Shown here: positions 1 to 64,000 of the stretch, piece by piece
Layout of the letters: each line of letters opens with the position of its first letter
Position numbering within the stretch: the stretch's first letter is position 1
NCBI GenBank assembly: GCA_965277715.1
Contig: OZ255836.1
Span: forward strand, 1,792,001 to 1,856,000
Length of the DNA: 64,000 nt
Source of the DNA: Gammaproteobacteria bacterium
GTDB taxonomy: Bacteria > Pseudomonadota > Gammaproteobacteria > JBCCGL01
Direction of reading: 5' to 3'
Notes under the pieces: generated by a model
Seen by the model: only the letters and a program-made list of their open reading frames with translations
The model's database searches: none
What the model was told of the DNA's origin: nothing
Position numbers and translations under genes: made by a program

Positions 1-1049
1 GTGGCACCGGCGATAACCGAATTGGGTAGGCGGTAGTAGTTTGCCATTTGCACGCTGGCTGCTGTCGCGACTGCACCCTCGGCGCTGCCGCCACTCATTG
101 CGCCGGTGCGCAGGTCGGTCAGCATCGGTCGCGTACCGAAGATTACTTTCGCCTCTGGGTCGAGCAGCCAGGCGAATATCATGCCCGATAGCGTCTCGGC
201 GATGGTTTGTGCAATCGACCCGGCCATTGTCACCGGGCTGGATGCACCCATCTGGCCAAATGTGTTGGCATGTAGCGGAATACCGAAACGCACCGCCTCG
301 GCGGCAATTTCGCAGGATTCGGCGTCAAATCGCAGCGGTGGCAACGTCAGGTTGCAATTCAGTGATAGAAACGGGCGCGCCAGGAAAGCTTCGCGTGAAC
401 CGGCAATGGTGTAACACATAGCGGCGATTTCCTCGACATGGGTCGCTGCTGAGGCGGCGGCAAAGACGTGTTTTTGAGTGCCCGTCAGGCAGGCATAGGT
501 GGTATTAATATCGAGGGTTTTCATGTCCGGCATATCGCCCGCAACCAGCGAACGACTAAAGAAGTGGATGTTGTCGAGGCTATCGACGAGGCGTGCGGCA
601 TCGTATAAGTCACGCAGGGTTGAATCGCGATAGCGACCGCTGTCCAGGTCGAGTATCAGCGGTGCTGCCCCACCCGAACCCGCGTGTACCCGCGCCCGGC
701 CAAGCTGCATATCGTAAGCTGGATGTTGCCCGCAGAGCGGAAAATTGCGCGGTAACCCATTTAACGCTTTTTCGATCAATTCGGGAGAAAAGTGCAAGCG
801 CCGGTTAGCGTCGAGACTGCCGCCTGCCGCAGTGACATGCTCAATGACAATATCCGGTGACCCGGCCATACCGACATCAGACAGAATCGAGCGTACCGCC
901 TGATCGATACAGGGCAAATCGTCGGCGCTAAACGGCTGGTACTGCCCGCCGATGGCACCTCTCATCGATGGGTGAGTGGCACGCGATTGTGCGGCGGCTG
1001 AACCTTGCCGACGTCGCTTTCTTGTGTTTCGCGCTCTAATTTCGCTCAT
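1..1049 (-). CDS. Trimethylamine methyltransferase (MttB superfamily); 3' end runs off the window
   Basis: Not in the ORF track because there is no stop in the window. Hand translation from ATG at 1049: MSEIRARNTRKRRR...GSGGAAPLILDLDSGRYRDSTLRDLYDAARLVDSLDNIHFF...GQMGASSPVTMAGSIAQTIAETLSG...DLRTGAMSGGSAE...YYRLP, which are typical MttB-family motifs. Confidence 0.9.
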   Translation of the reverse strand, partial: MSEIRARNTRKRRRQGSAAAQSRATHPSMRGAIGGQYQPFSADDLPCIDQAVRSILSDVGMAGSPDIVIEHVTAAGGSLDANRRLHFSPELIEKALNGLPRNFPLCGQHPAYDMQLGRARVHAGSGGAAPLILDLDSGRYRDSTLRDLYDAARLVDSLDNIHFFSRSLVAGDMPDMKTLDINTTYACLTGTQKHVFAAASAATHVEEIAAMCYTIAGSREAFLARPFLSLNCNLTLPPLRFDAESCEIAAEAVRFGIPLHANTFGQMGASSPVTMAGSIAQTIAETLSGMIFAWLLDPEAKVIFGTRPMLTDLRTGAMSGGSAEGAVATAASVQMANYYRLPNSVIAGA

Positions 1050-1087
1050 ACATATTCCGTGCAGTGAATATTTACAGACGCCATTGA

Positions 1088-2053
1088 TTAGCGGACGTAC
1101 TTACGTCGATCGCGCATACGCTCTTTGTGCACCTGTAGAGAAGCTTCACTACCATCGTGCCAACTGCCAAAAACCTTATCAAAAGGGGCCGGTGTACTGC
1201 CGTAGTTTAAATTGAAATACTGATGGTGTAGCTGGTGATACCAGTCCCCGGTTTTGAGTTGTAACCTGCCGAGATTCAGGTAGTCGAAGCCAGCGTGCGA
1301 CAAGGCTGGATTCAATCCCTGGTAAAACCCTGTGAGGATAATGATGATTGGGTGAACCGGCAAAAACCACCACAACACAAAGGGCGAAAAATACAATAGG
1401 TGTTCAATCGGGTGCATCGATATGCCGCTCCAGGGGCCAATATCAACGTTGCGGTGGTGCAATTTGTGAACGTGTTTATAAACCTTCGGCCAGTGCAGCG
1501 CACGGTGCACAAAATAAAAATTGGTCGTCGACCAGAGGAATAACAGATAGATACAAGCAATAAAGTACCACGGGTTATCGATCACCGGTAGATGGCCGCT
1601 GGCATACACCCAATAGCTGATTGCCTCGAATGCAGTCCAGACACTAACACCGCTGACAATGCTCCAGAACATATTGTCGCGAACCTGGTTATTCCATAGA
1701 AACAATGTGTTACTGGTTGATAGGTGGCGACGGTTCATTTGGTATTGCGATCCCTGAGTACGGCGTTTGTGCAGATGCCAGTGCAAGCCGCCCGCAAGCA
1801 GGCAAAGGAAGGCGCAGTTACGCAGCCACAACAATGCTATCCAACCGGGCTCCAGGTTTGCCATGGTTTCAAGGTGTGGTGTGAGAAACCACCAGGTCGG
1901 AAACGCCAGGGCGAGGTAGAAAAACCCCCACGGATAGAGCATACCAGTAAACAGGTAACGCAGTGCTGCCAGTGGTCGCGGTGGCCATGCGTAGATCGGC
2001 GGTACTTCGATGGTTTTTGGTTGGTATTTTTGCCCGGTTTCGGCATTAGGCAT
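1088..2053 (-). CDS. Sterol desaturase / fatty acid hydroxylase family membrane protein
   Basis: His boxes HRALH, HKLHH, HPIEH and HQLHH, an NYG motif, and hydrophobic TM segments. Confidence 0.9.
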   Translation of the reverse strand: MPNAETGQKYQPKTIEVPPIYAWPPRPLAALRYLFTGMLYPWGFFYLALAFPTWWFLTPHLETMANLEPGWIALLWLRNCAFLCLLAGGLHWHLHKRRTQGSQYQMNRRHLSTSNTLFLWNNQVRDNMFWSIVSGVSVWTAFEAISYWVYASGHLPVIDNPWYFIACIYLLFLWSTTNFYFVHRALHWPKVYKHVHKLHHRNVDIGPWSGISMHPIEHLLYFSPFVLWWFLPVHPIIIILTGFYQGLNPALSHAGFDYLNLGRLQLKTGDWYHQLHHQYFNLNYGSTPAPFDKVFGSWHDGSEASLQVHKERMRDRRKYVR

Positions 2054-2087
2054 AGCGCACCTCAGTTATTTTGAACGCAGCGGCGTT

Positions 2088-3164
2088 TCACGGTTGCCGT
2101 GTTACCGCTGTCTGGAAGGTATCTTTTACTGTGCGAGTGTGCAGGGCGAGAATTTGTCGCCAGGTTTCCTCCGGTATGGAGACGGTGCCATTTGATTGCG
2201 CCCGGTATGCGCGCTCGCGCTCACCTGGGATTTCGACCCGGTCGAACCCCAGGGCGGGTGGGCACTGGCGTAACTCTTCCAGTACGCTTTCTACTGCTGC
2301 CTGCATCGCAGAGGGCTCACGAAAGCGCCGGGTGTCCAGCGTAATCAACAGCCAGTTGCCTTCTGTTGTCGATGGGCCGAGCATAGCTTCACCGATCAGT
2401 TCACCGACCAGGGCCAAAGCGTAACCCTTTTGCCCACCAGCCGGCAGGATGGCACCGCCGTTGAAGTAATCTTCCGGTTTGCGGGTTGGCTTGCCCTGGG
2501 CGTCGATAACACAGCCTTCTGGTAACAGAGCGCCCGCGCTGCGCGCTGCATAAATCCATCCGCCAGCGATTTTCGATGTGGCAAAATCCATAACCACCGG
2601 CCCATGTTCACCACCTGGAATGCCAGCGCACCAGGGGTTGGTGGGTAATAGGCCGTTTGCGCCGCCGTGCGGGGCCACCTGGCGCCAGTTCTGGCGGTTG
2701 CCGCCACCGGTACACAGGGTTAGAAATCCCTGTTCAGCCGCATTGTCGGCAAAGGCGCCATGCCGACCCGTGTGGCCGACATGACGGATTGCCAGGGCAG
2801 ATATGCCCGTTTCTGCTGCCATCGCCATGCCGTGTTGGTAGGCCAGGTGCATGGCGGGAATACCGATGCCACCGCCGCCATCGACTTCCTGTGTACCGCG
2901 TGCCGTCGTGACAACGTGCGGCTCGGCAGATGGCACCATATAGCCATTCTGAAACTGTTCTGCATACTGTAGCGTACGCATCAGTCCGTGGCTTTCCATA
3001 CCACAGAGGCTGGTGTCGGCCAGGTGCTCAGCGACTATTCGTGCGGTATTTTCGCTGCAACCCAGCGCAACAAAGATGTCAGTTGCGGTTTCGACCGCCG
3101 CTGCCGCATCAATCTTTAAACGATTACCGCACAAGGTGAGCTTTGAACGCACTTCAAGTGGCAT
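2088..3164 (-). CDS. Ldh_2 family oxidoreductase (type 2 malate/L-lactate/ureidoglycolate dehydrogenase-like)
   Basis: Motifs G.ESHG, HVGHTGR, TNPW, MDFATS, GGQKGYAL and IPGE. Confidence 0.9.
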   Translation of the reverse strand: MPLEVRSKLTLCGNRLKIDAAAAVETATDIFVALGCSENTARIVAEHLADTSLCGMESHGLMRTLQYAEQFQNGYMVPSAEPHVVTTARGTQEVDGGGGIGIPAMHLAYQHGMAMAAETGISALAIRHVGHTGRHGAFADNAAEQGFLTLCTGGGNRQNWRQVAPHGGANGLLPTNPWCAGIPGGEHGPVVMDFATSKIAGGWIYAARSAGALLPEGCVIDAQGKPTRKPEDYFNGGAILPAGGQKGYALALVGELIGEAMLGPSTTEGNWLLITLDTRRFREPSAMQAAVESVLEELRQCPPALGFDRVEIPGERERAYRAQSNGTVSIPEETWRQILALHTRTVKDTFQTAVTRQP

Positions 3165-3278
3165 GAAAGTTTCTTATGTTGAATTAATTTTACGGGTATT
3201 CAAAATTGCTACCACCCCGCAACACAGCGAGGGTTATAAGCAATAACCCGGTATAAGTGCTCACAAGGGTAAGGGCAC

Positions 3279-4469
3279 TTACTGCTGTGTCACCACCGGC
3301 ATAATACGCGGTGCGCGCCGGGTGAGTAATTCGCACCCCGTCTCTGTAATCACCAGGTTTTCCTCGTGTACCAACATTTTTCCCGGTGCGTATTCCATAC
3401 CAGGCTCAATGGTCATTATCATGCCCGGCTTGAGTACGGTGTTGTCACTGGGCATATTGGAAGGCGGTTCGGTGAGGTGCATACCGAGGCCGTGCCCGGA
3501 GCGACCAACGTTGTTGCCCGCCGCAGCGCCTGCGGCTTCGAGCACGCGGTTTTGCGCCGCCCATAAATCGGCGGAGGTGATGCCAGGGCGGGCGGCATCA
3601 ATGCCCGCCTGAGTGGCATCCCACACGGCTTCATGGGCGCGCTGGGCCGCATCGCTTATGTGGCCAAAGGCAAAGTTGCGGTCAAAGTCGCAAAAGTAGC
3701 TGTCGAAGGTGATGCCGGTATCGATGAACATGATTTGCCCATCGGTTTGCGCGGTCTCCTGTGGGCCGACGATGATCTGGCTGTACCCCCCCTGCCCGGA
3801 GCAAACGGAGACAAAGGGGGTGCTATCGGCACCGCATTGGTGCGCGGCCATGCGAAAGTCGCGGGCGATATCGACCTCGGTATCGCCGTAGTTGACGTGT
3901 GTTAAAAACAAGTCGAAAGCATCACTGCCTATGCGGCAGGCTTCGCGTACTTTGGCAATTTCACGCGGGGATTTCACCATCCGCAATGACCAGATCAGCG
4001 GTGAAGCGTCGATAAATTCGATGCCGGTGGTTATCTTGCGCAACCGATCAAAATCGATGATCGGCATACGCACAATGGATTCGCGACCCATTTCCCAGCC
4101 TATACGGGCAAAGCGCCCCGGTAGTTCACTGAGTACCTGTTTGAGCAGGCTGACGCCGTCGTCTTGTGGGCAGGGGGCTGGCCAGGTGCGGATGTCGCTA
4201 ACCCAGGTGGTCTCCATCGCCGGGCCACCAATGCTGGGTATCACCGCAATCGGCTTGCCCTCTCGCGGTACTACCAGAAAAAAAGGCCGTGTGGGGCTTT
4301 CCCAGAACTGCGAGTTAAACCCGGAGAAGTAGCGGAAGTTTTGTGGCATGGTGAGTACCAGGCCATCCATTTCACTGTCGTGCATGGATGCCTGTGCGGC
4401 TGCCACGCGCGCTGCAAATTCTTCGGTGGGGAAACCCCGTGGTGGGGTGGGGTGTTGGGTCATGGTCAA
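3279..4469 (-). CDS. M24 family (Xaa-Pro peptidase / creatinase-like) metallohydrolase
   Basis: Creatinase N-domain (NFRYFSGF), RMVKSPRE, and metal ligands D(TG), D(FDR), GHGLG, IEPG, HEEN. Confidence 0.9.
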   Translation of the reverse strand: MTMTQHPTPPRGFPTEEFAARVAAAQASMHDSEMDGLVLTMPQNFRYFSGFNSQFWESPTRPFFLVVPREGKPIAVIPSIGGPAMETTWVSDIRTWPAPCPQDDGVSLLKQVLSELPGRFARIGWEMGRESIVRMPIIDFDRLRKITTGIEFIDASPLIWSLRMVKSPREIAKVREACRIGSDAFDLFLTHVNYGDTEVDIARDFRMAAHQCGADSTPFVSVCSGQGGYSQIIVGPQETAQTDGQIMFIDTGITFDSYFCDFDRNFAFGHISDAAQRAHEAVWDATQAGIDAARPGITSADLWAAQNRVLEAAGAAAGNNVGRSGHGLGMHLTEPPSNMPSDNTVLKPGMIMTIEPGMEYAPGKMLVHEENLVITETGCELLTRRAPRIMPVVTQQ

Positions 4470-4487
4470 TTCACTCCAGGGAGGGTT

Positions 4488-4815
4488 TTATCTGTTTTCC
4501 GGGTGATTATAATCCAGTAGGCCAGCGTCTACAGGCTCCATATCCACATAATTGGCGATCACTTTGCCACTGTACCCAGAAATTGGATGGCTGCGATTCA
4601 CACCGTAGCGGCGCATAAACCCTGCGCAGTCGGCGGCCTGCCCGATTTGTTGTGATGGCGCGGGTAAAACCATCCAGGTCGCTGCTGTCGGCCCGCCAAA
4701 AGGCGCTGGGGTAGTCGCCGATTATGCCACGGACTACGGTGAGGTAGTCTTCACCGGGGAGGCGGGTGCCCTCTTCGGACAACAGGCTGGTGATATTGCT
4801 GTGCGCCAGGTTACG
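4488..4815 (-). pseudogene. cti: C-terminal remnant of fatty acid cis/trans isomerase (Cti), frameshifted
   Basis: One frame reads RNLAHSNITSLLSEE...LTVVRGIIGDYPSAF; another frame reads FMRRYGVNRSHP...EPVDAGLLDYNHPENR*. Both match the Cti C-terminus. There is no 5' part. Confidence 0.7.
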
Positions 4816-4842
4816 CTATGATCGAAAAAAACGGGCGAAAAA

Positions 4843-5625
4843 ATGCGAACACTTGAATGTTATTTAGCGGGGCGGGTCGCGCTGGTCACGGGTGGTTTTA
4901 ATGGCATTGGCAAGGCCATTTGCAGTGCATTGGTCGAGCGGGGGGCGGCGATTGCCGTCGGGGCGCGCACGGTTGATACGGGGTTTGTCGATGCACTGCG
5001 TGCTCAAGGGGTGAATGTCTTTGCCAAATCACTGGATGTCTGTAGCCCGCAAAGCGTTGACGACTATATGGCCGGGGTGGGTGATGCGCTTGGCCCGGTG
5101 GATATTCTGGTTAACTCGGCGGGTATCAGTACCAGCCATGTTGTCAGTGGTCACCCTGAAGATACCTGGCATAAGGTTATTGAGACGAATTTATCCGGGC
5201 CTTTTCGCCTGATTCGCGCCTGCCTGCCAGGCATGATTGCGCGCCGCTGGGGGCGGGTGATTAATATCGGCTCGACCGCTGCCCGCGCCGCCATGCCCGA
5301 TTCAGCAGCGTATTGCGCCTCCAAAGCGGGGTTGTTGGGCTTAAGCCGTGCGGTGGCATTGGAGGGGGCACCACACCGGGTGAGCTGTGTGATGCTCAGC
5401 CCCACCTGGGTGGAGACGGATATGTTGCAATCCATCATGGCTGAAACGGCACAGAAAAAGGGCAACACAACAGAGGAGGAGATTCAGTATGCGCTGTCTA
5501 CTATGCCGCAAAAACGGTTTGTCCAGCCGGTTGAGGTCGCCGCGATGGCGGCATTTTTGTGTCGGGAAGAGGCGTTGGGTATTACAATGGAGGATATACA
5601 GGTCAATGCGGGGGCGTATTGGTAA
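4843..5625 (+). CDS. Short-chain dehydrogenase/reductase (SDR)
   Basis: TGGFNGIG, VNSAG and the YCASK catalytic motif. Confidence 0.93.
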   Translation: MRTLECYLAGRVALVTGGFNGIGKAICSALVERGAAIAVGARTVDTGFVDALRAQGVNVFAKSLDVCSPQSVDDYMAGVGDALGPVDILVNSAGISTSHVVSGHPEDTWHKVIETNLSGPFRLIRACLPGMIARRWGRVINIGSTAARAAMPDSAAYCASKAGLLGLSRAVALEGAPHRVSCVMLSPTWVETDMLQSIMAETAQKKGNTTEEEIQYALSTMPQKRFVQPVEVAAMAAFLCREEALGITMEDIQVNAGAYW

Positions 5626-5682
5626 ATCGCGCCCGTTAGTCTCCTAAATAAATCAAATTGACATAAAGCAGGTTTTAAATAA

Positions 5683-6300
5683 ATGATTTCAGCTCAGGAT
5701 GCGCTTGCACGATTGCAGGCAGGTAACCGCCGGTTTGTCGCCGAAACCCGATGCCCCGATGCGACCAGGAACCAGGTTCACAGTAACCGCCAGGTGACTG
5801 ATCAGCGACCATTTGCGGTAATTTTGGGGTGTTCTGATTCCCGCGTGCCCATCGAGATTGTGTTTGATCAGGGGTTTGGGGATTTGTTTGTGATTCGGGT
5901 GGCGGGCAATATTGTGGCGCCTTCTCAGGTGGGGAGTGTCGAATTTGCCGCTGAGTTATTCAATACGCAGTTGGTGGTTGTGTTGGGTCATACGCACTGT
6001 GGTGCGGTCTGTGCTGCGCTGGATGAGGTTCAGCATAAGTCGGTGTATTCCTCGCAGAATATCCGCGCTATTGTTAGTCGCATCCGTCCGTCTGTGGAGG
6101 GGTTGGTGTCGACCGGGTACGAACAGGATAGGGCGGTTTTGATGCAGCAGGCAGTGCGTGCCAATGTGCGCGTGGCTGTCGATCATTTGCGTCACGGCTC
6201 CGCTATTTTGGAGGGTTTGATTGGGAAGAAAAAGTTGCAGGTGGTTGGGGCGGAGTATTCGCTGGAAACGGGGGAGGTGGATTTTTTTGATGGGGTATAG
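5683..6300 (+). CDS. Beta-class carbonic anhydrase
   Basis: Zinc ligand motifs GCSDSRV and LGHTHCGAV, plus RVAGN. Confidence 0.95.
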   Translation: MISAQDALARLQAGNRRFVAETRCPDATRNQVHSNRQVTDQRPFAVILGCSDSRVPIEIVFDQGFGDLFVIRVAGNIVAPSQVGSVEFAAELFNTQLVVVLGHTHCGAVCAALDEVQHKSVYSSQNIRAIVSRIRPSVEGLVSTGYEQDRAVLMQQAVRANVRVAVDHLRHGSAILEGLIGKKKLQVVGAEYSLETGEVDFFDGV

Positions 6301-6335
6301 TATAGGCCGTCATTATCAATGACCACTATCTACAG

Positions 6336-6884
6336 CTAATTTGCTCTACTTGAAAAAGTGAGGCCAGTACTTCCAATGCAGAAATGAGCCTGAAGTATCG
6401 GGTAAGTAAGTCCCGGTCTTGAGGCGTTCATGGCGTTGACTGGCATCGCCGCCAACACATGTGACAGGCTGGCAAAGTCCAGGATAAAGCCGGTACCGAG
6501 CAAAGCCCAGTCCATACCGCGCTGATCAGTTAGGATTTGCCCGCCAGGTTTCAAGCACGTCAAATAGTTTTCTATCATGCAATAGAAGTGGTACTGGCAA
6601 CAGGCGAAGGAAGCAGGATTATTATCCACCACATAATCATATGTATTGCTGCCAAAATATTGGGTAAATTTACGGTGGTATTTGTTTGTTAGTACAACAC
6701 GGTACCGTGGTAGATTTAAGGTTTGCGCATGATCTAACTCCTGCTGATTGACAGTTACACCGTCTATGCGATGGCCCGCTGCGTAAAAGGTTTTTGCTAG
6801 TTCTGAATTGCCTATACCAACGTGTAAGATCATGGGTGTACCACTAGAATCCTGCCAGGAAGCTAATAACGCAATGAATAACAC
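6336..6884 (-). CDS. Class I SAM-dependent methyltransferase-like protein, possibly truncated
   Basis: ILHVGIGNS (motif I-like), YDYVVDN and LKPGG; both termini look atypical. Confidence 0.5.
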   Translation of the reverse strand: MLFIALLASWQDSSGTPMILHVGIGNSELAKTFYAAGHRIDGVTVNQQELDHAQTLNLPRYRVVLTNKYHRKFTQYFGSNTYDYVVDNNPASFACCQYHFYCMIENYLTCLKPGGQILTDQRGMDWALLGTGFILDFASLSHVLAAMPVNAMNASRPGLTYPILQAHFCIGSTGLTFSSRAN

Positions 6885-7010
6885 CTGACAAGAGCCGCCA
6901 TAAGTTACAAATAGTACTTTTTATAATATTTGTACTGTTTTTTTACAAACTGATAGCAAGTTTTATAATTCAGAAAAATAAATAAAATTATCCAAAAAAA
7001 CACTTTCATT

Positions 7011-7412
7011 CATTGGACGATAGAAAAATCATTCAACAATAGTAAAAGTGATTTCACCGAAAGAAAAGCCTGGTCGTCAAACCTGAATGCGCTGAACAGT
7101 CAAATGCGTTTTACTGCTATGGCCTATAATATCATGCGTATTTTTGAAGAAACATCAAAAACAAAGAGCCTGGAATGTATTCATCCATCTGATAAAAAAT
7201 ACACTAAAATGCTTGATAAGAGACAAGAAATTACCCAGAAAAAAGGCGGCTTTGTTAATCCATTGTTTTTTTACGCTAGAATTACCCGTATATGCTCATT
7301 CACTATCCGCTCTCTGCAAAATGCAATAATGACAAGAAAATCCCTTAGAACTATTATGCATAGCTTAGTGAGGCATTTAAAACCTCGACAGTCAGGAATT
7401 TTGGAACACTGA
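7011..7412 (+). mobile_element. IS4-like DDE transposase, C-terminal remnant
   Basis: The frame extends upstream of the track ORF to HWTIEKSFNNSKSDF, resembling the RW.IE..F...K signature. The segment is AT-rich and has no N-terminus. Confidence 0.65.
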
Positions 7413-7601
7413 GGCAATATTCTCAACGCTACCCTGCTGATTTTCAGTGCCGGTTTAATCGATGGCTTTCCCTTGAAGATATACTCCGCCGTTTTTACAC
7501 GGGTTTCCAGGTAAGATCTGGGTGCTCACTTCGCTACTGTTTTTTTACCCTATAAGTTATATATTATGTGCGTTCCAGTAACGCAAATAGGCGGGTTAAA
7601 A

Positions 7602-8264
7602 ATGTTATCGACAGTGGCGCGGTTAGTTGTTCTTTTTCTGTGGTTTTCGGCGTCATCAGCCGTGATAGCGGAAAGTGTAGACGATTTGGTAAGCGATATT
7701 TCACGCTATTTCACACCACGTGATTTTATCTCAAATGATAACGGTAGCCTGCGTTTAAGCGTGCGCGGTGGGCGGTATATGTTTATGGAGGGAACGATTA
7801 ACAGTAGTACGCCAGGTGCCATGGCGCGTTTGTTCGAGCGCAATCCCGGTGTCGAAGTGATTGTAATGACCAACGTTCCCGGTTCGGCTGATGATGAGGC
7901 GAACCTCTATATCTCACTGGTTATACATGAGCTGGGGTTGTGGACTTACGTGCCTTCTCAGGGTGAAATCGCCTCAGGTGGTACGGATATGTTCCTGGCA
8001 GGTGAACGGCGTATTCTGCACCCGGATTCGCGGGTTGGCGTGCACAGTTTTTCTTTTGACGATGACGATGGCAATCCTGTCAGTGGTGCCGATCTTCCAC
8101 TCGATGACGAAATACATCAGTTTTATCTCGATTATTACCGGGATATCGGTATCGATGAGGATTTTTACTGGTTCACTTTGCGGGCGGCATCGGCGGACGA
8201 TATCCACTATCTCACTGCCACGGAAAAGAAACGTTACCACCTATATACGGATTTGCACCGGTAG
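7602..8264 (+). CDS. Exported protein, ClpP/crotonase-like fold (COG3904-like)
   Basis: Signal peptide (..SASSAVIA), VPGS.DD..N, IASGGTDMFLAG and RVGVH. The track ORF starts at 7566. Confidence 0.6.
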   Translation: MLSTVARLVVLFLWFSASSAVIAESVDDLVSDISRYFTPRDFISNDNGSLRLSVRGGRYMFMEGTINSSTPGAMARLFERNPGVEVIVMTNVPGSADDEANLYISLVIHELGLWTYVPSQGEIASGGTDMFLAGERRILHPDSRVGVHSFSFDDDDGNPVSGADLPLDDEIHQFYLDYYRDIGIDEDFYWFTLRAASADDIHYLTATEKKRYHLYTDLHR

Positions 8265-8338
8265 AGTGAGTGCGCGGTTTTACGTCTTTTGAGCGAGCGG
8301 TAAGGCTATACCAATGAGCGGCAACGGTTTATGTGGTT

Positions 8339-10648
8339 TTATTTGATATCCGGTGGATCAAATGCGGTCAATTTTGGTTGTGCTTCGGTAAATAATTCAA
8401 TTTCAACCATACAGGTGTGTGCAATCGGGCCTTGTGCGAGCTGAGATGTGCCGATGTCGGGGGTTAATACGTTCGGGTTTCCGTGCTTGCATAAACTGCC
8501 CGGGCTCGCGGGTTGTAGCGGGTCATACCAGGCGCCCGTGCTCATTTGTACAACGCCCTGCATCACCTGGTCATCAATGATTACACCACCGAGACAGGCT
8601 CCCCGCTGGTTAAATACCCGCACGATATTGCCATTGGCCAGGTTTCTGGCTTTGGCGTCTTGTGGGTGTAGCATGATCGGTTCACGCTGATTGATTTTAT
8701 CCGCACGGCAATGGCTTCCATGATCCAGTTGTGAGTGAAGCTTGGTCTTCGGTTGGTTCGAAATTAAATGCAAGGGGTATTTTTTACTATTGCCACCGAG
8801 CCATTCGATTGGCTCCATCCAGGTGGCATGGCCGGGGCAGTCGGTGTAGTTAAAACTGGCCACAACAGTTGAGTGGATTTCAATTTTGCCCGATGGCGTC
8901 GATAGTGGGTTTGCCAGCGGATCATCGCGAAAGGCCTGCAACATGACGACAGGTTCAATAGGTGCTTCAGGCTTAAACCAGCCGGATTTTTTGAAATCGG
9001 CATAGCATGGCATATCAAAGCCCTGCGCTTTTGCGCGCTCGACGGTCGAGTGATAAATCCACTCTATCCATTGTTGTTCGCTGCGGCCTTCGGTAAAGGC
9101 ATCCTCGACACCCATCTGGCGCGCCAGGCCCGAGAATATAGCGTAATCGTTGCGGCTTAGGCCAATGGGTTTTATTGCCTGTTGCATATCAATCACGTAA
9201 GGATCACGCGGTGATATGGATAGGTCACTTCGTTCGAGTGAGGTGGTGCAGGGCAGGACAATATCGGCGTGTTTGGCCATGCTGTTCCAGCACCAGTCGT
9301 GCACCACTATTGTGTCGGGTTTTCGCCAGGCCATGAGCATTTTGTTCAAGTCCTGGTGGTGGTGAAACGGATTGCCACCCGCCCAGTAAACAACGTGAAT
9401 ATCAGGGTATTCGTAGGTGCTGCCGTTGTACTCAAATGGAGCACCCGGGTGCAGTAACATGTCGCTAATCCGTGCCACTGGAATAAAGCTGGAAACCGCG
9501 TTGTCTCCCTGTGGTAGGGAGGCGCCCGGCACTTTTGTATTGTGGCCACCAATGCCATTAGTGGTCGAGTAACCAAAGGTAATGCCACCACCGGGTAATC
9601 CTATCTGGCCCAATAGGGCTGCAACGGTAATCGCCGCCCAATAAGCGTGTTCCCCATGATGCTGGCGGGTTAATGACCAGCTAATTGATATCATGGTTTT
9701 ATTCGCCGCCATTTGCTGTGCCAAGGCACGGATTCGCTGCGCAGAAACAGCACAAATAGTGGATGCCCATACGGCATCTTTGGCGATACCATCGTCAACA
9801 CCCTCCAGGTATTGTTGAAATACGTCGAATCCAACGGTGTACCGCTGGATAAAATCGTTATCGGTCAGTTGCTCGTCGAGCAGTGTCTTTGCAATGGCAA
9901 TCAGCAGGGCTGTATCTGTGCCGGGCCTTATGGCTACCCAGTCGGCATTGAGCGAATCGTCAATATCGGCCCGGATAGGGCTGACATTAACGAATTTAAT
10001 GCCCGCGTCCCGCGCCGCTATCATATGCGCCCGCTGTATATGGCGACCAACACCGCCGGCATTAATCTGGCCATTTTTGAGTGGCATGCCGCCAAATGCG
10101 ACGAGCAGTTGTGTGTGGTCAATGACCGAGCGCCAACTGGTTGTTTCTAATAATAGGGCGAATAGGTTACCCATGACGTGTGGCAGAATAACCTCCGCAC
10201 TGGCGAAGCTGTAAGTGTTTACCGAACGGGTATAACCACCGATGCAATTTAAAAAGCGGTGCACCTGGCTTTGCGCATGGTGAAACCGCCCGGCACTCGA
10301 CCAGCCGTATGAACCGGCGTAAATGGCCTGATTGCCAAACTGGTTTTTCACCCTGGATAATTCCTGACCAAGCAATGTCTCCGCCTGCTCCCATGACACT
10401 TCGACAAAAGGATCGGCACCGCGCAGGTGATTGTTACTGCCAGGACCTGCATCGAGCCAGCTCTTTCTGATCATAGGGGCTTTGATTCTCGACGGTGCAT
10501 CCAGCACGTCAACGATGCCTGAACCGATTGGCGAGACATCATCGTCTTCCTCGAACCCGTGTAGTGCGGTTACTGAACCGTTATCGGTTTCGACACGGTA
10601 GGTGCCCCAGTGGGTGCTGGTGAGTGGAAGGCTTGGTTTGGTTGTCAT
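8339..10648 (-). CDS. Molybdopterin (bis-MGD) oxidoreductase, BisC/TorA/DorA family, cytoplasmic
   Basis: THWG start, GSYGWSSAGRFHHAQ, YWAGGNPFHHH, TPSGKIEI, LHSQLD and HGNPNVLT; no twin-arginine signal. Confidence 0.92.
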   Translation of the reverse strand: MTTKPSLPLTSTHWGTYRVETDNGSVTALHGFEEDDDVSPIGSGIVDVLDAPSRIKAPMIRKSWLDAGPGSNNHLRGADPFVEVSWEQAETLLGQELSRVKNQFGNQAIYAGSYGWSSAGRFHHAQSQVHRFLNCIGGYTRSVNTYSFASAEVILPHVMGNLFALLLETTSWRSVIDHTQLLVAFGGMPLKNGQINAGGVGRHIQRAHMIAARDAGIKFVNVSPIRADIDDSLNADWVAIRPGTDTALLIAIAKTLLDEQLTDNDFIQRYTVGFDVFQQYLEGVDDGIAKDAVWASTICAVSAQRIRALAQQMAANKTMISISWSLTRQHHGEHAYWAAITVAALLGQIGLPGGGITFGYSTTNGIGGHNTKVPGASLPQGDNAVSSFIPVARISDMLLHPGAPFEYNGSTYEYPDIHVVYWAGGNPFHHHQDLNKMLMAWRKPDTIVVHDWCWNSMAKHADIVLPCTTSLERSDLSISPRDPYVIDMQQAIKPIGLSRNDYAIFSGLARQMGVEDAFTEGRSEQQWIEWIYHSTVERAKAQGFDMPCYADFKKSGWFKPEAPIEPVVMLQAFRDDPLANPLSTPSGKIEIHSTVVASFNYTDCPGHATWMEPIEWLGGNSKKYPLHLISNQPKTKLHSQLDHGSHCRADKINQREPIMLHPQDAKARNLANGNIVRVFNQRGACLGGVIIDDQVMQGVVQMSTGAWYDPLQPASPGSLCKHGNPNVLTPDIGTSQLAQGPIAHTCMVEIELFTEAQPKLTAFDPPDIK

Positions 10649-10664
10649 TATTCGAGGTTACCCT

Positions 10665-10875
10665 GAGTCAGTGGGGGCGCACAGGATTTTTGCGGTTATT
10701 ACAGGGTTTATTGGTGTGGTGGTGGTCATGCGCCCCGGTGCAGAGAGGATAATCGATATTCATACGCTCATTCCACTACTTGGCGCGCTTGGTGCAGGGT
10801 TTGCGATAATCTCGGTGCGCAAACTATCCCAGACTGAATCCACCGCGACGCTATTGGTTTATCAATCCCTATTGG
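10665..10875 (+). pseudogene. Internal fragment of a DMT/EamA transporter
   Basis: ESVGAHRIFAVITGFIGVVVVMRPG...ISVRKLSQTESTATLLVYQ is the central EamA junction; there is no start or end. Confidence 0.7.
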
Positions 10876-10988
10876 GAATGACTACACGGGGTCTAGGCAG
10901 GATACTGACGGAACAGCCCCGAACAGTTACGAATGTACTTTTAATGCTAAACTATTTGCCCCGTTTATCCACTTCTTTCCCGGTACTG

Positions 10989-12527
10989 ATGACGACACCA
11001 ACACCCACCCAGAACGTTCGTCGTGGCCGCGCCGCCCGCCGCTCAGTCCGCATGGCGAGAGACACCCACTCACTGCCCGCCATGCAGCGCGGGCTACCGT
11101 ACCTCGATCTGATGACCCCGGTGCAGCTGGAAAAAATGCACGACGCCACCATGCGCATCCTGGAGGAAAAAGGCATCGATTTTCGTGACGACGAATCCGC
11201 CGATCTGTGGCGCGCAGCGGGCGCCACGGTCAATGGTCACCACATACGCATCGACCGCGAACTGCTGATGCAACTTATCGGCAGCGTTCCCAGTCGCTAC
11301 ACCATGCACGCCCGCAACCCGGCGCGCACCGTCTCGCTGGGCGATGGGCAAACCTGTTTTGTCCCCGCCTACGGCTCGCCGATGGTGATCGATCTGGACG
11401 GCGTTCGCCGCAACGCCACCCTTGAGGATTTCATCAACTTCGCCAAGCTCGCCTACATGGCCCCGGCCATGCACATGACGGGCGGTGTACTGGTCGAACC
11501 AATGGATATCGATGTACCCAAACGCCACTTACATATGATGTATAGCCTGCTGAAATACTCCGATAAACCGTTTATGGGCATGGTGCTGGGCAGCGAAAAA
11601 GCCCTCGACAGTATGGCGATGGTGAAGCTGGTATTCGGAGAGGAATACCTGGAAACGCACACCGTGATGACCTCGCTGGCCAACGGCAATTCGCCGCTGG
11701 TGTGGGACGAGACCATGCTGGAGGCGGCCAAAGTCTACGCCCGGCACAACCAGGCGATGCTGTACTCCCCCTTTGCCCTGTGCGGTGCCAGCACGCCCGC
11801 CAGCGTAGTCGGAACCATGGCACAGATCAGCGCCGAGGCGCTGGCCGGGGTGGCCTTTTCGCAGTTGGTGCGCAAGGGCGCGCCAGCGGTCTACGGGCAG
11901 TGGCTGGCCACCGTTTCGATGCAGAGCGGCGCGCCGATGGCGGGCACCCCGGAGATCTGCCATATCAATATGTTGATGGGGCAGTTGGCGCGCTTCTACA
12001 AACTGCCGATGCGCTGTAGCGGTATGTGCACCAGCGCCAAGCAGGTCGACGCCCAGGCCGGTTTCGAGGCGGGGCGCAATATGTACGGGGTGCTCATGTC
12101 CGGTGCCAATTTTGTGCTTTCCACCGCCGGTTATATGGAGGGCGCGATGGCGCAGAGTTACGCCAAATATGCGCTGGATATCGAACAGATGGAACTGTTC
12201 TACCGGCTGGGCAAAGGGCCGGACTTTGGTGAGCTGGACGCTGCACTGGACGCCATTCAGGATGTCGGGATCGGCAACCACTACCTCGGTAGCGCCCACA
12301 CCCTGGATAACTTTGAAACCGCCTTCTCCATGCCCGCGATGATGGATCACAACAGCTACGAACAATGGCTTGCCGACGGTGGCAAAGATGCCAACCAGCG
12401 CGGGGTGGAGAAGATTAAAAGTATGCTGGCGGAATACCAGGAACCGGCGCTGGATTCTGGTGTTGACGAAGCGCTGCGCGATTTTATTGCCCGGCGTGAG
12501 CGCCAGATTGGCGATCAGAGTTTATAA
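10989..12527 (+). CDS. Trimethylamine methyltransferase (MttB superfamily, non-pyrrolysine)
   Basis: RRGRAARR N-terminus, LEEKGIDF, EPMDIDVPKRHL, SDKPFMG, NSPLVWD and AKQVDAQAG; no in-frame TAG. The true start is inferred at ATG 10989 within track ORF 10602..12527. Confidence 0.92.
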   Translation: MTTPTPTQNVRRGRAARRSVRMARDTHSLPAMQRGLPYLDLMTPVQLEKMHDATMRILEEKGIDFRDDESADLWRAAGATVNGHHIRIDRELLMQLIGSVPSRYTMHARNPARTVSLGDGQTCFVPAYGSPMVIDLDGVRRNATLEDFINFAKLAYMAPAMHMTGGVLVEPMDIDVPKRHLHMMYSLLKYSDKPFMGMVLGSEKALDSMAMVKLVFGEEYLETHTVMTSLANGNSPLVWDETMLEAAKVYARHNQAMLYSPFALCGASTPASVVGTMAQISAEALAGVAFSQLVRKGAPAVYGQWLATVSMQSGAPMAGTPEICHINMLMGQLARFYKLPMRCSGMCTSAKQVDAQAGFEAGRNMYGVLMSGANFVLSTAGYMEGAMAQSYAKYALDIEQMELFYRLGKGPDFGELDAALDAIQDVGIGNHYLGSAHTLDNFETAFSMPAMMDHNSYEQWLADGGKDANQRGVEKIKSMLAEYQEPALDSGVDEALRDFIARRERQIGDQSL

Positions 12528-12549
12528 ATCATAATTGAGTGTGCCAGAA

Positions 12550-12735
12550 ATATGATCCAATTAGCCGTGGAACCCGCCTCAGTTGAGAATGAACTCACCA
12601 GGCTTACCGCAAGAGGGGCCAGTAGAACGCCTGTCGCTAGCAGCCAGTCGGGCGTGCGGAGATAAGTGGTTAGCCGATAACCGCAGTCCTTTTTTACGTG
12701 TTCCTTCGATTGTTGTACCAGAGAGTTATAAGCTT
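12550..12735 (+). pseudogene. RES-domain toxin C-terminal remnant
   Basis: SRACGDKWLADNRSPFLRVPSIVVPESYK matches the RES C-terminal GD.W....S..L.VPS.VVP.E.N motif. Confidence 0.6.
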
Positions 12736-12848
12736 GTTTGCCGCCTTTTGAGCTCGAAAACACAACTGGTTAACAACATAAAACACTGGAAGAAATGTAC
12801 AAATCACTGACATAACCGGAAATACTGAAAATAGTTGTGGCGTAAAGA

Positions 12849-12960
12849 ATGCAAGTATTTGCCTATTCAGAAGCACGGCAAAATTAGGCAAAACCGCTAA
12901 CATTGGATCAGGCGGAAGAAGTCGGGGTCCGTCGAAAAAACGGCGGATACTCTTGCAGCG
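12849..12960 (+). pseudogene. Phd/YefM antitoxin remnant with a nonsense codon
   Basis: MQVFAYSEARQN*AKPL...EEVGVRRKNG resembles the Phd N-terminus (YSEARQ.L...L...EEV.I.R..G). Confidence 0.55.
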
Positions 12961-12985
12961 GTGCGTGAATCAAGAGAGGTTTAAT

Positions 12986-14983
12986 TCAGGACAACGCCAA
13001 CCCCGCTTTACGCCCTTCATAAATCGCATACGCCGCCTGGCGCGACGCAACACTATCACCAATATTAACCACTACCTGATCACGCTCACACAGCGCACGG
13101 TACAGGCTGTCTTCAGCGCAGTTGGTTGTCGCCAGCACCAGCGAATCGGCCTCGACCAGTTGTTCTGTGTTATCCAGCAGCGATACTACATTGGCGCCAC
13201 GTTCTGACCAGCTTGCAATACCCGCATCGACGATAAACCGCGCACCGTGCTGCGCCAGTGCCTGACGCAAGGGGAAATCTGAGTTCATGCGCTGCAATTC
13301 GGCACCCACCATACCGTGTGGCGTCACTACGGTGACCTGGTGACCGTCCTCGGCCAACTTCCAGGCGGTGCCACAACCGCGCCAATTCCCCCCTTCATCG
13401 AGCACCACAACGCGTGCGCCGAGCCGTGCGTGCTTTTGCATCACATCTTCTACTGACCACACCTGAGTGGGGTTGTAACCGGGTAGTGTCTCAAGGTGGT
13501 GGCGTTGTTTTTGAAAGCCGGTTTCGGCGGGTAGCGAGCCGGTGGCGACGATAATGTGGTCGGCGCCAAAGGCGATCACGTCATCGGCATCGGCGGGTGT
13601 GTTGTAGTGTACGGCAACCCCAAGCTGGTACAGTTGACGTTGGTACCAGTCGATCAGGTCGAGTATTTGCGCACGCCGTGGCTGTAGCCCGGCGAGGCGA
13701 AACTGGCCACCGAGCTTGTCGCTGGCTTCGTACAGGGTGACGGTGTGACCGCATTCAGCGGCGACCCGCGCCGCCTCCAGGCCCGCCGGGCCAGCGCCAA
13801 CTATCAGGATTTTTTTTGGTGAGTCAGTTGTTACAAAGCGATCACCACCCCACTCAAATTCGCGCCCTGCCGAGGGGTTGACCAGGCAGGAGATCCAGTA
13901 GTCACGCGAGCGCCGCCCCCAGCACATTTGGTTGCATGAGAGGCAGCCGCGCACATCCTGTGGGCGGCCTTCGCGGGCTTTTGCCACCAGGTGCGGATCG
14001 GCGATCTGGCCGCGCACAATCGAAACCAAGTCCGCCTCACCGGCGGCCAGCACAGACTCGGCATTGTCAGGGGTACGGATGTGGCTTTCAGCGGTGACCA
14101 CGGCATTTTTTACAATGCCCTTTAAGGTTGACGACAAGGCTGTACCGAGCTTTTCAGGGAATTGAAAGGTCGGCATCAAACGATAAAAATCAAAGTAACT
14201 GCCGGTGCCGCAACTGACGTAATCCATGAGGTGCATGGCATCGTGCAGCGTGATAATTTCTGACATCGACTCTTCTTGAAGCGCGATGTGTACATTCGGT
14301 TCGTGGTTGATGGAGAGGCCAATAATAAAATCCTCACCACACGCCTGGCGGATGCGCGTCATAATCTCACGCGATATACGCGTGCGGTTTTCCAGTGAGC
14401 CGCCCCAACGGTCATCCCGCCGGTTCGACCAGGGTGTCCAGAATTGATCGAGGAGGCTGTGGTAGGCCGCCCAGACTTCAACACCGTCGAAGCCCGCCGC
14501 ATGGCAGCGCCGCGCCGCCTGCACAAAGCCATCGATAATAATTTCGATTTCGCCTGCACTCATGGCGTGGCTGCCGTCAGAATCGTGGTAACTGGGTAGA
14601 CCGGAAGGTGACCAGTTGGCGTGGTAGGCATTGTCCGCGTCACCGTGCTGGCCGACATGGTAGAGCTGTTGCAGGATCACCGTGCCGTGTTCATGGCAGG
14701 CGTCGGTAATACGCCGAAAATGCGGGATCACGGTATCGTCGCTGTGGCGGAAATTCCCCCGTGTCAGTACCGCCGATGCGTGTACCGGCATCGGTTCCAT
14801 CACGATCATCGCTGCACCACCGATAGCGCGCTCGCGGTAATAGGCCAGATGGCGCTCCGTCGGCAGGCCCTGTTCGGCCATATTCGCGGTGTGCGCGCCA
14901 AAAACAATGCGGTTGTGCAGCGTTTTGTGGCGCAGCGGGAGTGGTTGAAACAGGTGTTTGTAGGCGGTGGATTGTGTGTGCAT
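12986..14983 (-). CDS. NADH:flavin oxidoreductase, OYE/TMADH-like with 4Fe-4S and FAD domains
   Basis: OYE barrel (NRIVFGAH, AGFDGVEV, NRRDDRWGGSLENR), CLSCNQMC...C cluster motif and VGAGPAGLEAA. Confidence 0.92.
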   Translation of the reverse strand: MHTQSTAYKHLFQPLPLRHKTLHNRIVFGAHTANMAEQGLPTERHLAYYRERAIGGAAMIVMEPMPVHASAVLTRGNFRHSDDTVIPHFRRITDACHEHGTVILQQLYHVGQHGDADNAYHANWSPSGLPSYHDSDGSHAMSAGEIEIIIDGFVQAARRCHAAGFDGVEVWAAYHSLLDQFWTPWSNRRDDRWGGSLENRTRISREIMTRIRQACGEDFIIGLSINHEPNVHIALQEESMSEIITLHDAMHLMDYVSCGTGSYFDFYRLMPTFQFPEKLGTALSSTLKGIVKNAVVTAESHIRTPDNAESVLAAGEADLVSIVRGQIADPHLVAKAREGRPQDVRGCLSCNQMCWGRRSRDYWISCLVNPSAGREFEWGGDRFVTTDSPKKILIVGAGPAGLEAARVAAECGHTVTLYEASDKLGGQFRLAGLQPRRAQILDLIDWYQRQLYQLGVAVHYNTPADADDVIAFGADHIIVATGSLPAETGFQKQRHHLETLPGYNPTQVWSVEDVMQKHARLGARVVVLDEGGNWRGCGTAWKLAEDGHQVTVVTPHGMVGAELQRMNSDFPLRQALAQHGARFIVDAGIASWSERGANVVSLLDNTEQLVEADSLVLATTNCAEDSLYRALCERDQVVVNIGDSVASRQAAYAIYEGRKAGLALS

Positions 14984-15002
14984 TGCGGGTTTGCCCCCCT
15001 GC

Positions 15003-15212
15003 TTATTGCGGTGGGATCAGGACTAATTTACCCAAGTGTTCTTTAGCGAGAAAATCAGTTTGTGCCTGCACGGTCTCACCACAACAAGCGGCACCCTGAA
15101 TACGCGAAAAGGATAACGCGGCACCAGACCAGGCACTGTCATCGGTATCGGTTGCGTCGAAGCCGCCGTGCCCGGTGAGTAACACAGCGGTCATTGTGCT
15201 GGGGATAGACAT
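15003..15212 (-). pseudogene. MDR/zinc-binding alcohol dehydrogenase-family gene collapsed by two in-frame internal deletions
   Basis: 69 aa made of an N-terminus (MTAVLLTGHGGFD), a middle piece (WSGAALSFSRIQGAACCGE) and a C-terminus (AQTDFLAKEHLGKLVLIP). Confidence 0.75.
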
Positions 15213-15378
15213 AATGATAGACAGCTCCGGCAAATGGCTGGATTTTACAATGGTAATTATGAACGGGTCAGCTAAATCTTGCTTTTGACCAGAAAGTGAT
15301 GGAGGGGGAGCGTATCACCGCAAATTGTATCGATAGCCATTCCCCCTCTTGATAAAGAGGAGGCCAGGAGGTGTTCTT

Positions 15379-16434
15379 TCAGCGGGACAGGTAGTAAATG
15401 CCATAGTAGGCAACAAACACGATATTCAATGCCAGGATATACAGGCCCGTCATAAAGTAAGCTTCCGTCCACAGCGATTTATTCTCTAGCACCATAAAAA
15501 AGCGCGCACTGGTGGGGCCACGCGCCATCAATACCACCAGGATAGCGATAATCATCAAATGGCCAACCGCATCGACTAAGCCAAATTTTAATATCGCCAG
15601 GATGAAAACGGTGTTGAGCCCCAGCGCGAGAATGCGCACAAACACGGAGGCACTGCTCAACAGTAAGAAGGTAATATTGAATTCGACGAACCCGGCAAAC
15701 AGCATATAAAAGTATGGTGACATGCCCATTAATAATGAAGGGTCTGCCGCCAGCATGTCATATGACCAGTGTGGAAACCCCCATTTTTCTATTGAGGCCC
15801 ACAACAGTGTTAAGCCTGTTGAGGCAAATAAAATCACATAACGTGGCATCAACCACTTTTTTTCGTCGAGGTTGCTGAACAGGAAAAAGCAGGCGGTGCC
15901 CAGGAATATTAAGTAATCCAGCATATGGAAAATGCCGTAATTACTGATACCTATCACATATAAAAGGATGATGCCGATGCCAACCAGTGGCACAGTGCGC
16001 CGATAAATTGCACACGCGGCAAGCGCCAATTGAATCCAGGGTACTACGGCGTTATCAGTTTTAAGCTCGGGGGTTAAATAAAAAGCCTGATCATTTATTC
16101 CAAATAAAAATAGCGCCACAAAAAACACCGCAATAGCACCGCGTAGAATCCACAGTGATTGCGTTGGATTGATGGTCAACGAAGCGAGTTTTTCATTGAG
16201 GAAATGCCTGTGATAACAATAGCGATCAACCCAGAAAAAAGCGTAGGTTGAAACGACAGACACTAAAAAAAGATAGATGAACTCCTTGGTGATAATCTCA
16301 CCAATCCCTAACGGTGGAGTGCTTATATCGTAGGGAAAAAACCATTTGACGTGGGCGTGAGCGGTCGTCATTACTAACAAACTAATACAGGCAGTAAAAA
16401 CAATACTTATTCTTTTGGGTACACTATCCATCAT
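15379..16434 (-). CDS. Multi-pass membrane protein, DoxX-like (AHVKWF family)
   Basis: AHAHVKWF N-terminal motif, about 9 TM helices, EKW..P and DAVGH. Confidence 0.65.
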   Translation of the reverse strand: MMDSVPKRISIVFTACISLLVMTTAHAHVKWFFPYDISTPPLGIGEIITKEFIYLFLVSVVSTYAFFWVDRYCYHRHFLNEKLASLTINPTQSLWILRGAIAVFFVALFLFGINDQAFYLTPELKTDNAVVPWIQLALAACAIYRRTVPLVGIGIILLYVIGISNYGIFHMLDYLIFLGTACFFLFSNLDEKKWLMPRYVILFASTGLTLLWASIEKWGFPHWSYDMLAADPSLLMGMSPYFYMLFAGFVEFNITFLLLSSASVFVRILALGLNTVFILAILKFGLVDAVGHLMIIAILVVLMARGPTSARFFMVLENKSLWTEAYFMTGLYILALNIVFVAYYGIYYLSR

Positions 16435-16585
16435 TTTCTCCTGGGAGTGTCGGGCAAAAAATTATTTTAGTTATTGGCCAACACGATTGTTGGTCAGTCA
16501 AAAGTATACCAAGAGAAATCAATAACTTAAAGGCGGTAGGCTGAATAGCCTTTCACATTTCCTGTGATTGGGTTCGCGTTAAGGT

Positions 16586-17566
16586 TTAGCGTGGTTTGAT
16601 GGTAAGTGTCGGTACCGTGCAATCGGTAATGTCAATACAGGAGGAGGGGATGTGGTATTCAATAAACCGCTGCCATTGGTTTTTCCAGAACCAACTGGCC
16701 GCCTGGCTAAACGGCTCAATAGAGCATGTGCCACTGGGGTCGATTACCTCTGGCAAAAAACCGCTGCGCAATGTGCCGTCACGGCACACTGTTTCTGTGC
16801 CGACCCGTTCAGCGGGCGTGGGGTAATGGCCGTTAATGGTCGCATAGTCTTGCAGCCACTGTCGCACATAGGCCAGTACGCGGGTTTCTACCAACGGCAT
16901 TAACGTATCACGGTGGATATACACCAAACGGTCGTTAAATGCGGTGGTCGACTCCCCCACCACCTGGCTGACAAATTGTGTATCACCGTCTTCATTGCCA
17001 CCTTCCAGGTAATCTTTTGGGTCATCGCTGGGCCGGTTTTGCCCGGCCAGCGGCGGGCCTGGATCGATAATAACCGCGACGATGTTGTCGGTAGTATCAA
17101 CCCGTAACATGGCCGGGGTTGCCGGATTGACAATCTGGCCGCTGCTATAGCGAAAGTCTTCAGACAAGACGTACCAGAAACGGCGTGGAAAAGACCGTGC
17201 AAAGGGGTATATCTCCGATGCTTTGCCCTGTGAGGTCAACCAACTGATGGGCAGGCGTCCAGGCTTGAATGGCCCGCAGACGCCCGCCGGGCTGCCGTTA
17301 TCGTGCACACCGGTATCGTGTCGATCCGGGCAGGGCAAATGCCCGGGGCCAGCGCCGCCGTTGGTGTAATCGTCTGAATAATTGACGGCATAGGCGATTA
17401 GCGCCTGTTTGGCTTTTTGCAGATTATTGGCGGTGGTATTTTGTTGTGCAAGCCTGGCGGTGTTGCGGTTTTGTGTGGCCAGAAATAACGCGATGGAGCC
17501 GAGCACCAATATTGTGATGATGAATAATAACGCCACGCCTTTTTGTTGGCTGGGTATGTTGTTAAT
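16586..17566 (-). CDS. Type IV pilin-like (PilX/GspK-type) protein of the MSHA-like cluster
   Basis: In-frame upstream extension gives QQKG|VALLFIITILVLG, a class III signal. Also AKQALIAYA, GHLPCPD, GRLP and FNDRL. The start is uncertain (ATT 17566 or GTG 17536). Confidence 0.7.
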   Translation of the reverse strand: MNNIPSQQKGVALLFIITILVLGSIALFLATQNRNTARLAQQNTTANNLQKAKQALIAYAVNYSDDYTNGGAGPGHLPCPDRHDTGVHDNGSPAGVCGPFKPGRLPISWLTSQGKASEIYPFARSFPRRFWYVLSEDFRYSSGQIVNPATPAMLRVDTTDNIVAVIIDPGPPLAGQNRPSDDPKDYLEGGNEDGDTQFVSQVVGESTTAFNDRLVYIHRDTLMPLVETRVLAYVRQWLQDYATINGHYPTPAERVGTETVCRDGTLRSGFLPEVIDPSGTCSIEPFSQAASWFWKNQWQRFIEYHIPSSCIDITDCTVPTLTIKPR

Positions 17567-17924
17567 AGTGGTTTTCCTTAAAGTATGTTCGACAGGGGGG
17601 GGGGAGGAAATGATTCTAAATTAGTCAGTTGAATCTACTGCGAATGCCTAATGCACTAACTATAGAACACTTTGGGTGTAGCTTCTTTGAACCAGTATTA
17701 AAAATTTAATAAATCAAATAGTTAGAGATTTCTGTAAGGGTGTGAGGGGGGCGATTGTAGTCGTTATGTAGGTGTGAACCTGATAATGACACAAAAAAAC
17801 TCTCTTACGCCTGAAGCTTACTCCACAACCGTTGAATTGTCCCTTTCTTTTTGAGTACTTATGTGTTCATGAGTAACCGAATTGTGTAGTAAAAGTGCTT
17901 GAATCCAGTGATTGCAGACATGCT

Positions 17925-18085
17925 GAGCACGGTGAAATTGAACTGTACATTGTGGCTTGGATGCTTTCACATAAGGAAAACAGTGCACTGGCACAGCAGT
18001 TCATTCAGGAGACCAGTGCACGTTATGCAATTAGACTCGGTCAGCTGAGGCTGCATCAGGATAGAGGGGCGTCGATGACAGCACA
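17925..18085 (+). mobile_element. IS3-family integrase-core fragment
   Basis: YIVAWMLSHKENSALAQQFI...LRLHQDRGASM resembles the rve DDE core. Confidence 0.6.
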
Positions 18086-18141
18086 TTGTTACCTTACTAT
18101 CAACAGTGTGCTGGAGGGCTTCACACCTTGTCAGGTATTTT

Positions 18142-19282
18142 TCAGGTAGTACGTATCATATATGACCTTTCAAATCGGTATTGAAAATCAGCCAGGTAAT
18201 GTTGTGCATATTTTGCGGAAATAGCATGATAGGTACTACGCAAGGCCGCTTTAAGGTTGCCCAGTATCGTGTTTACCCAATAAAATTCAGCCTCTTCAAC
18301 TGAAGCCTTACCACCACCACAGACAAGTTTGTCATACAGGCAACCAGCCTTTGTTAATGCATTAAAACAAGCCAGACCATCGGATATCACTGTACCACCG
18401 GGTTTGATGTGCTGCGTTGCCCATGCCTCAATCGCCTCACTGCGGAACCCTTCGACAATGCTCAACTTAACCCTCACAGGTTGGCTTTGTAGTGGTCTAA
18501 TAGATTCGTACAAGTAGATGGGACTATATTTTCTACTACGAGAAAGAGGTAAGACATAATGAGTCGCAAGAGTTATCCGCCGGAGTTTAAAGAAGAGACA
18601 GTGAGTTTGATTTTGGATCAAGGGTACAGTTATGCACAGGCGCAGGAAGCCACAGGGGTTGATCTGACGGCGTTACGTCGCTGGGTGAGCCAATTACGCC
18701 AGGAAAGGCAAGGAGTGACACCGAGCAAAGGGAATGCTATCAGCCTGGAGCATCGACGTATTCAAGAACTCGAAGCACAGGTAAAAAGACTAGAAAGGGA
18801 GAAAACGATCTTAAAAAAGGCGTCAGCGCTCTTGATGTCGGAGGCGTACAACGTTTCGCTATGATGGATAAATTGAGAGCGCACTATACCCAAAACGAGC
18901 TATGTCGAGTATTTGCTGTTGCCCGCAGTAGTTATGTTTATCACACTCGTCATCAAGTACAGGTAAAACCAGAAAGAGCGCGTCTGAGGCAATGTGTGAT
19001 TGATTTACATCAAGCCAGCCGGGGTTCAGTGGGTAGTCGAACCTTATCGGGCCAGTTAAAACATGAAGGTGAGATGGTAGGGCGTTATAAGGTTCGAAGC
19101 TTGATGAGAGAAGCCGGGTTGCTACGAAAACACTTGACCACTACACTTTGATCTGTCGTCCCAACAGCCGCAATAAAAGGCGTTTTTCCCGCAGCTCCAC
19201 GGCCTACCTTACCACCCGAACGTTCGCCTCCTAAGTAGGCATCATCCAGTTCAATAAACCCTTGTAGAGGGCTAAAAAACAC
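18142..19282 (-). mobile_element. IS1595-family transposase pseudogene interrupted by an IS3 element
   Basis: 5' part ELDDAYLGGERSGGKVGRGAAGKTPF (19146-19282) and 3' part VISDGLACF...WVNTILGNLK...YH..YLADFQYRF (18142-18487). The two parts join in frame when the IS3 and one CTT copy are removed. Confidence 0.85.
18488..19145 (+). mobile_element. Internally deleted IS3-family element (orfA 18559-18864 intact, orfB 18861-19151 truncated)
   Basis: Terminal IRs TGTAGTGGTC...GACCACTACA, 3-bp direct repeat CTT on both sides, and an orfA HTH (YPPEFKEE...LRRWV...ILKKA). Confidence 0.9.
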
Positions 19283-19394
19283 TGTTCCTCTCTACCGCAG
19301 GCTTGGATAAAATCACTTAAACTCAGACCTGCCTGGAATTGTACTGCATTACGCGATATGAAAAATACCAACAAATTCAAATGGTTGTATTTTA

Positions 19395-19790
19395 TCATAT
19401 CGTAGGCTTACGTTTCGCACCATCCGCCACCCCCACGTAGTGGGCATCTGGATAACATTTCTTTACTTTGATGATTTCTTGTTCAAACCGTCCCAAAAAG
19501 GTCTCCTTACCATACTCGGGCGTCGCCGCCATATAGGTGGTATGTTGTCTATCTCCCTTTTTGTCATAAAAGGCAATAGTGCCTACCATCGCTTCACGGT
19601 AACCCTCACTACAAAGCAGCATACAGGTATCATCCATGCCAATGGCGATACTTTTCACCGGATTGTCCATCTCAGGTAATGCATAGTTCTATTGTTCTTC
19701 CTTAGCCGAAACCACGGCACTGACTGCTTCGGATATACCCTGCATAAAACAACGCGCCACTTTTCTTCCATGGTTCTCTTCAAGGTCAGT
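19395..19790 (-). mobile_element. ISKra4-like transposase fragment
   Basis: GYREAMVGTIAFYD..G.R.HT.Y.AATPEYGK..F...VADGA; broken upstream. Confidence 0.7.
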
Positions 19791-20741
19791 CCTTTCCTAC
19801 GTATCGTTCAGTAAGATTCGTCAGCAAGCACTCAATGAAAAGTATGCACAACATGTAGAGCGATTCGTCAGTTAGTGATCTGTTGCCAGGATGTCGCCTA
19901 CGAAGGTTTGCATTAATCCAGTGCGCGATGAGTTAGGTAATATTGATCACGATGCGCCCATCAACTTCCCAGCGCTAAATCTGGCTAAAACGATGGTAGC
20001 TTAAGCGACACTAGCCTAAAACAGGTTGACATCTTGCGGTCAGAAAGCAATATCTGCAATAAATAGAACAAGAATTGCAATAGTTATGTGTTTCTAAATC
20101 AATAAACTCTTCAGTGTTAAACAACCGCTAGGAGTTTATTAAAATGAGTATTCAAACAGGCAGTTTTTCACAGAAAATAACAAATTCAGATAGCCAATAC
20201 AAAATTTATTTTGTTTTACTGCGGAAAGCTGGATAGGGAACCAGTGGCTTCACAATAATCGGGGAAGAACCAAAATTATTGGAATACAACGTGATCTACA
20301 AATTGTTCCCGGTGAGAAATTTTTTGACTTAGTCCGAAAAAAACTCACTAATTCATCAGCACATCCATCGGTACAACGAGTAGAATCTATGTTGCCGCTG
20401 TTGTACCCGGAAGAAGGTATTGTAAAGTATTTCTTTAGAGGTAGCTCCGAGAGGATTAAAAATCCTATCAATTCGCTATTTAAATACGACAGTCATGCAA
20501 AACCGAGATAGGCTGTTGCTCAAAGATGACTCGCCTGTTTTAGAGAAGTCCGCAGGCTAATAAGTTTTGGTGCATAAAAATTTTTTAAGGCAGTAAAAAT
20601 ATGAACAGGTAATTTCAGTTTAATGTGTGATGTTGTGGAAATTAATTTCATGCTGAAAAATTCGTGCAAATATTGTTTTGTAAATACTGTTATATATTTG
20701 GTTAGTTAAATAGATTTTTGCAACTTTACTGACAGGAAAAT

Positions 20742-21632
20742 ATGTTTTTAATTAATCGATTGATTTTGGTAATTGGCAATAATGGGCTCGCTATATTTCT
20801 AATGGTAATGTCTGCATTAATAATTCCTATTGGTGATAGTATTGCCAAATATCTTAGCGATATATATCCTATAATTTTCTTAAGTTTTAGTCGATTTTTT
20901 TCAGGTTTTTTGCTGATTTTACCTGTAGTGATAAAAGGGTATAATTTTCAACCTGTTACATGGAAGGATATGAGCATGCAGTTTATACATTCGATTTTAT
21001 TGGTGCTCTCAGTTGTGTTTTTCTTTTACGCGATAAAATATATATACTTCGTTGATGCATTGGGGTTGTATTTTTTATCACCAATAATTGCATCACTTCT
21101 ATCTTTTTTTGTATTGCATGAGTCTCTTTCAGTCGGCAAATGTGTTGGAATTGGAAGTGGATTTCTAGGCGCAATACTTATAATAAAACCTGGGGTCACA
21201 ATTGATATTGGGACGTTGTATGGCTTGGGGGCTAGTGTTTGCTTTGCAGCGTATCTAGTTACAACACGAGTGTTGTCCCAAAAAGGATCGCATATTAATA
21301 TCCTGGCTGCGCAGTACCTTATTGGCACGGTTATTTTGGCTCCATTCGCGCTTACAAACATACCTTCTTTTGGCTTTTTTGAGTTTTTCCTCTTAATGTC
21401 CATTGGAGCTATTTCTCTAATTAGCCATGGGTTTCAGATTAAAGCTTTTAAACTGGCTCCAGTTTCTGTGTTGGCCCCATTAGTTTATTTCGAAATTGTT
21501 TCCGCAATAGTTATTGGGCATTTTATTTTTAATGAGCAGCCCGATTTTTTCACAGTGATTGGAATTATTATTATTTGTATTGCAGGGTTGCTGATTTTGA
21601 AGGCAGAGAGGAGACATAAAAACACTGGTTAA
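20742..21632 (+). CDS. DMT/EamA family transporter
   Basis: About 10 TM helices with two EamA repeats (LHESLS..K..GFLGAILIIKPG; AP.SVLAP..Y..IFNE.P); AT-rich. Confidence 0.88.
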   Translation: MFLINRLILVIGNNGLAIFLMVMSALIIPIGDSIAKYLSDIYPIIFLSFSRFFSGFLLILPVVIKGYNFQPVTWKDMSMQFIHSILLVLSVVFFFYAIKYIYFVDALGLYFLSPIIASLLSFFVLHESLSVGKCVGIGSGFLGAILIIKPGVTIDIGTLYGLGASVCFAAYLVTTRVLSQKGSHINILAAQYLIGTVILAPFALTNIPSFGFFEFFLLMSIGAISLISHGFQIKAFKLAPVSVLAPLVYFEIVSAIVIGHFIFNEQPDFFTVIGIIIICIAGLLILKAERRHKNTG

Positions 21633-21635
21633 AAA

Positions 21636-22553
21636 TCACAAACGATACTGATTTGGTGTTTTTCCGAACTTCTTTTTGAAAAACCGATAAAAGTTGCTTT
21701 CTGTTTTGAATCCGCATTGAATGCTGATGTTACCGATTGGTTTTCTCGTGCAAGTTAACATCTTTTCTGCCTCATTTAACCTGACACTAATTATGTATTG
21801 GTAGGGTGATGTGCCAGTATAGTGTTTAAATAATTTGGAAAAATAAAATTTACTTGTGCACGACACGTCAGCTAATTCTGATAGAGTGATGTCTCTATTG
21901 AAAAAGCCATGAATATAATCTACGGATTTTTTTATGTGACTCTTTCTGGATTCATTTATTTTGCAGATACTAGAGGTATTTTTGTTAATGTTAGTATATT
22001 TTTTTATCAAATGTGTATATATAGCTATGGCTATAGATTCACCATAAATGCCCCCTATTGGGCATCCCATTTGTAGATCTTCCTCTAGTGCAAATACAGT
22101 TTGAGTGAGAAAGGGGTCTTCAATTCCAGTAAGATGAGGTAGCTGTACGAATGCTGTGTTTAAACCATATAATTTGTTAGCAACCATATTTAGAGCATGT
22201 GGTTCAATATGAATATTCAGGCTTGATATTTCGTCACTGGATACTGATTGCCAATTCCAAAAACTATTATTTTGAAAAGCTTGCCCGAAATACCATGATC
22301 CCGAATTAGCGTGGTAAGGTTGTATATTAGAATTTCCATAGGAATATTGACCACTTAAGGCGCCACTTTTAAAGTATACTAATTGGTGGTACGGTAGGCT
22401 TGGTCGGTAGTTTTCTTCAATTTTTCGGCCATAAATATACTTTGATAAATGCAATCCATTCCACTTTATGCTCTCATTGTTCAAAATACATTTTGCATCA
22501 ATATGGCATTTAAAAAAACCATTTGAGTCGATATGATTTATATTTCTAATCAT
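21636..22553 (-). CDS. AraC family transcriptional regulator
   Basis: C-terminal double HTH: ITLSELA..SKFYFSKLFK...G.SPYQY...CGF...F.RFFKK.FG.TP..YR. Confidence 0.92.
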   Translation of the reverse strand: MIRNINHIDSNGFFKCHIDAKCILNNESIKWNGLHLSKYIYGRKIEENYRPSLPYHQLVYFKSGALSGQYSYGNSNIQPYHANSGSWYFGQAFQNNSFWNWQSVSSDEISSLNIHIEPHALNMVANKLYGLNTAFVQLPHLTGIEDPFLTQTVFALEEDLQMGCPIGGIYGESIAIAIYTHLIKKYTNINKNTSSICKINESRKSHIKKSVDYIHGFFNRDITLSELADVSCTSKFYFSKLFKHYTGTSPYQYIISVRLNEAEKMLTCTRKPIGNISIQCGFKTESNFYRFFKKKFGKTPNQYRL

Positions 22554-23079
22554 AAAATTCCCCTATAGTATATATAGTAAAAAATAAAGTGGTATGGCCG
22601 TCTAAATTAATTAGAATATAATTAATTTTTTAAATAAAATCAAACTACTTATCCCTTTTATTTCTCTATAAATGATATTTTACAGGTAGTGGGTAAAACT
22701 TGAATTTTTCCATAAAAATAGACGCCAAATTCAACCTTCATGAAGCTGAAGTGGGGCAATTTTCTGCACGATAACGATAGCGTTGTTTCCCGCGAATACT
22801 TTTACTCGTACAGGCGATTTGATCATTGCCACACTGTAGATTGTGTACGTTTACTTGGCAAGTCATAGAGATGGAATTATATAGAAAAACGCAACTCTGG
22901 CCTGCTGCTCTCGAATAGGTTCGACCAGTACGTCGATCTATTATCTTTCTATTTTGATCTTGAAATCCCTCAGAGAAATTAATGAAGTGTCACCAGTCTC
23001 GTTGCTAATATATTTTAACTATTTGATTTTATTTATTTTTTATTGTTCTGGTGGCTATGTGGCGTGAAGAGGGGTGAAA

Positions 23080-23559
23080 CTACTCCACCAGATCAATTAT
23101 TTTTTTACGCTTTGGTTCAAATCGCTGGCCAGGCTTTAGCTGGATAACCGACTTGTCTGGCAGGGTAATCAGTACTTGCCCTGTATCGATTGTCATCGGT
23201 ACGGTGCTCAGCGTTGATTTAGGTGATGATACTGTTTGAATAGCGCGGTGATTTAGCCAAACGGTGTTGTCGCCATTGCCACGTTTGACATAACCTTGCA
23301 GCGTCAGCGCGGGGGCTGGTGTTGTTTTCTCTTGGGTTTGTAATATCGGTTTTAATGTTGGCTTTATTATTGGTTGACTGTTTGGTTTTAGTTCAAGTGC
23401 GGGTTTTTCGGCACGCATGGCATCCAAGCGTGCGCGTTGTTGTGCAGAGAGGAATAGACGTAAATCACCCAGTTGTGTAGGGGTTTGTGCGTGATTAACG
23501 CCTGAAGAAAAGACAAAAATTACACTCAATACGGCGACAAAAACCTGAACGATGCGCAT
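23080..23559 (-). CDS. Exported protein of the MSHA-like pilus cluster (PilP/GspC-like position)
   Basis: Signal peptide, RLFLSAQQRARLD, TLQGYVKR..G..TVWLN and LKPGQ; operonic with the pilus genes. Confidence 0.6.
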   Translation of the reverse strand: MRIVQVFVAVLSVIFVFSSGVNHAQTPTQLGDLRLFLSAQQRARLDAMRAEKPALELKPNSQPIIKPTLKPILQTQEKTTPAPALTLQGYVKRGNGDNTVWLNHRAIQTVSSPKSTLSTVPMTIDTGQVLITLPDKSVIQLKPGQRFEPKRKKIIDLVE

Positions 23560-23580
23560 TTCTACTCCTTGAATCCTACA

Positions 23581-24264
23581 TTAGTTGTTGATACTCAGCG
23601 TATACCAGGAGAGCTGGCATACCGCATTGACATTGGCTTTTTCAGTATCAAAATGAACTGCGCCAAAAGCCAGGGTTAAATAGCATTCACGCACTTCAAA
23701 TAGGCCTTTTGCACGCTGTTTCAACGCGGCAAGAAAAGCATTTAAGTCACCCGTATGTAATAGCCCCAGCTCAAGTTTTATCGTCGATTCATGCATGGTG
23801 AATTGTGGTGGCAGTGGTGGTGTGCTGTCCGCTAAGGCAAATACCCGGCTGGGGCTCATGGTGTATTTGAGTACCGGCAACTGTAATTGTCGGTTAATGG
23901 CCCGTATTGCCTCAACCCATAGCAAGCGCTGTTCTTCACCGATATAACCCCGCGCAACAAATTGCCTGAATTGACCAATATACGCCTGGTATAGCTGTCT
24001 GGCCTGCGTAGCTGCCTGGTAGTCACGGCGGTGTTTTTCAAGTTGCATTCGCTCGTTTTGGTAGGCTTTCTCAGCCTGGTTGGTGTGTGTATAGCCGTAG
24101 TACAACAAGCCGCCGCTGATGAGCGCACACAGCGAAAATACTAACAGGCTGCGGTGCAGCAAATGCCATTGCCGCACTACCCTGGGTTGCCCCGCTGTGA
24201 GTGGCTCAATCACCCTGGTCATTTCGATCGCTTTGGGGGTTGCCACGGGCAGGTTACCGGACAT
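23581..24264 (-). CDS. PilO/GspM-like inner-membrane assembly protein
   Basis: One TM plus coiled coil, GYIGEEQRL.W.E, LLH.GDL and C.L.W; the start is uncertain. Confidence 0.65.
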   Translation of the reverse strand: MSGNLPVATPKAIEMTRVIEPLTAGQPRVVRQWHLLHRSLLVFSLCALISGGLLYYGYTHTNQAEKAYQNERMQLEKHRRDYQAATQARQLYQAYIGQFRQFVARGYIGEEQRLLWVEAIRAINRQLQLPVLKYTMSPSRVFALADSTPPLPPQFTMHESTIKLELGLLHTGDLNAFLAALKQRAKGLFEVRECYLTLAFGAVHFDTEKANVNAVCQLSWYTLSINN

Positions 24265-25954
24265 TGGCAGAGCGCCCATCAGCAGGTATTTCATCAACGG
24301 GCACGAGGGTTAAGCGCAATTGAAATTCGGGGTTGCCCACCTGTTGTTCACGCGCCGATGTACCGCTATCACCGGCAAGCTGGGTTTGTGGGTCGATATC
24401 AAAGGGTTTTTTTTCAGTGTCGATAATCAGGTATTGACCGCTGGCCTGTAACGCGGCGACAAACACGTCAAATAAGGCGGTAGCACGGCGATGATCGCGC
24501 TCAAAATCGAGCACTTTGCCTGCCACACGCAGTGTTTCATAGCCAACAGTGTGGTCATTGCTGACAGCGCGTGATGGTTCTGTGTGATCACCGATTGCGG
24601 CATCGGCTTGTGGGTGGGTCAACCAATGTACCTGGGTAATTTGAATGGCATTATTGCGCGTCAGGGTTTCGGCCAGTGTGGCGAGCGCCGGTATTGGGGT
24701 GCGCGTTGTGTAGCGCTGTACTGTATTTATTGTCTCGACGGCCGATTGCATTAGCGCTGGTGGCAGCGGATAGTGTTGGCTATCGTCATTGGGTTGTTGT
24801 GCGTAGCGCTGTTTTTCAGCCATTGTTTTTTGCTGATAGTGTTGTAATAAACGGCCTTCGTGGTGACCGCTGACGGCGAATGCAGTGCTGGCGATCAATA
24901 GGGCGCCCGCTGAGGTGTACAGCCACTTTTTAAGCTGTTTATGCCGGTAGGCCTGGGTCAGGTGGGGTATGTCATAGTGGCTGGTTGTGGTGGGTTTATG
25001 CAATAGGCTGTGGGCGAATAAACCATCACAATAATGCGTGGGTAAATCGGTGCTGATACCGATGGAGGTGGCCACCCGTTGTTGTTGGTAAAGGGTGTAG
25101 TGGGTGTGCTCATCATTGTGTAGGGCGACGCCGAGCGCGGCGTGCAGCCTGTCGTTGACCACAATGGTCACGGCCAATACGGTGTCCCGTGGTAGCAGGC
25201 GCTGGCTGCGCAGATAGAGCAGGGTGTTGTCAATTTCGGCTTGTAGTGTATCGGTGTCATCGGTGTGCTGTCCGCGCTCGGTGTGCAGCGAGATCAGGCG
25301 GCTCAGTTTGAGAAACCCTCTATGGTAAAACGAGTAGCGCAATGTGGCGGCTGATTGTTGGGTAATCAGCAGGCGCCATTGGTTCCGGGCAGGTGGTTTT
25401 ACACGGCGTGATTTCTCCTGGGGCTGTAGGGCGGACAGCAGTGACTGGCCCAGCAATGGCAGCGAATAGATGCCTTTAAGCGGCGCCTGTGCACTGTGTA
25501 GAATAGCGATCCATTGATGCAGTTCCGGTGTGCCGTTCAGGCTGTTATTCAGGTCGTTATCCAGGCGATTGTCCAGGCTGTTATCCCGGCTGTTATCCAG
25601 GCCATTATCCAGGCCGAATACCAGTACTTCAAGGTCACGCCGCCCGCTGGTTTGCCGGGTTTGTACGTGCAACGACCGCCACTCGCTGTCGCGAAAGTAT
25701 TTGGCTTTGCTGCGTTCGAGTAAAGCCGTGCGATCACGCCCCCACGCGTAGGGTACTGTGTTGGGGTGAAAGGTTTCCTCTGCCAGGTCAATCAGCAGAT
25801 GCACCGGGTGGGAAGGCGGGGTTTGCAGATGGTGGATCAGTGCCTGACGGCCCTCGTCGTCAGCCGGAAATTCACACACACCACCAAACTGTCCACGCCG
25901 CCAGTCGTAGGCAATCAGTCGTCCGGCGGTACAAAGCAATACGCGCCGGGTCAT
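24254..25954 (-). CDS. PilM/PilN (GspL)-like assembly protein
   Basis: Cytoplasmic actin-like part (LLIDLAEE.F, GIYSLPLL, LKLSRL), a TM, and a periplasmic PilN-like part; ATGA overlap with the upstream stop. Confidence 0.65.
   Translation of the reverse strand: MTRRVLLCTAGRLIAYDWRRGQFGGVCEFPADDEGRQALIHHLQTPPSHPVHLLIDLAEETFHPNTVPYAWGRDRTALLERSKAKYFRDSEWRSLHVQTRQTSGRRDLEVLVFGLDNGLDNSRDNSLDNRLDNDLNNSLNGTPELHQWIAILHSAQAPLKGIYSLPLLGQSLLSALQPQEKSRRVKPPARNQWRLLITQQSAATLRYSFYHRGFLKLSRLISLHTERGQHTDDTDTLQAEIDNTLLYLRSQRLLPRDTVLAVTIVVNDRLHAALGVALHNDEHTHYTLYQQQRVATSIGISTDLPTHYCDGLFAHSLLHKPTTTSHYDIPHLTQAYRHKQLKKWLYTSAGALLIASTAFAVSGHHEGRLLQHYQQKTMAEKQRYAQQPNDDSQHYPLPPALMQSAVETINTVQRYTTRTPIPALATLAETLTRNNAIQITQVHWLTHPQADAAIGDHTEPSRAVSNDHTVGYETLRVAGKVLDFERDHRRATALFDVFVAALQASGQYLIIDTEKKPFDIDPQTQLAGDSGTSAREQQVGNPEFQLRLTLVPVDEIPADGRSANVR
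25535..25615. repeat. Degenerate in-frame 12-bp tandem repeat (6-7 copies)
   Basis: GTTATCCAGGCN-like units encoding LDNG LDNS RDNS LDNR LDND LNNS LNG. Confidence 0.8.
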
Positions 25955-27198
25955 AGCGATGTACCAATGTTTACCGCAGTGTCGATCAGCGGGAATATGA
26001 CCGCGACGATCACCCACAGTAGTAGTGTACCCACGCCGAGGATAAGCAGGGGGCCGATAAATTGCTCAAAACGCTGGATGGATTCGCGTGCCTCACGGCC
26101 ATAGAAATAGGCGATTTGGGTAAACGCCTGGTCGAGTGCGCCACTGCCCTCACCGATACGTACCATGCGCACCACCAGCGGGGGAAATAAGCCGCTGGCG
26201 GCAAAGCTGTCGCCGATGGTTGACCCTTGCTGGATGCGGGTGTGCACGTCATCAAAGGCGCTGTCCAGCACATGGTTATCCACTAGCTGGCGGCTGAGTT
26301 GCACGATGTCGAGCACGGGGATACCGGCGGCGTACATCATCGCCGCGTAGTGGGCGAAGCGCGCCAGTTTGAAACGCAGCAACAGTGGCCCCAGCAGCCA
26401 GAGTTTAAGCTGGATGCCGTGCCAGCGGTAGCGCAGTCCGGCGCTGTGGCGCAGGCTATAGCGCAGCAGCAGTGGCAGCAGCACAACCACGGGTAGTAAC
26501 AGGTAGCCGTTGTCGATAAAAAAGCCGGAGGTCGCTAATAGTGCGGTGGTATACCAGGGTAGTTGGTAGTCGGTGCTGGCGATAAAGCTAACCATGTTAG
26601 GGACCAGGTAGACCATCACAAACAGGATAACGACAACCAGTAGTGCAGCGACAATCGCCGGGTAGAGGGTTATCCGCTTTAGGCGTGATGTCAGTTCGTC
26701 CTGCCATTTGGTGTTTTCGGCCAGGTCGTGCAGCACTTGATCCATTTTGCCACTGTGTTCGCCCACACGCACCATGCTGGCATAGACCTCGCCAAATAAG
26801 CGGGGAAAGCGTTCAAGCATGGTCGAGAAGGTTTGACCCCCTTCGATACCTTCGATGATTTGCGCAATGACTGCCTGAAAGCTATTGCGCTGTTCGCTGT
26901 CACGCAGGTCTTTAAGGGCGTCGATAAGCGGTACGCCAGCCTGTGTTAGCTGTTCCAGGTGAAACGAAAAATGGATCAACTCGCGGCGGCTTATGCTGTT
27001 CTTGCGGTTGGTGGGCCAGCCTGGCCATTTACCTGGCCAGCAACCTGGCCACCGACCCTGTCGTCGCTCCTTGCAGTTGATTAAATCCAGCCCGGTGCGC
27101 GACAGGCGCATTTCCAGGTCGGTGACATTGTGCGCTTCCTGGACACCGGTATGCCTGTGCCCAGCGGCATTCACTGCCTTGAAGTGGTATTCCGGCAT
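25951..27198 (-). CDS. Type II secretion F / PilC / MshG platform protein
   Basis: AGVPL.DAL, VGEHSGKMD..L, YP, FPPLVVRMVRIGE.SGALD. Confidence 0.93.
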   Translation of the reverse strand: MPEYHFKAVNAAGHRHTGVQEAHNVTDLEMRLSRTGLDLINCKERRQGRWPGCWPGKWPGWPTNRKNSISRRELIHFSFHLEQLTQAGVPLIDALKDLRDSEQRNSFQAVIAQIIEGIEGGQTFSTMLERFPRLFGEVYASMVRVGEHSGKMDQVLHDLAENTKWQDELTSRLKRITLYPAIVAALLVVVILFVMVYLVPNMVSFIASTDYQLPWYTTALLATSGFFIDNGYLLLPVVVLLPLLLRYSLRHSAGLRYRWHGIQLKLWLLGPLLLRFKLARFAHYAAMMYAAGIPVLDIVQLSRQLVDNHVLDSAFDDVHTRIQQGSTIGDSFAASGLFPPLVVRMVRIGEGSGALDQAFTQIAYFYGREARESIQRFEQFIGPLLILGVGTLLLWVIVAVIFPLIDTAVNIGTSL

Positions 27199-27200
27199 AT

Positions 27201-28949
27201 TTAGCGCTGTGTGAGATCGATGACGCGTGATACTTCCTGTAAAGATGTAAGGCCTTCCCGCACACGCCGCAAGCCGTCTTCTGCCAACGGGATAAAGCCC
27301 GATTTTATCGCCGCCTGTTGAATCTCAAAACGGCTGGCCCGCGCCACAATCAGCTCGTCGATATGCTGGTTGATGCGCAGTACTTCCATCAGCGCAATAC
27401 GCCCCCGGTAACCCTGATAATCACAGCCTGCGCAGCCCACTGCTTTGTATAGCTGTAGGTCATCAGTCGGCGGTTCAGGGTGTTTATCGGTGTCACCATC
27501 CGCTGCGACAATGCAGTGCTCAATGGGGGTCGCGGTGTAGGCCTGTTTACAGTGTTCGCAGAGGCGCCGCACCAGGCGTTGCGCCACAATACCGATGATA
27601 TTGCCCGCCAGCACATCGGGCAGTATGCCAATATCCAGCAGGCGTGGAATGGCCCCCACCGCTGAGTTGGTGTGCAGGGTGGAGTACACCTGGTGGCCGG
27701 TCATGGCGGCGCGAAACGCCATGTCGGCGGTGTCCCGGTCGCGAATCTCACCCACCAGAATCACATCCGGGTCTTGCCTTAATATGCTGCGGATACCATT
27801 GGCAAAGTCCAGCTTGATGGCATCGTTGACCGTACTTTGGCGGATCATCGGCATGGGGTACTCAACCGGGTCTTCCAGGGTCATGATATTGATGCTTTCT
27901 GTGTTGAGGTGGCCCAACATCGAATACAGCGTGGTGGTTTTACCACTGCCGGTCGGCCCGGTAACCAGGATGATACCCTCCGGGCGCGCCATCATGGTGT
28001 GTAGGGTGTCGAGCGCCGTGTGGCTGAGGCCCAGTGCATCGGGGGGCATAATGCCCTGGTCGCGATCCAGAATGCGCAGCACGATATTTTCGCCGTGAGT
28101 GGTGGCCATGGAGGCCACGCGAAAATCGATCTGGTGGCCGCCGATGCCCAGCGAGATACGCCCATCCTGGGGGGCGCGGGTTTCGGCAATGTTCATGCCG
28201 GCCATCACTTTGAGCCGCACAGCAATTGCCGACCAGTAGTTTTTGTGTAGGCTGCGGATCTGTCGCAATACGCCATCAATGCGGTAGCGAATCCGCAAAA
28301 AACCGGCCTCTGGTTCAAAGTGAATATCTGAGGCGCTACGCTTTACCGCATCGGACAGAATCGCATCTACCAGGCGTACCAACGGCTGGCTGTATTCGTT
28401 TGTCTCTGCGGCCAGGCTGGCGTAGTCGATCTCACCGGTTTCGATTTCGTGGAGGATGCCGTCGACACTCAGCTCATGGCCGTAAAACTGATCGATGGCA
28501 TCTTCCACCTCGGCTTTGCCTGCCAGTAGCGTGACAATCCCGACCTGGTTGCCAAGCTGTGCCTTGAGTCGATCCAGGGCCATGAGGTTGTGTGTATCGG
28601 TCATGGCAATGCTCAGTTGTGGCGGTTGTGCCTGCCAGGAGACGGGCACCAGGCTGTAGCGGCGGGCCATGTCTTTGGGCACGCGCTGTAAGGCCGTGCT
28701 GTCTGGCACCACGCTGGTCAGCGCAATGCTCGCCTGGCCGAGTGCCTGGCCCAGTTCGTCACGCAGCATGGACTCGCTAATAAACCCCAGTTTGACCAGG
28801 ATATGCCCGAGTTGGTTGGTGTGGTTGTGGCGGCTATGGTCGCTATTGTTGTCCTGATCGATCAGCGCGATACGCAACTGATCGCGGCTGATTTGCCCAC
28901 CGCGCACCAATAATTCGCCAAGCAGTTTATTGTTTGGTTTGCTCATCAT
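27201..28949 (-). CDS. GspE/PilB/MshE assembly ATPase
   Basis: ASDIHFEP, Walker A GPTGSGKTTT, EDPVEY, LRQDPDVILVGEIRD, TGH...STLHTN and a CxxC pair. Confidence 0.95.
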   Translation of the reverse strand: MMSKPNNKLLGELLVRGGQISRDQLRIALIDQDNNSDHSRHNHTNQLGHILVKLGFISESMLRDELGQALGQASIALTSVVPDSTALQRVPKDMARRYSLVPVSWQAQPPQLSIAMTDTHNLMALDRLKAQLGNQVGIVTLLAGKAEVEDAIDQFYGHELSVDGILHEIETGEIDYASLAAETNEYSQPLVRLVDAILSDAVKRSASDIHFEPEAGFLRIRYRIDGVLRQIRSLHKNYWSAIAVRLKVMAGMNIAETRAPQDGRISLGIGGHQIDFRVASMATTHGENIVLRILDRDQGIMPPDALGLSHTALDTLHTMMARPEGIILVTGPTGSGKTTTLYSMLGHLNTESINIMTLEDPVEYPMPMIRQSTVNDAIKLDFANGIRSILRQDPDVILVGEIRDRDTADMAFRAAMTGHQVYSTLHTNSAVGAIPRLLDIGILPDVLAGNIIGIVAQRLVRRLCEHCKQAYTATPIEHCIVAADGDTDKHPEPPTDDLQLYKAVGCAGCDYQGYRGRIALMEVLRINQHIDELIVARASRFEIQQAAIKSGFIPLAEDGLRRVREGLTSLQEVSRVIDLTQR

Positions 28950-29995
28950 TATTCGGGTTCCAATACACGCAGGCGCTGGTTGACTTGTACCAGGTCAAAG
29001 CCACTGGCGTGGACGTTCGATAAATCCAGTGCGCGGTGATAAAAGTCGGCAGCGGCGGCGAATTTACCGAGGTGATCCAGGCTTACGGCGAGGTTGTAGG
29101 CAATATCCGGGTTTTCCTGATCCTGGCTAAACGCGGCAAAAAAATATTGCTGTGCCTCCGCCCAGCGTTGTTGTCGGCTGAGTAGGTTGCCCAGTGCGTA
29201 GTTGAGTGGTGCGGCGTCTGGTGCCTGCTGCAATAACACGCGCAAGTCTGAGATATAGCGTGCGGTATCGCCCTGTTGTGTCAGTGTATTAAACCCGGCC
29301 AATGCTGTGTAATCGCGTGGGTTGCGCAGTAACAGGCGGTGATAAATATCGATAGCGCCCTGTGGGTGGGTGTTTCTCTGGTGGAGTGCCGCTTGTCCCA
29401 GCAGAGCATCGCGGTGCTGGGGTGCACGCTGCAATGCCTGTTTGTATAAGTTTTGTGCCACATCAAAGTGGTTGTCCTGGTATGCCGTATAAGCCTCGTA
29501 TACCAGCGTATCCACAGTGCGCTGCTCTTTGTTATGGGTGATATGCAACGTCGCCGCTCGAGTATTCGTGGGTATATCGTGCGTGGTTGCAGCCGGTGTT
29601 GTGGGTGTTGCGCCGCCTGCCTGATACCAATCAATAGAAAAGGGTTTATTTCCCAGGAAGGGAACAGACGACGCAGATGCCACTTTAACCGCCTGGCCCG
29701 TTTGCTGTTGCCTGGATTGTCGATCTGGCCATTGTCCGGGTTGAAACCCGCCGGGCACAGGCAGTGAGAAGTCCGTGGATGGCAACAACACATCCGGCAG
29801 TGTCTCTGTCGGTGATAACAGCACGATTGCCGATGCGCGGGTATGGCTAAGTTGTTGTTGCAATGTCCTGCTGCGTTCCTCAACGGCGTAATAGCCCGCC
29901 CCGGCACAACCGCCACTGAGTAGTACGGCACACAGCACCCTGATCAGCGGGATACGCCAGGTTAATGGTTTTTGTAATGCCGTGTTGATAAGCAC
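28949..29995 (-). CDS. TPR protein (MshN-like)
   Basis: N-terminal TM and C-terminal TPRs (WAEAQQYFF.A, YNLAVSLDHLG). Confidence 0.75.
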   Translation of the reverse strand: MLINTALQKPLTWRIPLIRVLCAVLLSGGCAGAGYYAVEERSRTLQQQLSHTRASAIVLLSPTETLPDVLLPSTDFSLPVPGGFQPGQWPDRQSRQQQTGQAVKVASASSVPFLGNKPFSIDWYQAGGATPTTPAATTHDIPTNTRAATLHITHNKEQRTVDTLVYEAYTAYQDNHFDVAQNLYKQALQRAPQHRDALLGQAALHQRNTHPQGAIDIYHRLLLRNPRDYTALAGFNTLTQQGDTARYISDLRVLLQQAPDAAPLNYALGNLLSRQQRWAEAQQYFFAAFSQDQENPDIAYNLAVSLDHLGKFAAAADFYHRALDLSNVHASGFDLVQVNQRLRVLEPE

Positions 29996-29996
29996 G

Positions 29997-31652
29997 TTAA
30001 CTGTTCTCCGAGGCCTTAAAATATGGCTTAAACGTTTTCAAATCACTATCGAGGCTGGCGTTATCCACGACTGTGGGGCGCAGAAACACCAGCAGTTCGG
30101 TTTTCACTACTTCATCCTGTTGATAGGAAAACACCTTGCCAATGATCGGCAGGCTGGATAAACCGGGCACACCGCTGCTGCGCTTGTCGATTTTGTCTTG
30201 CATCAGCCCGCCGATAATCGCCACCTGGCCGCTGTTGACGCGCAGTAGTGATTCCATTTCACGCACCTGTATCTCGGGTATGCGGTTGACCACGCCCTCT
30301 TCGGCGAGATCCGGGTTGGGGTCATTAATAAACCCCAGGATGCGCGAGATACTGGGGCGCACATTGAGGATCACCTCGTGGTTTTCGCTGATAAACGGTG
30401 TCACATTCATCACAAACCCCACTGGCACGGTATGAATTTGGGTTTCACGCGTAGCGGGCTGGGTGATTTCACCGTCGGTATTGGTAATCGCCGGGTTGAC
30501 GGAAAGGGTGAAATACACACGGTTATCCACCACTTTCAGTACCGCTGTCTGGTTGTTCAGGGCGATGATTTTCGGGCTGGACAAAATTTGTACATCGCCG
30601 AATTGATTGAGTAGCTTGAGCGTTGACAGGACATTGCCAATGCCCGCTGTCGGGTCGCTGTAACTGAGCAGGAAGTTGGGTGCAACGGTGCCCGCCGCCG
30701 CCGCGCCACCGCCGGTAAACGATTGGGCGAGACTAAAGCCTCCGCTGTCATCACTGAGCACCTGCCAGTCGACACCTGCCTGGTAGCGGTCGCTCAGGGT
30801 GATTTCCACCACAGTCGCCTCGATCAGTGCCTGGCGGCGGGCGCTGGACATGATGCGGTCGATGAAGCCCTGTAATTCAGTGTGCTGGCGGCGGGTGGCG
30901 CGCACAGAAATCAACCCGGATTCGCGGTGCACAATCACCGCATTGGTGTCGTCCGCTGTATCCGCATTGCCGGGTGTACCGAGCATCTGTGCGATATTGT
31001 TTACCAGCGAATCCCAGAACAGATTGCTGGAACTATTGTGTATCTGGGTTTGCGAGTTATTAGAGCCGCTACCGTTCGTTGCGCCGTCGATATCGACACT
31101 AATCGAACCGATTTGCGTGGCCAGATCGACCCGGCTGGTGGCGGTGCGGGACATGTTCAGGTAATCGACCGCGTAGGTTTGCAGGTAGGGTTGATCGTCT
31201 GAAATAATCAGGTGATTGTCACTCACTTGATAGCGAATCGGTGCTTGCAGGGTAATCCGGTCGAGGATTTTTATCAGGGTTTGATCGATGGCGTTGAGCG
31301 TAATCATCGCCTCGGTATCGCCAATAATGTCGATATTCAGTGCCGCGTCCCGCGCCAGTGCAAATAGTAGTTCGCGCAGGGGTACGCGGTTGACGACCAC
31401 TGTGTACGTCTCCTGCTGTGTTTGTGGTTGTGGCGCTGGCAGATAGGGTGATGTGGTTAATACGTCTGGTATTGGTGTGTCTGGTGGCGCTGTATTGGTG
31501 GGGTGGTTTGATAGCTGTGCGCTACCGGCGGGTGTATCGGTACTGATATGCCCCCCGGATAATTGAATGGGGTTGTTACGGGCACAAGCTGAGAGGCCAA
31601 TGGCTGTGATCAGCAGTATTGTGCCGATAGAACAGACTTTCCGTGTAATCAT
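29997..31652 (-). CDS. Secretin, MshL-type lipoprotein
   Basis: Lipobox LSAC, Y.VDYLN, LIEATVVE..L..GVDW, LSSPKI..LNNQ.A, IGGL and KTELLVFLRP. Confidence 0.92.
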   Translation of the reverse strand: MITRKVCSIGTILLITAIGLSACARNNPIQLSGGHISTDTPAGSAQLSNHPTNTAPPDTPIPDVLTTSPYLPAPQPQTQQETYTVVVNRVPLRELLFALARDAALNIDIIGDTEAMITLNAIDQTLIKILDRITLQAPIRYQVSDNHLIISDDQPYLQTYAVDYLNMSRTATSRVDLATQIGSISVDIDGATNGSGSNNSQTQIHNSSSNLFWDSLVNNIAQMLGTPGNADTADDTNAVIVHRESGLISVRATRRQHTELQGFIDRIMSSARRQALIEATVVEITLSDRYQAGVDWQVLSDDSGGFSLAQSFTGGGAAAAGTVAPNFLLSYSDPTAGIGNVLSTLKLLNQFGDVQILSSPKIIALNNQTAVLKVVDNRVYFTLSVNPAITNTDGEITQPATRETQIHTVPVGFVMNVTPFISENHEVILNVRPSISRILGFINDPNPDLAEEGVVNRIPEIQVREMESLLRVNSGQVAIIGGLMQDKIDKRSSGVPGLSSLPIIGKVFSYQQDEVVKTELLVFLRPTVVDNASLDSDLKTFKPYFKASENS

Positions 31653-32051
31653 GTGTGTTGCTTCGCCTGAATAAACCCGATCCTTGTTTTTATCGGCAGG
31701 AAATCCATTAACTATACTGATAATTAACGGTTTCTTTGTAGGTGTGCGCTACCCTGCGATGCGAAAACCGATCGATCCATTGCCAGAATCGGGATTATTA
31801 AACAACGGTGGATTTTTCGGTGATTTGTCATACTGTATCGACTGGCAGAATAAATCTGTGAAAAATTACCTTTTTTCAGGTTTTAGTTACATTGTGTTGA
31901 GTGTATGGAAAGATCTTGGATGTAGTGAGTACGAACTGCATCAGTCCCAGTTTATGTAAATCTGTTATTCCCGTGTCTTTGTAATAAACCGACCCTAATT
32001 GACCTCCCCAGTCAGATGGTAGTAGCCACGAATGAAAAGGCCAAATTCACT

Positions 32052-32157
32052 CGGCTGCCTATGTGTGAAGGGTTACGCAGTATGAATTTATCCAATAGCG
32101 TGGCAGTGGCGGTTTTATCAGGTGTGGCGACAAATGGGGCTCTATGGCCGTGTGTAA
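32052..32157 (+). pseudogene. trmL: C-terminal remnant of TrmL/SpoU tRNA methyltransferase, frameshifted
   Basis: RLPMCEGLRSMNLSNSVAVAV followed, after a 1-nt shift, by YQVWRQMG; this matches TrmL R.PM....RS.NLSN..AV..YEAWRQ.G. Confidence 0.65.
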
Positions 32158-32176
32158 AACGCACTGCTAAAACAGT

Positions 32177-32710
32177 CTATTTCCCGATAAGCTGGGCCAG
32201 TTGGTTAAACCAGGCCACCAGGTCGTCCAGTGAAAATACGGCATTTGCCGGGCTGGGGTTGGGTGCTACAAATACACTGGATTGGCCAATTTTATTGTCT
32301 TGCAGCCCCCACGGTACGGATTGTGACGCCGTATGCGCTGCGTATTTCACATAGTTTTTATATGCCACCTTACCGTGAAACCACACGAGCCCTGGCTGGT
32401 AGCACAGTAACTTTTCCTCCAGTACGGGCACCCACTGCTTAAAATCGGCGGCGCGCAAATCACCTGCGCCCGCTGTCGGGCGCTTAACCGTATCGGTAAA
32501 TCCTATCCGCTCGCGCTCAAGCATGTGTTGCATCGATTCACGCGAAGGCGTTAGCGGGTTTTGCAGTAGCCGGGATTGGTTCAGGGCGGGCCAGAACCGA
32601 TTGCGCCTGCCGGAAAAATAATAACCATCGCGCACAGACGGTAACGAGGGGTTAAGCCCAACAGAGATCATGCACAAATCGTGATCGAGGTAGTCGCTGA
32701 GGGTTTGCAT
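32177..32710 (-). CDS. mug: G:U/T mismatch-specific DNA glycosylase
   Basis: VGLNPS, NRFW..L, IGFTD.VKRPT and PNPSPAN. Confidence 0.88.
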   Translation of the reverse strand: MQTLSDYLDHDLCMISVGLNPSLPSVRDGYYFSGRRNRFWPALNQSRLLQNPLTPSRESMQHMLERERIGFTDTVKRPTAGAGDLRAADFKQWVPVLEEKLLCYQPGLVWFHGKVAYKNYVKYAAHTASQSVPWGLQDNKIGQSSVFVAPNPSPANAVFSLDDLVAWFNQLAQLIGK

Positions 32711-32715
32711 TTGAA

Positions 32716-33330
32716 TTAATCCGGTCGCTGGATAAAAATTTTCTCACCAAACGTGCTGTATTCACCGCCGCCGAGCCTGCCGATGGGGTCAATTTTTTCG
32801 GCCAGAATCTTGCGGCGGTTTTTCGCGTCCAGGGTGACAACATCATCGTCGGTGTAGGTGTATTGGATACGGCCAAAGAGCAGGCACTGCGCCGAGTTGC
32901 CAATCTCTTCAGATTTCTCCAATGTGCAGGCAAATGCGATGCGGCACGCGGCCAGTCGCGGCAGTCGAAAACCATCAAATTCGGTCAGCTCAAGGCCGAG
33001 TTTTTCCACTTCAGACACGCCACTGGGCAGCGTGGCGGAGCTTTGCGTCATTGCATTCGCCATTTCCCGGTGGGCGATGTGCACTACAAATTCCTTCCGC
33101 GCTTCAATATTGGTGCGGGTATCTTTGTCGCTGCCATCGTTTTGCCGGGCGATGGATAGCATTATAAGGGGTGGATCACTGCACACTGCGTTGAAATAGG
33201 AGAAGGGCGCGAGGTTGAAATTGGCTTCCTGATTTTCTGATAATACCCAGGCGACCGGGCGCGGGATAATGGTTTGGATCATGGTCATATAGGCTTGCGC
33301 GGGCGATAGGGTGTTCATATCGATAATCAT
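32716..33330 (-). CDS. Flavin reductase family protein (DIM6/NTAB)
   Basis: IIPRPVAWV, NLAPFSYFN, KDT..NI and IGRLGG..Y. Start placed at ATG 33330 because the longer track start lies only 11 bp from the divergent gene. Confidence 0.88.
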   Translation of the reverse strand: MIIDMNTLSPAQAYMTMIQTIIPRPVAWVLSENQEANFNLAPFSYFNAVCSDPPLIMLSIARQNDGSDKDTRTNIEARKEFVVHIAHREMANAMTQSSATLPSGVSEVEKLGLELTEFDGFRLPRLAACRIAFACTLEKSEEIGNSAQCLLFGRIQYTYTDDDVVTLDAKNRRKILAEKIDPIGRLGGGEYSTFGEKIFIQRPD

Positions 33331-33433
33331 GGAAAATTCCTGGCAGTGATTGTGCAATAGCGTGGATGGGGTAACCGTGGTTACAATGGTAGAAGACAAT
33401 AGTCTATCCCAATAACTCTGCAAAGGTGCTCCA

Positions 33434-34048
33434 ATGAAATTGCGTTATTCCCCTACGTCGCCCTATGTGCGTAAAGTCTCTATCACCGCTATTGAGTTGG
33501 GCCTTGCCGGGCAGCTCGAACACATCGATACCAATCCCTGGGACGCCAATTCGGATATTGTTACCGATAACCCGCTGGGCCGTGTGCCTGCACTAAGCAC
33601 CGATGCGGGTGAGTGTCTGTACGACAGTGTGGTGATATGTGAGTACCTCGATTCGCTGTCTACGGCGCAGACTTTGTTTCCTGCGGATGGGTCACGTTGG
33701 GTAGTATTGCGCCAGCATGCGTTGATGAACGGTGTGTTGGATGCGGGGATTAATGCATTTATTGAGCGGATGCGGCGGCCAGATAATCTGCAGTGGGGAG
33801 AGTGGGTGGATTTTCAGTTGGCGGCGGTTGTGCGTGCGTTGGCGGTGATGGCGGGGGAGGTGGCTGGCTTCAATGGGCAGCCATTGAATATTGCGCATAT
33901 TACCGCAGGGGCGGCGCTGGGTTATCTGGATTTTCGTTTTGCTGATGATGTTGACTGGCGTGCCATGCATCCAGAATTGGCTGATTGGTATGCGGGGTTT
34001 TCGCAGCGTGAGTCTATGCAGGTGACGGTGCCAAGAATGCCGCAGTGA
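33434..34048 (+). CDS. Glutathione S-transferase family protein
   Basis: SPTSPYVRKV, NPLGRVPAL, LYDSVVICEYL and LGYLDFR. Confidence 0.92.
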   Translation: MKLRYSPTSPYVRKVSITAIELGLAGQLEHIDTNPWDANSDIVTDNPLGRVPALSTDAGECLYDSVVICEYLDSLSTAQTLFPADGSRWVVLRQHALMNGVLDAGINAFIERMRRPDNLQWGEWVDFQLAAVVRALAVMAGEVAGFNGQPLNIAHITAGAALGYLDFRFADDVDWRAMHPELADWYAGFSQRESMQVTVPRMPQ

Positions 34049-34191
34049 TCATTTGGTTTTTTATACTAATACATCCCCAGTTTTAAATTGATTAATATAT
34101 AAGGCTACTTAGGTAAGTAGCCAATATATCAGAGGCACAATCTGATTGTTGATTGTATGGAGGCTTACCTTGATGCATTGCCTGCCTGTTG

Positions 34192-35184
34192 TTAGCGGCC
34201 TACTGGAGATAGGTCTACATTGCCCCCAGTAAGAATGATGCCCACCCGCTTTCCGGAAAATATAGTGGGGTTGGCAAAGATTGCCGCCAGCGCAACGGCG
34301 GAAGAAGGTTCTACGATAATTTTCATGCGTTGCCAAATCAAACCCGTGGCCTCGATAATTTGCTGTTCGCTCACGCGTAAAATATCGGTGAGGTGTCGGT
34401 GGATAATGGGGAATGTCAGCGAACCGAGGGAGGTTTTCAGCCCGTCTGCGATGGTGTTGGGGGCATCTTCTTCGATAATATAACCCGCCTTAAATGATCG
34501 GTAGGCGTCGTCCGCATTGTGGGGTTCGGCGGCATAGACGGTGATGTTTTGCCTGGCCGCCGCCGCGCTGATGGCACAACCGCTGATTAATCCACCCCCG
34601 CCCACTGGCGCGACGATAATTTCCAGTTCATCGATTTCTGTCAATAACTCCAGTGCGCAGGTTGCCTGCCCGGCAATGACATCGGTGTTGTTGTAGGGGT
34701 GTACAAAGTGTGCACCACACTTTTCAGTGATGGCGTTGAGTGTGGCTTCACGTGCCGCATTGCTGGCGGCGCAGGTAACAATTTCCCCACCGTAATGGCG
34801 CACAGCATCTTGCTTAACCTGGGGGGCATTTTCCGGCATTACCACGGTAGCGGAGATTCCCCGGTTGGCGGCGGCACAACAAAGTGCGGCACCATGATTG
34901 CCCGATGAGTGCGTTGCAACGCCATTGGCCGCGTCCGTATCGGGCAGTGCAAATACAGCGTTGTGGGCACCACGCGCTTTAAAGGCACCGGTTTTCTGGA
35001 AATTTTCACATTTGAAAAATAATTGTGCACCGGTGATTTTATCAAAGGTTGTACTGGTCAGTACCGGGGTGTTGTGTACCCATGGTCGGATGCGTGTGTG
35101 TGCGGCGTGCACATCGTCAATGGTGGGTGGTGTGGTTATTGTGGTCGAGGGTGGCTGTGTAGCCTGGTTTGCATTGCTGGACAT
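34192..35184 (-). CDS. PLP-dependent serine racemase / threonine dehydratase family
   Basis: KCENFQKTGAFKARGA, HSSGNHG, PVGGGGL, VEPSSA and TGGNVD. Confidence 0.92.
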   Translation of the reverse strand: MSSNANQATQPPSTTITTPPTIDDVHAAHTRIRPWVHNTPVLTSTTFDKITGAQLFFKCENFQKTGAFKARGAHNAVFALPDTDAANGVATHSSGNHGAALCCAAANRGISATVVMPENAPQVKQDAVRHYGGEIVTCAASNAAREATLNAITEKCGAHFVHPYNNTDVIAGQATCALELLTEIDELEIIVAPVGGGGLISGCAISAAAARQNITVYAAEPHNADDAYRSFKAGYIIEEDAPNTIADGLKTSLGSLTFPIIHRHLTDILRVSEQQIIEATGLIWQRMKIIVEPSSAVALAAIFANPTIFSGKRVGIILTGGNVDLSPVGR

Positions 35185-35201
35185 ACATTGTTTTCCGCTT
35201 A

Positions 35202-38200
35202 TTACAATGGGTATTGTAATAAAACGCGGGTGTTGGCGTTAACGTTTTGTTGTCCCGTTACTTTGCCGTTTGGCCAGATAACTTTGATGTCGACAGCGCT
35301 TGCATCACCTAAGCCAAAGTGTTGTTCTTTGGGGTGGACTGACATATAGCCGGTGGTGCTTTGTACTTCACGGCTCATTTGCCTGCCAGAGGCGGTGACC
35401 AGTATCTTTGCACCGACAGCATCGCGGTTGATGCCTTTTTGACTATTGCCCACGAGCCTGACTTTTAACCAGTTGCGCTGGTGTCGTTGTGTGTTGTTTC
35501 GGTATAAGGTGGCGTGGTCGTGGTAATTGTTGAGAACAATATCCAGGTCGCCGTCGTTGTCCAGATCCAGATAGGCGGCGCTGCGGGAGTTTCCCAGTAG
35601 ATCCGCGCCACTTTGTTGGGAGCGGTTTTGTAGTTTGCCGCCTTCGTTGACAAAAAATACATTGCTCTCTTTGGTCGATACGGGAATCACAATGCCCTGC
35701 CGGGCGTTATTGTCCGGGTCTGTGTAATAGGGGTTTTCGCTGCTGTAGAGGTTGTACTCATTCATGCCATTGAGCACATATAAGTCGTCATCGCCATCGT
35801 TATCAAAGTCGAAGAAGTCGGCATCCCATGACCAGCCCGTCGATGAATAGCCGCGTTCGACCAGTTCGCTTAATTGGTAATGGGCGCCGCCCTCTGCCAA
35901 TGGGCGGGATAAAAACAGGTCGTTGGCCTCCACCACGCGCATATCTGATAGCTTGTCCGGGTTGAATTTCATGGGGGTTGTCGCGTTGGGCTGCACATAG
36001 GTTTCATCCTTGTTCATCACGACGATATTGGCGATGTAGATGTCGGGAAATGTATCCCGGTTTAGGTCGGTGCTGCTAATGCTCATGGTGTACGACGGTT
36101 TGCGGGTGCCAATTTTTGCCGCAATGTCCTCGAATTTTCCGTTGCCTTTATTGAGGTAGTAGCTGTTCACGCCAAAATCGTTGCCAACAATCAGGTCTTG
36201 CAGGGTGTCGTTGTTTAAGTCGGTATGCGTTACCGCTTGCGTCCAGCCGGTGTTATTGAACGATTCATCGATGGCTACCTCACGGAATGTAAATCCGCCC
36301 AGGTTTTTGAACAGTTTATTGGGCAAGCCGTTGTCGTTATATCTTTTTAAGGTGGGTAAAACGCCGTGCAGGTAATCGCCAAAATAGGTGATATAGATAT
36401 CCAGCAGGCCATCGTTGTCGTAATCCAATAAGGTGGCTGGCCCACCCACCAGACCTTTCCCACCCAATTTGGCCTGCGCAGTGACATCTTCAAATGTGGC
36501 ATTGCCCCGGTTTTTGAACACCCGGTGGTTATCATCAACGTAGGTGATAACAATATCCTGTAAGCCATCGTTGTCCAGGTCGGCGATCAGCGGTTGCCTG
36601 GGTTCTCCCGGTTGTTGATCTTCCGGGCGGCGCCATTGCAGGCCGGATGTGGCACTGACATCGATAAAGCGTTCGCCGCGCTGGTTTAGGTACAGGTGGT
36701 TGCCCAGGCCACTGAGCAACAGGATATCCACAAATCCGTCAGCATTAATATCTTCAGCGGCGACGCCTGCGCCACCAAATGCAGGGGGGATGGTGATAAT
36801 CCCGGTGTTTTCATCTTTCTTTAAATAGCTGCGCAATTGGCGGCTCAACCAATCGGATGACCGGTGTAAATGCGTGATGCCATAGGGCTGTGTAATATCG
36901 GTAAAATAACCGGATTGCGCCGCATCGGTCACTGTGGGTGTCGATGTGATGGCTGCCTGCTGGGCATCTACGGTGGGTTGCGCATTATTCCCGGTTATGC
37001 GCTCGTTGATGCGCGCAATCGCCAGAGCTACGTGGTCGGCTTTAATCCGGTTATCGCCCTGTTCTTTTCCCACCTGGCCCACCAGTCGTAATAAAAGTAC
37101 ACCAAATTGTGCAATATTCTCGGCGAGTAATTCGGCAGCAAACGGGTCTGGCGCGAGCTGACCATTAAATTCCGGGTGCTGAATGGCGAACTGGAGATAG
37201 CGCCAGTGGTTACCGCTGTCCCGAAATGCATCCATATCGTAGGATTCAATGGGCACCTGCCTGGTAGGGGGCAGGCGTGGGAAAAAGATAACATCCTCGT
37301 ACTGATTGACCTGGTGCGGAATAAAATGCTGAATAAAAGCGCTGACATCGCTTTCTCTGATCAGGTTGTGTTTATGGTGGTTGGCGACAATTTCCGCCCC
37401 TAGATAAAGATCATTGGCAAAGACGATAACCGCTTCTTGAAAAAGACCGATAAAACGCTGGCTTTCCTGTTGCGTTTCCGGCCAGCGGTTTTTGCTTAGA
37501 AAGACTTGCAGGTTGCGAATAAACAGTTGGTTACTGACCTGGTTGTATTGCTTATAAGAGGCGACTTTCTGGTCGATAATACTGTGCAAAACGGTAAGCC
37601 CTGCTTCTCCCGTATTATTTGATGCAGATACGGGTGTCGGGACTGTCTTATCGGTTTGTTGTGGCGTCTCGATGCTGAGCAGTTGTTGCCAGGTTTCGCG
37701 TAGCAGGGTTTCGCTAATCTGGTATTGGTTGTTGCGGCGGGCGCGTTGGTCGGCAATCTTGAGAACGGCCAATGCAAACAAATCCAGCGTTTGCTTTAGT
37801 TGATCGATTGTGTCACGAGATAGCGGCAGGGTGTGTTTGTTTCCAGTCAATATATATTCCTGCTGTACCGCTAACAGCGCCCGTAGAGAATAGGCAATAC
37901 TAGCGTATTGGCGCAGGTCGTTTTTGTGGATAGTAACCTCAATACGGTCGTTGAAATGCAGTGCCCAATGCTGGTTGGTGTCAGGGGTGTAGCTGAATAT
38001 TTTTGCGGTGGCGGCGTCTAGTTGTGCTGGATTTACCTGTTTGTATTTCAGTGCCAGTGCGCTGGCCGAGGCTTGTTTCCACAGGTGTTGAATAAAAGCG
38101 CGCGATAGGTCGTTTTTTGCAAACCGGGCCGGTGATGACAACGGCGTGCCAAACATAAAATCCTCCAGGCGTGAGGCGGTGGCATAGCACTTGGGTTCGT

Positions 38201-38339
38201 TATCGCCTTCCAGATTTTTGATTGCACTAGTGATTTCCTGCAGGCTTTGGGTGTCTGCGAGGGATGCCAGTGGCGCTATTAACGCAATTAAAAATATCGT
38301 GTGTAGGCAGGTTTTTATTGAGCACACGGGCTTATGCAT
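35202..38339 (-). CDS. Secreted protein: four histone-fold-like repeats + FG-GAP (CRTAC1-like) beta-propeller + ASPIC/UnbV domain
   Basis: Signal-like IFLIALIAPLASLA; multiple DxDxDGxxD blades; GWSWDADFFDFDNDGDDD; C-terminal NRDAVGAKI...HFGLG..VIWPNG. Four 44-aa helical repeats align with the archaeal histone fold. The track start is 38387. Confidence 0.85.
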   Translation of the reverse strand: MHKPVCSIKTCLHTIFLIALIAPLASLADTQSLQEITSAIKNLEGDNEPKCYATASRLEDFMFGTPLSSPARFAKNDLSRAFIQHLWKQASASALALKYKQVNPAQLDAATAKIFSYTPDTNQHWALHFNDRIEVTIHKNDLRQYASIAYSLRALLAVQQEYILTGNKHTLPLSRDTIDQLKQTLDLFALAVLKIADQRARRNNQYQISETLLRETWQQLLSIETPQQTDKTVPTPVSASNNTGEAGLTVLHSIIDQKVASYKQYNQVSNQLFIRNLQVFLSKNRWPETQQESQRFIGLFQEAVIVFANDLYLGAEIVANHHKHNLIRESDVSAFIQHFIPHQVNQYEDVIFFPRLPPTRQVPIESYDMDAFRDSGNHWRYLQFAIQHPEFNGQLAPDPFAAELLAENIAQFGVLLLRLVGQVGKEQGDNRIKADHVALAIARINERITGNNAQPTVDAQQAAITSTPTVTDAAQSGYFTDITQPYGITHLHRSSDWLSRQLRSYLKKDENTGIITIPPAFGGAGVAAEDINADGFVDILLLSGLGNHLYLNQRGERFIDVSATSGLQWRRPEDQQPGEPRQPLIADLDNDGLQDIVITYVDDNHRVFKNRGNATFEDVTAQAKLGGKGLVGGPATLLDYDNDGLLDIYITYFGDYLHGVLPTLKRYNDNGLPNKLFKNLGGFTFREVAIDESFNNTGWTQAVTHTDLNNDTLQDLIVGNDFGVNSYYLNKGNGKFEDIAAKIGTRKPSYTMSISSTDLNRDTFPDIYIANIVVMNKDETYVQPNATTPMKFNPDKLSDMRVVEANDLFLSRPLAEGGAHYQLSELVERGYSSTGWSWDADFFDFDNDGDDDLYVLNGMNEYNLYSSENPYYTDPDNNARQGIVIPVSTKESNVFFVNEGGKLQNRSQQSGADLLGNSRSAAYLDLDNDGDLDIVLNNYHDHATLYRNNTQRHQRNWLKVRLVGNSQKGINRDAVGAKILVTASGRQMSREVQSTTGYMSVHPKEQHFGLGDASAVDIKVIWPNGKVTGQQNVNANTRVLLQYPL

Positions 38340-38416
38340 TATCAATAGTGTCGATGGAAAAATGACCCACAAAAAAGCGTGGGTCATTGAATAAATCGAG
38401 TGTAAAGCGACAGAAG

Positions 38417-39811
38417 TCAGGGCTTTGCGCTGGCTCCCAGCAATTGGTTAACTTTTTCACTGAGGTTTTTCAAAAGGGTTGTGTTTTGCTGGATTTGCGC
38501 GTCTTTTTGGGTGAGTTTTGCTTCCAGCGCGATTATCTTCTGCTCTTTTAGTGCCAGCTTTTGATTTAACGCCTGAATTGAGGCCAGGGCTATACCGTCG
38601 CTATCCACTGTCGATATACGCCTTTTATCTGAACCCAGGCCAAACAGGTCAAAAAAGTCCTCTGCCATCGGGCCAATATGAGAAGCACCTGTGCCATCAT
38701 CTTTAAAGCGCCATTTCAAGATAGGCATATTCACCACAGCATCCAGAATGGAAAGCGGGTTAATTTCAGAAAAGTTTTCTTTCAGGGTACGGGATGATGA
38801 AGGGTTAAACGCAACTGCAGTGACCTCGCCCCGGATTAAAGCATCACCTGTTGGTGAGAGTGAAAACTCTACATTGCCATCAGAAAAGTCACCGGCCAGA
38901 AAACCACCAGCGGCAGTGAGTAATAGCCCTGTTACTCCCCCAGCACCAAATGTTTCACCTGCAGCACTCAATAATAGAGAACCTGGAGCTATACCATCTG
39001 ATTGGCCTATAAGCCACGTGTTACTGGTGTTGGTGTTATTCAGCAGAACCCTGCTGTTACTGTTAGTGCGTAGCTCCAGCAATGTGTCACCGGACCCCGC
39101 TACCCCGGTGGTTGTACTGGCGGTTTCCTCGACCAATATCCTTGCACCGCCATCGGTTGAGAACAGGTGTAAATCTGTCGTTGGGGTGTTGGTACCGAGG
39201 CCTATATCACCGGTATTTTCAATAACTAAGCTATTGTTGCCTGCGCCTGGCTGAATCCGAAAGGGCAGTAGACTGCTATTGGTCACATCGCGAATAAAAA
39301 AATTGCTTTCATTGCTACCTAAATCCCACGCCTGTGGGGTAAAGCCACTGCTACCGTTTTGTTCCAGGCGCACTGTCGGTGTATTGCCATCGACAACATG
39401 TACCTGGACAATCGCACTGCTGGTGCCAACACCAATATTACCGCTGCTGTTGACGCGCAAACTATCGGCAGGGGCGCCAGCATCGACGCGAAAAACCTGG
39501 CTATTCGCAGTAGAATCTTCAACAGCGAAGTAATTACTCCCACCATTGGCTGTATCGTTAAAAACAAAACGCCAGTCATTTGAGGGGAAGCTGGAACTAC
39601 TACTGGTATCGTCAAAATGAATACGCAGGTTGTTTTCTTTTAAGCGAAATGTATCAAAACCAAAATTTTCCCCATTGACGCAATCATTGCCCGTGCAGAG
39701 GCTGAATGTAATGATGGTGTCATCAAGATGCACAATATCGGCGTGTGCACTGGGTGTTATGGTAAGTAATATCAGCCACATCAGTGGGTTTTTTACTGTC
39801 TTTGTAAACAT
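38417..39811 (-). CDS. Secreted fibre-like protein with C-terminal peptidase S74 (intramolecular chaperone) domain
   Basis: Signal peptide (..SAHA|D), CTGNDCVNGENFGFDTFRLKENNLRI, GNIGVGT/GDIGLGT repeats, SSSRTLKEN...HIGPMAEDF..FGLG and a C-terminal coiled coil. Confidence 0.85.
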   Translation of the reverse strand: MFTKTVKNPLMWLILLTITPSAHADIVHLDDTIITFSLCTGNDCVNGENFGFDTFRLKENNLRIHFDDTSSSSSFPSNDWRFVFNDTANGGSNYFAVEDSTANSQVFRVDAGAPADSLRVNSSGNIGVGTSSAIVQVHVVDGNTPTVRLEQNGSSGFTPQAWDLGSNESNFFIRDVTNSSLLPFRIQPGAGNNSLVIENTGDIGLGTNTPTTDLHLFSTDGGARILVEETASTTTGVAGSGDTLLELRTNSNSRVLLNNTNTSNTWLIGQSDGIAPGSLLLSAAGETFGAGGVTGLLLTAAGGFLAGDFSDGNVEFSLSPTGDALIRGEVTAVAFNPSSSRTLKENFSEINPLSILDAVVNMPILKWRFKDDGTGASHIGPMAEDFFDLFGLGSDKRRISTVDSDGIALASIQALNQKLALKEQKIIALEAKLTQKDAQIQQNTTLLKNLSEKVNQLLGASAKP

Positions 39812-39903
39812 AGTTATATATCTCTAAGCATTGGGGTACCAAGGTAACGCTATACGGCGCAGAAGCCTCTGCTGGTATTGACCATTGGTTTTGGCTGGAC
39901 GCA

Positions 39904-40311
39904 TCACTGGTTGGACGCATCAGGCACTGCATTGCTGACGAAGTGGAACCTACCGCTTTCCACGACACCGACAGGCTCACCACGTGCAGCGCGTTGTGCT
40001 TCGCTTCTACCATCATTGAGAGGCTGTTTGACGGTGTGTGCAATTTCCACGCCGGGTAGCGGTGCACTGATTTGGTAAGTGTAGGTGCCCTCGGTTAGCG
40101 GTTCATCCACAAATATCAGGAGTGAGTCGGTCTGGAGGTAAAACCCGTTAGGGCCGGTGATAGTCAATTGCCGAACGTCAGGGTGATCGGTCTCGAACTG
40201 GATGCTGTAGTCATCTGTGGTGACAATGGTTTCGGCGTAAACCTGGGCTGGCGTTATCAGGGTGCAAGCCAACAGGGTTAAAAAGGAAGCAGCGCTAACA
40301 TGTATATTCAT
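39904..40311 (-). CDS. Small secreted beta-rich protein
   Basis: Signal peptide (..AQVYA|E), LTITGPNG, EGTYTYQI and ESGRF; co-oriented with its neighbours. Confidence 0.7.
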   Translation of the reverse strand: MNIHVSAASFLTLLACTLITPAQVYAETIVTTDDYSIQFETDHPDVRQLTITGPNGFYLQTDSLLIFVDEPLTEGTYTYQISAPLPGVEIAHTVKQPLNDGRSEAQRAARGEPVGVVESGRFHFVSNAVPDASNQ

Positions 40312-40458
40312 GGTGATAACCTACCTAATATTTAAGTTGACTTAGTTGAGTATAGCTAGAAAAACAAGCTGTACACTGAATGTGTAAATATTTTTGTTAC
40401 GCATTTTGATACGGTTCAAAGTGACGCTTATACAAATGTTGAGGGTAATAAGTTATTG

Positions 40459-42384
40459 CTACTTTTCAAAACGTTGTAGAAATAACCCCACCATTATGCC
40501 TTTGAGTAAGACAGTGCCCGCCTGGTTAGTCAGTAACGGATTGATGTCAGTCAGTGTATGTTTGAATACAGTTTCCATGTACGGTAGATCTAAATATTCC
40601 TGGGCCAGGTCTGATTGCTGTAATTGCTTTAGGCTGTCTCGTATTGCACTGCTGCTATGGCGTATTCGCATAATAATATCGGCGGCCTGTTTACCTTTCT
40701 GCTTATTCCATAAAAAACTATCGGGCATCAGGCCAGCCATGCCCCTTCGGATCAGCATTTTTTCCTGGCCACGCTGTGTGTATTGGTTCTCTGGAATACC
40801 AAAACAATACTCAATGATACGTTTGTCTGCGGTGGGGTCGCGAATCTCCACATCGTAGTGGGCGCCGAGTTCTGACCAAAAGGCGCCTGCGGCGTTGCCA
40901 GGGGCGAGCATGATGGATCGATACTCAGGATTGTGCTGCGATAGCAGCATCCGCTCTCCGTCAATCAACCGGTCTTTAATGCCTAAGGTAATCGCTACTT
41001 TTGGGTTTATTGCAGAGAACGCCATCCAGTTTTTATAGCCGCCGGTGATTAGTCGGTATTGCCGTGCCCAGGATAAGGGTAAAAGCGGGGAAATAACTTG
41101 GTTTTTCAATGTGGATATCCATGATTGTTTATTACATTTTTTCCATTTTATAACTTCCATTCGATAGGTTTCCCAGTTTCCCGTCTGGCGTAAACGTTTA
41201 AGCAGCTGCGCTCTGTTTCCGTTCCAGGACACAGTGGCATTGCCAAACTGTCCGGTCAATAGGGTGCCAATCCCCGCTTCTTTAAGCTTCTGTAAAATGG
41301 CAAGTATCCAGTACATATTGACCGCTGCATGCTCTGGCTCTTCTCGGATATGCAGTGTGGATGCCAGGCCAGCCAATGGAGTGGTTTCTGCCGCATCGAC
41401 ATAGTGAATATCCACTCCTTTCAGGTAGGGTTCCAACATGTGGATAAAAGCCTTTTCATCACCAAATTGGTGCGGATAAACACCGCCACGGGTGTCATAG
41501 AGCGGAATAGCGCTGTAGGCGGCTATTCTTTCGCTTGATTGTATGCCTTCATGGTTGGCCAGGGCTGTCACCGAGCTGGAGTCCAGGCCACCACTCAACG
41601 TGGTTGCCACGGGTTTTTTGCTGTGCAACCTGCACCTGACAGCCTCTGAGTAAATATCTCTAAATGCTTCTACATATTCTTCATCGGTATTAAAACGCAC
41701 ATCGGGTGCATCCATTGGGTTCCAGTACCTGCTTAGCTGGTGGCTTGTACGGGAAACGTTTAAACAATGGGCGGGCGGCAGGCGAGAAATATTTTGGTAG
41801 CATGTTTGGCCGTTATCGTCATCAACGTGGATCGTCACCAATAGGCGAGATAACATGTCCCTATTAGGGGCGATTGAAACAGCGGGTATTTTTAACAGTC
41901 CTTTTATCGATGATGAAAAACAGAAAAAATCGGCCCCCAGGTAATAGTAGAGACCTGTATTGCCAAAGTGATCGCGTGCAATAAACAGTGTTTGTTTATG
42001 TTTATCCCATACGGCGAATACCCAGTCACCCAAAAGGTACAATGGGCACCTGTCGCCCCATTTTAAATAAGCCTGAATCACTAAATAGCCATCAGTGACT
42101 GACACTCTATCCTGGGTTGGAATGGCCAGCTGCTGAAAAAGTGCGCTACGGTTATCCAGTCGAAAATGACCAATTAGCGTAAGCTGTTCAGTTTTATACG
42201 GGAGTCGTTCGTTGACTGATTCCGGTGTGTTATGGCGCAGACAGAAACCCATGCGCATATTGCCATCATGTGAAAAACCACTACCTTCTTTTCCCCAATA
42301 CGAGAGTGAGTGTTCTACCGCTTTCAACGGATCTGGAGAAGGATATTGACGCGCCCTTTGGAAATACCCAAATAGTGCTGACAT
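40459..42384 (-). CDS. Asparagine-synthetase-like lasso peptide cyclase (C protein)
   Basis: AsnB fold (RLDNR, LGDW.FA.WD, ARD.FG, LSGGLDSS, LLTGQ.G, RDPT.D.R..E.C...P) but begins MSALFG with no catalytic Cys1; lies directly downstream of a lasso precursor. Confidence 0.85.
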   Translation of the reverse strand: MSALFGYFQRARQYPSPDPLKAVEHSLSYWGKEGSGFSHDGNMRMGFCLRHNTPESVNERLPYKTEQLTLIGHFRLDNRSALFQQLAIPTQDRVSVTDGYLVIQAYLKWGDRCPLYLLGDWVFAVWDKHKQTLFIARDHFGNTGLYYYLGADFFCFSSSIKGLLKIPAVSIAPNRDMLSRLLVTIHVDDDNGQTCYQNISRLPPAHCLNVSRTSHQLSRYWNPMDAPDVRFNTDEEYVEAFRDIYSEAVRCRLHSKKPVATTLSGGLDSSSVTALANHEGIQSSERIAAYSAIPLYDTRGGVYPHQFGDEKAFIHMLEPYLKGVDIHYVDAAETTPLAGLASTLHIREEPEHAAVNMYWILAILQKLKEAGIGTLLTGQFGNATVSWNGNRAQLLKRLRQTGNWETYRMEVIKWKKCNKQSWISTLKNQVISPLLPLSWARQYRLITGGYKNWMAFSAINPKVAITLGIKDRLIDGERMLLSQHNPEYRSIMLAPGNAAGAFWSELGAHYDVEIRDPTADKRIIEYCFGIPENQYTQRGQEKMLIRRGMAGLMPDSFLWNKQKGKQAADIIMRIRHSSSAIRDSLKQLQQSDLAQEYLDLPYMETVFKHTLTDINPLLTNQAGTVLLKGIMVGLFLQRFEK

Positions 42385-42467
42385 CTACAAGACAAATAAT
42401 ACGTATAGCACCAAGCCTGCGCTCAACTTTAGTGCATCAGGCAAAGTACAAATCAGCTGAGTACCTT

Positions 42468-42492
42468 GCCCGTTCGTTGTTATTGAACGGGC
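42468..42492 (-). promoter_or_regulatory. Stem-loop between the lasso precursor and the cyclase
   Basis: GCCCGTTC-N9-GAACGGGC, 16 nt after the precursor stop; no U-tract. Confidence 0.5.
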
Positions 42493-42508
42493 CAACAAAA
42501 TTGCGGAA

Positions 42509-42673
42509 TTAGCTGAGAAAACCACCATCCAGCCCACCTCCTGGCGTCGCTAAAGTGATTTGGTTTATATTGCCTAAATCCCTCAGTAAAGGGGAGTGGT
42601 ATTCTTTTTTTGTGGTTTTTTCAGCGCTGGAATCGGTTGAGGGGGTATTTTCATCAATATCTTGCTTCATCAT
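42509..42673 (-). CDS. Lasso peptide precursor (A), 54 aa, not in the ORF track
   Basis: MMKQDIDENTPSTDSSAEKTTKKEYHSPLLRDLGNINQITL|ATPGGGLDGGFLS*. It has the YxxPxL..G.....T leader, Thr at -2 and Asp at core position 8; SD AAGAGG upstream. Confidence 0.88.
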   Translation of the reverse strand: MMKQDIDENTPSTDSSAEKTTKKEYHSPLLRDLGNINQITLATPGGGLDGGFLS

Positions 42674-42952
42674 AGTGCCTCTTACATAGGGGGTTTAGTC
42701 GTTTAGTAATCTTTCAATGTAAGTAAATAAACAAAGCTTATTATCTACACACAGAGTGGTTGCAATTAAGGATAGTATATTCTTTGAAAATAGTGCTCTA
42801 GCTCTAGCTTTATTGGGTACTTTTAGTGCCAATATGGAAGCTGCTGAAGCATACCAGAAGCAGTGTCGTTTTAAATATTTTTTGCTCGCTTTGGCAATGT
42901 GCCGCATTAATCGGTTCTAAGTTCTGCGTCCGGTTGAGTGAGTGTGGTTCCA

Positions 42953-45900
42953 TCATTCATTTAGCCAAGCCGAAGGTTTGCGCCACACCCGGACCATAAA
43001 AATGAGCAGTAAACCTAGCAACAGGTTGTCGATCACGGTGTAACTGCCACCACCACCCGCTTGGGTGACGGCAGGTTGGTTGGCTGCAATGGTTACGCTG
43101 GCGCCGGTAATGGTGGTGGTACTGGCACCATCATTAACCAGCGCACTCAGGGTCAGCGTGCCGGTCGTTGTACCTGCCGTTACCTGGGCGGTGTAGCGGC
43201 CATTACCGTTATCGGTTGTGGCTGTTATTGTGGTGTCTGCCACGCCGGTACCACTAATGGTTACTGTGGCGCCCAGCACCGGGTTGCTGCCGGCATCCAC
43301 CAGGTTCAAGGTTACTTGCGTGCTGCTGCTGCCGTCGGCGGGCAGTGATGTGATGCTGGAGGATAGCGTGCTTAAAGCCACATTGAGTACCCGGCTGGTA
43401 ACGCCACCTGGGTCGGTAATAACATTATTCGCCTCACCATCGGCATCGTTGGGGCCGCCATCGGTGATCGTTAGGCGTATGCAGCTATCGCCCTGCGTGA
43501 GCGCTGTCCGCCAACGGGTATCGGCCTGCCCAGGGCACAGGCCATTGGCCAGGCGCGCTGCAGATACCACGGTGTCTGTCATGCCGTTGGCATTGACGGT
43601 ACTTTGGTCAAAATCGACCCAATTGACCCGCGCTGGAAAGTTTGGCAGGCGGGTAGCCAGGTATTTGCGGTAAATGGGGTTAACCGGGATAGCGTTTGAC
43701 AGCGGAATGACGACATTGACCTGCTGACCCGTAGTGGGTAGGTTCAGGACTTCAAAATCGACGATGGCGGTTGGGTGCGATAGGCTGTCGGCGGGTAGTA
43801 TCACTGTGCCGCTGCTATCCACTGAGCCTTCGGTGACTGTTGCGTCAAAACGATTTGCCAGGCCGACAATTGCCGAGGCGGCAATTGTGCCCAGGCGCAG
43901 TGTAAGGCCGGGTTCGGTGGTGATAATTTCGCTGGTGTTAACTGCGTTGACGACGGGCAGAAAGCGGGCGTTGTTATTCTGTACATCAATAAAGCCGGGA
44001 ATCCGGTCACCATCCGGGTCCGCCAGGCCAGCCATGATATCCGGTATGCCATCATTATTGCTATCGGCAGTGGGGTTGTTTGAAAATAAGCTACTAGGCT
44101 CGACTATCAGCGCGCTACGACCACTGGCGCTATTGGTGCCATCGCTGACCTGTACCCGCAATTCGTAGAGACCGGCGGTAGGTACCGCGAGGGTGAAACT
44201 ATCGGTAGTGCCTGGTGGCACGGTGACGGCAGTGGTCGCGCTCCAGTCATAGCTTATGGTGTCTCCACTATTGCCATCGGTTACCACGGCAGTCAATGTC
44301 AGTATGCTGCTACCGGCAATAACATTGGAGACGGTCTGGCCATTCTGACTAATGCGAATAGTAACGGTGGGGGCGATATTGCCGGAGACTACCTGGATCG
44401 TCTGGGATACCTCGCCGCTGGCGATGACCCGGTCGGTTGTAGGGTTGATCGCGCTTATATTTTGCGCAAAGGGGGCCGCACCCGTATTCAGGCTAACTGA
44501 CAAGCTGCCGGGGTTGGCACCGGCGGTAAAAGAGGTGGTGCCGCTAATCGACCCGGCTGCCAGTGTGATGGTGCCGTTGCTGGTGGCGCTGCCGCTGGTA
44601 TCGGTACTGACCGTAAACGGTACGGTGATAGCGGTGCCGGTGTCGACGGGGTTACCGTTGAGCTGAGCGTTGATGTCGATGGTAGAACCTGTGCCAACTG
44701 TCGGGTTGGTGGCGGAAACAGATACCAGCGGCACGATATTGACTGTTTGTTGTGCAGCACCACCAGCGGGCCAGTTTCCGGTACTGTCGAGGGCCAGCCA
44801 CCAGAGGTCATTGGCGCCGGGGTAGAGCAATAGATCACCACTGCTGTTAACGAGGACTGATGTGCAAACGCTGGCAAAATTGGCGGGTAGAATGCTGCCC
44901 GTGCAGGCACCGCGGCGGTAGTAGGCAGTGCGCGAGGTGTTGTTGCTTGCGGTGACGCCGTGCGGGGCGGCAGTGACAATCGCGACTGAGGCCAGTGTCA
45001 GTGGTGTGGTGAGTGTGATAACGGGGCGGGTACTGCCAATAAAATCGACGGACCCCAGGTCTAACGGGTCGACGCCCAGTCGTACATCCACTACATCAGG
45101 TATGCCATTGGCATTGGCGTCGGTGCTGTTGTTGACACTGTTAGTGGTGCCGCTGAGGTAGCGTTCGACAGCATCTGTGATGCCGTCATTGTCTGTGTCT
45201 GTGGTGGTTGCAGTAGACGCTGTATCCAGGTTGTCAGACAGGCCATCGCCGTCGGTGTCTTCGCCCGCGTTGCCCAGTACCACCTCGATATTGGTGGTGA
45301 TCGAGGCCTGGTTGCCGTTACCAGTGGTATCTTCGGCCAGATTGGCGGCGATACCGATACTGGCTGTACCGGCGCTACCCACAGTAATGTTCACGGTATA
45401 ACTGTTATTGCTACCGGAAAAATTATTCAGCGTGGCATTACTGACACTAATATCGCTTGCATCAAACCCAACGACACCTTCACTGAAGGTAATCGTGGCC
45501 ATCACTGTACCAGACGCGATAATACGTGCGCTGTTGGTGGCGATTGATACGCTGGGACGGGTAATGTCGTAGTTGATGCTGCGTTGAGTGGCCGCTGTGT
45601 TGCCATTACCGGCAACATCCTGAGCGACAGCGGCGGCGACATCGAGTGTAACCGTGCCCTCGGTCGTGGGGGTAATGTCTGCTGTGTAGGTCGTGTTACT
45701 GCCCGCAAAGTTAGCGACTGTGGCGTTGCCCGCATTGATGTCACTCAGCGCAAACCCGGTGACGTTTTCGGTAAAGGTAAACGTGGCGGTAAATGTGGTA
45801 TTGACGTCACTACTGGGGGTGGTAATGGTCACGCCGGGATTGGTAATGTCGTAGTTCATGCTGCGTTGAGTGGCCGCTGTGTTGCCATTACCGGCAACAT

Positions 45901-48900
45901 CTTGAGCGACGGCGGCGGCGACATCGAGTGTAACCGTGCCCTCGGTTGTGGGGGTAATGTCTGCTGTGTAGGTCGTGTTACTGCCCGCAAAGTTAGCGAC
46001 TGTGGCGTTGCCCGCATTGATGTCACTCAGCGCAAACCCGGTGACGTTTTCGGTAAAGGTAAACGTGGCGGTAAATGTGGTATTGACGTCACTACTGGGG
46101 GTGGTAATGGTCACGCCGGGATTGGTAATGTCGTAGTTCATGCTGCGTTGGGTGGCCGCTGTGTTGCCATTACCGGCAACATCTTGAGCGACGGCGGCGG
46201 CGACATCGAGTGTAACCGTGCCCTCGGTCGTGGGGGTAATGTCTGCTGTGTAGGTCGTGTTACTGCCCGCAAAGTTAGTGACTGTGGCGTTGCCCGCATT
46301 GATGTCACTCAGCGCAAACCCGGTGACGTTTTCGGTAAAGGTAAACGTGGCGGTAAACGCGGTATTGACGTTGCTGCTGGGGGTTGTGATGGTAACGCCA
46401 GGGGCGGTGTTATCGACCGAGAAGGCTGTGCCAGTGGCCGTGCCAGCAGAAATATTGCTGCTGCTGCGCGCCGTATTGGCGGCTATCCCGATGCCTAGCG
46501 TACCGTTACCGGAGATGCCACTGATAGTCACCGTGGGTGTGGCAGTGGTGCCATTTTGTACCGACACAGTACCGCTGGCGCCGCCGGTTGTCACCAGGTT
46601 GATAGCCGATACCTGCAAATTGACATCTAATGCATTGGTATAGGTCAACTGGTACGTCACTGGCCCGCCATTGGTTAGCGAGGCACTTGGATTGCCGACA
46701 CTAATGGTGGGAGTTTGTAAGGGGTTTGATACGACCAGATTATCACTGGCGGCGGGGCCTGTGATAGCTAGGCTGTTGATGGTGCCAGTGATACCGCTGG
46801 TGGTATTGGTTGCGGTAACGCCTGCGCTGTTAGCAGGTACTGTCAGGGTGGCGTTAAACGTACAGGAAGCACTGGCAGCCAGGCTGCCACCAGTAAATGT
46901 TAGGGTGTCCGTACCACTGAGTGAGGAACCTGTACCACAGATATTATTTATTGGCAGGCCACTAGCGACCAGCCCGGTTATCGCTGCGCCCAGATTGTTG
47001 GTGAAGGCGATATTGCTGGCAGCGCTACTGGTATTCAGGTTGCTCAGGGTAAATGCCAGTGTGACTGGGGTGCCTGCTGTCACAGGGTCATCGGTAAAGG
47101 TGGCGCTGAGTGATAACAGTGCTGAATTGACGGTCAGTTGTGCCGTGGCGGGAGGGAGTGACAGGTTGCTACTGCCTACCATGGCAGATAGATTGCCGGT
47201 GGTACTGGCATAGGTGGTAGAGGCCGCTCCCGCCGGTACTCGCACAGTCACATCAAAGCTGCAGGTTTCCCCAGCTAACAAATTACCACCGCTAAATATC
47301 AGGGGAGTTGTTCCAACAATAAGAGAGCCACTACCACAGGGGGTGGTGGGTAACGGTGCAACGACTGTGAGGCCACTGACCACTGTGTTAAGGCTATGGC
47401 TAAATACCATCCCGGTAGCGGCCAGTGTCGACTGGCTATTGTTGATAGTATAGCGCAGGGTTGTGGTATCACCGGGTATCACCGGGCTGTTGAGAAATGT
47501 TTTGCTGAATACCAGTGCGGCGATATCCAGAGTATCCTGTGCAGGGTTGCCACTGACGGCAATGCCGCTGGCTGTTGCGGTAATATTGCTGGTGGTATTG
47601 GTGAAGCTGCCACTGACAGCGGCAGCAGGCACGTTAAGTGTGATGGAAAAAGTACAGCTTGCGCCAGGCGCGAGAGATCCCGCTGTAAAGTTCAGTGTAG
47701 TGGTGCCACTAATTGAAGAGCCTGTACCACAAATATTGTTCATTGGCAGGCCGCTGGCCTCCAGGCCTGCGAGTGTCGTCGATAAGTTGTTGCTAAAGGT
47801 AATTGCGGTGGCACTGGTAGGTGCCTGAGCGCTGTGGCTGATAGTGTACTGGAGGGTCGCGGTGGCGCCGGGCAATACGGGATCGTTGATGAACAACCCG
47901 GTGAGTGTTGGCGCGCCCACTACGGTTAAAGCGGCGCTGGTAGTGCCGCCGGTTTGGCTATTGCCAGTAACGGTTGCGGTCAGCGTTTCGGTCGTTAGAG
48001 TAAACGTACCGGCAGCGGCGCCCAGTGGTACAGTCAGGCCGACATTAAAGGTACAGTTTGTACCCGCAGCCAACTCACCGTTGGCAATTCCTAGAGTAAT
48101 ATTGCCGTTGACGGTCGTAGTAGTGGCGTTGGAACTGCTGCCACAAAATCCAATGGTGGGTAAGGCGCTGGCTGTAACGCCGTTTATAAAGCTATCAAGG
48201 TTGGTGGTAAAGGCAATATTGCTGGTAGTACTCGTGCTGTTGCTGCTTATCGTAAACTCCAACATCGTTGTGCCACCACCACTCACCGGGCTGTTCAGAA
48301 AGCGGGCACTGATACTCGGTGCGCTACTGACGGTCAGCGAATCGCGGGATGGGCTACCCACAAAAGAGCTGCCGCCAATACTCGCGCTCAGTGCGCTGGT
48401 GGTATTAACATGGTTGCCAGTGGCGGCGCCAGCGGGCACTTGCAACGTGACATTGAAGGTACAGCTACCACCATTGGCGGCCAGGCTGCCATTTGACAGG
48501 GTGAGTGTACTGCTGCCAGACAGGGTCGAACCCGATCCGCAGATATCACCCGCTGGTAACCCGGTGGCCACCAACCCTGAGAGAACGGTGCTTAGATTGT
48601 CGGTAAAGGTGATACTGGTGGCGTTGGCATTTCTGTCGTTATTTGTCAGTGTGAATGACAGTACAACGGTGCCCCCGGCAGGTGTTGGGTCATTGGTAAA
48701 GTCCTGGGTAAAAACAATTGTTTCGGTGTTGACTGTCAATATTGCGCCTGCCATGCCGCTGGAAACGGGAGCAAAACCGCTTGCACTGCTGGCAGCATTC
48801 AATGCACCGCTCACGTTATTCAGTGTACCTGTCGATGTTGCGCGCACATCGACACTCACTGTGCAGGTGGCGCCCGCATTCACTGCACCGCCTGTAAAAC

Positions 48901-49591
48901 TAATTGAGTTTGAACCGGGCAACGCAGTAACCCCACCCGGGCTGCAGCTAGTCGATGCATTGGAGGGGCTGGCGATCTCCATACCCGCTGGTAATGTGTC
49001 ACTAAATGAGGCAGAAAAAACCTGCACCGTATTGGCACTGTTGTCGATGGTAAAGGTCAGTGTGCTACGGGCGCCCAGTGTCACCGTGGCGGGTGAAAAG
49101 TGTTTACTGAAGCCTGGTCTTGCGGCATTCACAATAAGATTATCCGTGGCGGTACCACTGTTACCTGCGCTGGAGGTGAGGTTTCCGGTGGTATTGGTGT
49201 GGGTGCCTGCTACGGCACTGGTCACATTGACACTGATAGTACAGGTATTATTGGCCGCGAGGCGGCCATTGCTCAGGGTGATGGTGCTACCACCGTTCGG
49301 CGCGCTGATCGTTGTGTCGAGGCAGGTGGTTGCGACGGCGGCAGGGGTGGCAATGGTAACACCTGCTGGCAATGTATCGGTAAACGCCAGACTGGTGGCG
49401 GCATTGGAGGAGGCGCTGTTATTGATGGTAAAGATCAGCGGAGTCAAACCGCCAGGGCCAATCGTATCTGGCGAGAAGGTTTTGCTGAAAACCGGCGCAA
49501 TGGCGCTGGCGGTGGATGAGAAACACACTACAATCGCGGCCAGTAGCAACGTTTGCAAATGTTTATTGGTTCGTTTAGATAAAAAGTTCAT
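42953..49591 (-). CDS. Giant secreted Ig-like repeat surface protein/adhesin with GlyGly-CTERM
   Basis: Signal peptide; about 7 DUF11-like repeats (F.K.F....V..G....L.FTI.N); three near-identical Ig repeats; DxDxDG Ca-binding loops; a choice-of-anchor-U-like block (LTITDGGPNDADG..N..I.DPGG); an invasin-type Ig; and a GGGGS + TM + RVWRK tail. The track start is 49699. Confidence 0.88.
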   Translation of the reverse strand: MNFLSKRTNKHLQTLLLAAIVVCFSSTASAIAPVFSKTFSPDTIGPGGLTPLIFTINNSASSNAATSLAFTDTLPAGVTIATPAAVATTCLDTTISAPNGGSTITLSNGRLAANNTCTISVNVTSAVAGTHTNTTGNLTSSAGNSGTATDNLIVNAARPGFSKHFSPATVTLGARSTLTFTIDNSANTVQVFSASFSDTLPAGMEIASPSNASTSCSPGGVTALPGSNSISFTGGAVNAGATCTVSVDVRATSTGTLNNVSGALNAASSASGFAPVSSGMAGAILTVNTETIVFTQDFTNDPTPAGGTVVLSFTLTNNDRNANATSITFTDNLSTVLSGLVATGLPAGDICGSGSTLSGSSTLTLSNGSLAANGGSCTFNVTLQVPAGAATGNHVNTTSALSASIGGSSFVGSPSRDSLTVSSAPSISARFLNSPVSGGGTTMLEFTISSNSTSTTSNIAFTTNLDSFINGVTASALPTIGFCGSSSNATTTTVNGNITLGIANGELAAGTNCTFNVGLTVPLGAAAGTFTLTTETLTATVTGNSQTGGTTSAALTVVGAPTLTGLFINDPVLPGATATLQYTISHSAQAPTSATAITFSNNLSTTLAGLEASGLPMNNICGTGSSISGTTTLNFTAGSLAPGASCTFSITLNVPAAAVSGSFTNTTSNITATASGIAVSGNPAQDTLDIAALVFSKTFLNSPVIPGDTTTLRYTINNSQSTLAATGMVFSHSLNTVVSGLTVVAPLPTTPCGSGSLIVGTTPLIFSGGNLLAGETCSFDVTVRVPAGAASTTYASTTGNLSAMVGSSNLSLPPATAQLTVNSALLSLSATFTDDPVTAGTPVTLAFTLSNLNTSSAASNIAFTNNLGAAITGLVASGLPINNICGTGSSLSGTDTLTFTGGSLAASASCTFNATLTVPANSAGVTATNTTSGITGTINSLAITGPAASDNLVVSNPLQTPTISVGNPSASLTNGGPVTYQLTYTNALDVNLQVSAINLVTTGGASGTVSVQNGTTATPTVTISGISGNGTLGIGIAANTARSSSNISAGTATGTAFSVDNTAPGVTITTPSSNVNTAFTATFTFTENVTGFALSDINAGNATVTNFAGSNTTYTADITPTTEGTVTLDVAAAVAQDVAGNGNTAATQRSMNYDITNPGVTITTPSSDVNTTFTATFTFTENVTGFALSDINAGNATVANFAGSNTTYTADITPTTEGTVTLDVAAAVAQDVAGNGNTAATQRSMNYDITNPGVTITTPSSDVNTTFTATFTFTENVTGFALSDINAGNATVANFAGSNTTYTADITPTTEGTVTLDVAAAVAQDVAGNGNTAATQRSINYDITRPSVSIATNSARIIASGTVMATITFSEGVVGFDASDISVSNATLNNFSGSNNSYTVNITVGSAGTASIGIAANLAEDTTGNGNQASITTNIEVVLGNAGEDTDGDGLSDNLDTASTATTTDTDNDGITDAVERYLSGTTNSVNNSTDANANGIPDVVDVRLGVDPLDLGSVDFIGSTRPVITLTTPLTLASVAIVTAAPHGVTASNNTSRTAYYRRGACTGSILPANFASVCTSVLVNSSGDLLLYPGANDLWWLALDSTGNWPAGGAAQQTVNIVPLVSVSATNPTVGTGSTIDINAQLNGNPVDTGTAITVPFTVSTDTSGSATSNGTITLAAGSISGTTSFTAGANPGSLSVSLNTGAAPFAQNISAINPTTDRVIASGEVSQTIQVVSGNIAPTVTIRISQNGQTVSNVIAGSSILTLTAVVTDGNSGDTISYDWSATTAVTVPPGTTDSFTLAVPTAGLYELRVQVSDGTNSASGRSALIVEPSSLFSNNPTADSNNDGIPDIMAGLADPDGDRIPGFIDVQNNNARFLPVVNAVNTSEIITTEPGLTLRLGTIAASAIVGLANRFDATVTEGSVDSSGTVILPADSLSHPTAIVDFEVLNLPTTGQQVNVVIPLSNAIPVNPIYRKYLATRLPNFPARVNWVDFDQSTVNANGMTDTVVSAARLANGLCPGQADTRWRTALTQGDSCIRLTITDGGPNDADGEANNVITDPGGVTSRVLNVALSTLSSSITSLPADGSSSTQVTLNLVDAGSNPVLGATVTISGTGVADTTITATTDNGNGRYTAQVTAGTTTGTLTLSALVNDGASTTTITGASVTIAANQPAVTQAGGGGSYTVIDNLLLGLLLIFMVRVWRKPSAWLNE
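45561..46400. repeat. Three near-identical 282-bp tandem repeats (94-aa Ig domains)
   Basis: GTAATGTCGTAGTT recurs at 45561, 45843 and 46125; the copies differ by only a few nucleotides. Confidence 0.93.
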
Positions 49592-49776
49592 TGTGTTTTC
49601 TCTACCAGTACCGTTATTGGCCTGATTTACCGGGTTTCCTTTGCTCGCAATAGCGGGGGAATCCCTGTGGTTCATCAAAATCATAGTATAAAATTCCACA
49701 ATTGCAGTGGGTATTCGCTATATTTGTGACGGAAATGCAGTGATAATAGTCACTTAACAGAACACCCAGTCCACAT

Positions 49777-51924
49777 ATGATTCAAATAGCTCCCGGTTTA
49801 TCTTCGTATCCCAAATATTGGGCTGAGTGCTATGGCACTGCGCCTTTTTTACCGATGTCGCGTGCCGAGATGGATACACTTGGCTGGGACAGTTGCGACA
49901 TTATTATCGTCACCGGTGATGCCTATGTTGACCACCCCAGCTTTGGCATGGCAGTGATTGGCCGTTGTCTGGAGGCACAGGGGTTTCGCGTTGGCATCAT
50001 CGCGCAACCCGACTGGAACGACCCGGAGGCATTTCGCGTACTCGGTGCACCCAATTTATACTTTGGTATCACAGCGGGTAACATGGATTCGCTAATCAAC
50101 CGCTACACAGCCGATTTGCGCCTGCGTAGTGATGATGCCTATACCCCAGGCGATGTCGCTGGTAAGCGCCCGGATCGCGCTGTTATTGTCTATAGCCAGA
50201 AGTGTCGTGCCGCCTACAAAACGGTGCCGATTGTTATTGGTGGGATTGAGGCCAGCTTGCGCCGTATCGCACAATATGACTACTGGAGTGATAAGGTAAG
50301 ACGGTCAGTGCTGGTCGACTCGGCGGCCGATATCCTGCTGTATGGTAACGCCGAGCGGGCGATTGCGGACATTTCCTGGCAACTCGCCAATGGCCGCAGT
50401 GTTGATCAATTACAGGGGATTCGCGGTACCGTGCTGGTAAAAGATACACCACCGGCAGGCTGGACTGAGATTGACTCCACCCGCATCGACTGGCCCGGTA
50501 ATATCGATCATATTGCCAATCCTTATACGTATGATCATAACCAGGGCAGTGGTTGCAATAACACCGGCGCGGATGCCGCGCCTGATGTAAACCAAGCGCT
50601 AACTGACGCGGCACCGACCAGCCTGGCCACAGTCAAAGCGGTGCCGATACGCATTATCCCCGAGCCGTTAAAGGCGCGGCAAAAGCTCGACAATGCCCGC
50701 ACCTATATCCGCCTGCCCTCGTATGAAAAAGTCAGCAGAGATCCGGCGCTATATGCCCATGCCTCACGGGTGTTACATGTCGAATCCAACCCGCACAACG
50801 CACGCACCCTGGTTCAAAAACACGGTGACAAGGAGATATGGGTCAACCCACCTCCGATTCCACTGAGCACCCCGGAAATGGATGGCATTTTTGATCTGCC
50901 TTACCAGCGCAGACCCCACCCGGCATACGGTGAAGCAAAAATCCCGGCTTACGACATGATTCGGTTTTCAGTCAATATCATGCGCGGCTGTTTTGGTGGG
51001 TGCACTTTCTGTTCGATTACCGAGCACGAGGGGCGGGTTATCCAAAGCCGTTCACAGGCATCGGTGATCCGTGAAATCGAAGATATCCGCGATAAAGTCC
51101 CCGGTTTTACCGGCACCATCTCCGATCTCGGTGGGCCAACAGCGAATATGTACCACCTCAATTGCAAGAGTGAGGAAATTCAATCCAATTGCCGTCGACT
51201 GTCCTGCGTATACCCGACGATCTGTAAAAACCTGAAAACCGACCACACGCAAACTACTGAGCTATACCGCAAATCACGCAAAGTCGAGGGAGTGAAACGC
51301 GTGGCGATTGCATCGGGCCTGCGTTATGACCTGGCGATCGAAGACCCCGAATACGTCAAGGAGTTAGTCACCCACCACGTTGGCGGCTACTTGAAAATAG
51401 CCCCCGAGCACAGCGAGGAAAATACCCTGGCGAAGATGATGAAACCGGGCATGGGAACCTATTATAGATTCAAGAAAATGTTCGATAAATTTTCCAAACA
51501 GGCGGGTAAAAAACAATACCTGATTCCCTACTTTATTGCCGCCCACCCCGGTTGTGAAGACGAGGATATGCTCAACCTTGCGCTGTGGTTGAAGAAAAAT
51601 GACATGCGTGTCGATCAGGTACAAACGTTCTACCCCTCCCCCATGGCGCTGGCAACTGCCATGTACTATTCGGGGCGCGACCCGTTGAAGAAAGTGACGT
51701 ACAAATCAGCGAAGATGTTTATTGCAAAAGATATTACTCAGCGTCGCCTGCAGAAAGCACTTTTGCGCTACCACGATCAAAGCAACTGGCCTGCCCTGCG
51801 TGAAGCCCTGCATAAGATGCAGCGAACAGAGCTGATCGGTGACGGTGATCATCAATTGATCCCTGCCGCCCAACCTCTATTTTCCAGCGACCGTAAAACC
51901 AGAGGAAAGCGTGCGCGGCGATAG
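49777..51924 (+). CDS. ygiQ: YgiQ (UPF0313) family radical SAM protein
   Basis: [37 protein letters not shown] and [10 protein letters not shown]. Confidence 0.93.
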
Positions 51925-52119
51925 TGTGTCAAAGAAATTACATGCTTCAGTGGTTGTGTGATGGTTTAGGTTTTGTTTGTGGCAAAATACTGCCATAAAA
52001 AAACAATACCTGCTTACCGCCACTTTGCCCGTTTGTGAACGAGTAGGGGTTTACAAACGATTGAAAACTATAACCGCCTATTTATGGGGTTTTCTAATGC
52101 CCACTGTAATCCCTGTACC

Positions 52120-52449
52120 TGTGGATAAACTGTCTGTCAAGCCATCGTTACGACGATATAGAGGGTGTACCACGCTGTTCTTATGCACACGCGGCTCGCG
52201 TGTATAAAAAAAACCCTGTTTTTTTTGATAAAGGGTATTGACAAAATTATTAAAAACTTAACCTATTGATAATATTGAAATTAATAGTTTTGTTCAAAAA
52301 ATGACCAGTCTAAAGGTAACCCCCACTCGACGGGGCTTAGAGGCGACTTTCTCCGGCTACCCACAGAGTTATCCACAATAATTGTGGATAATCATTTTTT
52401 TCGCTCAACAGACCAATTAGTACCATTTTCCCGAATAGGCTCATTCACA
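52120..52449. promoter_or_regulatory. DnaA-box cluster with an IHF site upstream of priA
   Basis: Perfect boxes TGTGGATAA 52120, TTATCCACA 52369 and TGTGGATAA 52383; degenerate CTACCCACA 52357 and TCATTCACA 52441; IHF consensus TAACCTATTGATA 52259-52271. Confidence 0.75.
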
Positions 52450-52506
52450 GGTTTTAACTGGCAGTTGCCTTCGAACAGCGGCGCTATGCCGTGATAAAGT
52501 CACTGT

Positions 52507-54786
52507 ATGGATAACCCCATCCCCATTTTATGCATCGCTATACCGACGCCACTGTCGCGTAGCTTTGATTATCTGCTCAGTGCGCACGATTTTGCCACGC
52601 GACAACCCGATGAGTTGGTGGGGTGTCGTGCTGAAGTTTCGTTTGGCCGTAGCCACTGTATTGGTGTGGTTCTTGGGTGGCGGGAAAAAAGTACGGTGCC
52701 GCCTGGCAAATTGAAAACGGTAAAACGCATACTCGATACAACGCCCGTATTATCGGCCAATGTGTTGCGCTTGATTCACTGGGCCAGCCAGTATTACCAC
52801 TATCCGATCGGTGAAGTGGTGGCGGTGGCACTGCCCAACGCGTTGCGAAGAAATAAACCCGCCAAGGAGAAGTCGGCCAAATCGATACCGGCCGCCTGGA
52901 AACTAAGCAAGGCAGGCCAGTCGCTGCCGATAGATACCCTGAATAGTGTGCTGGGTAATGCTCCCCTACAACAAAAAATATTCGAGGCATTGCGCCACAC
53001 CCCTTACACAGACCGCGCACACCTTGCCAGCCTGGGCAGTAGCTGGCGAAACAGTGTAAAACGCCTGTGCCAGGCGGGCTGGGTAGAGCCTTGCGAGGCT
53101 AGCGAAGAGGCGGTGCTTAATTCACCCGAAATAGTACCGGATCCAGGTGCTAATCATCGCGCCATACCCGTATTGAATGAAGCGCAACAAACGGCGCTGA
53201 AACGCTTACAACAATCGGGCGATCACTACACACCTTACCTGCTGGATGGCGTGACCGGCAGCGGTAAAACAGAAATCTATCTGCGCTATAGCGCCCAGAA
53301 AATAACAGAGGGGCGGCAAGTCCTGGTCATCGTGCCGGAAATTGGCCTGACCCCGCAATTGGTGAGCCGCTTCAAATCGCGCTTTGGCAGTGCCGTCGTC
53401 GCATTACACTCGGGCTTGAACGACACCGAGCGGTTGCGCAACTGGCGATTGGCTGCCAATGGCGGGGCAGCGGTGGTAATCGGCACACGCTCAAGCGTCT
53501 TTGTTGCGTTTGATTCATTGGGCCTGATCATCATCGACGAAGAGCACGATGGGTCGCTGAAACAGCAGGATGGGTTTCGCTATCACGCCCGTGACCTGGC
53601 CTTGGTGCGGGCGCGTGATGAAGATATTCCAGTGATATTGGGCAGTGCTACACCATCATTGGAAACCCTGCACAATGCACAGACGGGAAAATACCAACAC
53701 CTGCTGTTAACACAGCGTGCCGGTAAGGCCAGTGCGCCCACCATCAGCCTGCTAGATGTGCGCCGCGCACCGCTGAATGAGGGTTTATCTGCGCCATTGA
53801 TCAAACAGATGCAAGTGCACCTCGACCGTGGCAACCAGGTGATGCTGTTTTTAAACCGTCGCGGTTATGCCCCGGTGATGTTGTGTGATGATTGCAGCCG
53901 CACACTCGATTGCCTGCGTTGTGATGCCCACATGACCGTGCACATTGGCAATAAACGTCTGCGTTGCCATCACTGCGGTGCCGAGCGACCGGTGCCATCC
54001 GTATGCGGTCATTGTGGGGCGCGTGCACTGGTAATGGCAGGGCAAGGCACCGAACGGGTCGATTACGCTTTGCGCGCTGTGTTTCCCCATCGATCGATTG
54101 TGCGTATTGATCGCGATACCACACGCCGCAAGGGTGCCCTGCAAAACCATCTGGACATGGTGAACAGCGGTGAGGCAAATATTCTTATCGGCACCCAAAT
54201 GCTGGCCAAGGGTCACCATTTTCCCGGTGTGACAATGGTGGCAATGCTGGATGTTGACCGTGGCTTTTTTGGGGTGGATTTTCGCGCTGCCGAGCAAATG
54301 GCACAAACCATTGTGCAGGTGGCGGGCCGTGCCGGACGGGTGGCACAGGCAGGTGAGGTGCTGATACAGACCAGCAAGCCAGATAACCCGTTATTTCAAA
54401 CCCTTATTCATCAGGGTTACACCGCCTTTGCCAAAACCTTGCTAACAGAGCGGCAGGTAGTCGGTTTACCTCCCTACCAGTGCCTCGCTTTATTGCGCGC
54501 TGAAGCCTCGGCTGAAAGCAGTGCACTGCACTTTCTGCGCACAATGAAGCAGTGGATCGCGCAACATGATCACCCACAAAGACAGGTGCCAGTGCAGGTG
54601 CTGGGTCCTGCGGCTGCCCCCATCGAACGGGTTGCCGGTCGCTACCGTGCACAATTGTTACTGTCCTCCCCGTCGCGCAAGTCACTGCACAACCTGCTGG
54701 CCGTGTTGCGACCGGCACTGGAGACCCTGCCAGAAAGCCGCAAGGTGCGTTGGTCACTGGATATTGATCCAATCGATTTGATGTGA
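52507..54786 (+). CDS. priA: Primosomal protein N' (replication restart helicase)
   Basis: GVTGSGKTE, VPEIGLTPQ, DEEHD, LNRRGY, four CxxC pairs, QVAGRAGR and DIDP. Confidence 0.97.
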   Translation: MDNPIPILCIAIPTPLSRSFDYLLSAHDFATRQPDELVGCRAEVSFGRSHCIGVVLGWREKSTVPPGKLKTVKRILDTTPVLSANVLRLIHWASQYYHYPIGEVVAVALPNALRRNKPAKEKSAKSIPAAWKLSKAGQSLPIDTLNSVLGNAPLQQKIFEALRHTPYTDRAHLASLGSSWRNSVKRLCQAGWVEPCEASEEAVLNSPEIVPDPGANHRAIPVLNEAQQTALKRLQQSGDHYTPYLLDGVTGSGKTEIYLRYSAQKITEGRQVLVIVPEIGLTPQLVSRFKSRFGSAVVALHSGLNDTERLRNWRLAANGGAAVVIGTRSSVFVAFDSLGLIIIDEEHDGSLKQQDGFRYHARDLALVRARDEDIPVILGSATPSLETLHNAQTGKYQHLLLTQRAGKASAPTISLLDVRRAPLNEGLSAPLIKQMQVHLDRGNQVMLFLNRRGYAPVMLCDDCSRTLDCLRCDAHMTVHIGNKRLRCHHCGAERPVPSVCGHCGARALVMAGQGTERVDYALRAVFPHRSIVRIDRDTTRRKGALQNHLDMVNSGEANILIGTQMLAKGHHFPGVTMVAMLDVDRGFFGVDFRAAEQMAQTIVQVAGRAGRVAQAGEVLIQTSKPDNPLFQTLIHQGYTAFAKTLLTERQVVGLPPYQCLALLRAEASAESSALHFLRTMKQWIAQHDHPQRQVPVQVLGPAAAPIERVAGRYRAQLLLSSPSRKSLHNLLAVLRPALETLPESRKVRWSLDIDPIDLM

Positions 54787-54927
54787 AAATGACGATAAAC
54801 AATATGGTAAAATTCCGCGCTTTTTAGTGGCACTTGTGACGAAAGTGGCGGAAAGCTACTGCACCCGCAACGTTTTTCGACACCCTCTTAACACTATTGA
54901 GGGCCACACTGTACTGGAATCCTTAAC

Positions 54928-56700
54928 GTGAAATCCCGACTGGAATCGCTGATTAACACCGCTGTGCAAACACTGATTGCCGACGGTACTTTGCCGGGCG
55001 ATGTATCGCCAAATATCCAGATTACGCGCAGCAAAGGCCTGGAACACGGTGACTTTGCCAGCAATATCGCCCTGATACTCGCCAAGCCAGCTAAAACAAG
55101 CCCACGTATACTCGCCGAAAAACTGGTTGACGCAATAACCACTGCCCCGGCTGCCGACAGTGACATTTCCAAAGTGGAAATCGCAGGCCCGGGGTTTATC
55201 AATTTTTTTGTAGTCACTGACAGCGCCGCTTCAGTCGTCGGTGATATTCTCACTGCCGGTGAACACTACGGCCGCAGTGCGTTGGGCCAGGGTCGCAGCA
55301 TACAAGTGGAGTTCGTCTCGGCTAACCCGACCGGGCCACTGCACGTCGGTCACGGTCGCGGCGCGGCCTATGGTGCAACCCTGGCCAACTTACTGGAGGC
55401 AGTCGGTTATCAGGTACACCGAGAATACTACGTCAACGACGCAGGTCGGCAAATGGATATTCTTGCCACCTCCGTATGGCTGCGCTACCTGCAAACCCTG
55501 GGGGAGCCGCTCAACTTTCCGGTAAATGGTTACAAGGGTGACTACATCTACGACATCGCCAAACAGATTCAGGCCGATGAAGGTGAACGCCTGCGTTACA
55601 GCGTGGCCGCCGTATATGCCGATACCCCGCCCGATGAAAACGACGGTGGTAATAAAGAAACACATATCGATGCACTGATCGCCCGTGCCAAAGCACTATT
55701 AGGTGATGCCGGTTACCGACGCGTGTTTGACTGCGCACTGCACGCCATCCTCGACGACATACGCGATGACCTCGAACAGTTTGGTGCAAAAATCGACCGC
55801 TTCTTTAGCGAGCGCAGCATGGTGGATAGTGGCGAAGTGGAACACGCGCTTAACACCCTAAACGATGCGGGTTACCTCTATGAAAAAGACCAGGCACTGT
55901 GGTTCCGCTCCAGTGATTTTGGCGATGAGAAAGACCGTGTAGTCAAGCGCAACAATGGGCAAACCACCTACTTCAGTTCAGACATTGCCTATGTACTGAA
56001 TAAACTCAAGCGCGGCTTTGAAACCGCCATTTACGTATGGGGCGCTGACCACCACGGTTACGTAGCACGCCTCAAAGCCGTTGTCAGTGCACTGGGCGAA
56101 CAGCCTGAGCGCGTTGAAATTCCACTGGTACAGTTTGCGGTGTTGTATAAAAACCAGCAAAAAATACAAATGTCGACCCGCTCAGGTAAATTCGTCACCC
56201 TGCGGCAACTTTGTGAGGATGTGGGGTCTGACGCGGCCCGCTTTTTCTACGTCATGCGTCGCTGCGAACAGCATCTGGATTTTGACCTTGATCTGGCTGT
56301 GTCCAAATCCAATGAAAACCCCATGTACTACATTCAATACGCTCATGCGCGCATTTGCAGCGTACTGCGACAGCTCGCGCAAAAGGGGTGGTCACTGGAC
56401 AACGACAACGGCTTGGTACAGCAACCCTTGCTACAGAGTGAACAAGCGCAAAAAATCATACTTGGCTTACAGCGGTTTCCCGAAGTAGTGGAAAAAGCCG
56501 CGATGCAGCGTGAACCCCACCAGGTGACTAACTACCTGCGTGAAATAGCCACGGCATTTCACGCCTGGTATAACGCTGAACAATTTATTATCGAGGACAA
56601 AGACTTACGTGATGCCTGTTTGGTGCGCTGTCTGGCCGTGCGTCAGGTTATTGCCAATGGCCTCGGCATGATCGGTGTTTCCGCGCCAGAGTTCATGTAA
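54928..56700 (+). CDS. argS: Arginine--tRNA ligase
   Basis: HGDFASN, SANPTGPLHVGHGR, WGADHHGY, MSTRSG and YIQYAHAR. Confidence 0.97.
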   Translation: MKSRLESLINTAVQTLIADGTLPGDVSPNIQITRSKGLEHGDFASNIALILAKPAKTSPRILAEKLVDAITTAPAADSDISKVEIAGPGFINFFVVTDSAASVVGDILTAGEHYGRSALGQGRSIQVEFVSANPTGPLHVGHGRGAAYGATLANLLEAVGYQVHREYYVNDAGRQMDILATSVWLRYLQTLGEPLNFPVNGYKGDYIYDIAKQIQADEGERLRYSVAAVYADTPPDENDGGNKETHIDALIARAKALLGDAGYRRVFDCALHAILDDIRDDLEQFGAKIDRFFSERSMVDSGEVEHALNTLNDAGYLYEKDQALWFRSSDFGDEKDRVVKRNNGQTTYFSSDIAYVLNKLKRGFETAIYVWGADHHGYVARLKAVVSALGEQPERVEIPLVQFAVLYKNQQKIQMSTRSGKFVTLRQLCEDVGSDAARFFYVMRRCEQHLDFDLDLAVSKSNENPMYYIQYAHARICSVLRQLAQKGWSLDNDNGLVQQPLLQSEQAQKIILGLQRFPEVVEKAAMQREPHQVTNYLREIATAFHAWYNAEQFIIEDKDLRDACLVRCLAVRQVIANGLGMIGVSAPEFM

Positions 56701-57299
56701 TGGCTGCCCGTCAAACTACACGTAGAAATACACGTAGAAATACACCGAAACAAAATACCGGGGCGTCTTCGTGGATGATGTTACTGGTGGGTGTCGGCCT
56801 GGGCCTGCTTATTGCGTGGTTGATCTATGCTTCTGTGCACGGTAATACAACCAAGCAAAAGACCCAGAAAAAACCTGTGGCCAGCGAGGAAAAACAACCC
56901 CCAGAGAATGCCCTACCACAATTCGACTTCTACAGCATTTTGCCTGAGCTGGAAGTGGTGATTCCCGAGCAGTTTACCGATAGCCTGCGTGAAGCATTGC
57001 CGAATCGTGGTGAAAATAAAACGGCACAGACCACAGCTAACGCTGCACAACCCGTTGAAAAACCGAGCAATACCTATTTTATACAAGCGGGATCATTTAA
57101 AAGCCCGCAGGATGCAGAGCGAATGAAAGTCAATCTTTTGTTACTGGGTATGGATGTCTATATTAACCCTGTCAGCGTTGAGGGTGTGAAGTACCACCGC
57201 GTGCGCATTGGGCCGTTGAAAGACTACGCTACGTTTGAGCAAGCGCGCAATCGTTTGAAAGAAAACAATATCCAGTATATGGTTTTGAAGGCGCGTTAA
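56700..57299 (+). CDS. SPOR-domain cell division protein (FtsN-like)
   Basis: N-terminal TM, FDFYSILP, QAGSF..DA and HRVRIGP; follows argS. Confidence 0.88.
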   Translation: MAARQTTRRNTRRNTPKQNTGASSWMMLLVGVGLGLLIAWLIYASVHGNTTKQKTQKKPVASEEKQPPENALPQFDFYSILPELEVVIPEQFTDSLREALPNRGENKTAQTTANAAQPVEKPSNTYFIQAGSFKSPQDAERMKVNLLLLGMDVYINPVSVEGVKYHRVRIGPLKDYATFEQARNRLKENNIQYMVLKAR

Positions 57300-57413
57300 T
57301 TTTACCTGTTTATTACACGCTCTTTTTTTAAAAGCAGCGTGAAATTAGCCTTAACGCTTGTGTAAAGCACGCATAGAAAAGAACGTTCCATACGTTCTTT
57401 TTTTTCCTCAATA

Positions 57414-57836
57414 GTGTGCAAAAAATGGCTCAAATCGGTGCTTCCCCCGCTACGGGCGCCTAAACTTTGCGCCTGGAAAACAGGGCTACCTAAAGCACTG
57501 GAACAACGACTACGCGAACTGGTAAACAACTCACAAACAGGTCAGCTCTTCGATCTAAGCCCCTACAATCACCGATATAAAACAAATACGATGGACGAGG
57601 GAAAAGTTACAAGCTTATTCAGACGATTCAAACGACGAGACCTGAATATATCCCCTCATCGGCTACGCCACTCATTTGCAACCAATTTTGCAAAAAATGG
57701 ACACATAAGACTACTGCAACATGCATTAGGGCATACCAGCTTGAAGACGACAATGATCTATATAACGCCAGATATAAGCGATCTAACTGCGCATATGGAT
57801 CAGCTTGAAGTGCCGTTTTTGTTGAAAAAAGTTTGA
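57414..57836 (+). pseudogene. Tyrosine recombinase/integrase C-terminal remnant
   Basis: SPHRLRHSFAT...LGH.S..TT.IY (H-x-x-R, H, Y); the N-terminal domains and first catalytic Arg are missing. Confidence 0.8.
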
Positions 57837-57887
57837 TAAATCAGATAAATTTATCTATCCTGAAGATGGATAGTAGAGAATCCCATA

Positions 57888-57923
57888 TAAAACTAAGGCC
57901 CGCATTCGCGGTGCAGGCCTTAG
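57888..57923 (-). terminator. Rho-independent terminator-like hairpin downstream of the tRNA operon
   Basis: Minus strand CTAAGGCCTGCA-CCGCGAA-TGCGGGCCTTAG followed by TTTT. Confidence 0.55.
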
Positions 57924-58017
57924 AAAGAGGGGACTTACCTTCCTCACAACATTAATGAGACTTGATCGAAATTCGACCAAACTATATGCTTATAATCCAT
58001 TGATTTATAAGCAAAAA

Positions 58018-58093
<76 letters not shown>

Positions 58094-58127
58094 TTTGTAC
58101 TATGCAATAGCATCCGCTGCAATAAAG

Positions 58128-58204
58128 TGGGGTGGACGATGGGGCTCGAACCCACGACCACTGGAATCACAATCCAGGGCTCTACCAACTGAGCTACGCC
58201 CACC
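58128..58204 (-). tRNA. tRNA-His (GTG), with encoded G-1
   Basis: GGTGGGCGTAGCTCAGTTGG...CTGGATT-GTG-ATTCCAG...GTTCGAGCCCC...CACCCCA. Confidence 0.96.
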
Positions 58205-58351
58205 ACTGATATAAGAAATGATTTACCTGTAAGCAGATACATTTAAATCGGTTCTACGCAACACGCCGATCAAAACTGTTTCCAACGAATTATCGAACCG
58301 ACAGACCGAACCAAGATCACCAGCCCTACCACCTTAAAGCCAACGGTAAGA

Positions 58352-58428
58352 TGGCGCGCCCGGCAGGATTCGAACCTGCTACCCTCGGCTTAGAAGGCCG
58401 ATGCTCTATCCAAATGAGCTACGAGCGC
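58352..58428 (-). tRNA. tRNA-Arg (TCT)
   Basis: GCGCTCGTAGCTCATTTGGATAGAGCATCGGCCT-TCT-AAGCCGA...GGTTCGAATCC...GCGCGCCA. Confidence 0.96.
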
Positions 58429-58467
58429 AGTCGTTTTGTATAAATACCTATTTCAATAAACGTAAGG

Positions 58468-58544
58468 TGGTCGGGGCAGAGAGATTCGAACTCCCGACCC
58501 TCTGCTCCCAAAGCAGATGCGCTACCAGGCTGCGCTATGCCCCG
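58468..58544 (-). tRNA. tRNA-Pro (TGG)
   Basis: CGGGGCATAGCGCAGCCTGGTAGCGCATCTGCTT-TGG-GAGCAGA...GTTCGAATC...CCCCGACCA. Confidence 0.96.
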
Positions 58545-58593
58545 ATCTACTATTGTCTTTATATAGAATTTAACCTGCTATACAGGGGACGCG

Positions 58594-58622
58594 AGTTTAC
58601 GCCGGGGGTACACCAACGTCAA
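58594..58622 (-). promoter_or_regulatory. Sigma70 promoter of the tRNA operon
   Basis: TTGACG-17 nt-TAAACT followed by a GC-rich discriminator CGCGTCCCC. Confidence 0.75.
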
Positions 58623-58703
58623 TCAAAAAAACCCGATAATATTTAGCAAAACACTGCCCCAATCACCCCCCTATAGAGAGAGCGGAGACGGGCAGCCCTC
58701 TGG

Positions 58704-60116
58704 TCAAATCACCCGCGCAGTCTCCGCCGCCGCTTTAACCGAGCGAGAGGTACTGACGACCTGAGATTCCTGATAGGCCTCGTGGTTTTTCTCAATATTC
58801 TCCAGCCTATAGAGATAATTCACCATCAAACCGTGGGCATCGCGCAGGCCTTTTTCTGATATATCACCCAGCCAGTTGATACGCTCAATTAACGCACCGT
58901 TGGCCAAATGAAAATTGGCCACCGGGTCAATTACCCGGTCACGGTGTTTTTCATTAACCAGATAATGGGCGCAGAGGCGCGTCATGGGTGCCTCCAGAGC
59001 ATCACACAGCGCCGTGTCCTGGTGCCAGTTACCGGTGCTGAGCAGATCCGATAAAGAGGTTTCTGCCAGATACTGTTGCAATGCCTTCTTTTCCACATCA
59101 AGCAGCAATGATTCACCGTTTTCACTCAACTGTAACTGCAGCCAACGGGCAAAACCTGGGATGGGTGACAGTGTGGAGAATGTATCCAGATGTGGCAGTT
59201 TGCGCAGTAGCTGGTCGACCACGCGTTTAATTAAGAAATTACCCAGGCTAACCCGCTGCAAGCCCGTTTGCGTATTCGATATAGAATAAAAAATGGCCGT
59301 CGAAACACTATTGGGATCGCGACGCTCCGCCGCTATATCGAGCAGTTCGGTGACGTTATCTGACAAACTGGGCACCAGTGCAACCCAGACAAAAATCAAC
59401 GGCTCATCCGGCATGCGCGGATGAAAAAAGGCAAAACAGCGCCGGTCGTCCTGCAGGCGGTTTTTTAAGTCTCGCCACGAATCAATTTTGTGCACCGCCT
59501 CGTAGTGGATCAACTTTTCCAACAACGCCGCAGGCGCATCCCAGGTAATGCGTCGCAGCTCCAGAAAACCAATATCAAACCATACCGACAGGCGTTCACG
59601 CAGCACTTCATCCATCATCTCCAGGTGTACATCACCGCGTTTGCAGGCCAGCAGATCGGCACGCAAGTCGACTAAAAACTTTACCCCTTGCGGCAGTGCA
59701 TTAAACTGCGTCAATAACGTGAGATACGGTGGTGACAACTGGTTGCGCAGAGACTGCTCCAGTGCCAGTTTTTCTATCAGTGAACACTCCGAGCACAAAC
59801 CATCAGACAAACCTTTAATCGCACTGTGATCGACGCCAAAATTATGCGCCAATACCTGCAAAAACTGCTGCTTTCCCTCATCGCTCAAACCCAGATACAC
59901 CTCCCCCAATGCAGCCGCCCGGCTGCGCGCAGAGACTTCACCGCCCCGTCCCTCTAAGCATTCGCGAATTTTCTTCAATAGCAAACCATGTTCAGATGCA
60001 GGTAAGTGCTGACTAAAGGTCAACGCCTCACTGTCACGGCGCATAGAGGCGATTCCCCTCCATGCGGTGCGAATATTGGAAAGTGTCCGATCAAACAGCG
60101 TGTTATTGGTACTCAT
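58704..60116 (-). CDS. Malonyl-CoA decarboxylase
   Basis: GVKFLVDLRA, YEAVH, DRRCFAFFHP.MP.EPLIF, FYSISN, FSTLSPIPGF and DPVANFHL.NGA. Confidence 0.95.
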   Translation of the reverse strand: MSTNNTLFDRTLSNIRTAWRGIASMRRDSEALTFSQHLPASEHGLLLKKIRECLEGRGGEVSARSRAAALGEVYLGLSDEGKQQFLQVLAHNFGVDHSAIKGLSDGLCSECSLIEKLALEQSLRNQLSPPYLTLLTQFNALPQGVKFLVDLRADLLACKRGDVHLEMMDEVLRERLSVWFDIGFLELRRITWDAPAALLEKLIHYEAVHKIDSWRDLKNRLQDDRRCFAFFHPRMPDEPLIFVWVALVPSLSDNVTELLDIAAERRDPNSVSTAIFYSISNTQTGLQRVSLGNFLIKRVVDQLLRKLPHLDTFSTLSPIPGFARWLQLQLSENGESLLLDVEKKALQQYLAETSLSDLLSTGNWHQDTALCDALEAPMTRLCAHYLVNEKHRDRVIDPVANFHLANGALIERINWLGDISEKGLRDAHGLMVNYLYRLENIEKNHEAYQESQVVSTSRSVKAAAETARVI

Positions 60117-60284
60117 AATATTTATTTACCAGATGATATTGATTAGTCCAACAAGCCTTGAGTGCAACCCACCCATCGCTTCTGACCACTTTTAAATACA
60201 ATTAGCATCAAAAAACCGTGCCATATGCACAGATTTTTCTATAATGCCGCCGCCACAGTGAAATACTACCGAGGGGGTTTTAGC

Positions 60285-61391
60285 ATGTTTCAACTGTCAA
60301 TGGGCGCCCGTGTGCGCAAGTCGCCTTTTTTTGACGCCACAGTACGCCACGGTGTTACCCACTTCACTACCTACAACCATATGTATATGGCCACTTCCTA
60401 CGGTAACCCACAAGCCGAATACCAGCGTCTGCTCGAAGGGGTTAGCTTATGGGATGTCAGTTGCGAACGGCAGGTCGAACTCAGTGGCCCGGACGCTGGC
60501 GCACTGGCTCAATACCTATGCCCACGCGATCTCTCCCGCTGTGTGGTCGGCCAGGGATTATACACGCCGTTGTGCGACCACAGCGGCCGGATTATCAATG
60601 ACCCGGTATTGCTCAAGCTCAGTGAAAACCGCTTTTGGCTGTCGATAGCCGATAGCGATATTTTACTGTGGGCGCGGGCCGTTTGTGCTGAGAAAGGCTT
60701 TGATGCCACTGTCTGTGAGCCCGACGTCTCCCCTCTGGCAGTGCAAGGCCCCAAAGCCGAGGCAGTCGTCGCCGATTTGTTTGGCGATTGGGTGAAAACC
60801 TTAAAGTATTTCTGGTTCAAAGAAACCTCGCTCGACGGCATTCCCGTGGTCGTCGCCCGCTCCGGTTGGAGTAAGCAGGATGGGTTTGAGCTATACCTGA
60901 TGGACAGCGCACAAGGGTTGGCCCTATGGGACAAGGTATGGGCCGCCGGGGAGCCTTATGGTATTGGTCCCGGCACACCCAATGCAATCGAGCGCGTCGA
61001 AAGTGCGCTGATTTCCTACGGCACAGAAACTGACGATGACACCAACCCGCTGGAACTGGGGCTAGGTAAATACGTGCACCCCAATATCGACGCTGATTTT
61101 ATCGGTAAACAAGCACTCAAAAAAATCGCTGAAACCGGGCCAAGTCGTTTGCTGACCGGGTTATTCATGGCGAGCGATACGCCCGTTAATGGCATCGACC
61201 ATAAATGCCCTGTCACCCTTGACGATAACCCCGTCGGATTTATTTCAGTGGCCACGCACTCGCCGCGCCTGAATAAAAACATCGGGATCGCATTGCTCGA
61301 ACGCAGCGTCGTCGAAAATCAACAAACGGTTATTGCCCATACCCCAGAACGCGCCTACACCTGTGAAATTACTTCACTGCCATTTTGTTAA
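60285..61391 (+). CDS. GcvT-family aminomethyltransferase, DmdA-like
   Basis: RVRKSPFF, YNHM, WDVSCERQV, INDPVLL, W.SIADSD, QGP, ARSGWS.Q.GFE and IER.E. The track start is 60225. Confidence 0.88.
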   Translation: MFQLSMGARVRKSPFFDATVRHGVTHFTTYNHMYMATSYGNPQAEYQRLLEGVSLWDVSCERQVELSGPDAGALAQYLCPRDLSRCVVGQGLYTPLCDHSGRIINDPVLLKLSENRFWLSIADSDILLWARAVCAEKGFDATVCEPDVSPLAVQGPKAEAVVADLFGDWVKTLKYFWFKETSLDGIPVVVARSGWSKQDGFELYLMDSAQGLALWDKVWAAGEPYGIGPGTPNAIERVESALISYGTETDDDTNPLELGLGKYVHPNIDADFIGKQALKKIAETGPSRLLTGLFMASDTPVNGIDHKCPVTLDDNPVGFISVATHSPRLNKNIGIALLERSVVENQQTVIAHTPERAYTCEITSLPFC

Positions 61392-61416
61392 TTAATCCTC
61401 TTCCCGGAAAAATATT

Positions 61417-62406
61417 ATGAACCACTACCATGTATATGGGCTAGGCAACGCGCTGGTCGACTTTGAATTTGAAGTCAGTGATGCCGTGTTATCAAACCTG
61501 AGTATCGAAAAAGGCGTGATGACCCTGATCGACGAGCCACAACAAATTGCTCTGATGGATAAACTAGGCACCTTGCAGCACAAAAAATCCAGTGGGGGTT
61601 CGGCGGCGAATACTATTATTGCGGTCAGTCAGTTTGGCGGCAAAACCTGGTATTCCTGCAAAGTGGCCGACGATTCAACCGGCGATTTTTACCTACAGGA
61701 TCTGCGCGACTGTGGCGTTGACACCAATATTTCTGAATCCGGGCGCGAATCGGGGCACACGGGTAAATGCGTGGTAATGGTCACCCCGGATGCCGATCGC
61801 ACCATGAACACCTTTCTCGGTATCACCGGCAGTATCGCCGATACCGAGCTAAACCCAGACGCCATTGCCGCCGCCGACTACTTATATATGGAAGGCTATC
61901 TCGCCTCCTCAGACAGCGGTTACCGCGCCGCCATAGAGGCCCGCAAAATCGCCGAGGCAGCAGGTCGCCGCACCGCCTTAACCCTCTCCGATCCCAATAT
62001 GGTGAAATTTTTCAAAGGCAACCTAATCGAGATGATCGGCGATGGTGTCGATCTATTGTTTTGCAATGATACCGAGGCGACCACGATGACTGACACCACT
62101 TCGGTGGAAGCCGCAGCGCAGGCACTAAAAGCCCACGCAAAATCGCTGTGCATTACCCTTGGTGCGAAAGGGGCGCTTATTATCGAGGGTGAAAACACCA
62201 TCGAAATTGCCCCACACCCGGTAACGGCAGTCGACACCAACGGCGCGGGCGATATGTTCGCCGGGGCGTATTTATATGCCATCACCCACGGCATGGGCAT
62301 TGAAGCGGCGGGTAAGCTGGCGGCACGTGCGGCGGCGGAGATCGTCGGTGTATTTGGTGCACGCCTGACCCAGGCACACTTTACAGCATTGCAAAAAGCG
62401 GTTTAA
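61417..62406 (+). CDS. PfkB family kinase (adenosine kinase-like)
   Basis: GLGNALVD, GGSAANT, RTMNTFLG and DTNGAGD.FAG. Confidence 0.92.
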   Translation: MNHYHVYGLGNALVDFEFEVSDAVLSNLSIEKGVMTLIDEPQQIALMDKLGTLQHKKSSGGSAANTIIAVSQFGGKTWYSCKVADDSTGDFYLQDLRDCGVDTNISESGRESGHTGKCVVMVTPDADRTMNTFLGITGSIADTELNPDAIAAADYLYMEGYLASSDSGYRAAIEARKIAEAAGRRTALTLSDPNMVKFFKGNLIEMIGDGVDLLFCNDTEATTMTDTTSVEAAAQALKAHAKSLCITLGAKGALIIEGENTIEIAPHPVTAVDTNGAGDMFAGAYLYAITHGMGIEAAGKLAARAAAEIVGVFGARLTQAHFTALQKAV

Positions 62407-62563
62407 ACCTTAGAGGGCGTTTTCAATTATCTGGGCGAGGCTGATTTTTCGCTACAGTCGTGCCGACAAGGCGCAATGAGGAATTTAGGATAATAGTCAT
62501 TCGCTATGCCATAGGCCCAATAGTTTTAGTAGCCTACACAACCTTTCAAGTGGGAGAATAACA

Positions 62564-63937
62564 ATGAGCAGCAACGAAAACACCTTGGCCGATGCCGATA
62601 AACAATACGTTCTGCACCCTTATACCAATCTGAGTGGGCACCAGGAGGTCGGCCCCTTTACCATTACACGCGGTGAGGGCGTCTATGTATGGGACGACAA
62701 AGGCAATAAACTGATTGAGGGCATGGCCGGTTTATGGTGTACATCGCTGGGATTCAGTGAGTCGCGGTTAATCGACGCCGCCACCGAACAATTCAAAAAG
62801 CTCCCCTACTCACACCTGTTCACCCATCGTGCCACCGAGCCCGCTATTGCACTCTCCGAGCGGTTGGTACAAATCGCTCCAGAGGGTATTGCGCGTGCAT
62901 TCCTGGTCAACTCGGGATCAGAGGCTGTCGATACCGCCATAAAAATGGTGTGGTATTACAACAACGCACTGGGCCGCCCAAAAAAGAAACGCATCATCTC
63001 GCGCAAACGCGCCTACCACGGTGTCACCATTGCCGCAGGTAGCCTCACCGCCCTGCCCTACGCACAAGACGGCTTTGACCTGCCCGCTATCGACGTACTG
63101 CACTGTGAAACGCCGCATTACTACCGCTATTGCCACACGGGTGAAAGCGAGGCGCAGTTTACTGATCGCCTCGTCGATGAACTGGAAAAACAAATTATCG
63201 CCGAAGACCCAGACACCATCGGCGCCTTTATCGCCGAGCCGGTGATGGGGGCCGGCGGTGTATTGATCCCCCCTGTGGGGTATTTTGAAAAAGTGCAGGC
63301 CGTATTAAAAAAATACGGCATTTTATTTATCGCCGATGAGGTGATCTGTGGCTTTGGCCGCACCGGGGCAATGTGGGGCAGTGACACATTCAATATCCAG
63401 CCAGACTTAATCACTTGCGCCAAGCAACTCTCTTCAGCGTACCTGCCAATTGGTGCCGTACTGGTCAGCGATGCGGTTTACCAGGCCTTTGTCAGCCACA
63501 GTGACAAGCTCGGTATCTTTGGCACTGGCAACACCTACGGTGGCCACCCAGTCGCCTCTGCCGTGGCGTTGGAAACATTGAATATCTACCGTGACGACAA
63601 CATCATCGAACACGTACAACAGGTAGCCGCTGTATTTATGCAGCGTGTTGAAGCATTGGGCGCACACCCTCTGGTTGGCCATGCAAGGGGGGTGGGATTA
63701 ATCGCCGGGCTGGAGCTGGTGGAGGACAAAGCCAGCAAAGCACAGTACCCGGTTGCCGACAAAGTGGCATTACAGGTGGTCACCAAAGCACGCGGGCACG
63801 GGCTTATTTTGCGGGCGATTCCAGGCGATAGCGTCGGTATTTGCCCACCGTTAATTATCAGTGAGACGCAAATCCATGAAATGTTCGACAGCATTGCGCG
63901 TTCGCTTGACGATGTGCACCAACATATTGCCAAGTAG
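62564..63937 (+). CDS. Class III (omega-amino acid/amine) aminotransferase
   Basis: GMAGLWC, NSGSEA.D, AYHG, FIAEPVMGAGG, DEVICGFGRTG, AKQL (PLP Lys) and TYGGHP. Confidence 0.93.
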   Translation: MSSNENTLADADKQYVLHPYTNLSGHQEVGPFTITRGEGVYVWDDKGNKLIEGMAGLWCTSLGFSESRLIDAATEQFKKLPYSHLFTHRATEPAIALSERLVQIAPEGIARAFLVNSGSEAVDTAIKMVWYYNNALGRPKKKRIISRKRAYHGVTIAAGSLTALPYAQDGFDLPAIDVLHCETPHYYRYCHTGESEAQFTDRLVDELEKQIIAEDPDTIGAFIAEPVMGAGGVLIPPVGYFEKVQAVLKKYGILFIADEVICGFGRTGAMWGSDTFNIQPDLITCAKQLSSAYLPIGAVLVSDAVYQAFVSHSDKLGIFGTGNTYGGHPVASAVALETLNIYRDDNIIEHVQQVAAVFMQRVEALGAHPLVGHARGVGLIAGLELVEDKASKAQYPVADKVALQVVTKARGHGLILRAIPGDSVGICPPLIISETQIHEMFDSIARSLDDVHQHIAK

Positions 63938-64000
63938 CGTAGCGCTATCAATGTGTATAAGGGGGTAGTTAGCCTGCCTCCTCAGCAAAGCTGGTGGGAG

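What the first reader, a model, noticed from the sequence alone, without database searches (positions are those of the whole stretch)
37020..38141. Four histone-fold-like repeats in a secreted beta-propeller protein
Seen: the N-terminal ~460 aa of the 35202-38387 protein contain four 44-aa helical segments (aa 83-126, 189-232, 308-351, 413-456). They align without gaps to the L1-a2-L2-a3 part of archaeal histone HMfB, recalled as VSDDARITLAKILEEMGRDIASEAIKLARHAGRKTIKAEDIELA. Repeat 4 is PDPFAAELLAENIAQFGVLLLRLVGQVGKEQGDNRIKADHVALA, repeat 3 includes DLYLGAEIVANHHKHNLIRESDV, repeat 2 is LSRDTIDQLKQTLDLFALAVLKIADQRARRNNQYQISE, and repeat 1 is LSSPARF...KQASASA...KQVNPAQLDAA. The linkers after repeats 1 and 3 look similar, suggesting two fused doublets (a single-chain tetramer). 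Inference: the DNA-contacting R-(K)-T loop is not conserved and a signal peptide is present, so the fold may be an extracytoplasmic scaffold or ligand-binding module. As I recall, structure-prediction surveys have proposed a 'beta-propeller histone' class, so the architecture may already be catalogued, but I know of no assigned function or link to this gene neighbourhood.
Basis: partly seen in the sequence, partly recalled or inferred. Interest (0 to 1): 0.85.

Follow-up and report, generated by a model that had tools for sequence, protein, structure and literature searches.

The report
Exported propeller protein with four histone folds
An exported bacterial CRTAC1-type beta-propeller protein carries a well-conserved N-terminal block that is predicted to consist of four histone folds arranged as two fused pairs, so a fold known for packing DNA seems to be reused here outside the cytoplasm as a protein scaffold.

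Summary
The four 44-aa segments sit at the stated coordinates. They coincide with L1-a2-L2-a3 of four predicted histone folds (HF) in aa 68-469 of the 1061-aa ORF 35202-38387 (-).

- **Duplication.** The two halves are homologous duplicates (hhalign 90.8%, E 1.2e-6).
- **Sequence evidence.** This is only marginal. There is no Pfam histone hit. The best profile-vs-PDB E is 0.0034, though 31 of 33 hits are histone-fold proteins.
- **Packing.** The doublets are predicted to pack into one body (0.86 against a best control of 0.18). They do so through a1/L1-L2 faces, not a nucleosome-type four-helix bundle.
- **Against DNA binding.** The module is mildly acidic and sits behind a signal peptide.
- **Lone cysteine.** One near-invariant Cys lies at the doublet interface.
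- **Distribution.** At least 201 species carry the protein. In most loci, an exported thioredoxin/DsbD_N gene follows it.

No paper describing this architecture was found. Function remains inferred.

The parts
35202..38387 (-). Whole gene, 1061 aa from the first ATG. The likely true start is M17 at 38339.
38256..38339 (-). Putative Sec signal peptide, aa 17-44, ending ASLA|D
   Evidence: Hydrophobicity profile; family heuristic 65 of 71. No SignalP was available.
36981..38255 (-). Whole four-histone-fold module, aa 45-469
   Evidence: AF2 pLDDT 90.4, pTM 0.89; coordinates checked
37677..38255 (-). Doublet 1, aa 45-237: N-terminal helix, HF1, beta insert plus helix, HF2
38004..38186 (-). Histone fold 1, aa 68-128 (a1 68-78, a2 85-112, a3 120-128)
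   Evidence: Weak profile hits to H2B chains on this stretch, E 0.013-1.6.
38187..38189 (-). Codon of Cys67, the only cysteine of the mature protein
   Evidence: Cys positions 22, 27, 67. The column holds Cys in 73 of 75 aligned sequences. It lies in the predicted doublet-doublet interface.
37902..37997 (-). Insert 1, aa 131-162: three short strands and a helix
   Evidence: aligns with insert 2
37677..37892 (-). Histone fold 2, aa 166-237
37614..37676 (-). Low-confidence linker between the doublets, aa 238-258
   Evidence: pLDDT 50-62; not conserved
36981..37613 (-). Doublet 2, aa 259-469: helix, HF3, beta insert plus helix, HF4
37323..37532 (-). Histone fold 3, aa 286-355
   Evidence: Best sequence hit 4wzs_B at E 0.0034, and NF-YB chains at E 0.11-0.4.
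37221..37316 (-). Insert 2, aa 358-389, carrying the most conserved acidic motif of the module (NEYED ... ESYDMDAFRD)
36981..37211 (-). Histone fold 4, aa 393-469
   Evidence: Weak Cdc6 lid hits on its L2-a3.
35205..36920 (-). CRTAC1-type FG-GAP/VCBS beta-propeller with C-terminal ASPIC/UnbV domain, aa 490-1061
   Evidence: Pfam FG-GAP_3 E 3e-37, UnbV_ASPIC E 5.7e-18. Foldseek top hit is murine CRTAC1 9etn_A, E 1.4e-24, TMt 0.72.
38417..39811 (-). Upstream neighbour 29 nt away: exported fibre-like protein with a Peptidase_S74 chaperone domain. It is a recurrent neighbour of this family.

Best explanation
The gene encodes an exported CRTAC1-family protein. Its C-terminal half is a calcium-type FG-GAP beta-propeller with an ASPIC/UnbV domain. 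Its N-terminal 425 residues form a rigid block of four histone folds. The block arose by duplication of a doublet consisting of a helix, a histone fold, a small beta insert with a helix, and a second histone fold. Within each doublet, the two folds pair in the classical handshake, as in solved single-chain histone pseudodimers. The two doublets then pack against each other through the surfaces that bind DNA in true histones (a1 and the L1-L2 ends). The block is therefore a protein scaffold, not a DNA binder (inferred). It is held in a fixed position relative to the propeller (inferred from pTM). The conserved interface between the doublets includes the only cysteine of the mature protein. I take that interface to be the functional heart of the module. 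In most genomes it probably works together with the exported thioredoxin/DsbD_N protein encoded next to it (inferred from gene order only).
For: - **Fold.** The AF2 model of aa 40-500 from a 75-sequence alignment has pLDDT 90.4 and pTM 0.89. It shows four a1-L1-a2-L2-a3 units with one-residue bridges in every L1 and L2.
- **Foldseek on PDB.** The top rows are all single-chain histone dimers, with probability 1.00 and TMt 0.51-0.65.
- **Duplication.**
- **Sequence hints.** With the 16-sequence profile, 31 of 33 PDB sequences at E<=10 are histone-fold proteins. With the 78-sequence profile, 4 of 8 are. Language-model neighbours carry PF00808, with scores 0.79-0.88, which count as leads only.
- **One body.** The doublet 1 with doublet 2 complex scores 0.86 against a best control of 0.18. 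That mark was reached by 58 of 80 solved complexes and 2 of 110 mismatched pairs. The runs agree in at least 86% of contacts and the partner pLDDT is at least 83. These are two halves of one chain, so a pass is the expected outcome.
- **Interface.** The contacts map to a1/L1/L2 faces. Interface residues are more conserved than the rest, with mean identity 0.69 against 0.52 and Mann-Whitney p 4.9e-6.
- **Not DNA-like.** The module's net charge is -5, with family median -7 and median pI 5.8. Signal peptides are indicated.
- **Full length.** The model has pLDDT 88.9 and pTM 0.88. The propeller matches CRTAC1.
- **Family.** 601 proteins at E<=1e-3, 295 representatives and 201 genome loci. All 80 kept loci also encode the propeller part.
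- **Neighbour.** The thioredoxin/DsbD_N gene is present in 45 of 62 loci with at least 2.5 kb downstream, and is immediately downstream on the same strand in 44.
Against: - All structural evidence is predicted; no coordinates could be inspected.
- No histone Pfam family is matched at any listed threshold. PF00808 finds nothing on the homologous genes of two genomes at E<=1.
- Single-sequence phmmer against PDB gave 0 hits.
- No Foldseek PDB hit reached E<=1e-3.
- Sequence E values (0.0034 at best) are not significant on their own, and they became weaker with the larger alignment.
- The window lacks the thioredoxin/DsbD_N partner within its 64 kb, so that link may not apply here.
- The scaffold role and the role of Cys67 are inferences with no direct test.
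Confidence: 0.68

Rival explanations
1. The interface cleft between the doublets is a thiol-dependent active or sensing site. The lone, near-invariant Cys67 and the invariant acidic, His and Arg residues of insert 2 and HF4 act on a substrate. The adjacent exported thioredoxin/DsbD_N protein keeps the cysteine reduced, as periplasmic reductases do for single-cysteine enzymes.
For: - Cys67 is the only cysteine of the mature protein and is conserved in 73 of 75 sequences. In the 19 homologues printed, no cysteine lies beyond residue 107 of about 1040-1120.
- Cys67 is among the residues predicted to touch doublet 2.
- Many invariant polar residues cluster in the same interface.
- The neighbour has a signal-peptide-like start, a CHWC thioredoxin motif and a DsbD_N domain. 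It is present in 45 of 62 loci.
- The precedent of reductases protecting single cysteines is recalled. Only the search listing and abstract openings of PMC4624244 and PMC3322552 were seen.
Against: - No catalytic geometry could be checked without coordinates.
- No enzyme family matches the module.
- The partner gene is absent from this window.
- Conserved interface residues can be purely structural.
- 2 of 75 sequences lack the cysteine.
Confidence: 0.18
2. It is an extracellular histone-like protein that binds extracellular DNA or another polyanion in a biofilm matrix, with the propeller anchoring it to the cell surface or to polysaccharide.
For: - Histone folds are classically DNA binders.
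- The protein is exported.
- Its neighbours are surface proteins: an S74 fibre, a giant DUF7933/Big_12/Invasin_D3 protein, and MSHA-type pilus genes nearby.
- HF1 alone is basic in this protein (charge +3, pI 9.7).
Against: - The module's net charge is -5 here and -7 at the family median.
- The L2 loops are poorly conserved.
- The a1 and L1-L2 faces are predicted to be buried between the doublets.
Confidence: 0.07
3. The units are not histone-fold homologues. They would be a convergent helix-strand-helix repeat related to AAA+ lid domains, or a generic helical repeat that structure predictors draw as histone-like.
For: - The only Pfam and NCBIfam hints are the Cdc6 lid and orc1/cdc6 (E 0.05-0.08).
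- Cdc6 also appears.
- Histone sequence hits are not statistically significant.
Against: - AAA+ lid matches cover about 75 residues. Pseudodimer matches cover about 142 residues and nearly the whole target chain.
- 31 of 33 weak sequence hits are histone-fold proteins on two different repeats.
- The known kinship of the two folds (recalled) makes lid hits expected for a true histone fold.
Confidence: 0.07

Closest known systems
Bacterial double-histone-fold proteins (DUF1931 type: T. thermophilus 1wwi, A. aeolicus Aq_328 1r4v)
   Different: Those are stand-alone proteins of about 150 aa without a signal peptide. Here there are two doublets with extra helices and beta inserts, fused to a propeller and exported. 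No DUF1931 row appeared in the Pfam scan at E<=10. Identity in the superpositions is 8-11%.
Histone doublets of Methanopyrus kandleri (1f1e) and Marseilleviridae (7n8n, 9cvt), and engineered H2B-H2A chimeras
   Different: Those are basic proteins that wrap DNA. A 555-aa Marseillevirus multi-histone protein aligns over 525 columns but with TMq 0.25 and rmsd 23.8, so the arrangement of the doublets is not shared.
Double histone folds inside non-chromatin multidomain proteins (SPT3 of SAGA, the histone domain of SOS)
   Different: Those are eukaryotic, cytosolic or nuclear, with one doublet per protein.
CRTAC1 / ASPIC-UnbV family (murine CRTAC1, 9etn)
   Same: The C-terminal 570 aa have FG-GAP repeats plus an UnbV_ASPIC domain. 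Foldseek gives E 1.4e-24, TMt 0.72 and 20% identity. Databases name the homologues 'CRTAC1 family protein'.
   Different: The matched CRTAC1 chain has 551 residues and aligns only with the C-terminal half of the model. The N-terminal 425-aa block has no Pfam or NCBIfam model.
The 17 prokaryotic histone categories of Schwab et al. 2024 (PMC11390915)
   Same: That survey also reports histone-fold proteins that seem to have lost DNA binding and gained other parts (the transmembrane and DUF1931 categories; passages).
   Different: None of the categories named in the passages I read involves a propeller or a signal peptide. Its supplementary tables could not be seen.

Membership tests
Histone fold (structural superfamily) | Unit of short helix, loop, long central helix (about 28 aa), loop, short helix | tested here: met
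   Four such units in the AF2 model, with a2 of 28, 28, 32 and 28 residues and pLDDT mostly above 90. They were reproduced in the full-length model. This is a prediction only.
Histone fold (structural superfamily) | Two units paired head-to-tail in a handshake | tested here: met
Histone fold (structural superfamily) | Significant sequence or profile match to a histone-fold family | tested here: not met
   No PF00125 or PF00808 row even at E<=10. PF00808 finds nothing on the homologous genes in two genomes at E<=1. The best profile-vs-PDB E is 0.0034, or 0.068 with the larger alignment.
Histones proper (DNA-organising proteins) | Resides with the chromosome (no export signal) | tested here: not met
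   Signal-peptide-like N-terminus here and in 65 of 71 relatives. This is a heuristic; no SignalP or experiment was available.
Histones proper (DNA-organising proteins) | Basic protein with exposed a1 and L1-L2 DNA-contact faces | tested here: not met
   Net charge -5, family median -7, median pI 5.8. The a1 and L1/L2 faces are in the predicted doublet-doublet interface.
Histones proper (DNA-organising proteins) | Binds and compacts DNA | not testable with these tools
   Needs EMSA or similar.
Nucleosome-type histone tetramer | Dimers joined by a four-helix bundle of the a2 end and a3 | tested here: inconclusive
   The confident contacts involve the N-helices, a1 of HF1 and HF2, the L1/a2 start of HF1 and HF4, and L2/a3 of HF3. 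No residue of the a2 end or a3 of HF1 or HF2 is listed, but the tool states that unlisted residues are uncertain. The BFVD multi-histone hit does not superpose globally.
DUF1931-type bacterial double histone fold | Profile match to the family, and a stand-alone protein of about 150 aa | tested here: not met
   No such Pfam row at E<=10. The module is part of a protein of about 1040 aa in all 80 kept loci. The short database hits are mostly partial or on short contigs.
CRTAC1 family | FG-GAP/VCBS propeller followed by an ASPIC/UnbV domain | tested here: met
   FG-GAP_3 at 127 bits (cut-off 26.9) and UnbV_ASPIC at 65 bits (cut-off 23.4). 9etn_A at E 1.4e-24.

The most novel reading that the evidence does not exclude
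The four-histone-fold block is not a passive scaffold. It would be the first catalytic or redox-sensing unit built from histone folds. A cleft between the two pseudodimers would be lined by the lone invariant Cys67 and by invariant Asp, Glu, His and Arg residues. It would work outside the cytoplasm and be kept reduced by a dedicated exported thioredoxin/DsbD_N partner.
Probability: 0.12. Interest if true: 0.85.

Novelty: new variant of a known kind. Interest (0 to 1): 0.62.

Why it matters
Histone folds in bacteria have so far been described as small cytoplasmic singlets or doublets. Non-chromatin uses of the double histone fold are known mainly from eukaryotes (SOS, SPT3).

This case is an exported module of four histone folds. 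It is duplicated from a doublet, packed in a non-nucleosomal way, and fused to a CRTAC1 propeller. It was found in at least 201 species genomes, in several phyla among the 80 kept records. If confirmed, it would extend the known range of the fold to the cell envelope or exterior.

It would also give the large, functionally blank bacterial CRTAC1/UnbV family a defined and testable feature. The candidates for testing are the conserved interface, the single cysteine, and a recurrent redox neighbour. The 425-aa block has no Pfam or NCBIfam model and could be defined as a new domain family.

Tried and rejected
- **Single-sequence searches of the module.** Pfam and NCBIfam gave only sub-threshold Cdc6-lid, orc1/cdc6, HTH_Tnp_Tc5 and RAP80_UIM rows. 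phmmer against PDB gave 0 hits.
- **PF00808 over two genomes that carry a homologue.** There was no hit on the gene. Two weak hits elsewhere in G002 (E 0.4-0.6) were not followed. The control archaeal hits were not returned as loci, so I could not build a histone profile for hhalign.
- **Foldseek on PDB.** No row reached E<=1e-3.
- **BFVD.** One row reached E<=1e-3, but its global superposition is poor. It gives no support for a nucleosome-like arrangement of the four folds.
- **A 78-sequence profile.** This was expected to sharpen the PDB sequence hits. Instead it gave fewer and weaker ones, plus three UDP-glycosyltransferase rows that I take as chance.
- **Promoter and terminator scan of 33900-42800.** Counts were at or below the shuffle expectation (8 against 12.1, and 11 against 10.6), so no operon boundary could be read from it.
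- **Stand-alone form of the module.** The 'shorter' search gave 64 proteins. Most are marked partial or lie on short contigs, and a few lie on long contigs and may be split genes. I did not examine them further.
- **Expression.** No RNA holder was listed, and read laying was not used.
- **Binding to neighbours.** I considered and dropped a complex prediction of the module with the thioredoxin partner or the S74 fibre. The single job went to the doublet-doublet question.
- **Supplements not seen.** The supplementary tables of PMC10627809 and PMC11390915 list bacterial histone-fold proteins with additional domains and may bear on the novelty claim.
Full report
**What is there.** The minus-strand ORF 35202..38387 encodes 1061 aa. 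Pfam sees only the C-terminal half. It finds FG-GAP_3 (E 3e-37, six stretches), FG-GAP, and UnbV_ASPIC at aa 990-1055. The first 480 residues have no Pfam or NCBIfam family. At permissive thresholds the only rows are the Cdc6 lid (E 0.078, aa 429-456), orc1/cdc6 (E 0.052) and two unrelated short motifs. The likely start is M17, which gives a classical signal peptide ending ASLA|D. The 99%-identical database protein is 1045 aa.

**Family.** The N-terminal region alone retrieves 601 proteins at E<=1e-3, of which the best 120 were listed. It also retrieves 295 cluster representatives, 75 of them at E<=1e-30. Full-length members are about 1000-1120 aa, down to 23% identity, and all listed ones carry the propeller domains. 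Public names are 'CRTAC1 family protein', 'VCBS repeat-containing protein' or 'enediyne biosynthesis protein E4'. One protein (P0040) is called 'histone H3/H4' by JGI.

A scan of one genome per species found 201 loci that encode a relative, and 80 were kept. These are mostly marine Gammaproteobacteria. Others are Betaproteobacteria, Verrucomicrobiota, Acidobacteriota (Thermoanaerobaculia, Sulfidibacter), Aminicenantes and Hydrogenedentota, by record title. All 80 kept loci also encode the propeller half. Shorter database hits are mostly partial. I found no evidence for a free-standing module.

**Internal repeats.** I cut the 75-sequence alignment A2 into the four repeat regions and compared the pieces with hhalign. 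All 6 of 6 pairs aligned in register on a2-L2-a3, with probabilities 29-90% and E 1.5e-6 to 5.8e-4. Doublet 1 (aa 45-240) against doublet 2 (aa 258-475) aligned co-linearly over 138 columns. The alignment ran from a2 of the first fold, through the insert, to a3 of the second fold, at probability 90.8% and E 1.2e-6.

**Predicted structure.** AlphaFold2 on aa 40-500 with 75 sequences gave mean pLDDT 90.4 and pTM 0.89. The secondary structure reads as follows, in protein numbering:
- a long helix (aa 45-62);
- HF1 (a1 68-78, a2 85-112, a3 120-128);
- three short strands and a helix (131-162);
- HF2 (166-181, 191-218, 226-237);
- a low-confidence linker (238-258);
- a second long helix (259-282);
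- HF3 (286-297, 306-337, 345-355);
- strands and a helix (358-389);
- HF4 (393-403, 415-442, 450-469).

Every L1 and L2 contains a one-residue bridge, as expected where L1 of one fold runs beside L2 of its partner.

**Fold comparison.** Foldseek against PDB listed single-chain histone dimers at the top. These were H2A-H2B chimeras, HMk 1f1e, Melbournevirus doublets, SOS and Aq_328, with probability 1.00 and TMt 0.51-0.65. No row reached E<=1e-3; the best was 2.9e-3.

VIA-align on Foldseek's candidates gave the following for doublet 1:

|---|---|---|
| 1wwi | 11.1 | rmsd 3.0, 142 of 148 residues |
| 9cvt_C | 10.5 | |
| 6a7u | 10.4 | |
| 1f1e | 9.6 | |
| 1r4v | 9.4 | |

**Sequence-level evidence is weak but points the same way.** A profile of 16 N-terminal fragments (A3) against PDB sequences gave 33 distinct sequences at E<=10, and 31 are histone-fold proteins. 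H2B chains fall on repeat 1. On repeat 3 fall 4wzs_B (E 0.0034), NF-YB and HapC chains, and TAF12. The other two are a dynein light chain and Cdc6. That 4wzs_B is NC2-beta is my recollection of the entry name. A 78-sequence profile (A4) gave only 8 hits. Four are histone-fold proteins (best E 0.068), three are one glycosyltransferase and one is Cdc6. Language-model neighbours were archaeal clusters carrying PF00808, at scores of 0.79-0.88, which the tool calls leads only. PF00808 itself finds nothing on the homologous genes of two genomes at E<=1. The family therefore fails the sequence criterion for membership. It qualifies only by predicted structure.

**How the four folds sit together.** The pTM of 0.89 for 461 residues already implies a fixed arrangement. 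I then gave the two doublets as separate chains to the complex predictor. The score was 0.86 against a best control of 0.18. That mark was reached by 58 of 80 solved complexes and 2 of 110 mismatched pairs. The runs agree in at least 86% of contacts and the partner pLDDT is at least 83. These are halves of one polypeptide, so a pass is the expected result and may lean on learned likeness.

Mapping the confident contacts shows which parts are involved. From doublet 1:
- the first long helix;
- Cys67 and the start of a1 of HF1;
- the L1/a2 start of HF1 (P82-N92);
- a1 of HF2 (R169-L180).

From doublet 2:
- the second long helix;
- L2/a3 of HF3 (N341-S349);
- parts of insert 2 (V360-E364, S382-R389);
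- the L1/a2 start of HF4 (A412-A426, including the invariant D-P-F).

No residue from the a2 end or a3 of HF1 or HF2 is listed. The confidently predicted interface is therefore not the four-helix bundle of histone tetramers. The tool notes, however, that unlisted residues are merely uncertain. Interface residues are more conserved than the rest of the module. Mean column identity is 0.69 against 0.52, the share at 90% or more is 38% against 17%, and Mann-Whitney p is 4.9e-6. A 555-aa Marseillevirus multi-histone protein aligns over 525 columns (E 3.4e-5), but with TMq 0.25 and rmsd 23.8. That gives no support for a shared higher-order geometry.

**Whole protein.** The full mature chain (aa 45-1061, 65 sequences) gave pLDDT 88.9 and pTM 0.88 with the same N-terminal secondary structure. 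This suggests that the histone block is docked on the propeller rather than tethered loosely. I could not inspect that interface. The C-terminal half matches murine CRTAC1 (9etn_A, E 1.4e-24, TMt 0.72, 20% identity), and integrin alpha propellers follow.

**DNA binding or not.** The module has net charge -5 and pI 6.3 here. The family median is -7 with pI 5.8, and insert 2 is strongly acidic throughout the family. The L2 loops of HF1 and HF2 are not conserved. The a1 and L1-L2 faces are used for the internal interface. With the export signal, this argues against a chromatin-like role. An extracellular polyanion-binding role is not excluded, but I rate it low.

**A lone cysteine and a recurrent redox neighbour.** The mature protein has a single cysteine, Cys67, directly before a1 of HF1. 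The column holds Cys in 73 of 75 aligned sequences. In the 19 homologues printed, no cysteine lies beyond residue 107.

Clustering the ORFs of the 80 loci plus the window gave three recurrent neighbours.
- **An ~800-aa protein.** It occurs in 51 loci and lies immediately downstream on the same strand in 44. It is present in 45 of the 62 loci that have at least 2.5 kb downstream. It has a Thioredox_DsbH/DUF255 domain (E about 1e-49 to 1e-52), weak six-hairpin glycosidase-like matches and a C-terminal DsbD_N domain. It also has a signal-peptide-like start and a CHWC motif.
- **A Peptidase_S74 fibre-like protein.** It occurs in 39 loci plus the window, and in 25 of the 46 loci with at least 5 kb on both sides. 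tblastn gave 36 of 80.
- **A giant surface protein.** Homologues occur in 24 of 80 loci by tblastn.

The window has the S74 protein (38417-39811, 29 nt upstream) and the giant protein (42953-49699; DUF7933 x7, Big_12 x4, Invasin_D3). It has no thioredoxin/DsbD_N homologue anywhere in its 64 kb. The gene downstream here is a BhcB-like dehydratase, found next to the family in 1 of 80 loci. A single conserved cysteine in an exported protein, beside an exported reductase-like gene, recalls the periplasmic systems that protect single cysteines. That precedent is recalled. Of PMC4624244 and PMC3322552 I saw only the search listing and abstract openings.

**Literature.** Four full-text searches combined histone fold with propeller, FG-GAP, VCBS, ASPIC, CRTAC1 or bacterial terms. 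None found a paper on this architecture.
- In Schwab et al. 2024 (PMC11390915; passages only) the words propeller, FG-GAP, VCBS and signal peptide do not occur. The categories named in what I read do not include such a protein.
- The 2026 review of double histone folds (PMC13088155; passages) lists only the Thermus/Aquifex type for bacteria.
- Hocher et al. [quoted passage not shown]
- Histone-fold quadruplets are reported for eukaryotes and giant viruses (PMC13520046; passages).

**Verdict.** This is a new architectural variant of the double histone fold. It is duplicated to four folds, packed in a non-nucleosomal way, exported, and fused to a CRTAC1 propeller. Its function is unknown. My best reading is a rigid protein scaffold whose conserved inter-doublet interface, with its single cysteine, is the working part.

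**Habitat note.** Near-identical DNA is held by runs labelled sponge metagenome in three further studies, with word shares of 0.65-0.84.

Noticed in passing
window 38417-39811 (-): A 464-aa protein with a signal-peptide-like start, a Gly/Ser/Asn-rich fibre-like body, a Peptidase_S74 intramolecular chaperone domain (aa 339-388, E 1.3e-6) and a C-terminal coiled-coil-like tail. Homologues lie near the histone-fold CRTAC1 gene in about half of the loci (36 of 80 by tblastn; 25 of 46 loci with 5 kb on both sides).
   Followed up: partly
L016:10117-12579 (+) and 50 other loci; absent from the window: An ~800-aa exported protein with a DUF255 thioredoxin domain (CHWC motif), a six-hairpin-like middle part and a DsbD_N domain. 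It lies directly downstream of the gene in 44 loci. It is a conserved two-gene unit that the window lacks.
   Followed up: partly
window 42953-49699 (-): A 2248-aa protein with seven DUF7933 domains, four Big_12 domains and an Invasin_D3 domain, probably a giant surface adhesin. Homologues occur in 24 of 80 loci of the family.
   Followed up: partly
window 40459-42384 (-): An asparagine-synthase-like protein whose best NCBIfam row is the lasso peptide isopeptide bond-forming cyclase (375 bits, below the cut-off of 525). No precursor or protease gene was looked for.
   Followed up: no
window 34192-35184 (-): A PLP-dependent enzyme closest to beta-hydroxyaspartate dehydratase BhcB (499 bits, below the cut-off of 550). 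It starts 17 nt after the CRTAC1 gene but is not a conserved neighbour (1 of 80 loci).
   Followed up: partly
window 27201-31652 (-): A pilus or secretion cluster: a T2SSE ATPase with an MshEN domain, a TPR protein and a secretin. It looks like an MSHA-type pilus locus.
   Followed up: no
window 49777-51924 (+): A 715-aa radical SAM protein (Radical_SAM_N, Radical_SAM, DUF3362).
   Followed up: no
window 35202-39811: Near-identical DNA is held by seven public runs from four studies. Four of these runs, from three studies, are labelled sponge metagenome (word shares 0.65-0.84).
   Followed up: no
window 38339-38387: The ORF's first ATG adds 16 residues before a better start at M17. The 99%-identical database protein begins at the equivalent of M17.
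   Followed up: partly
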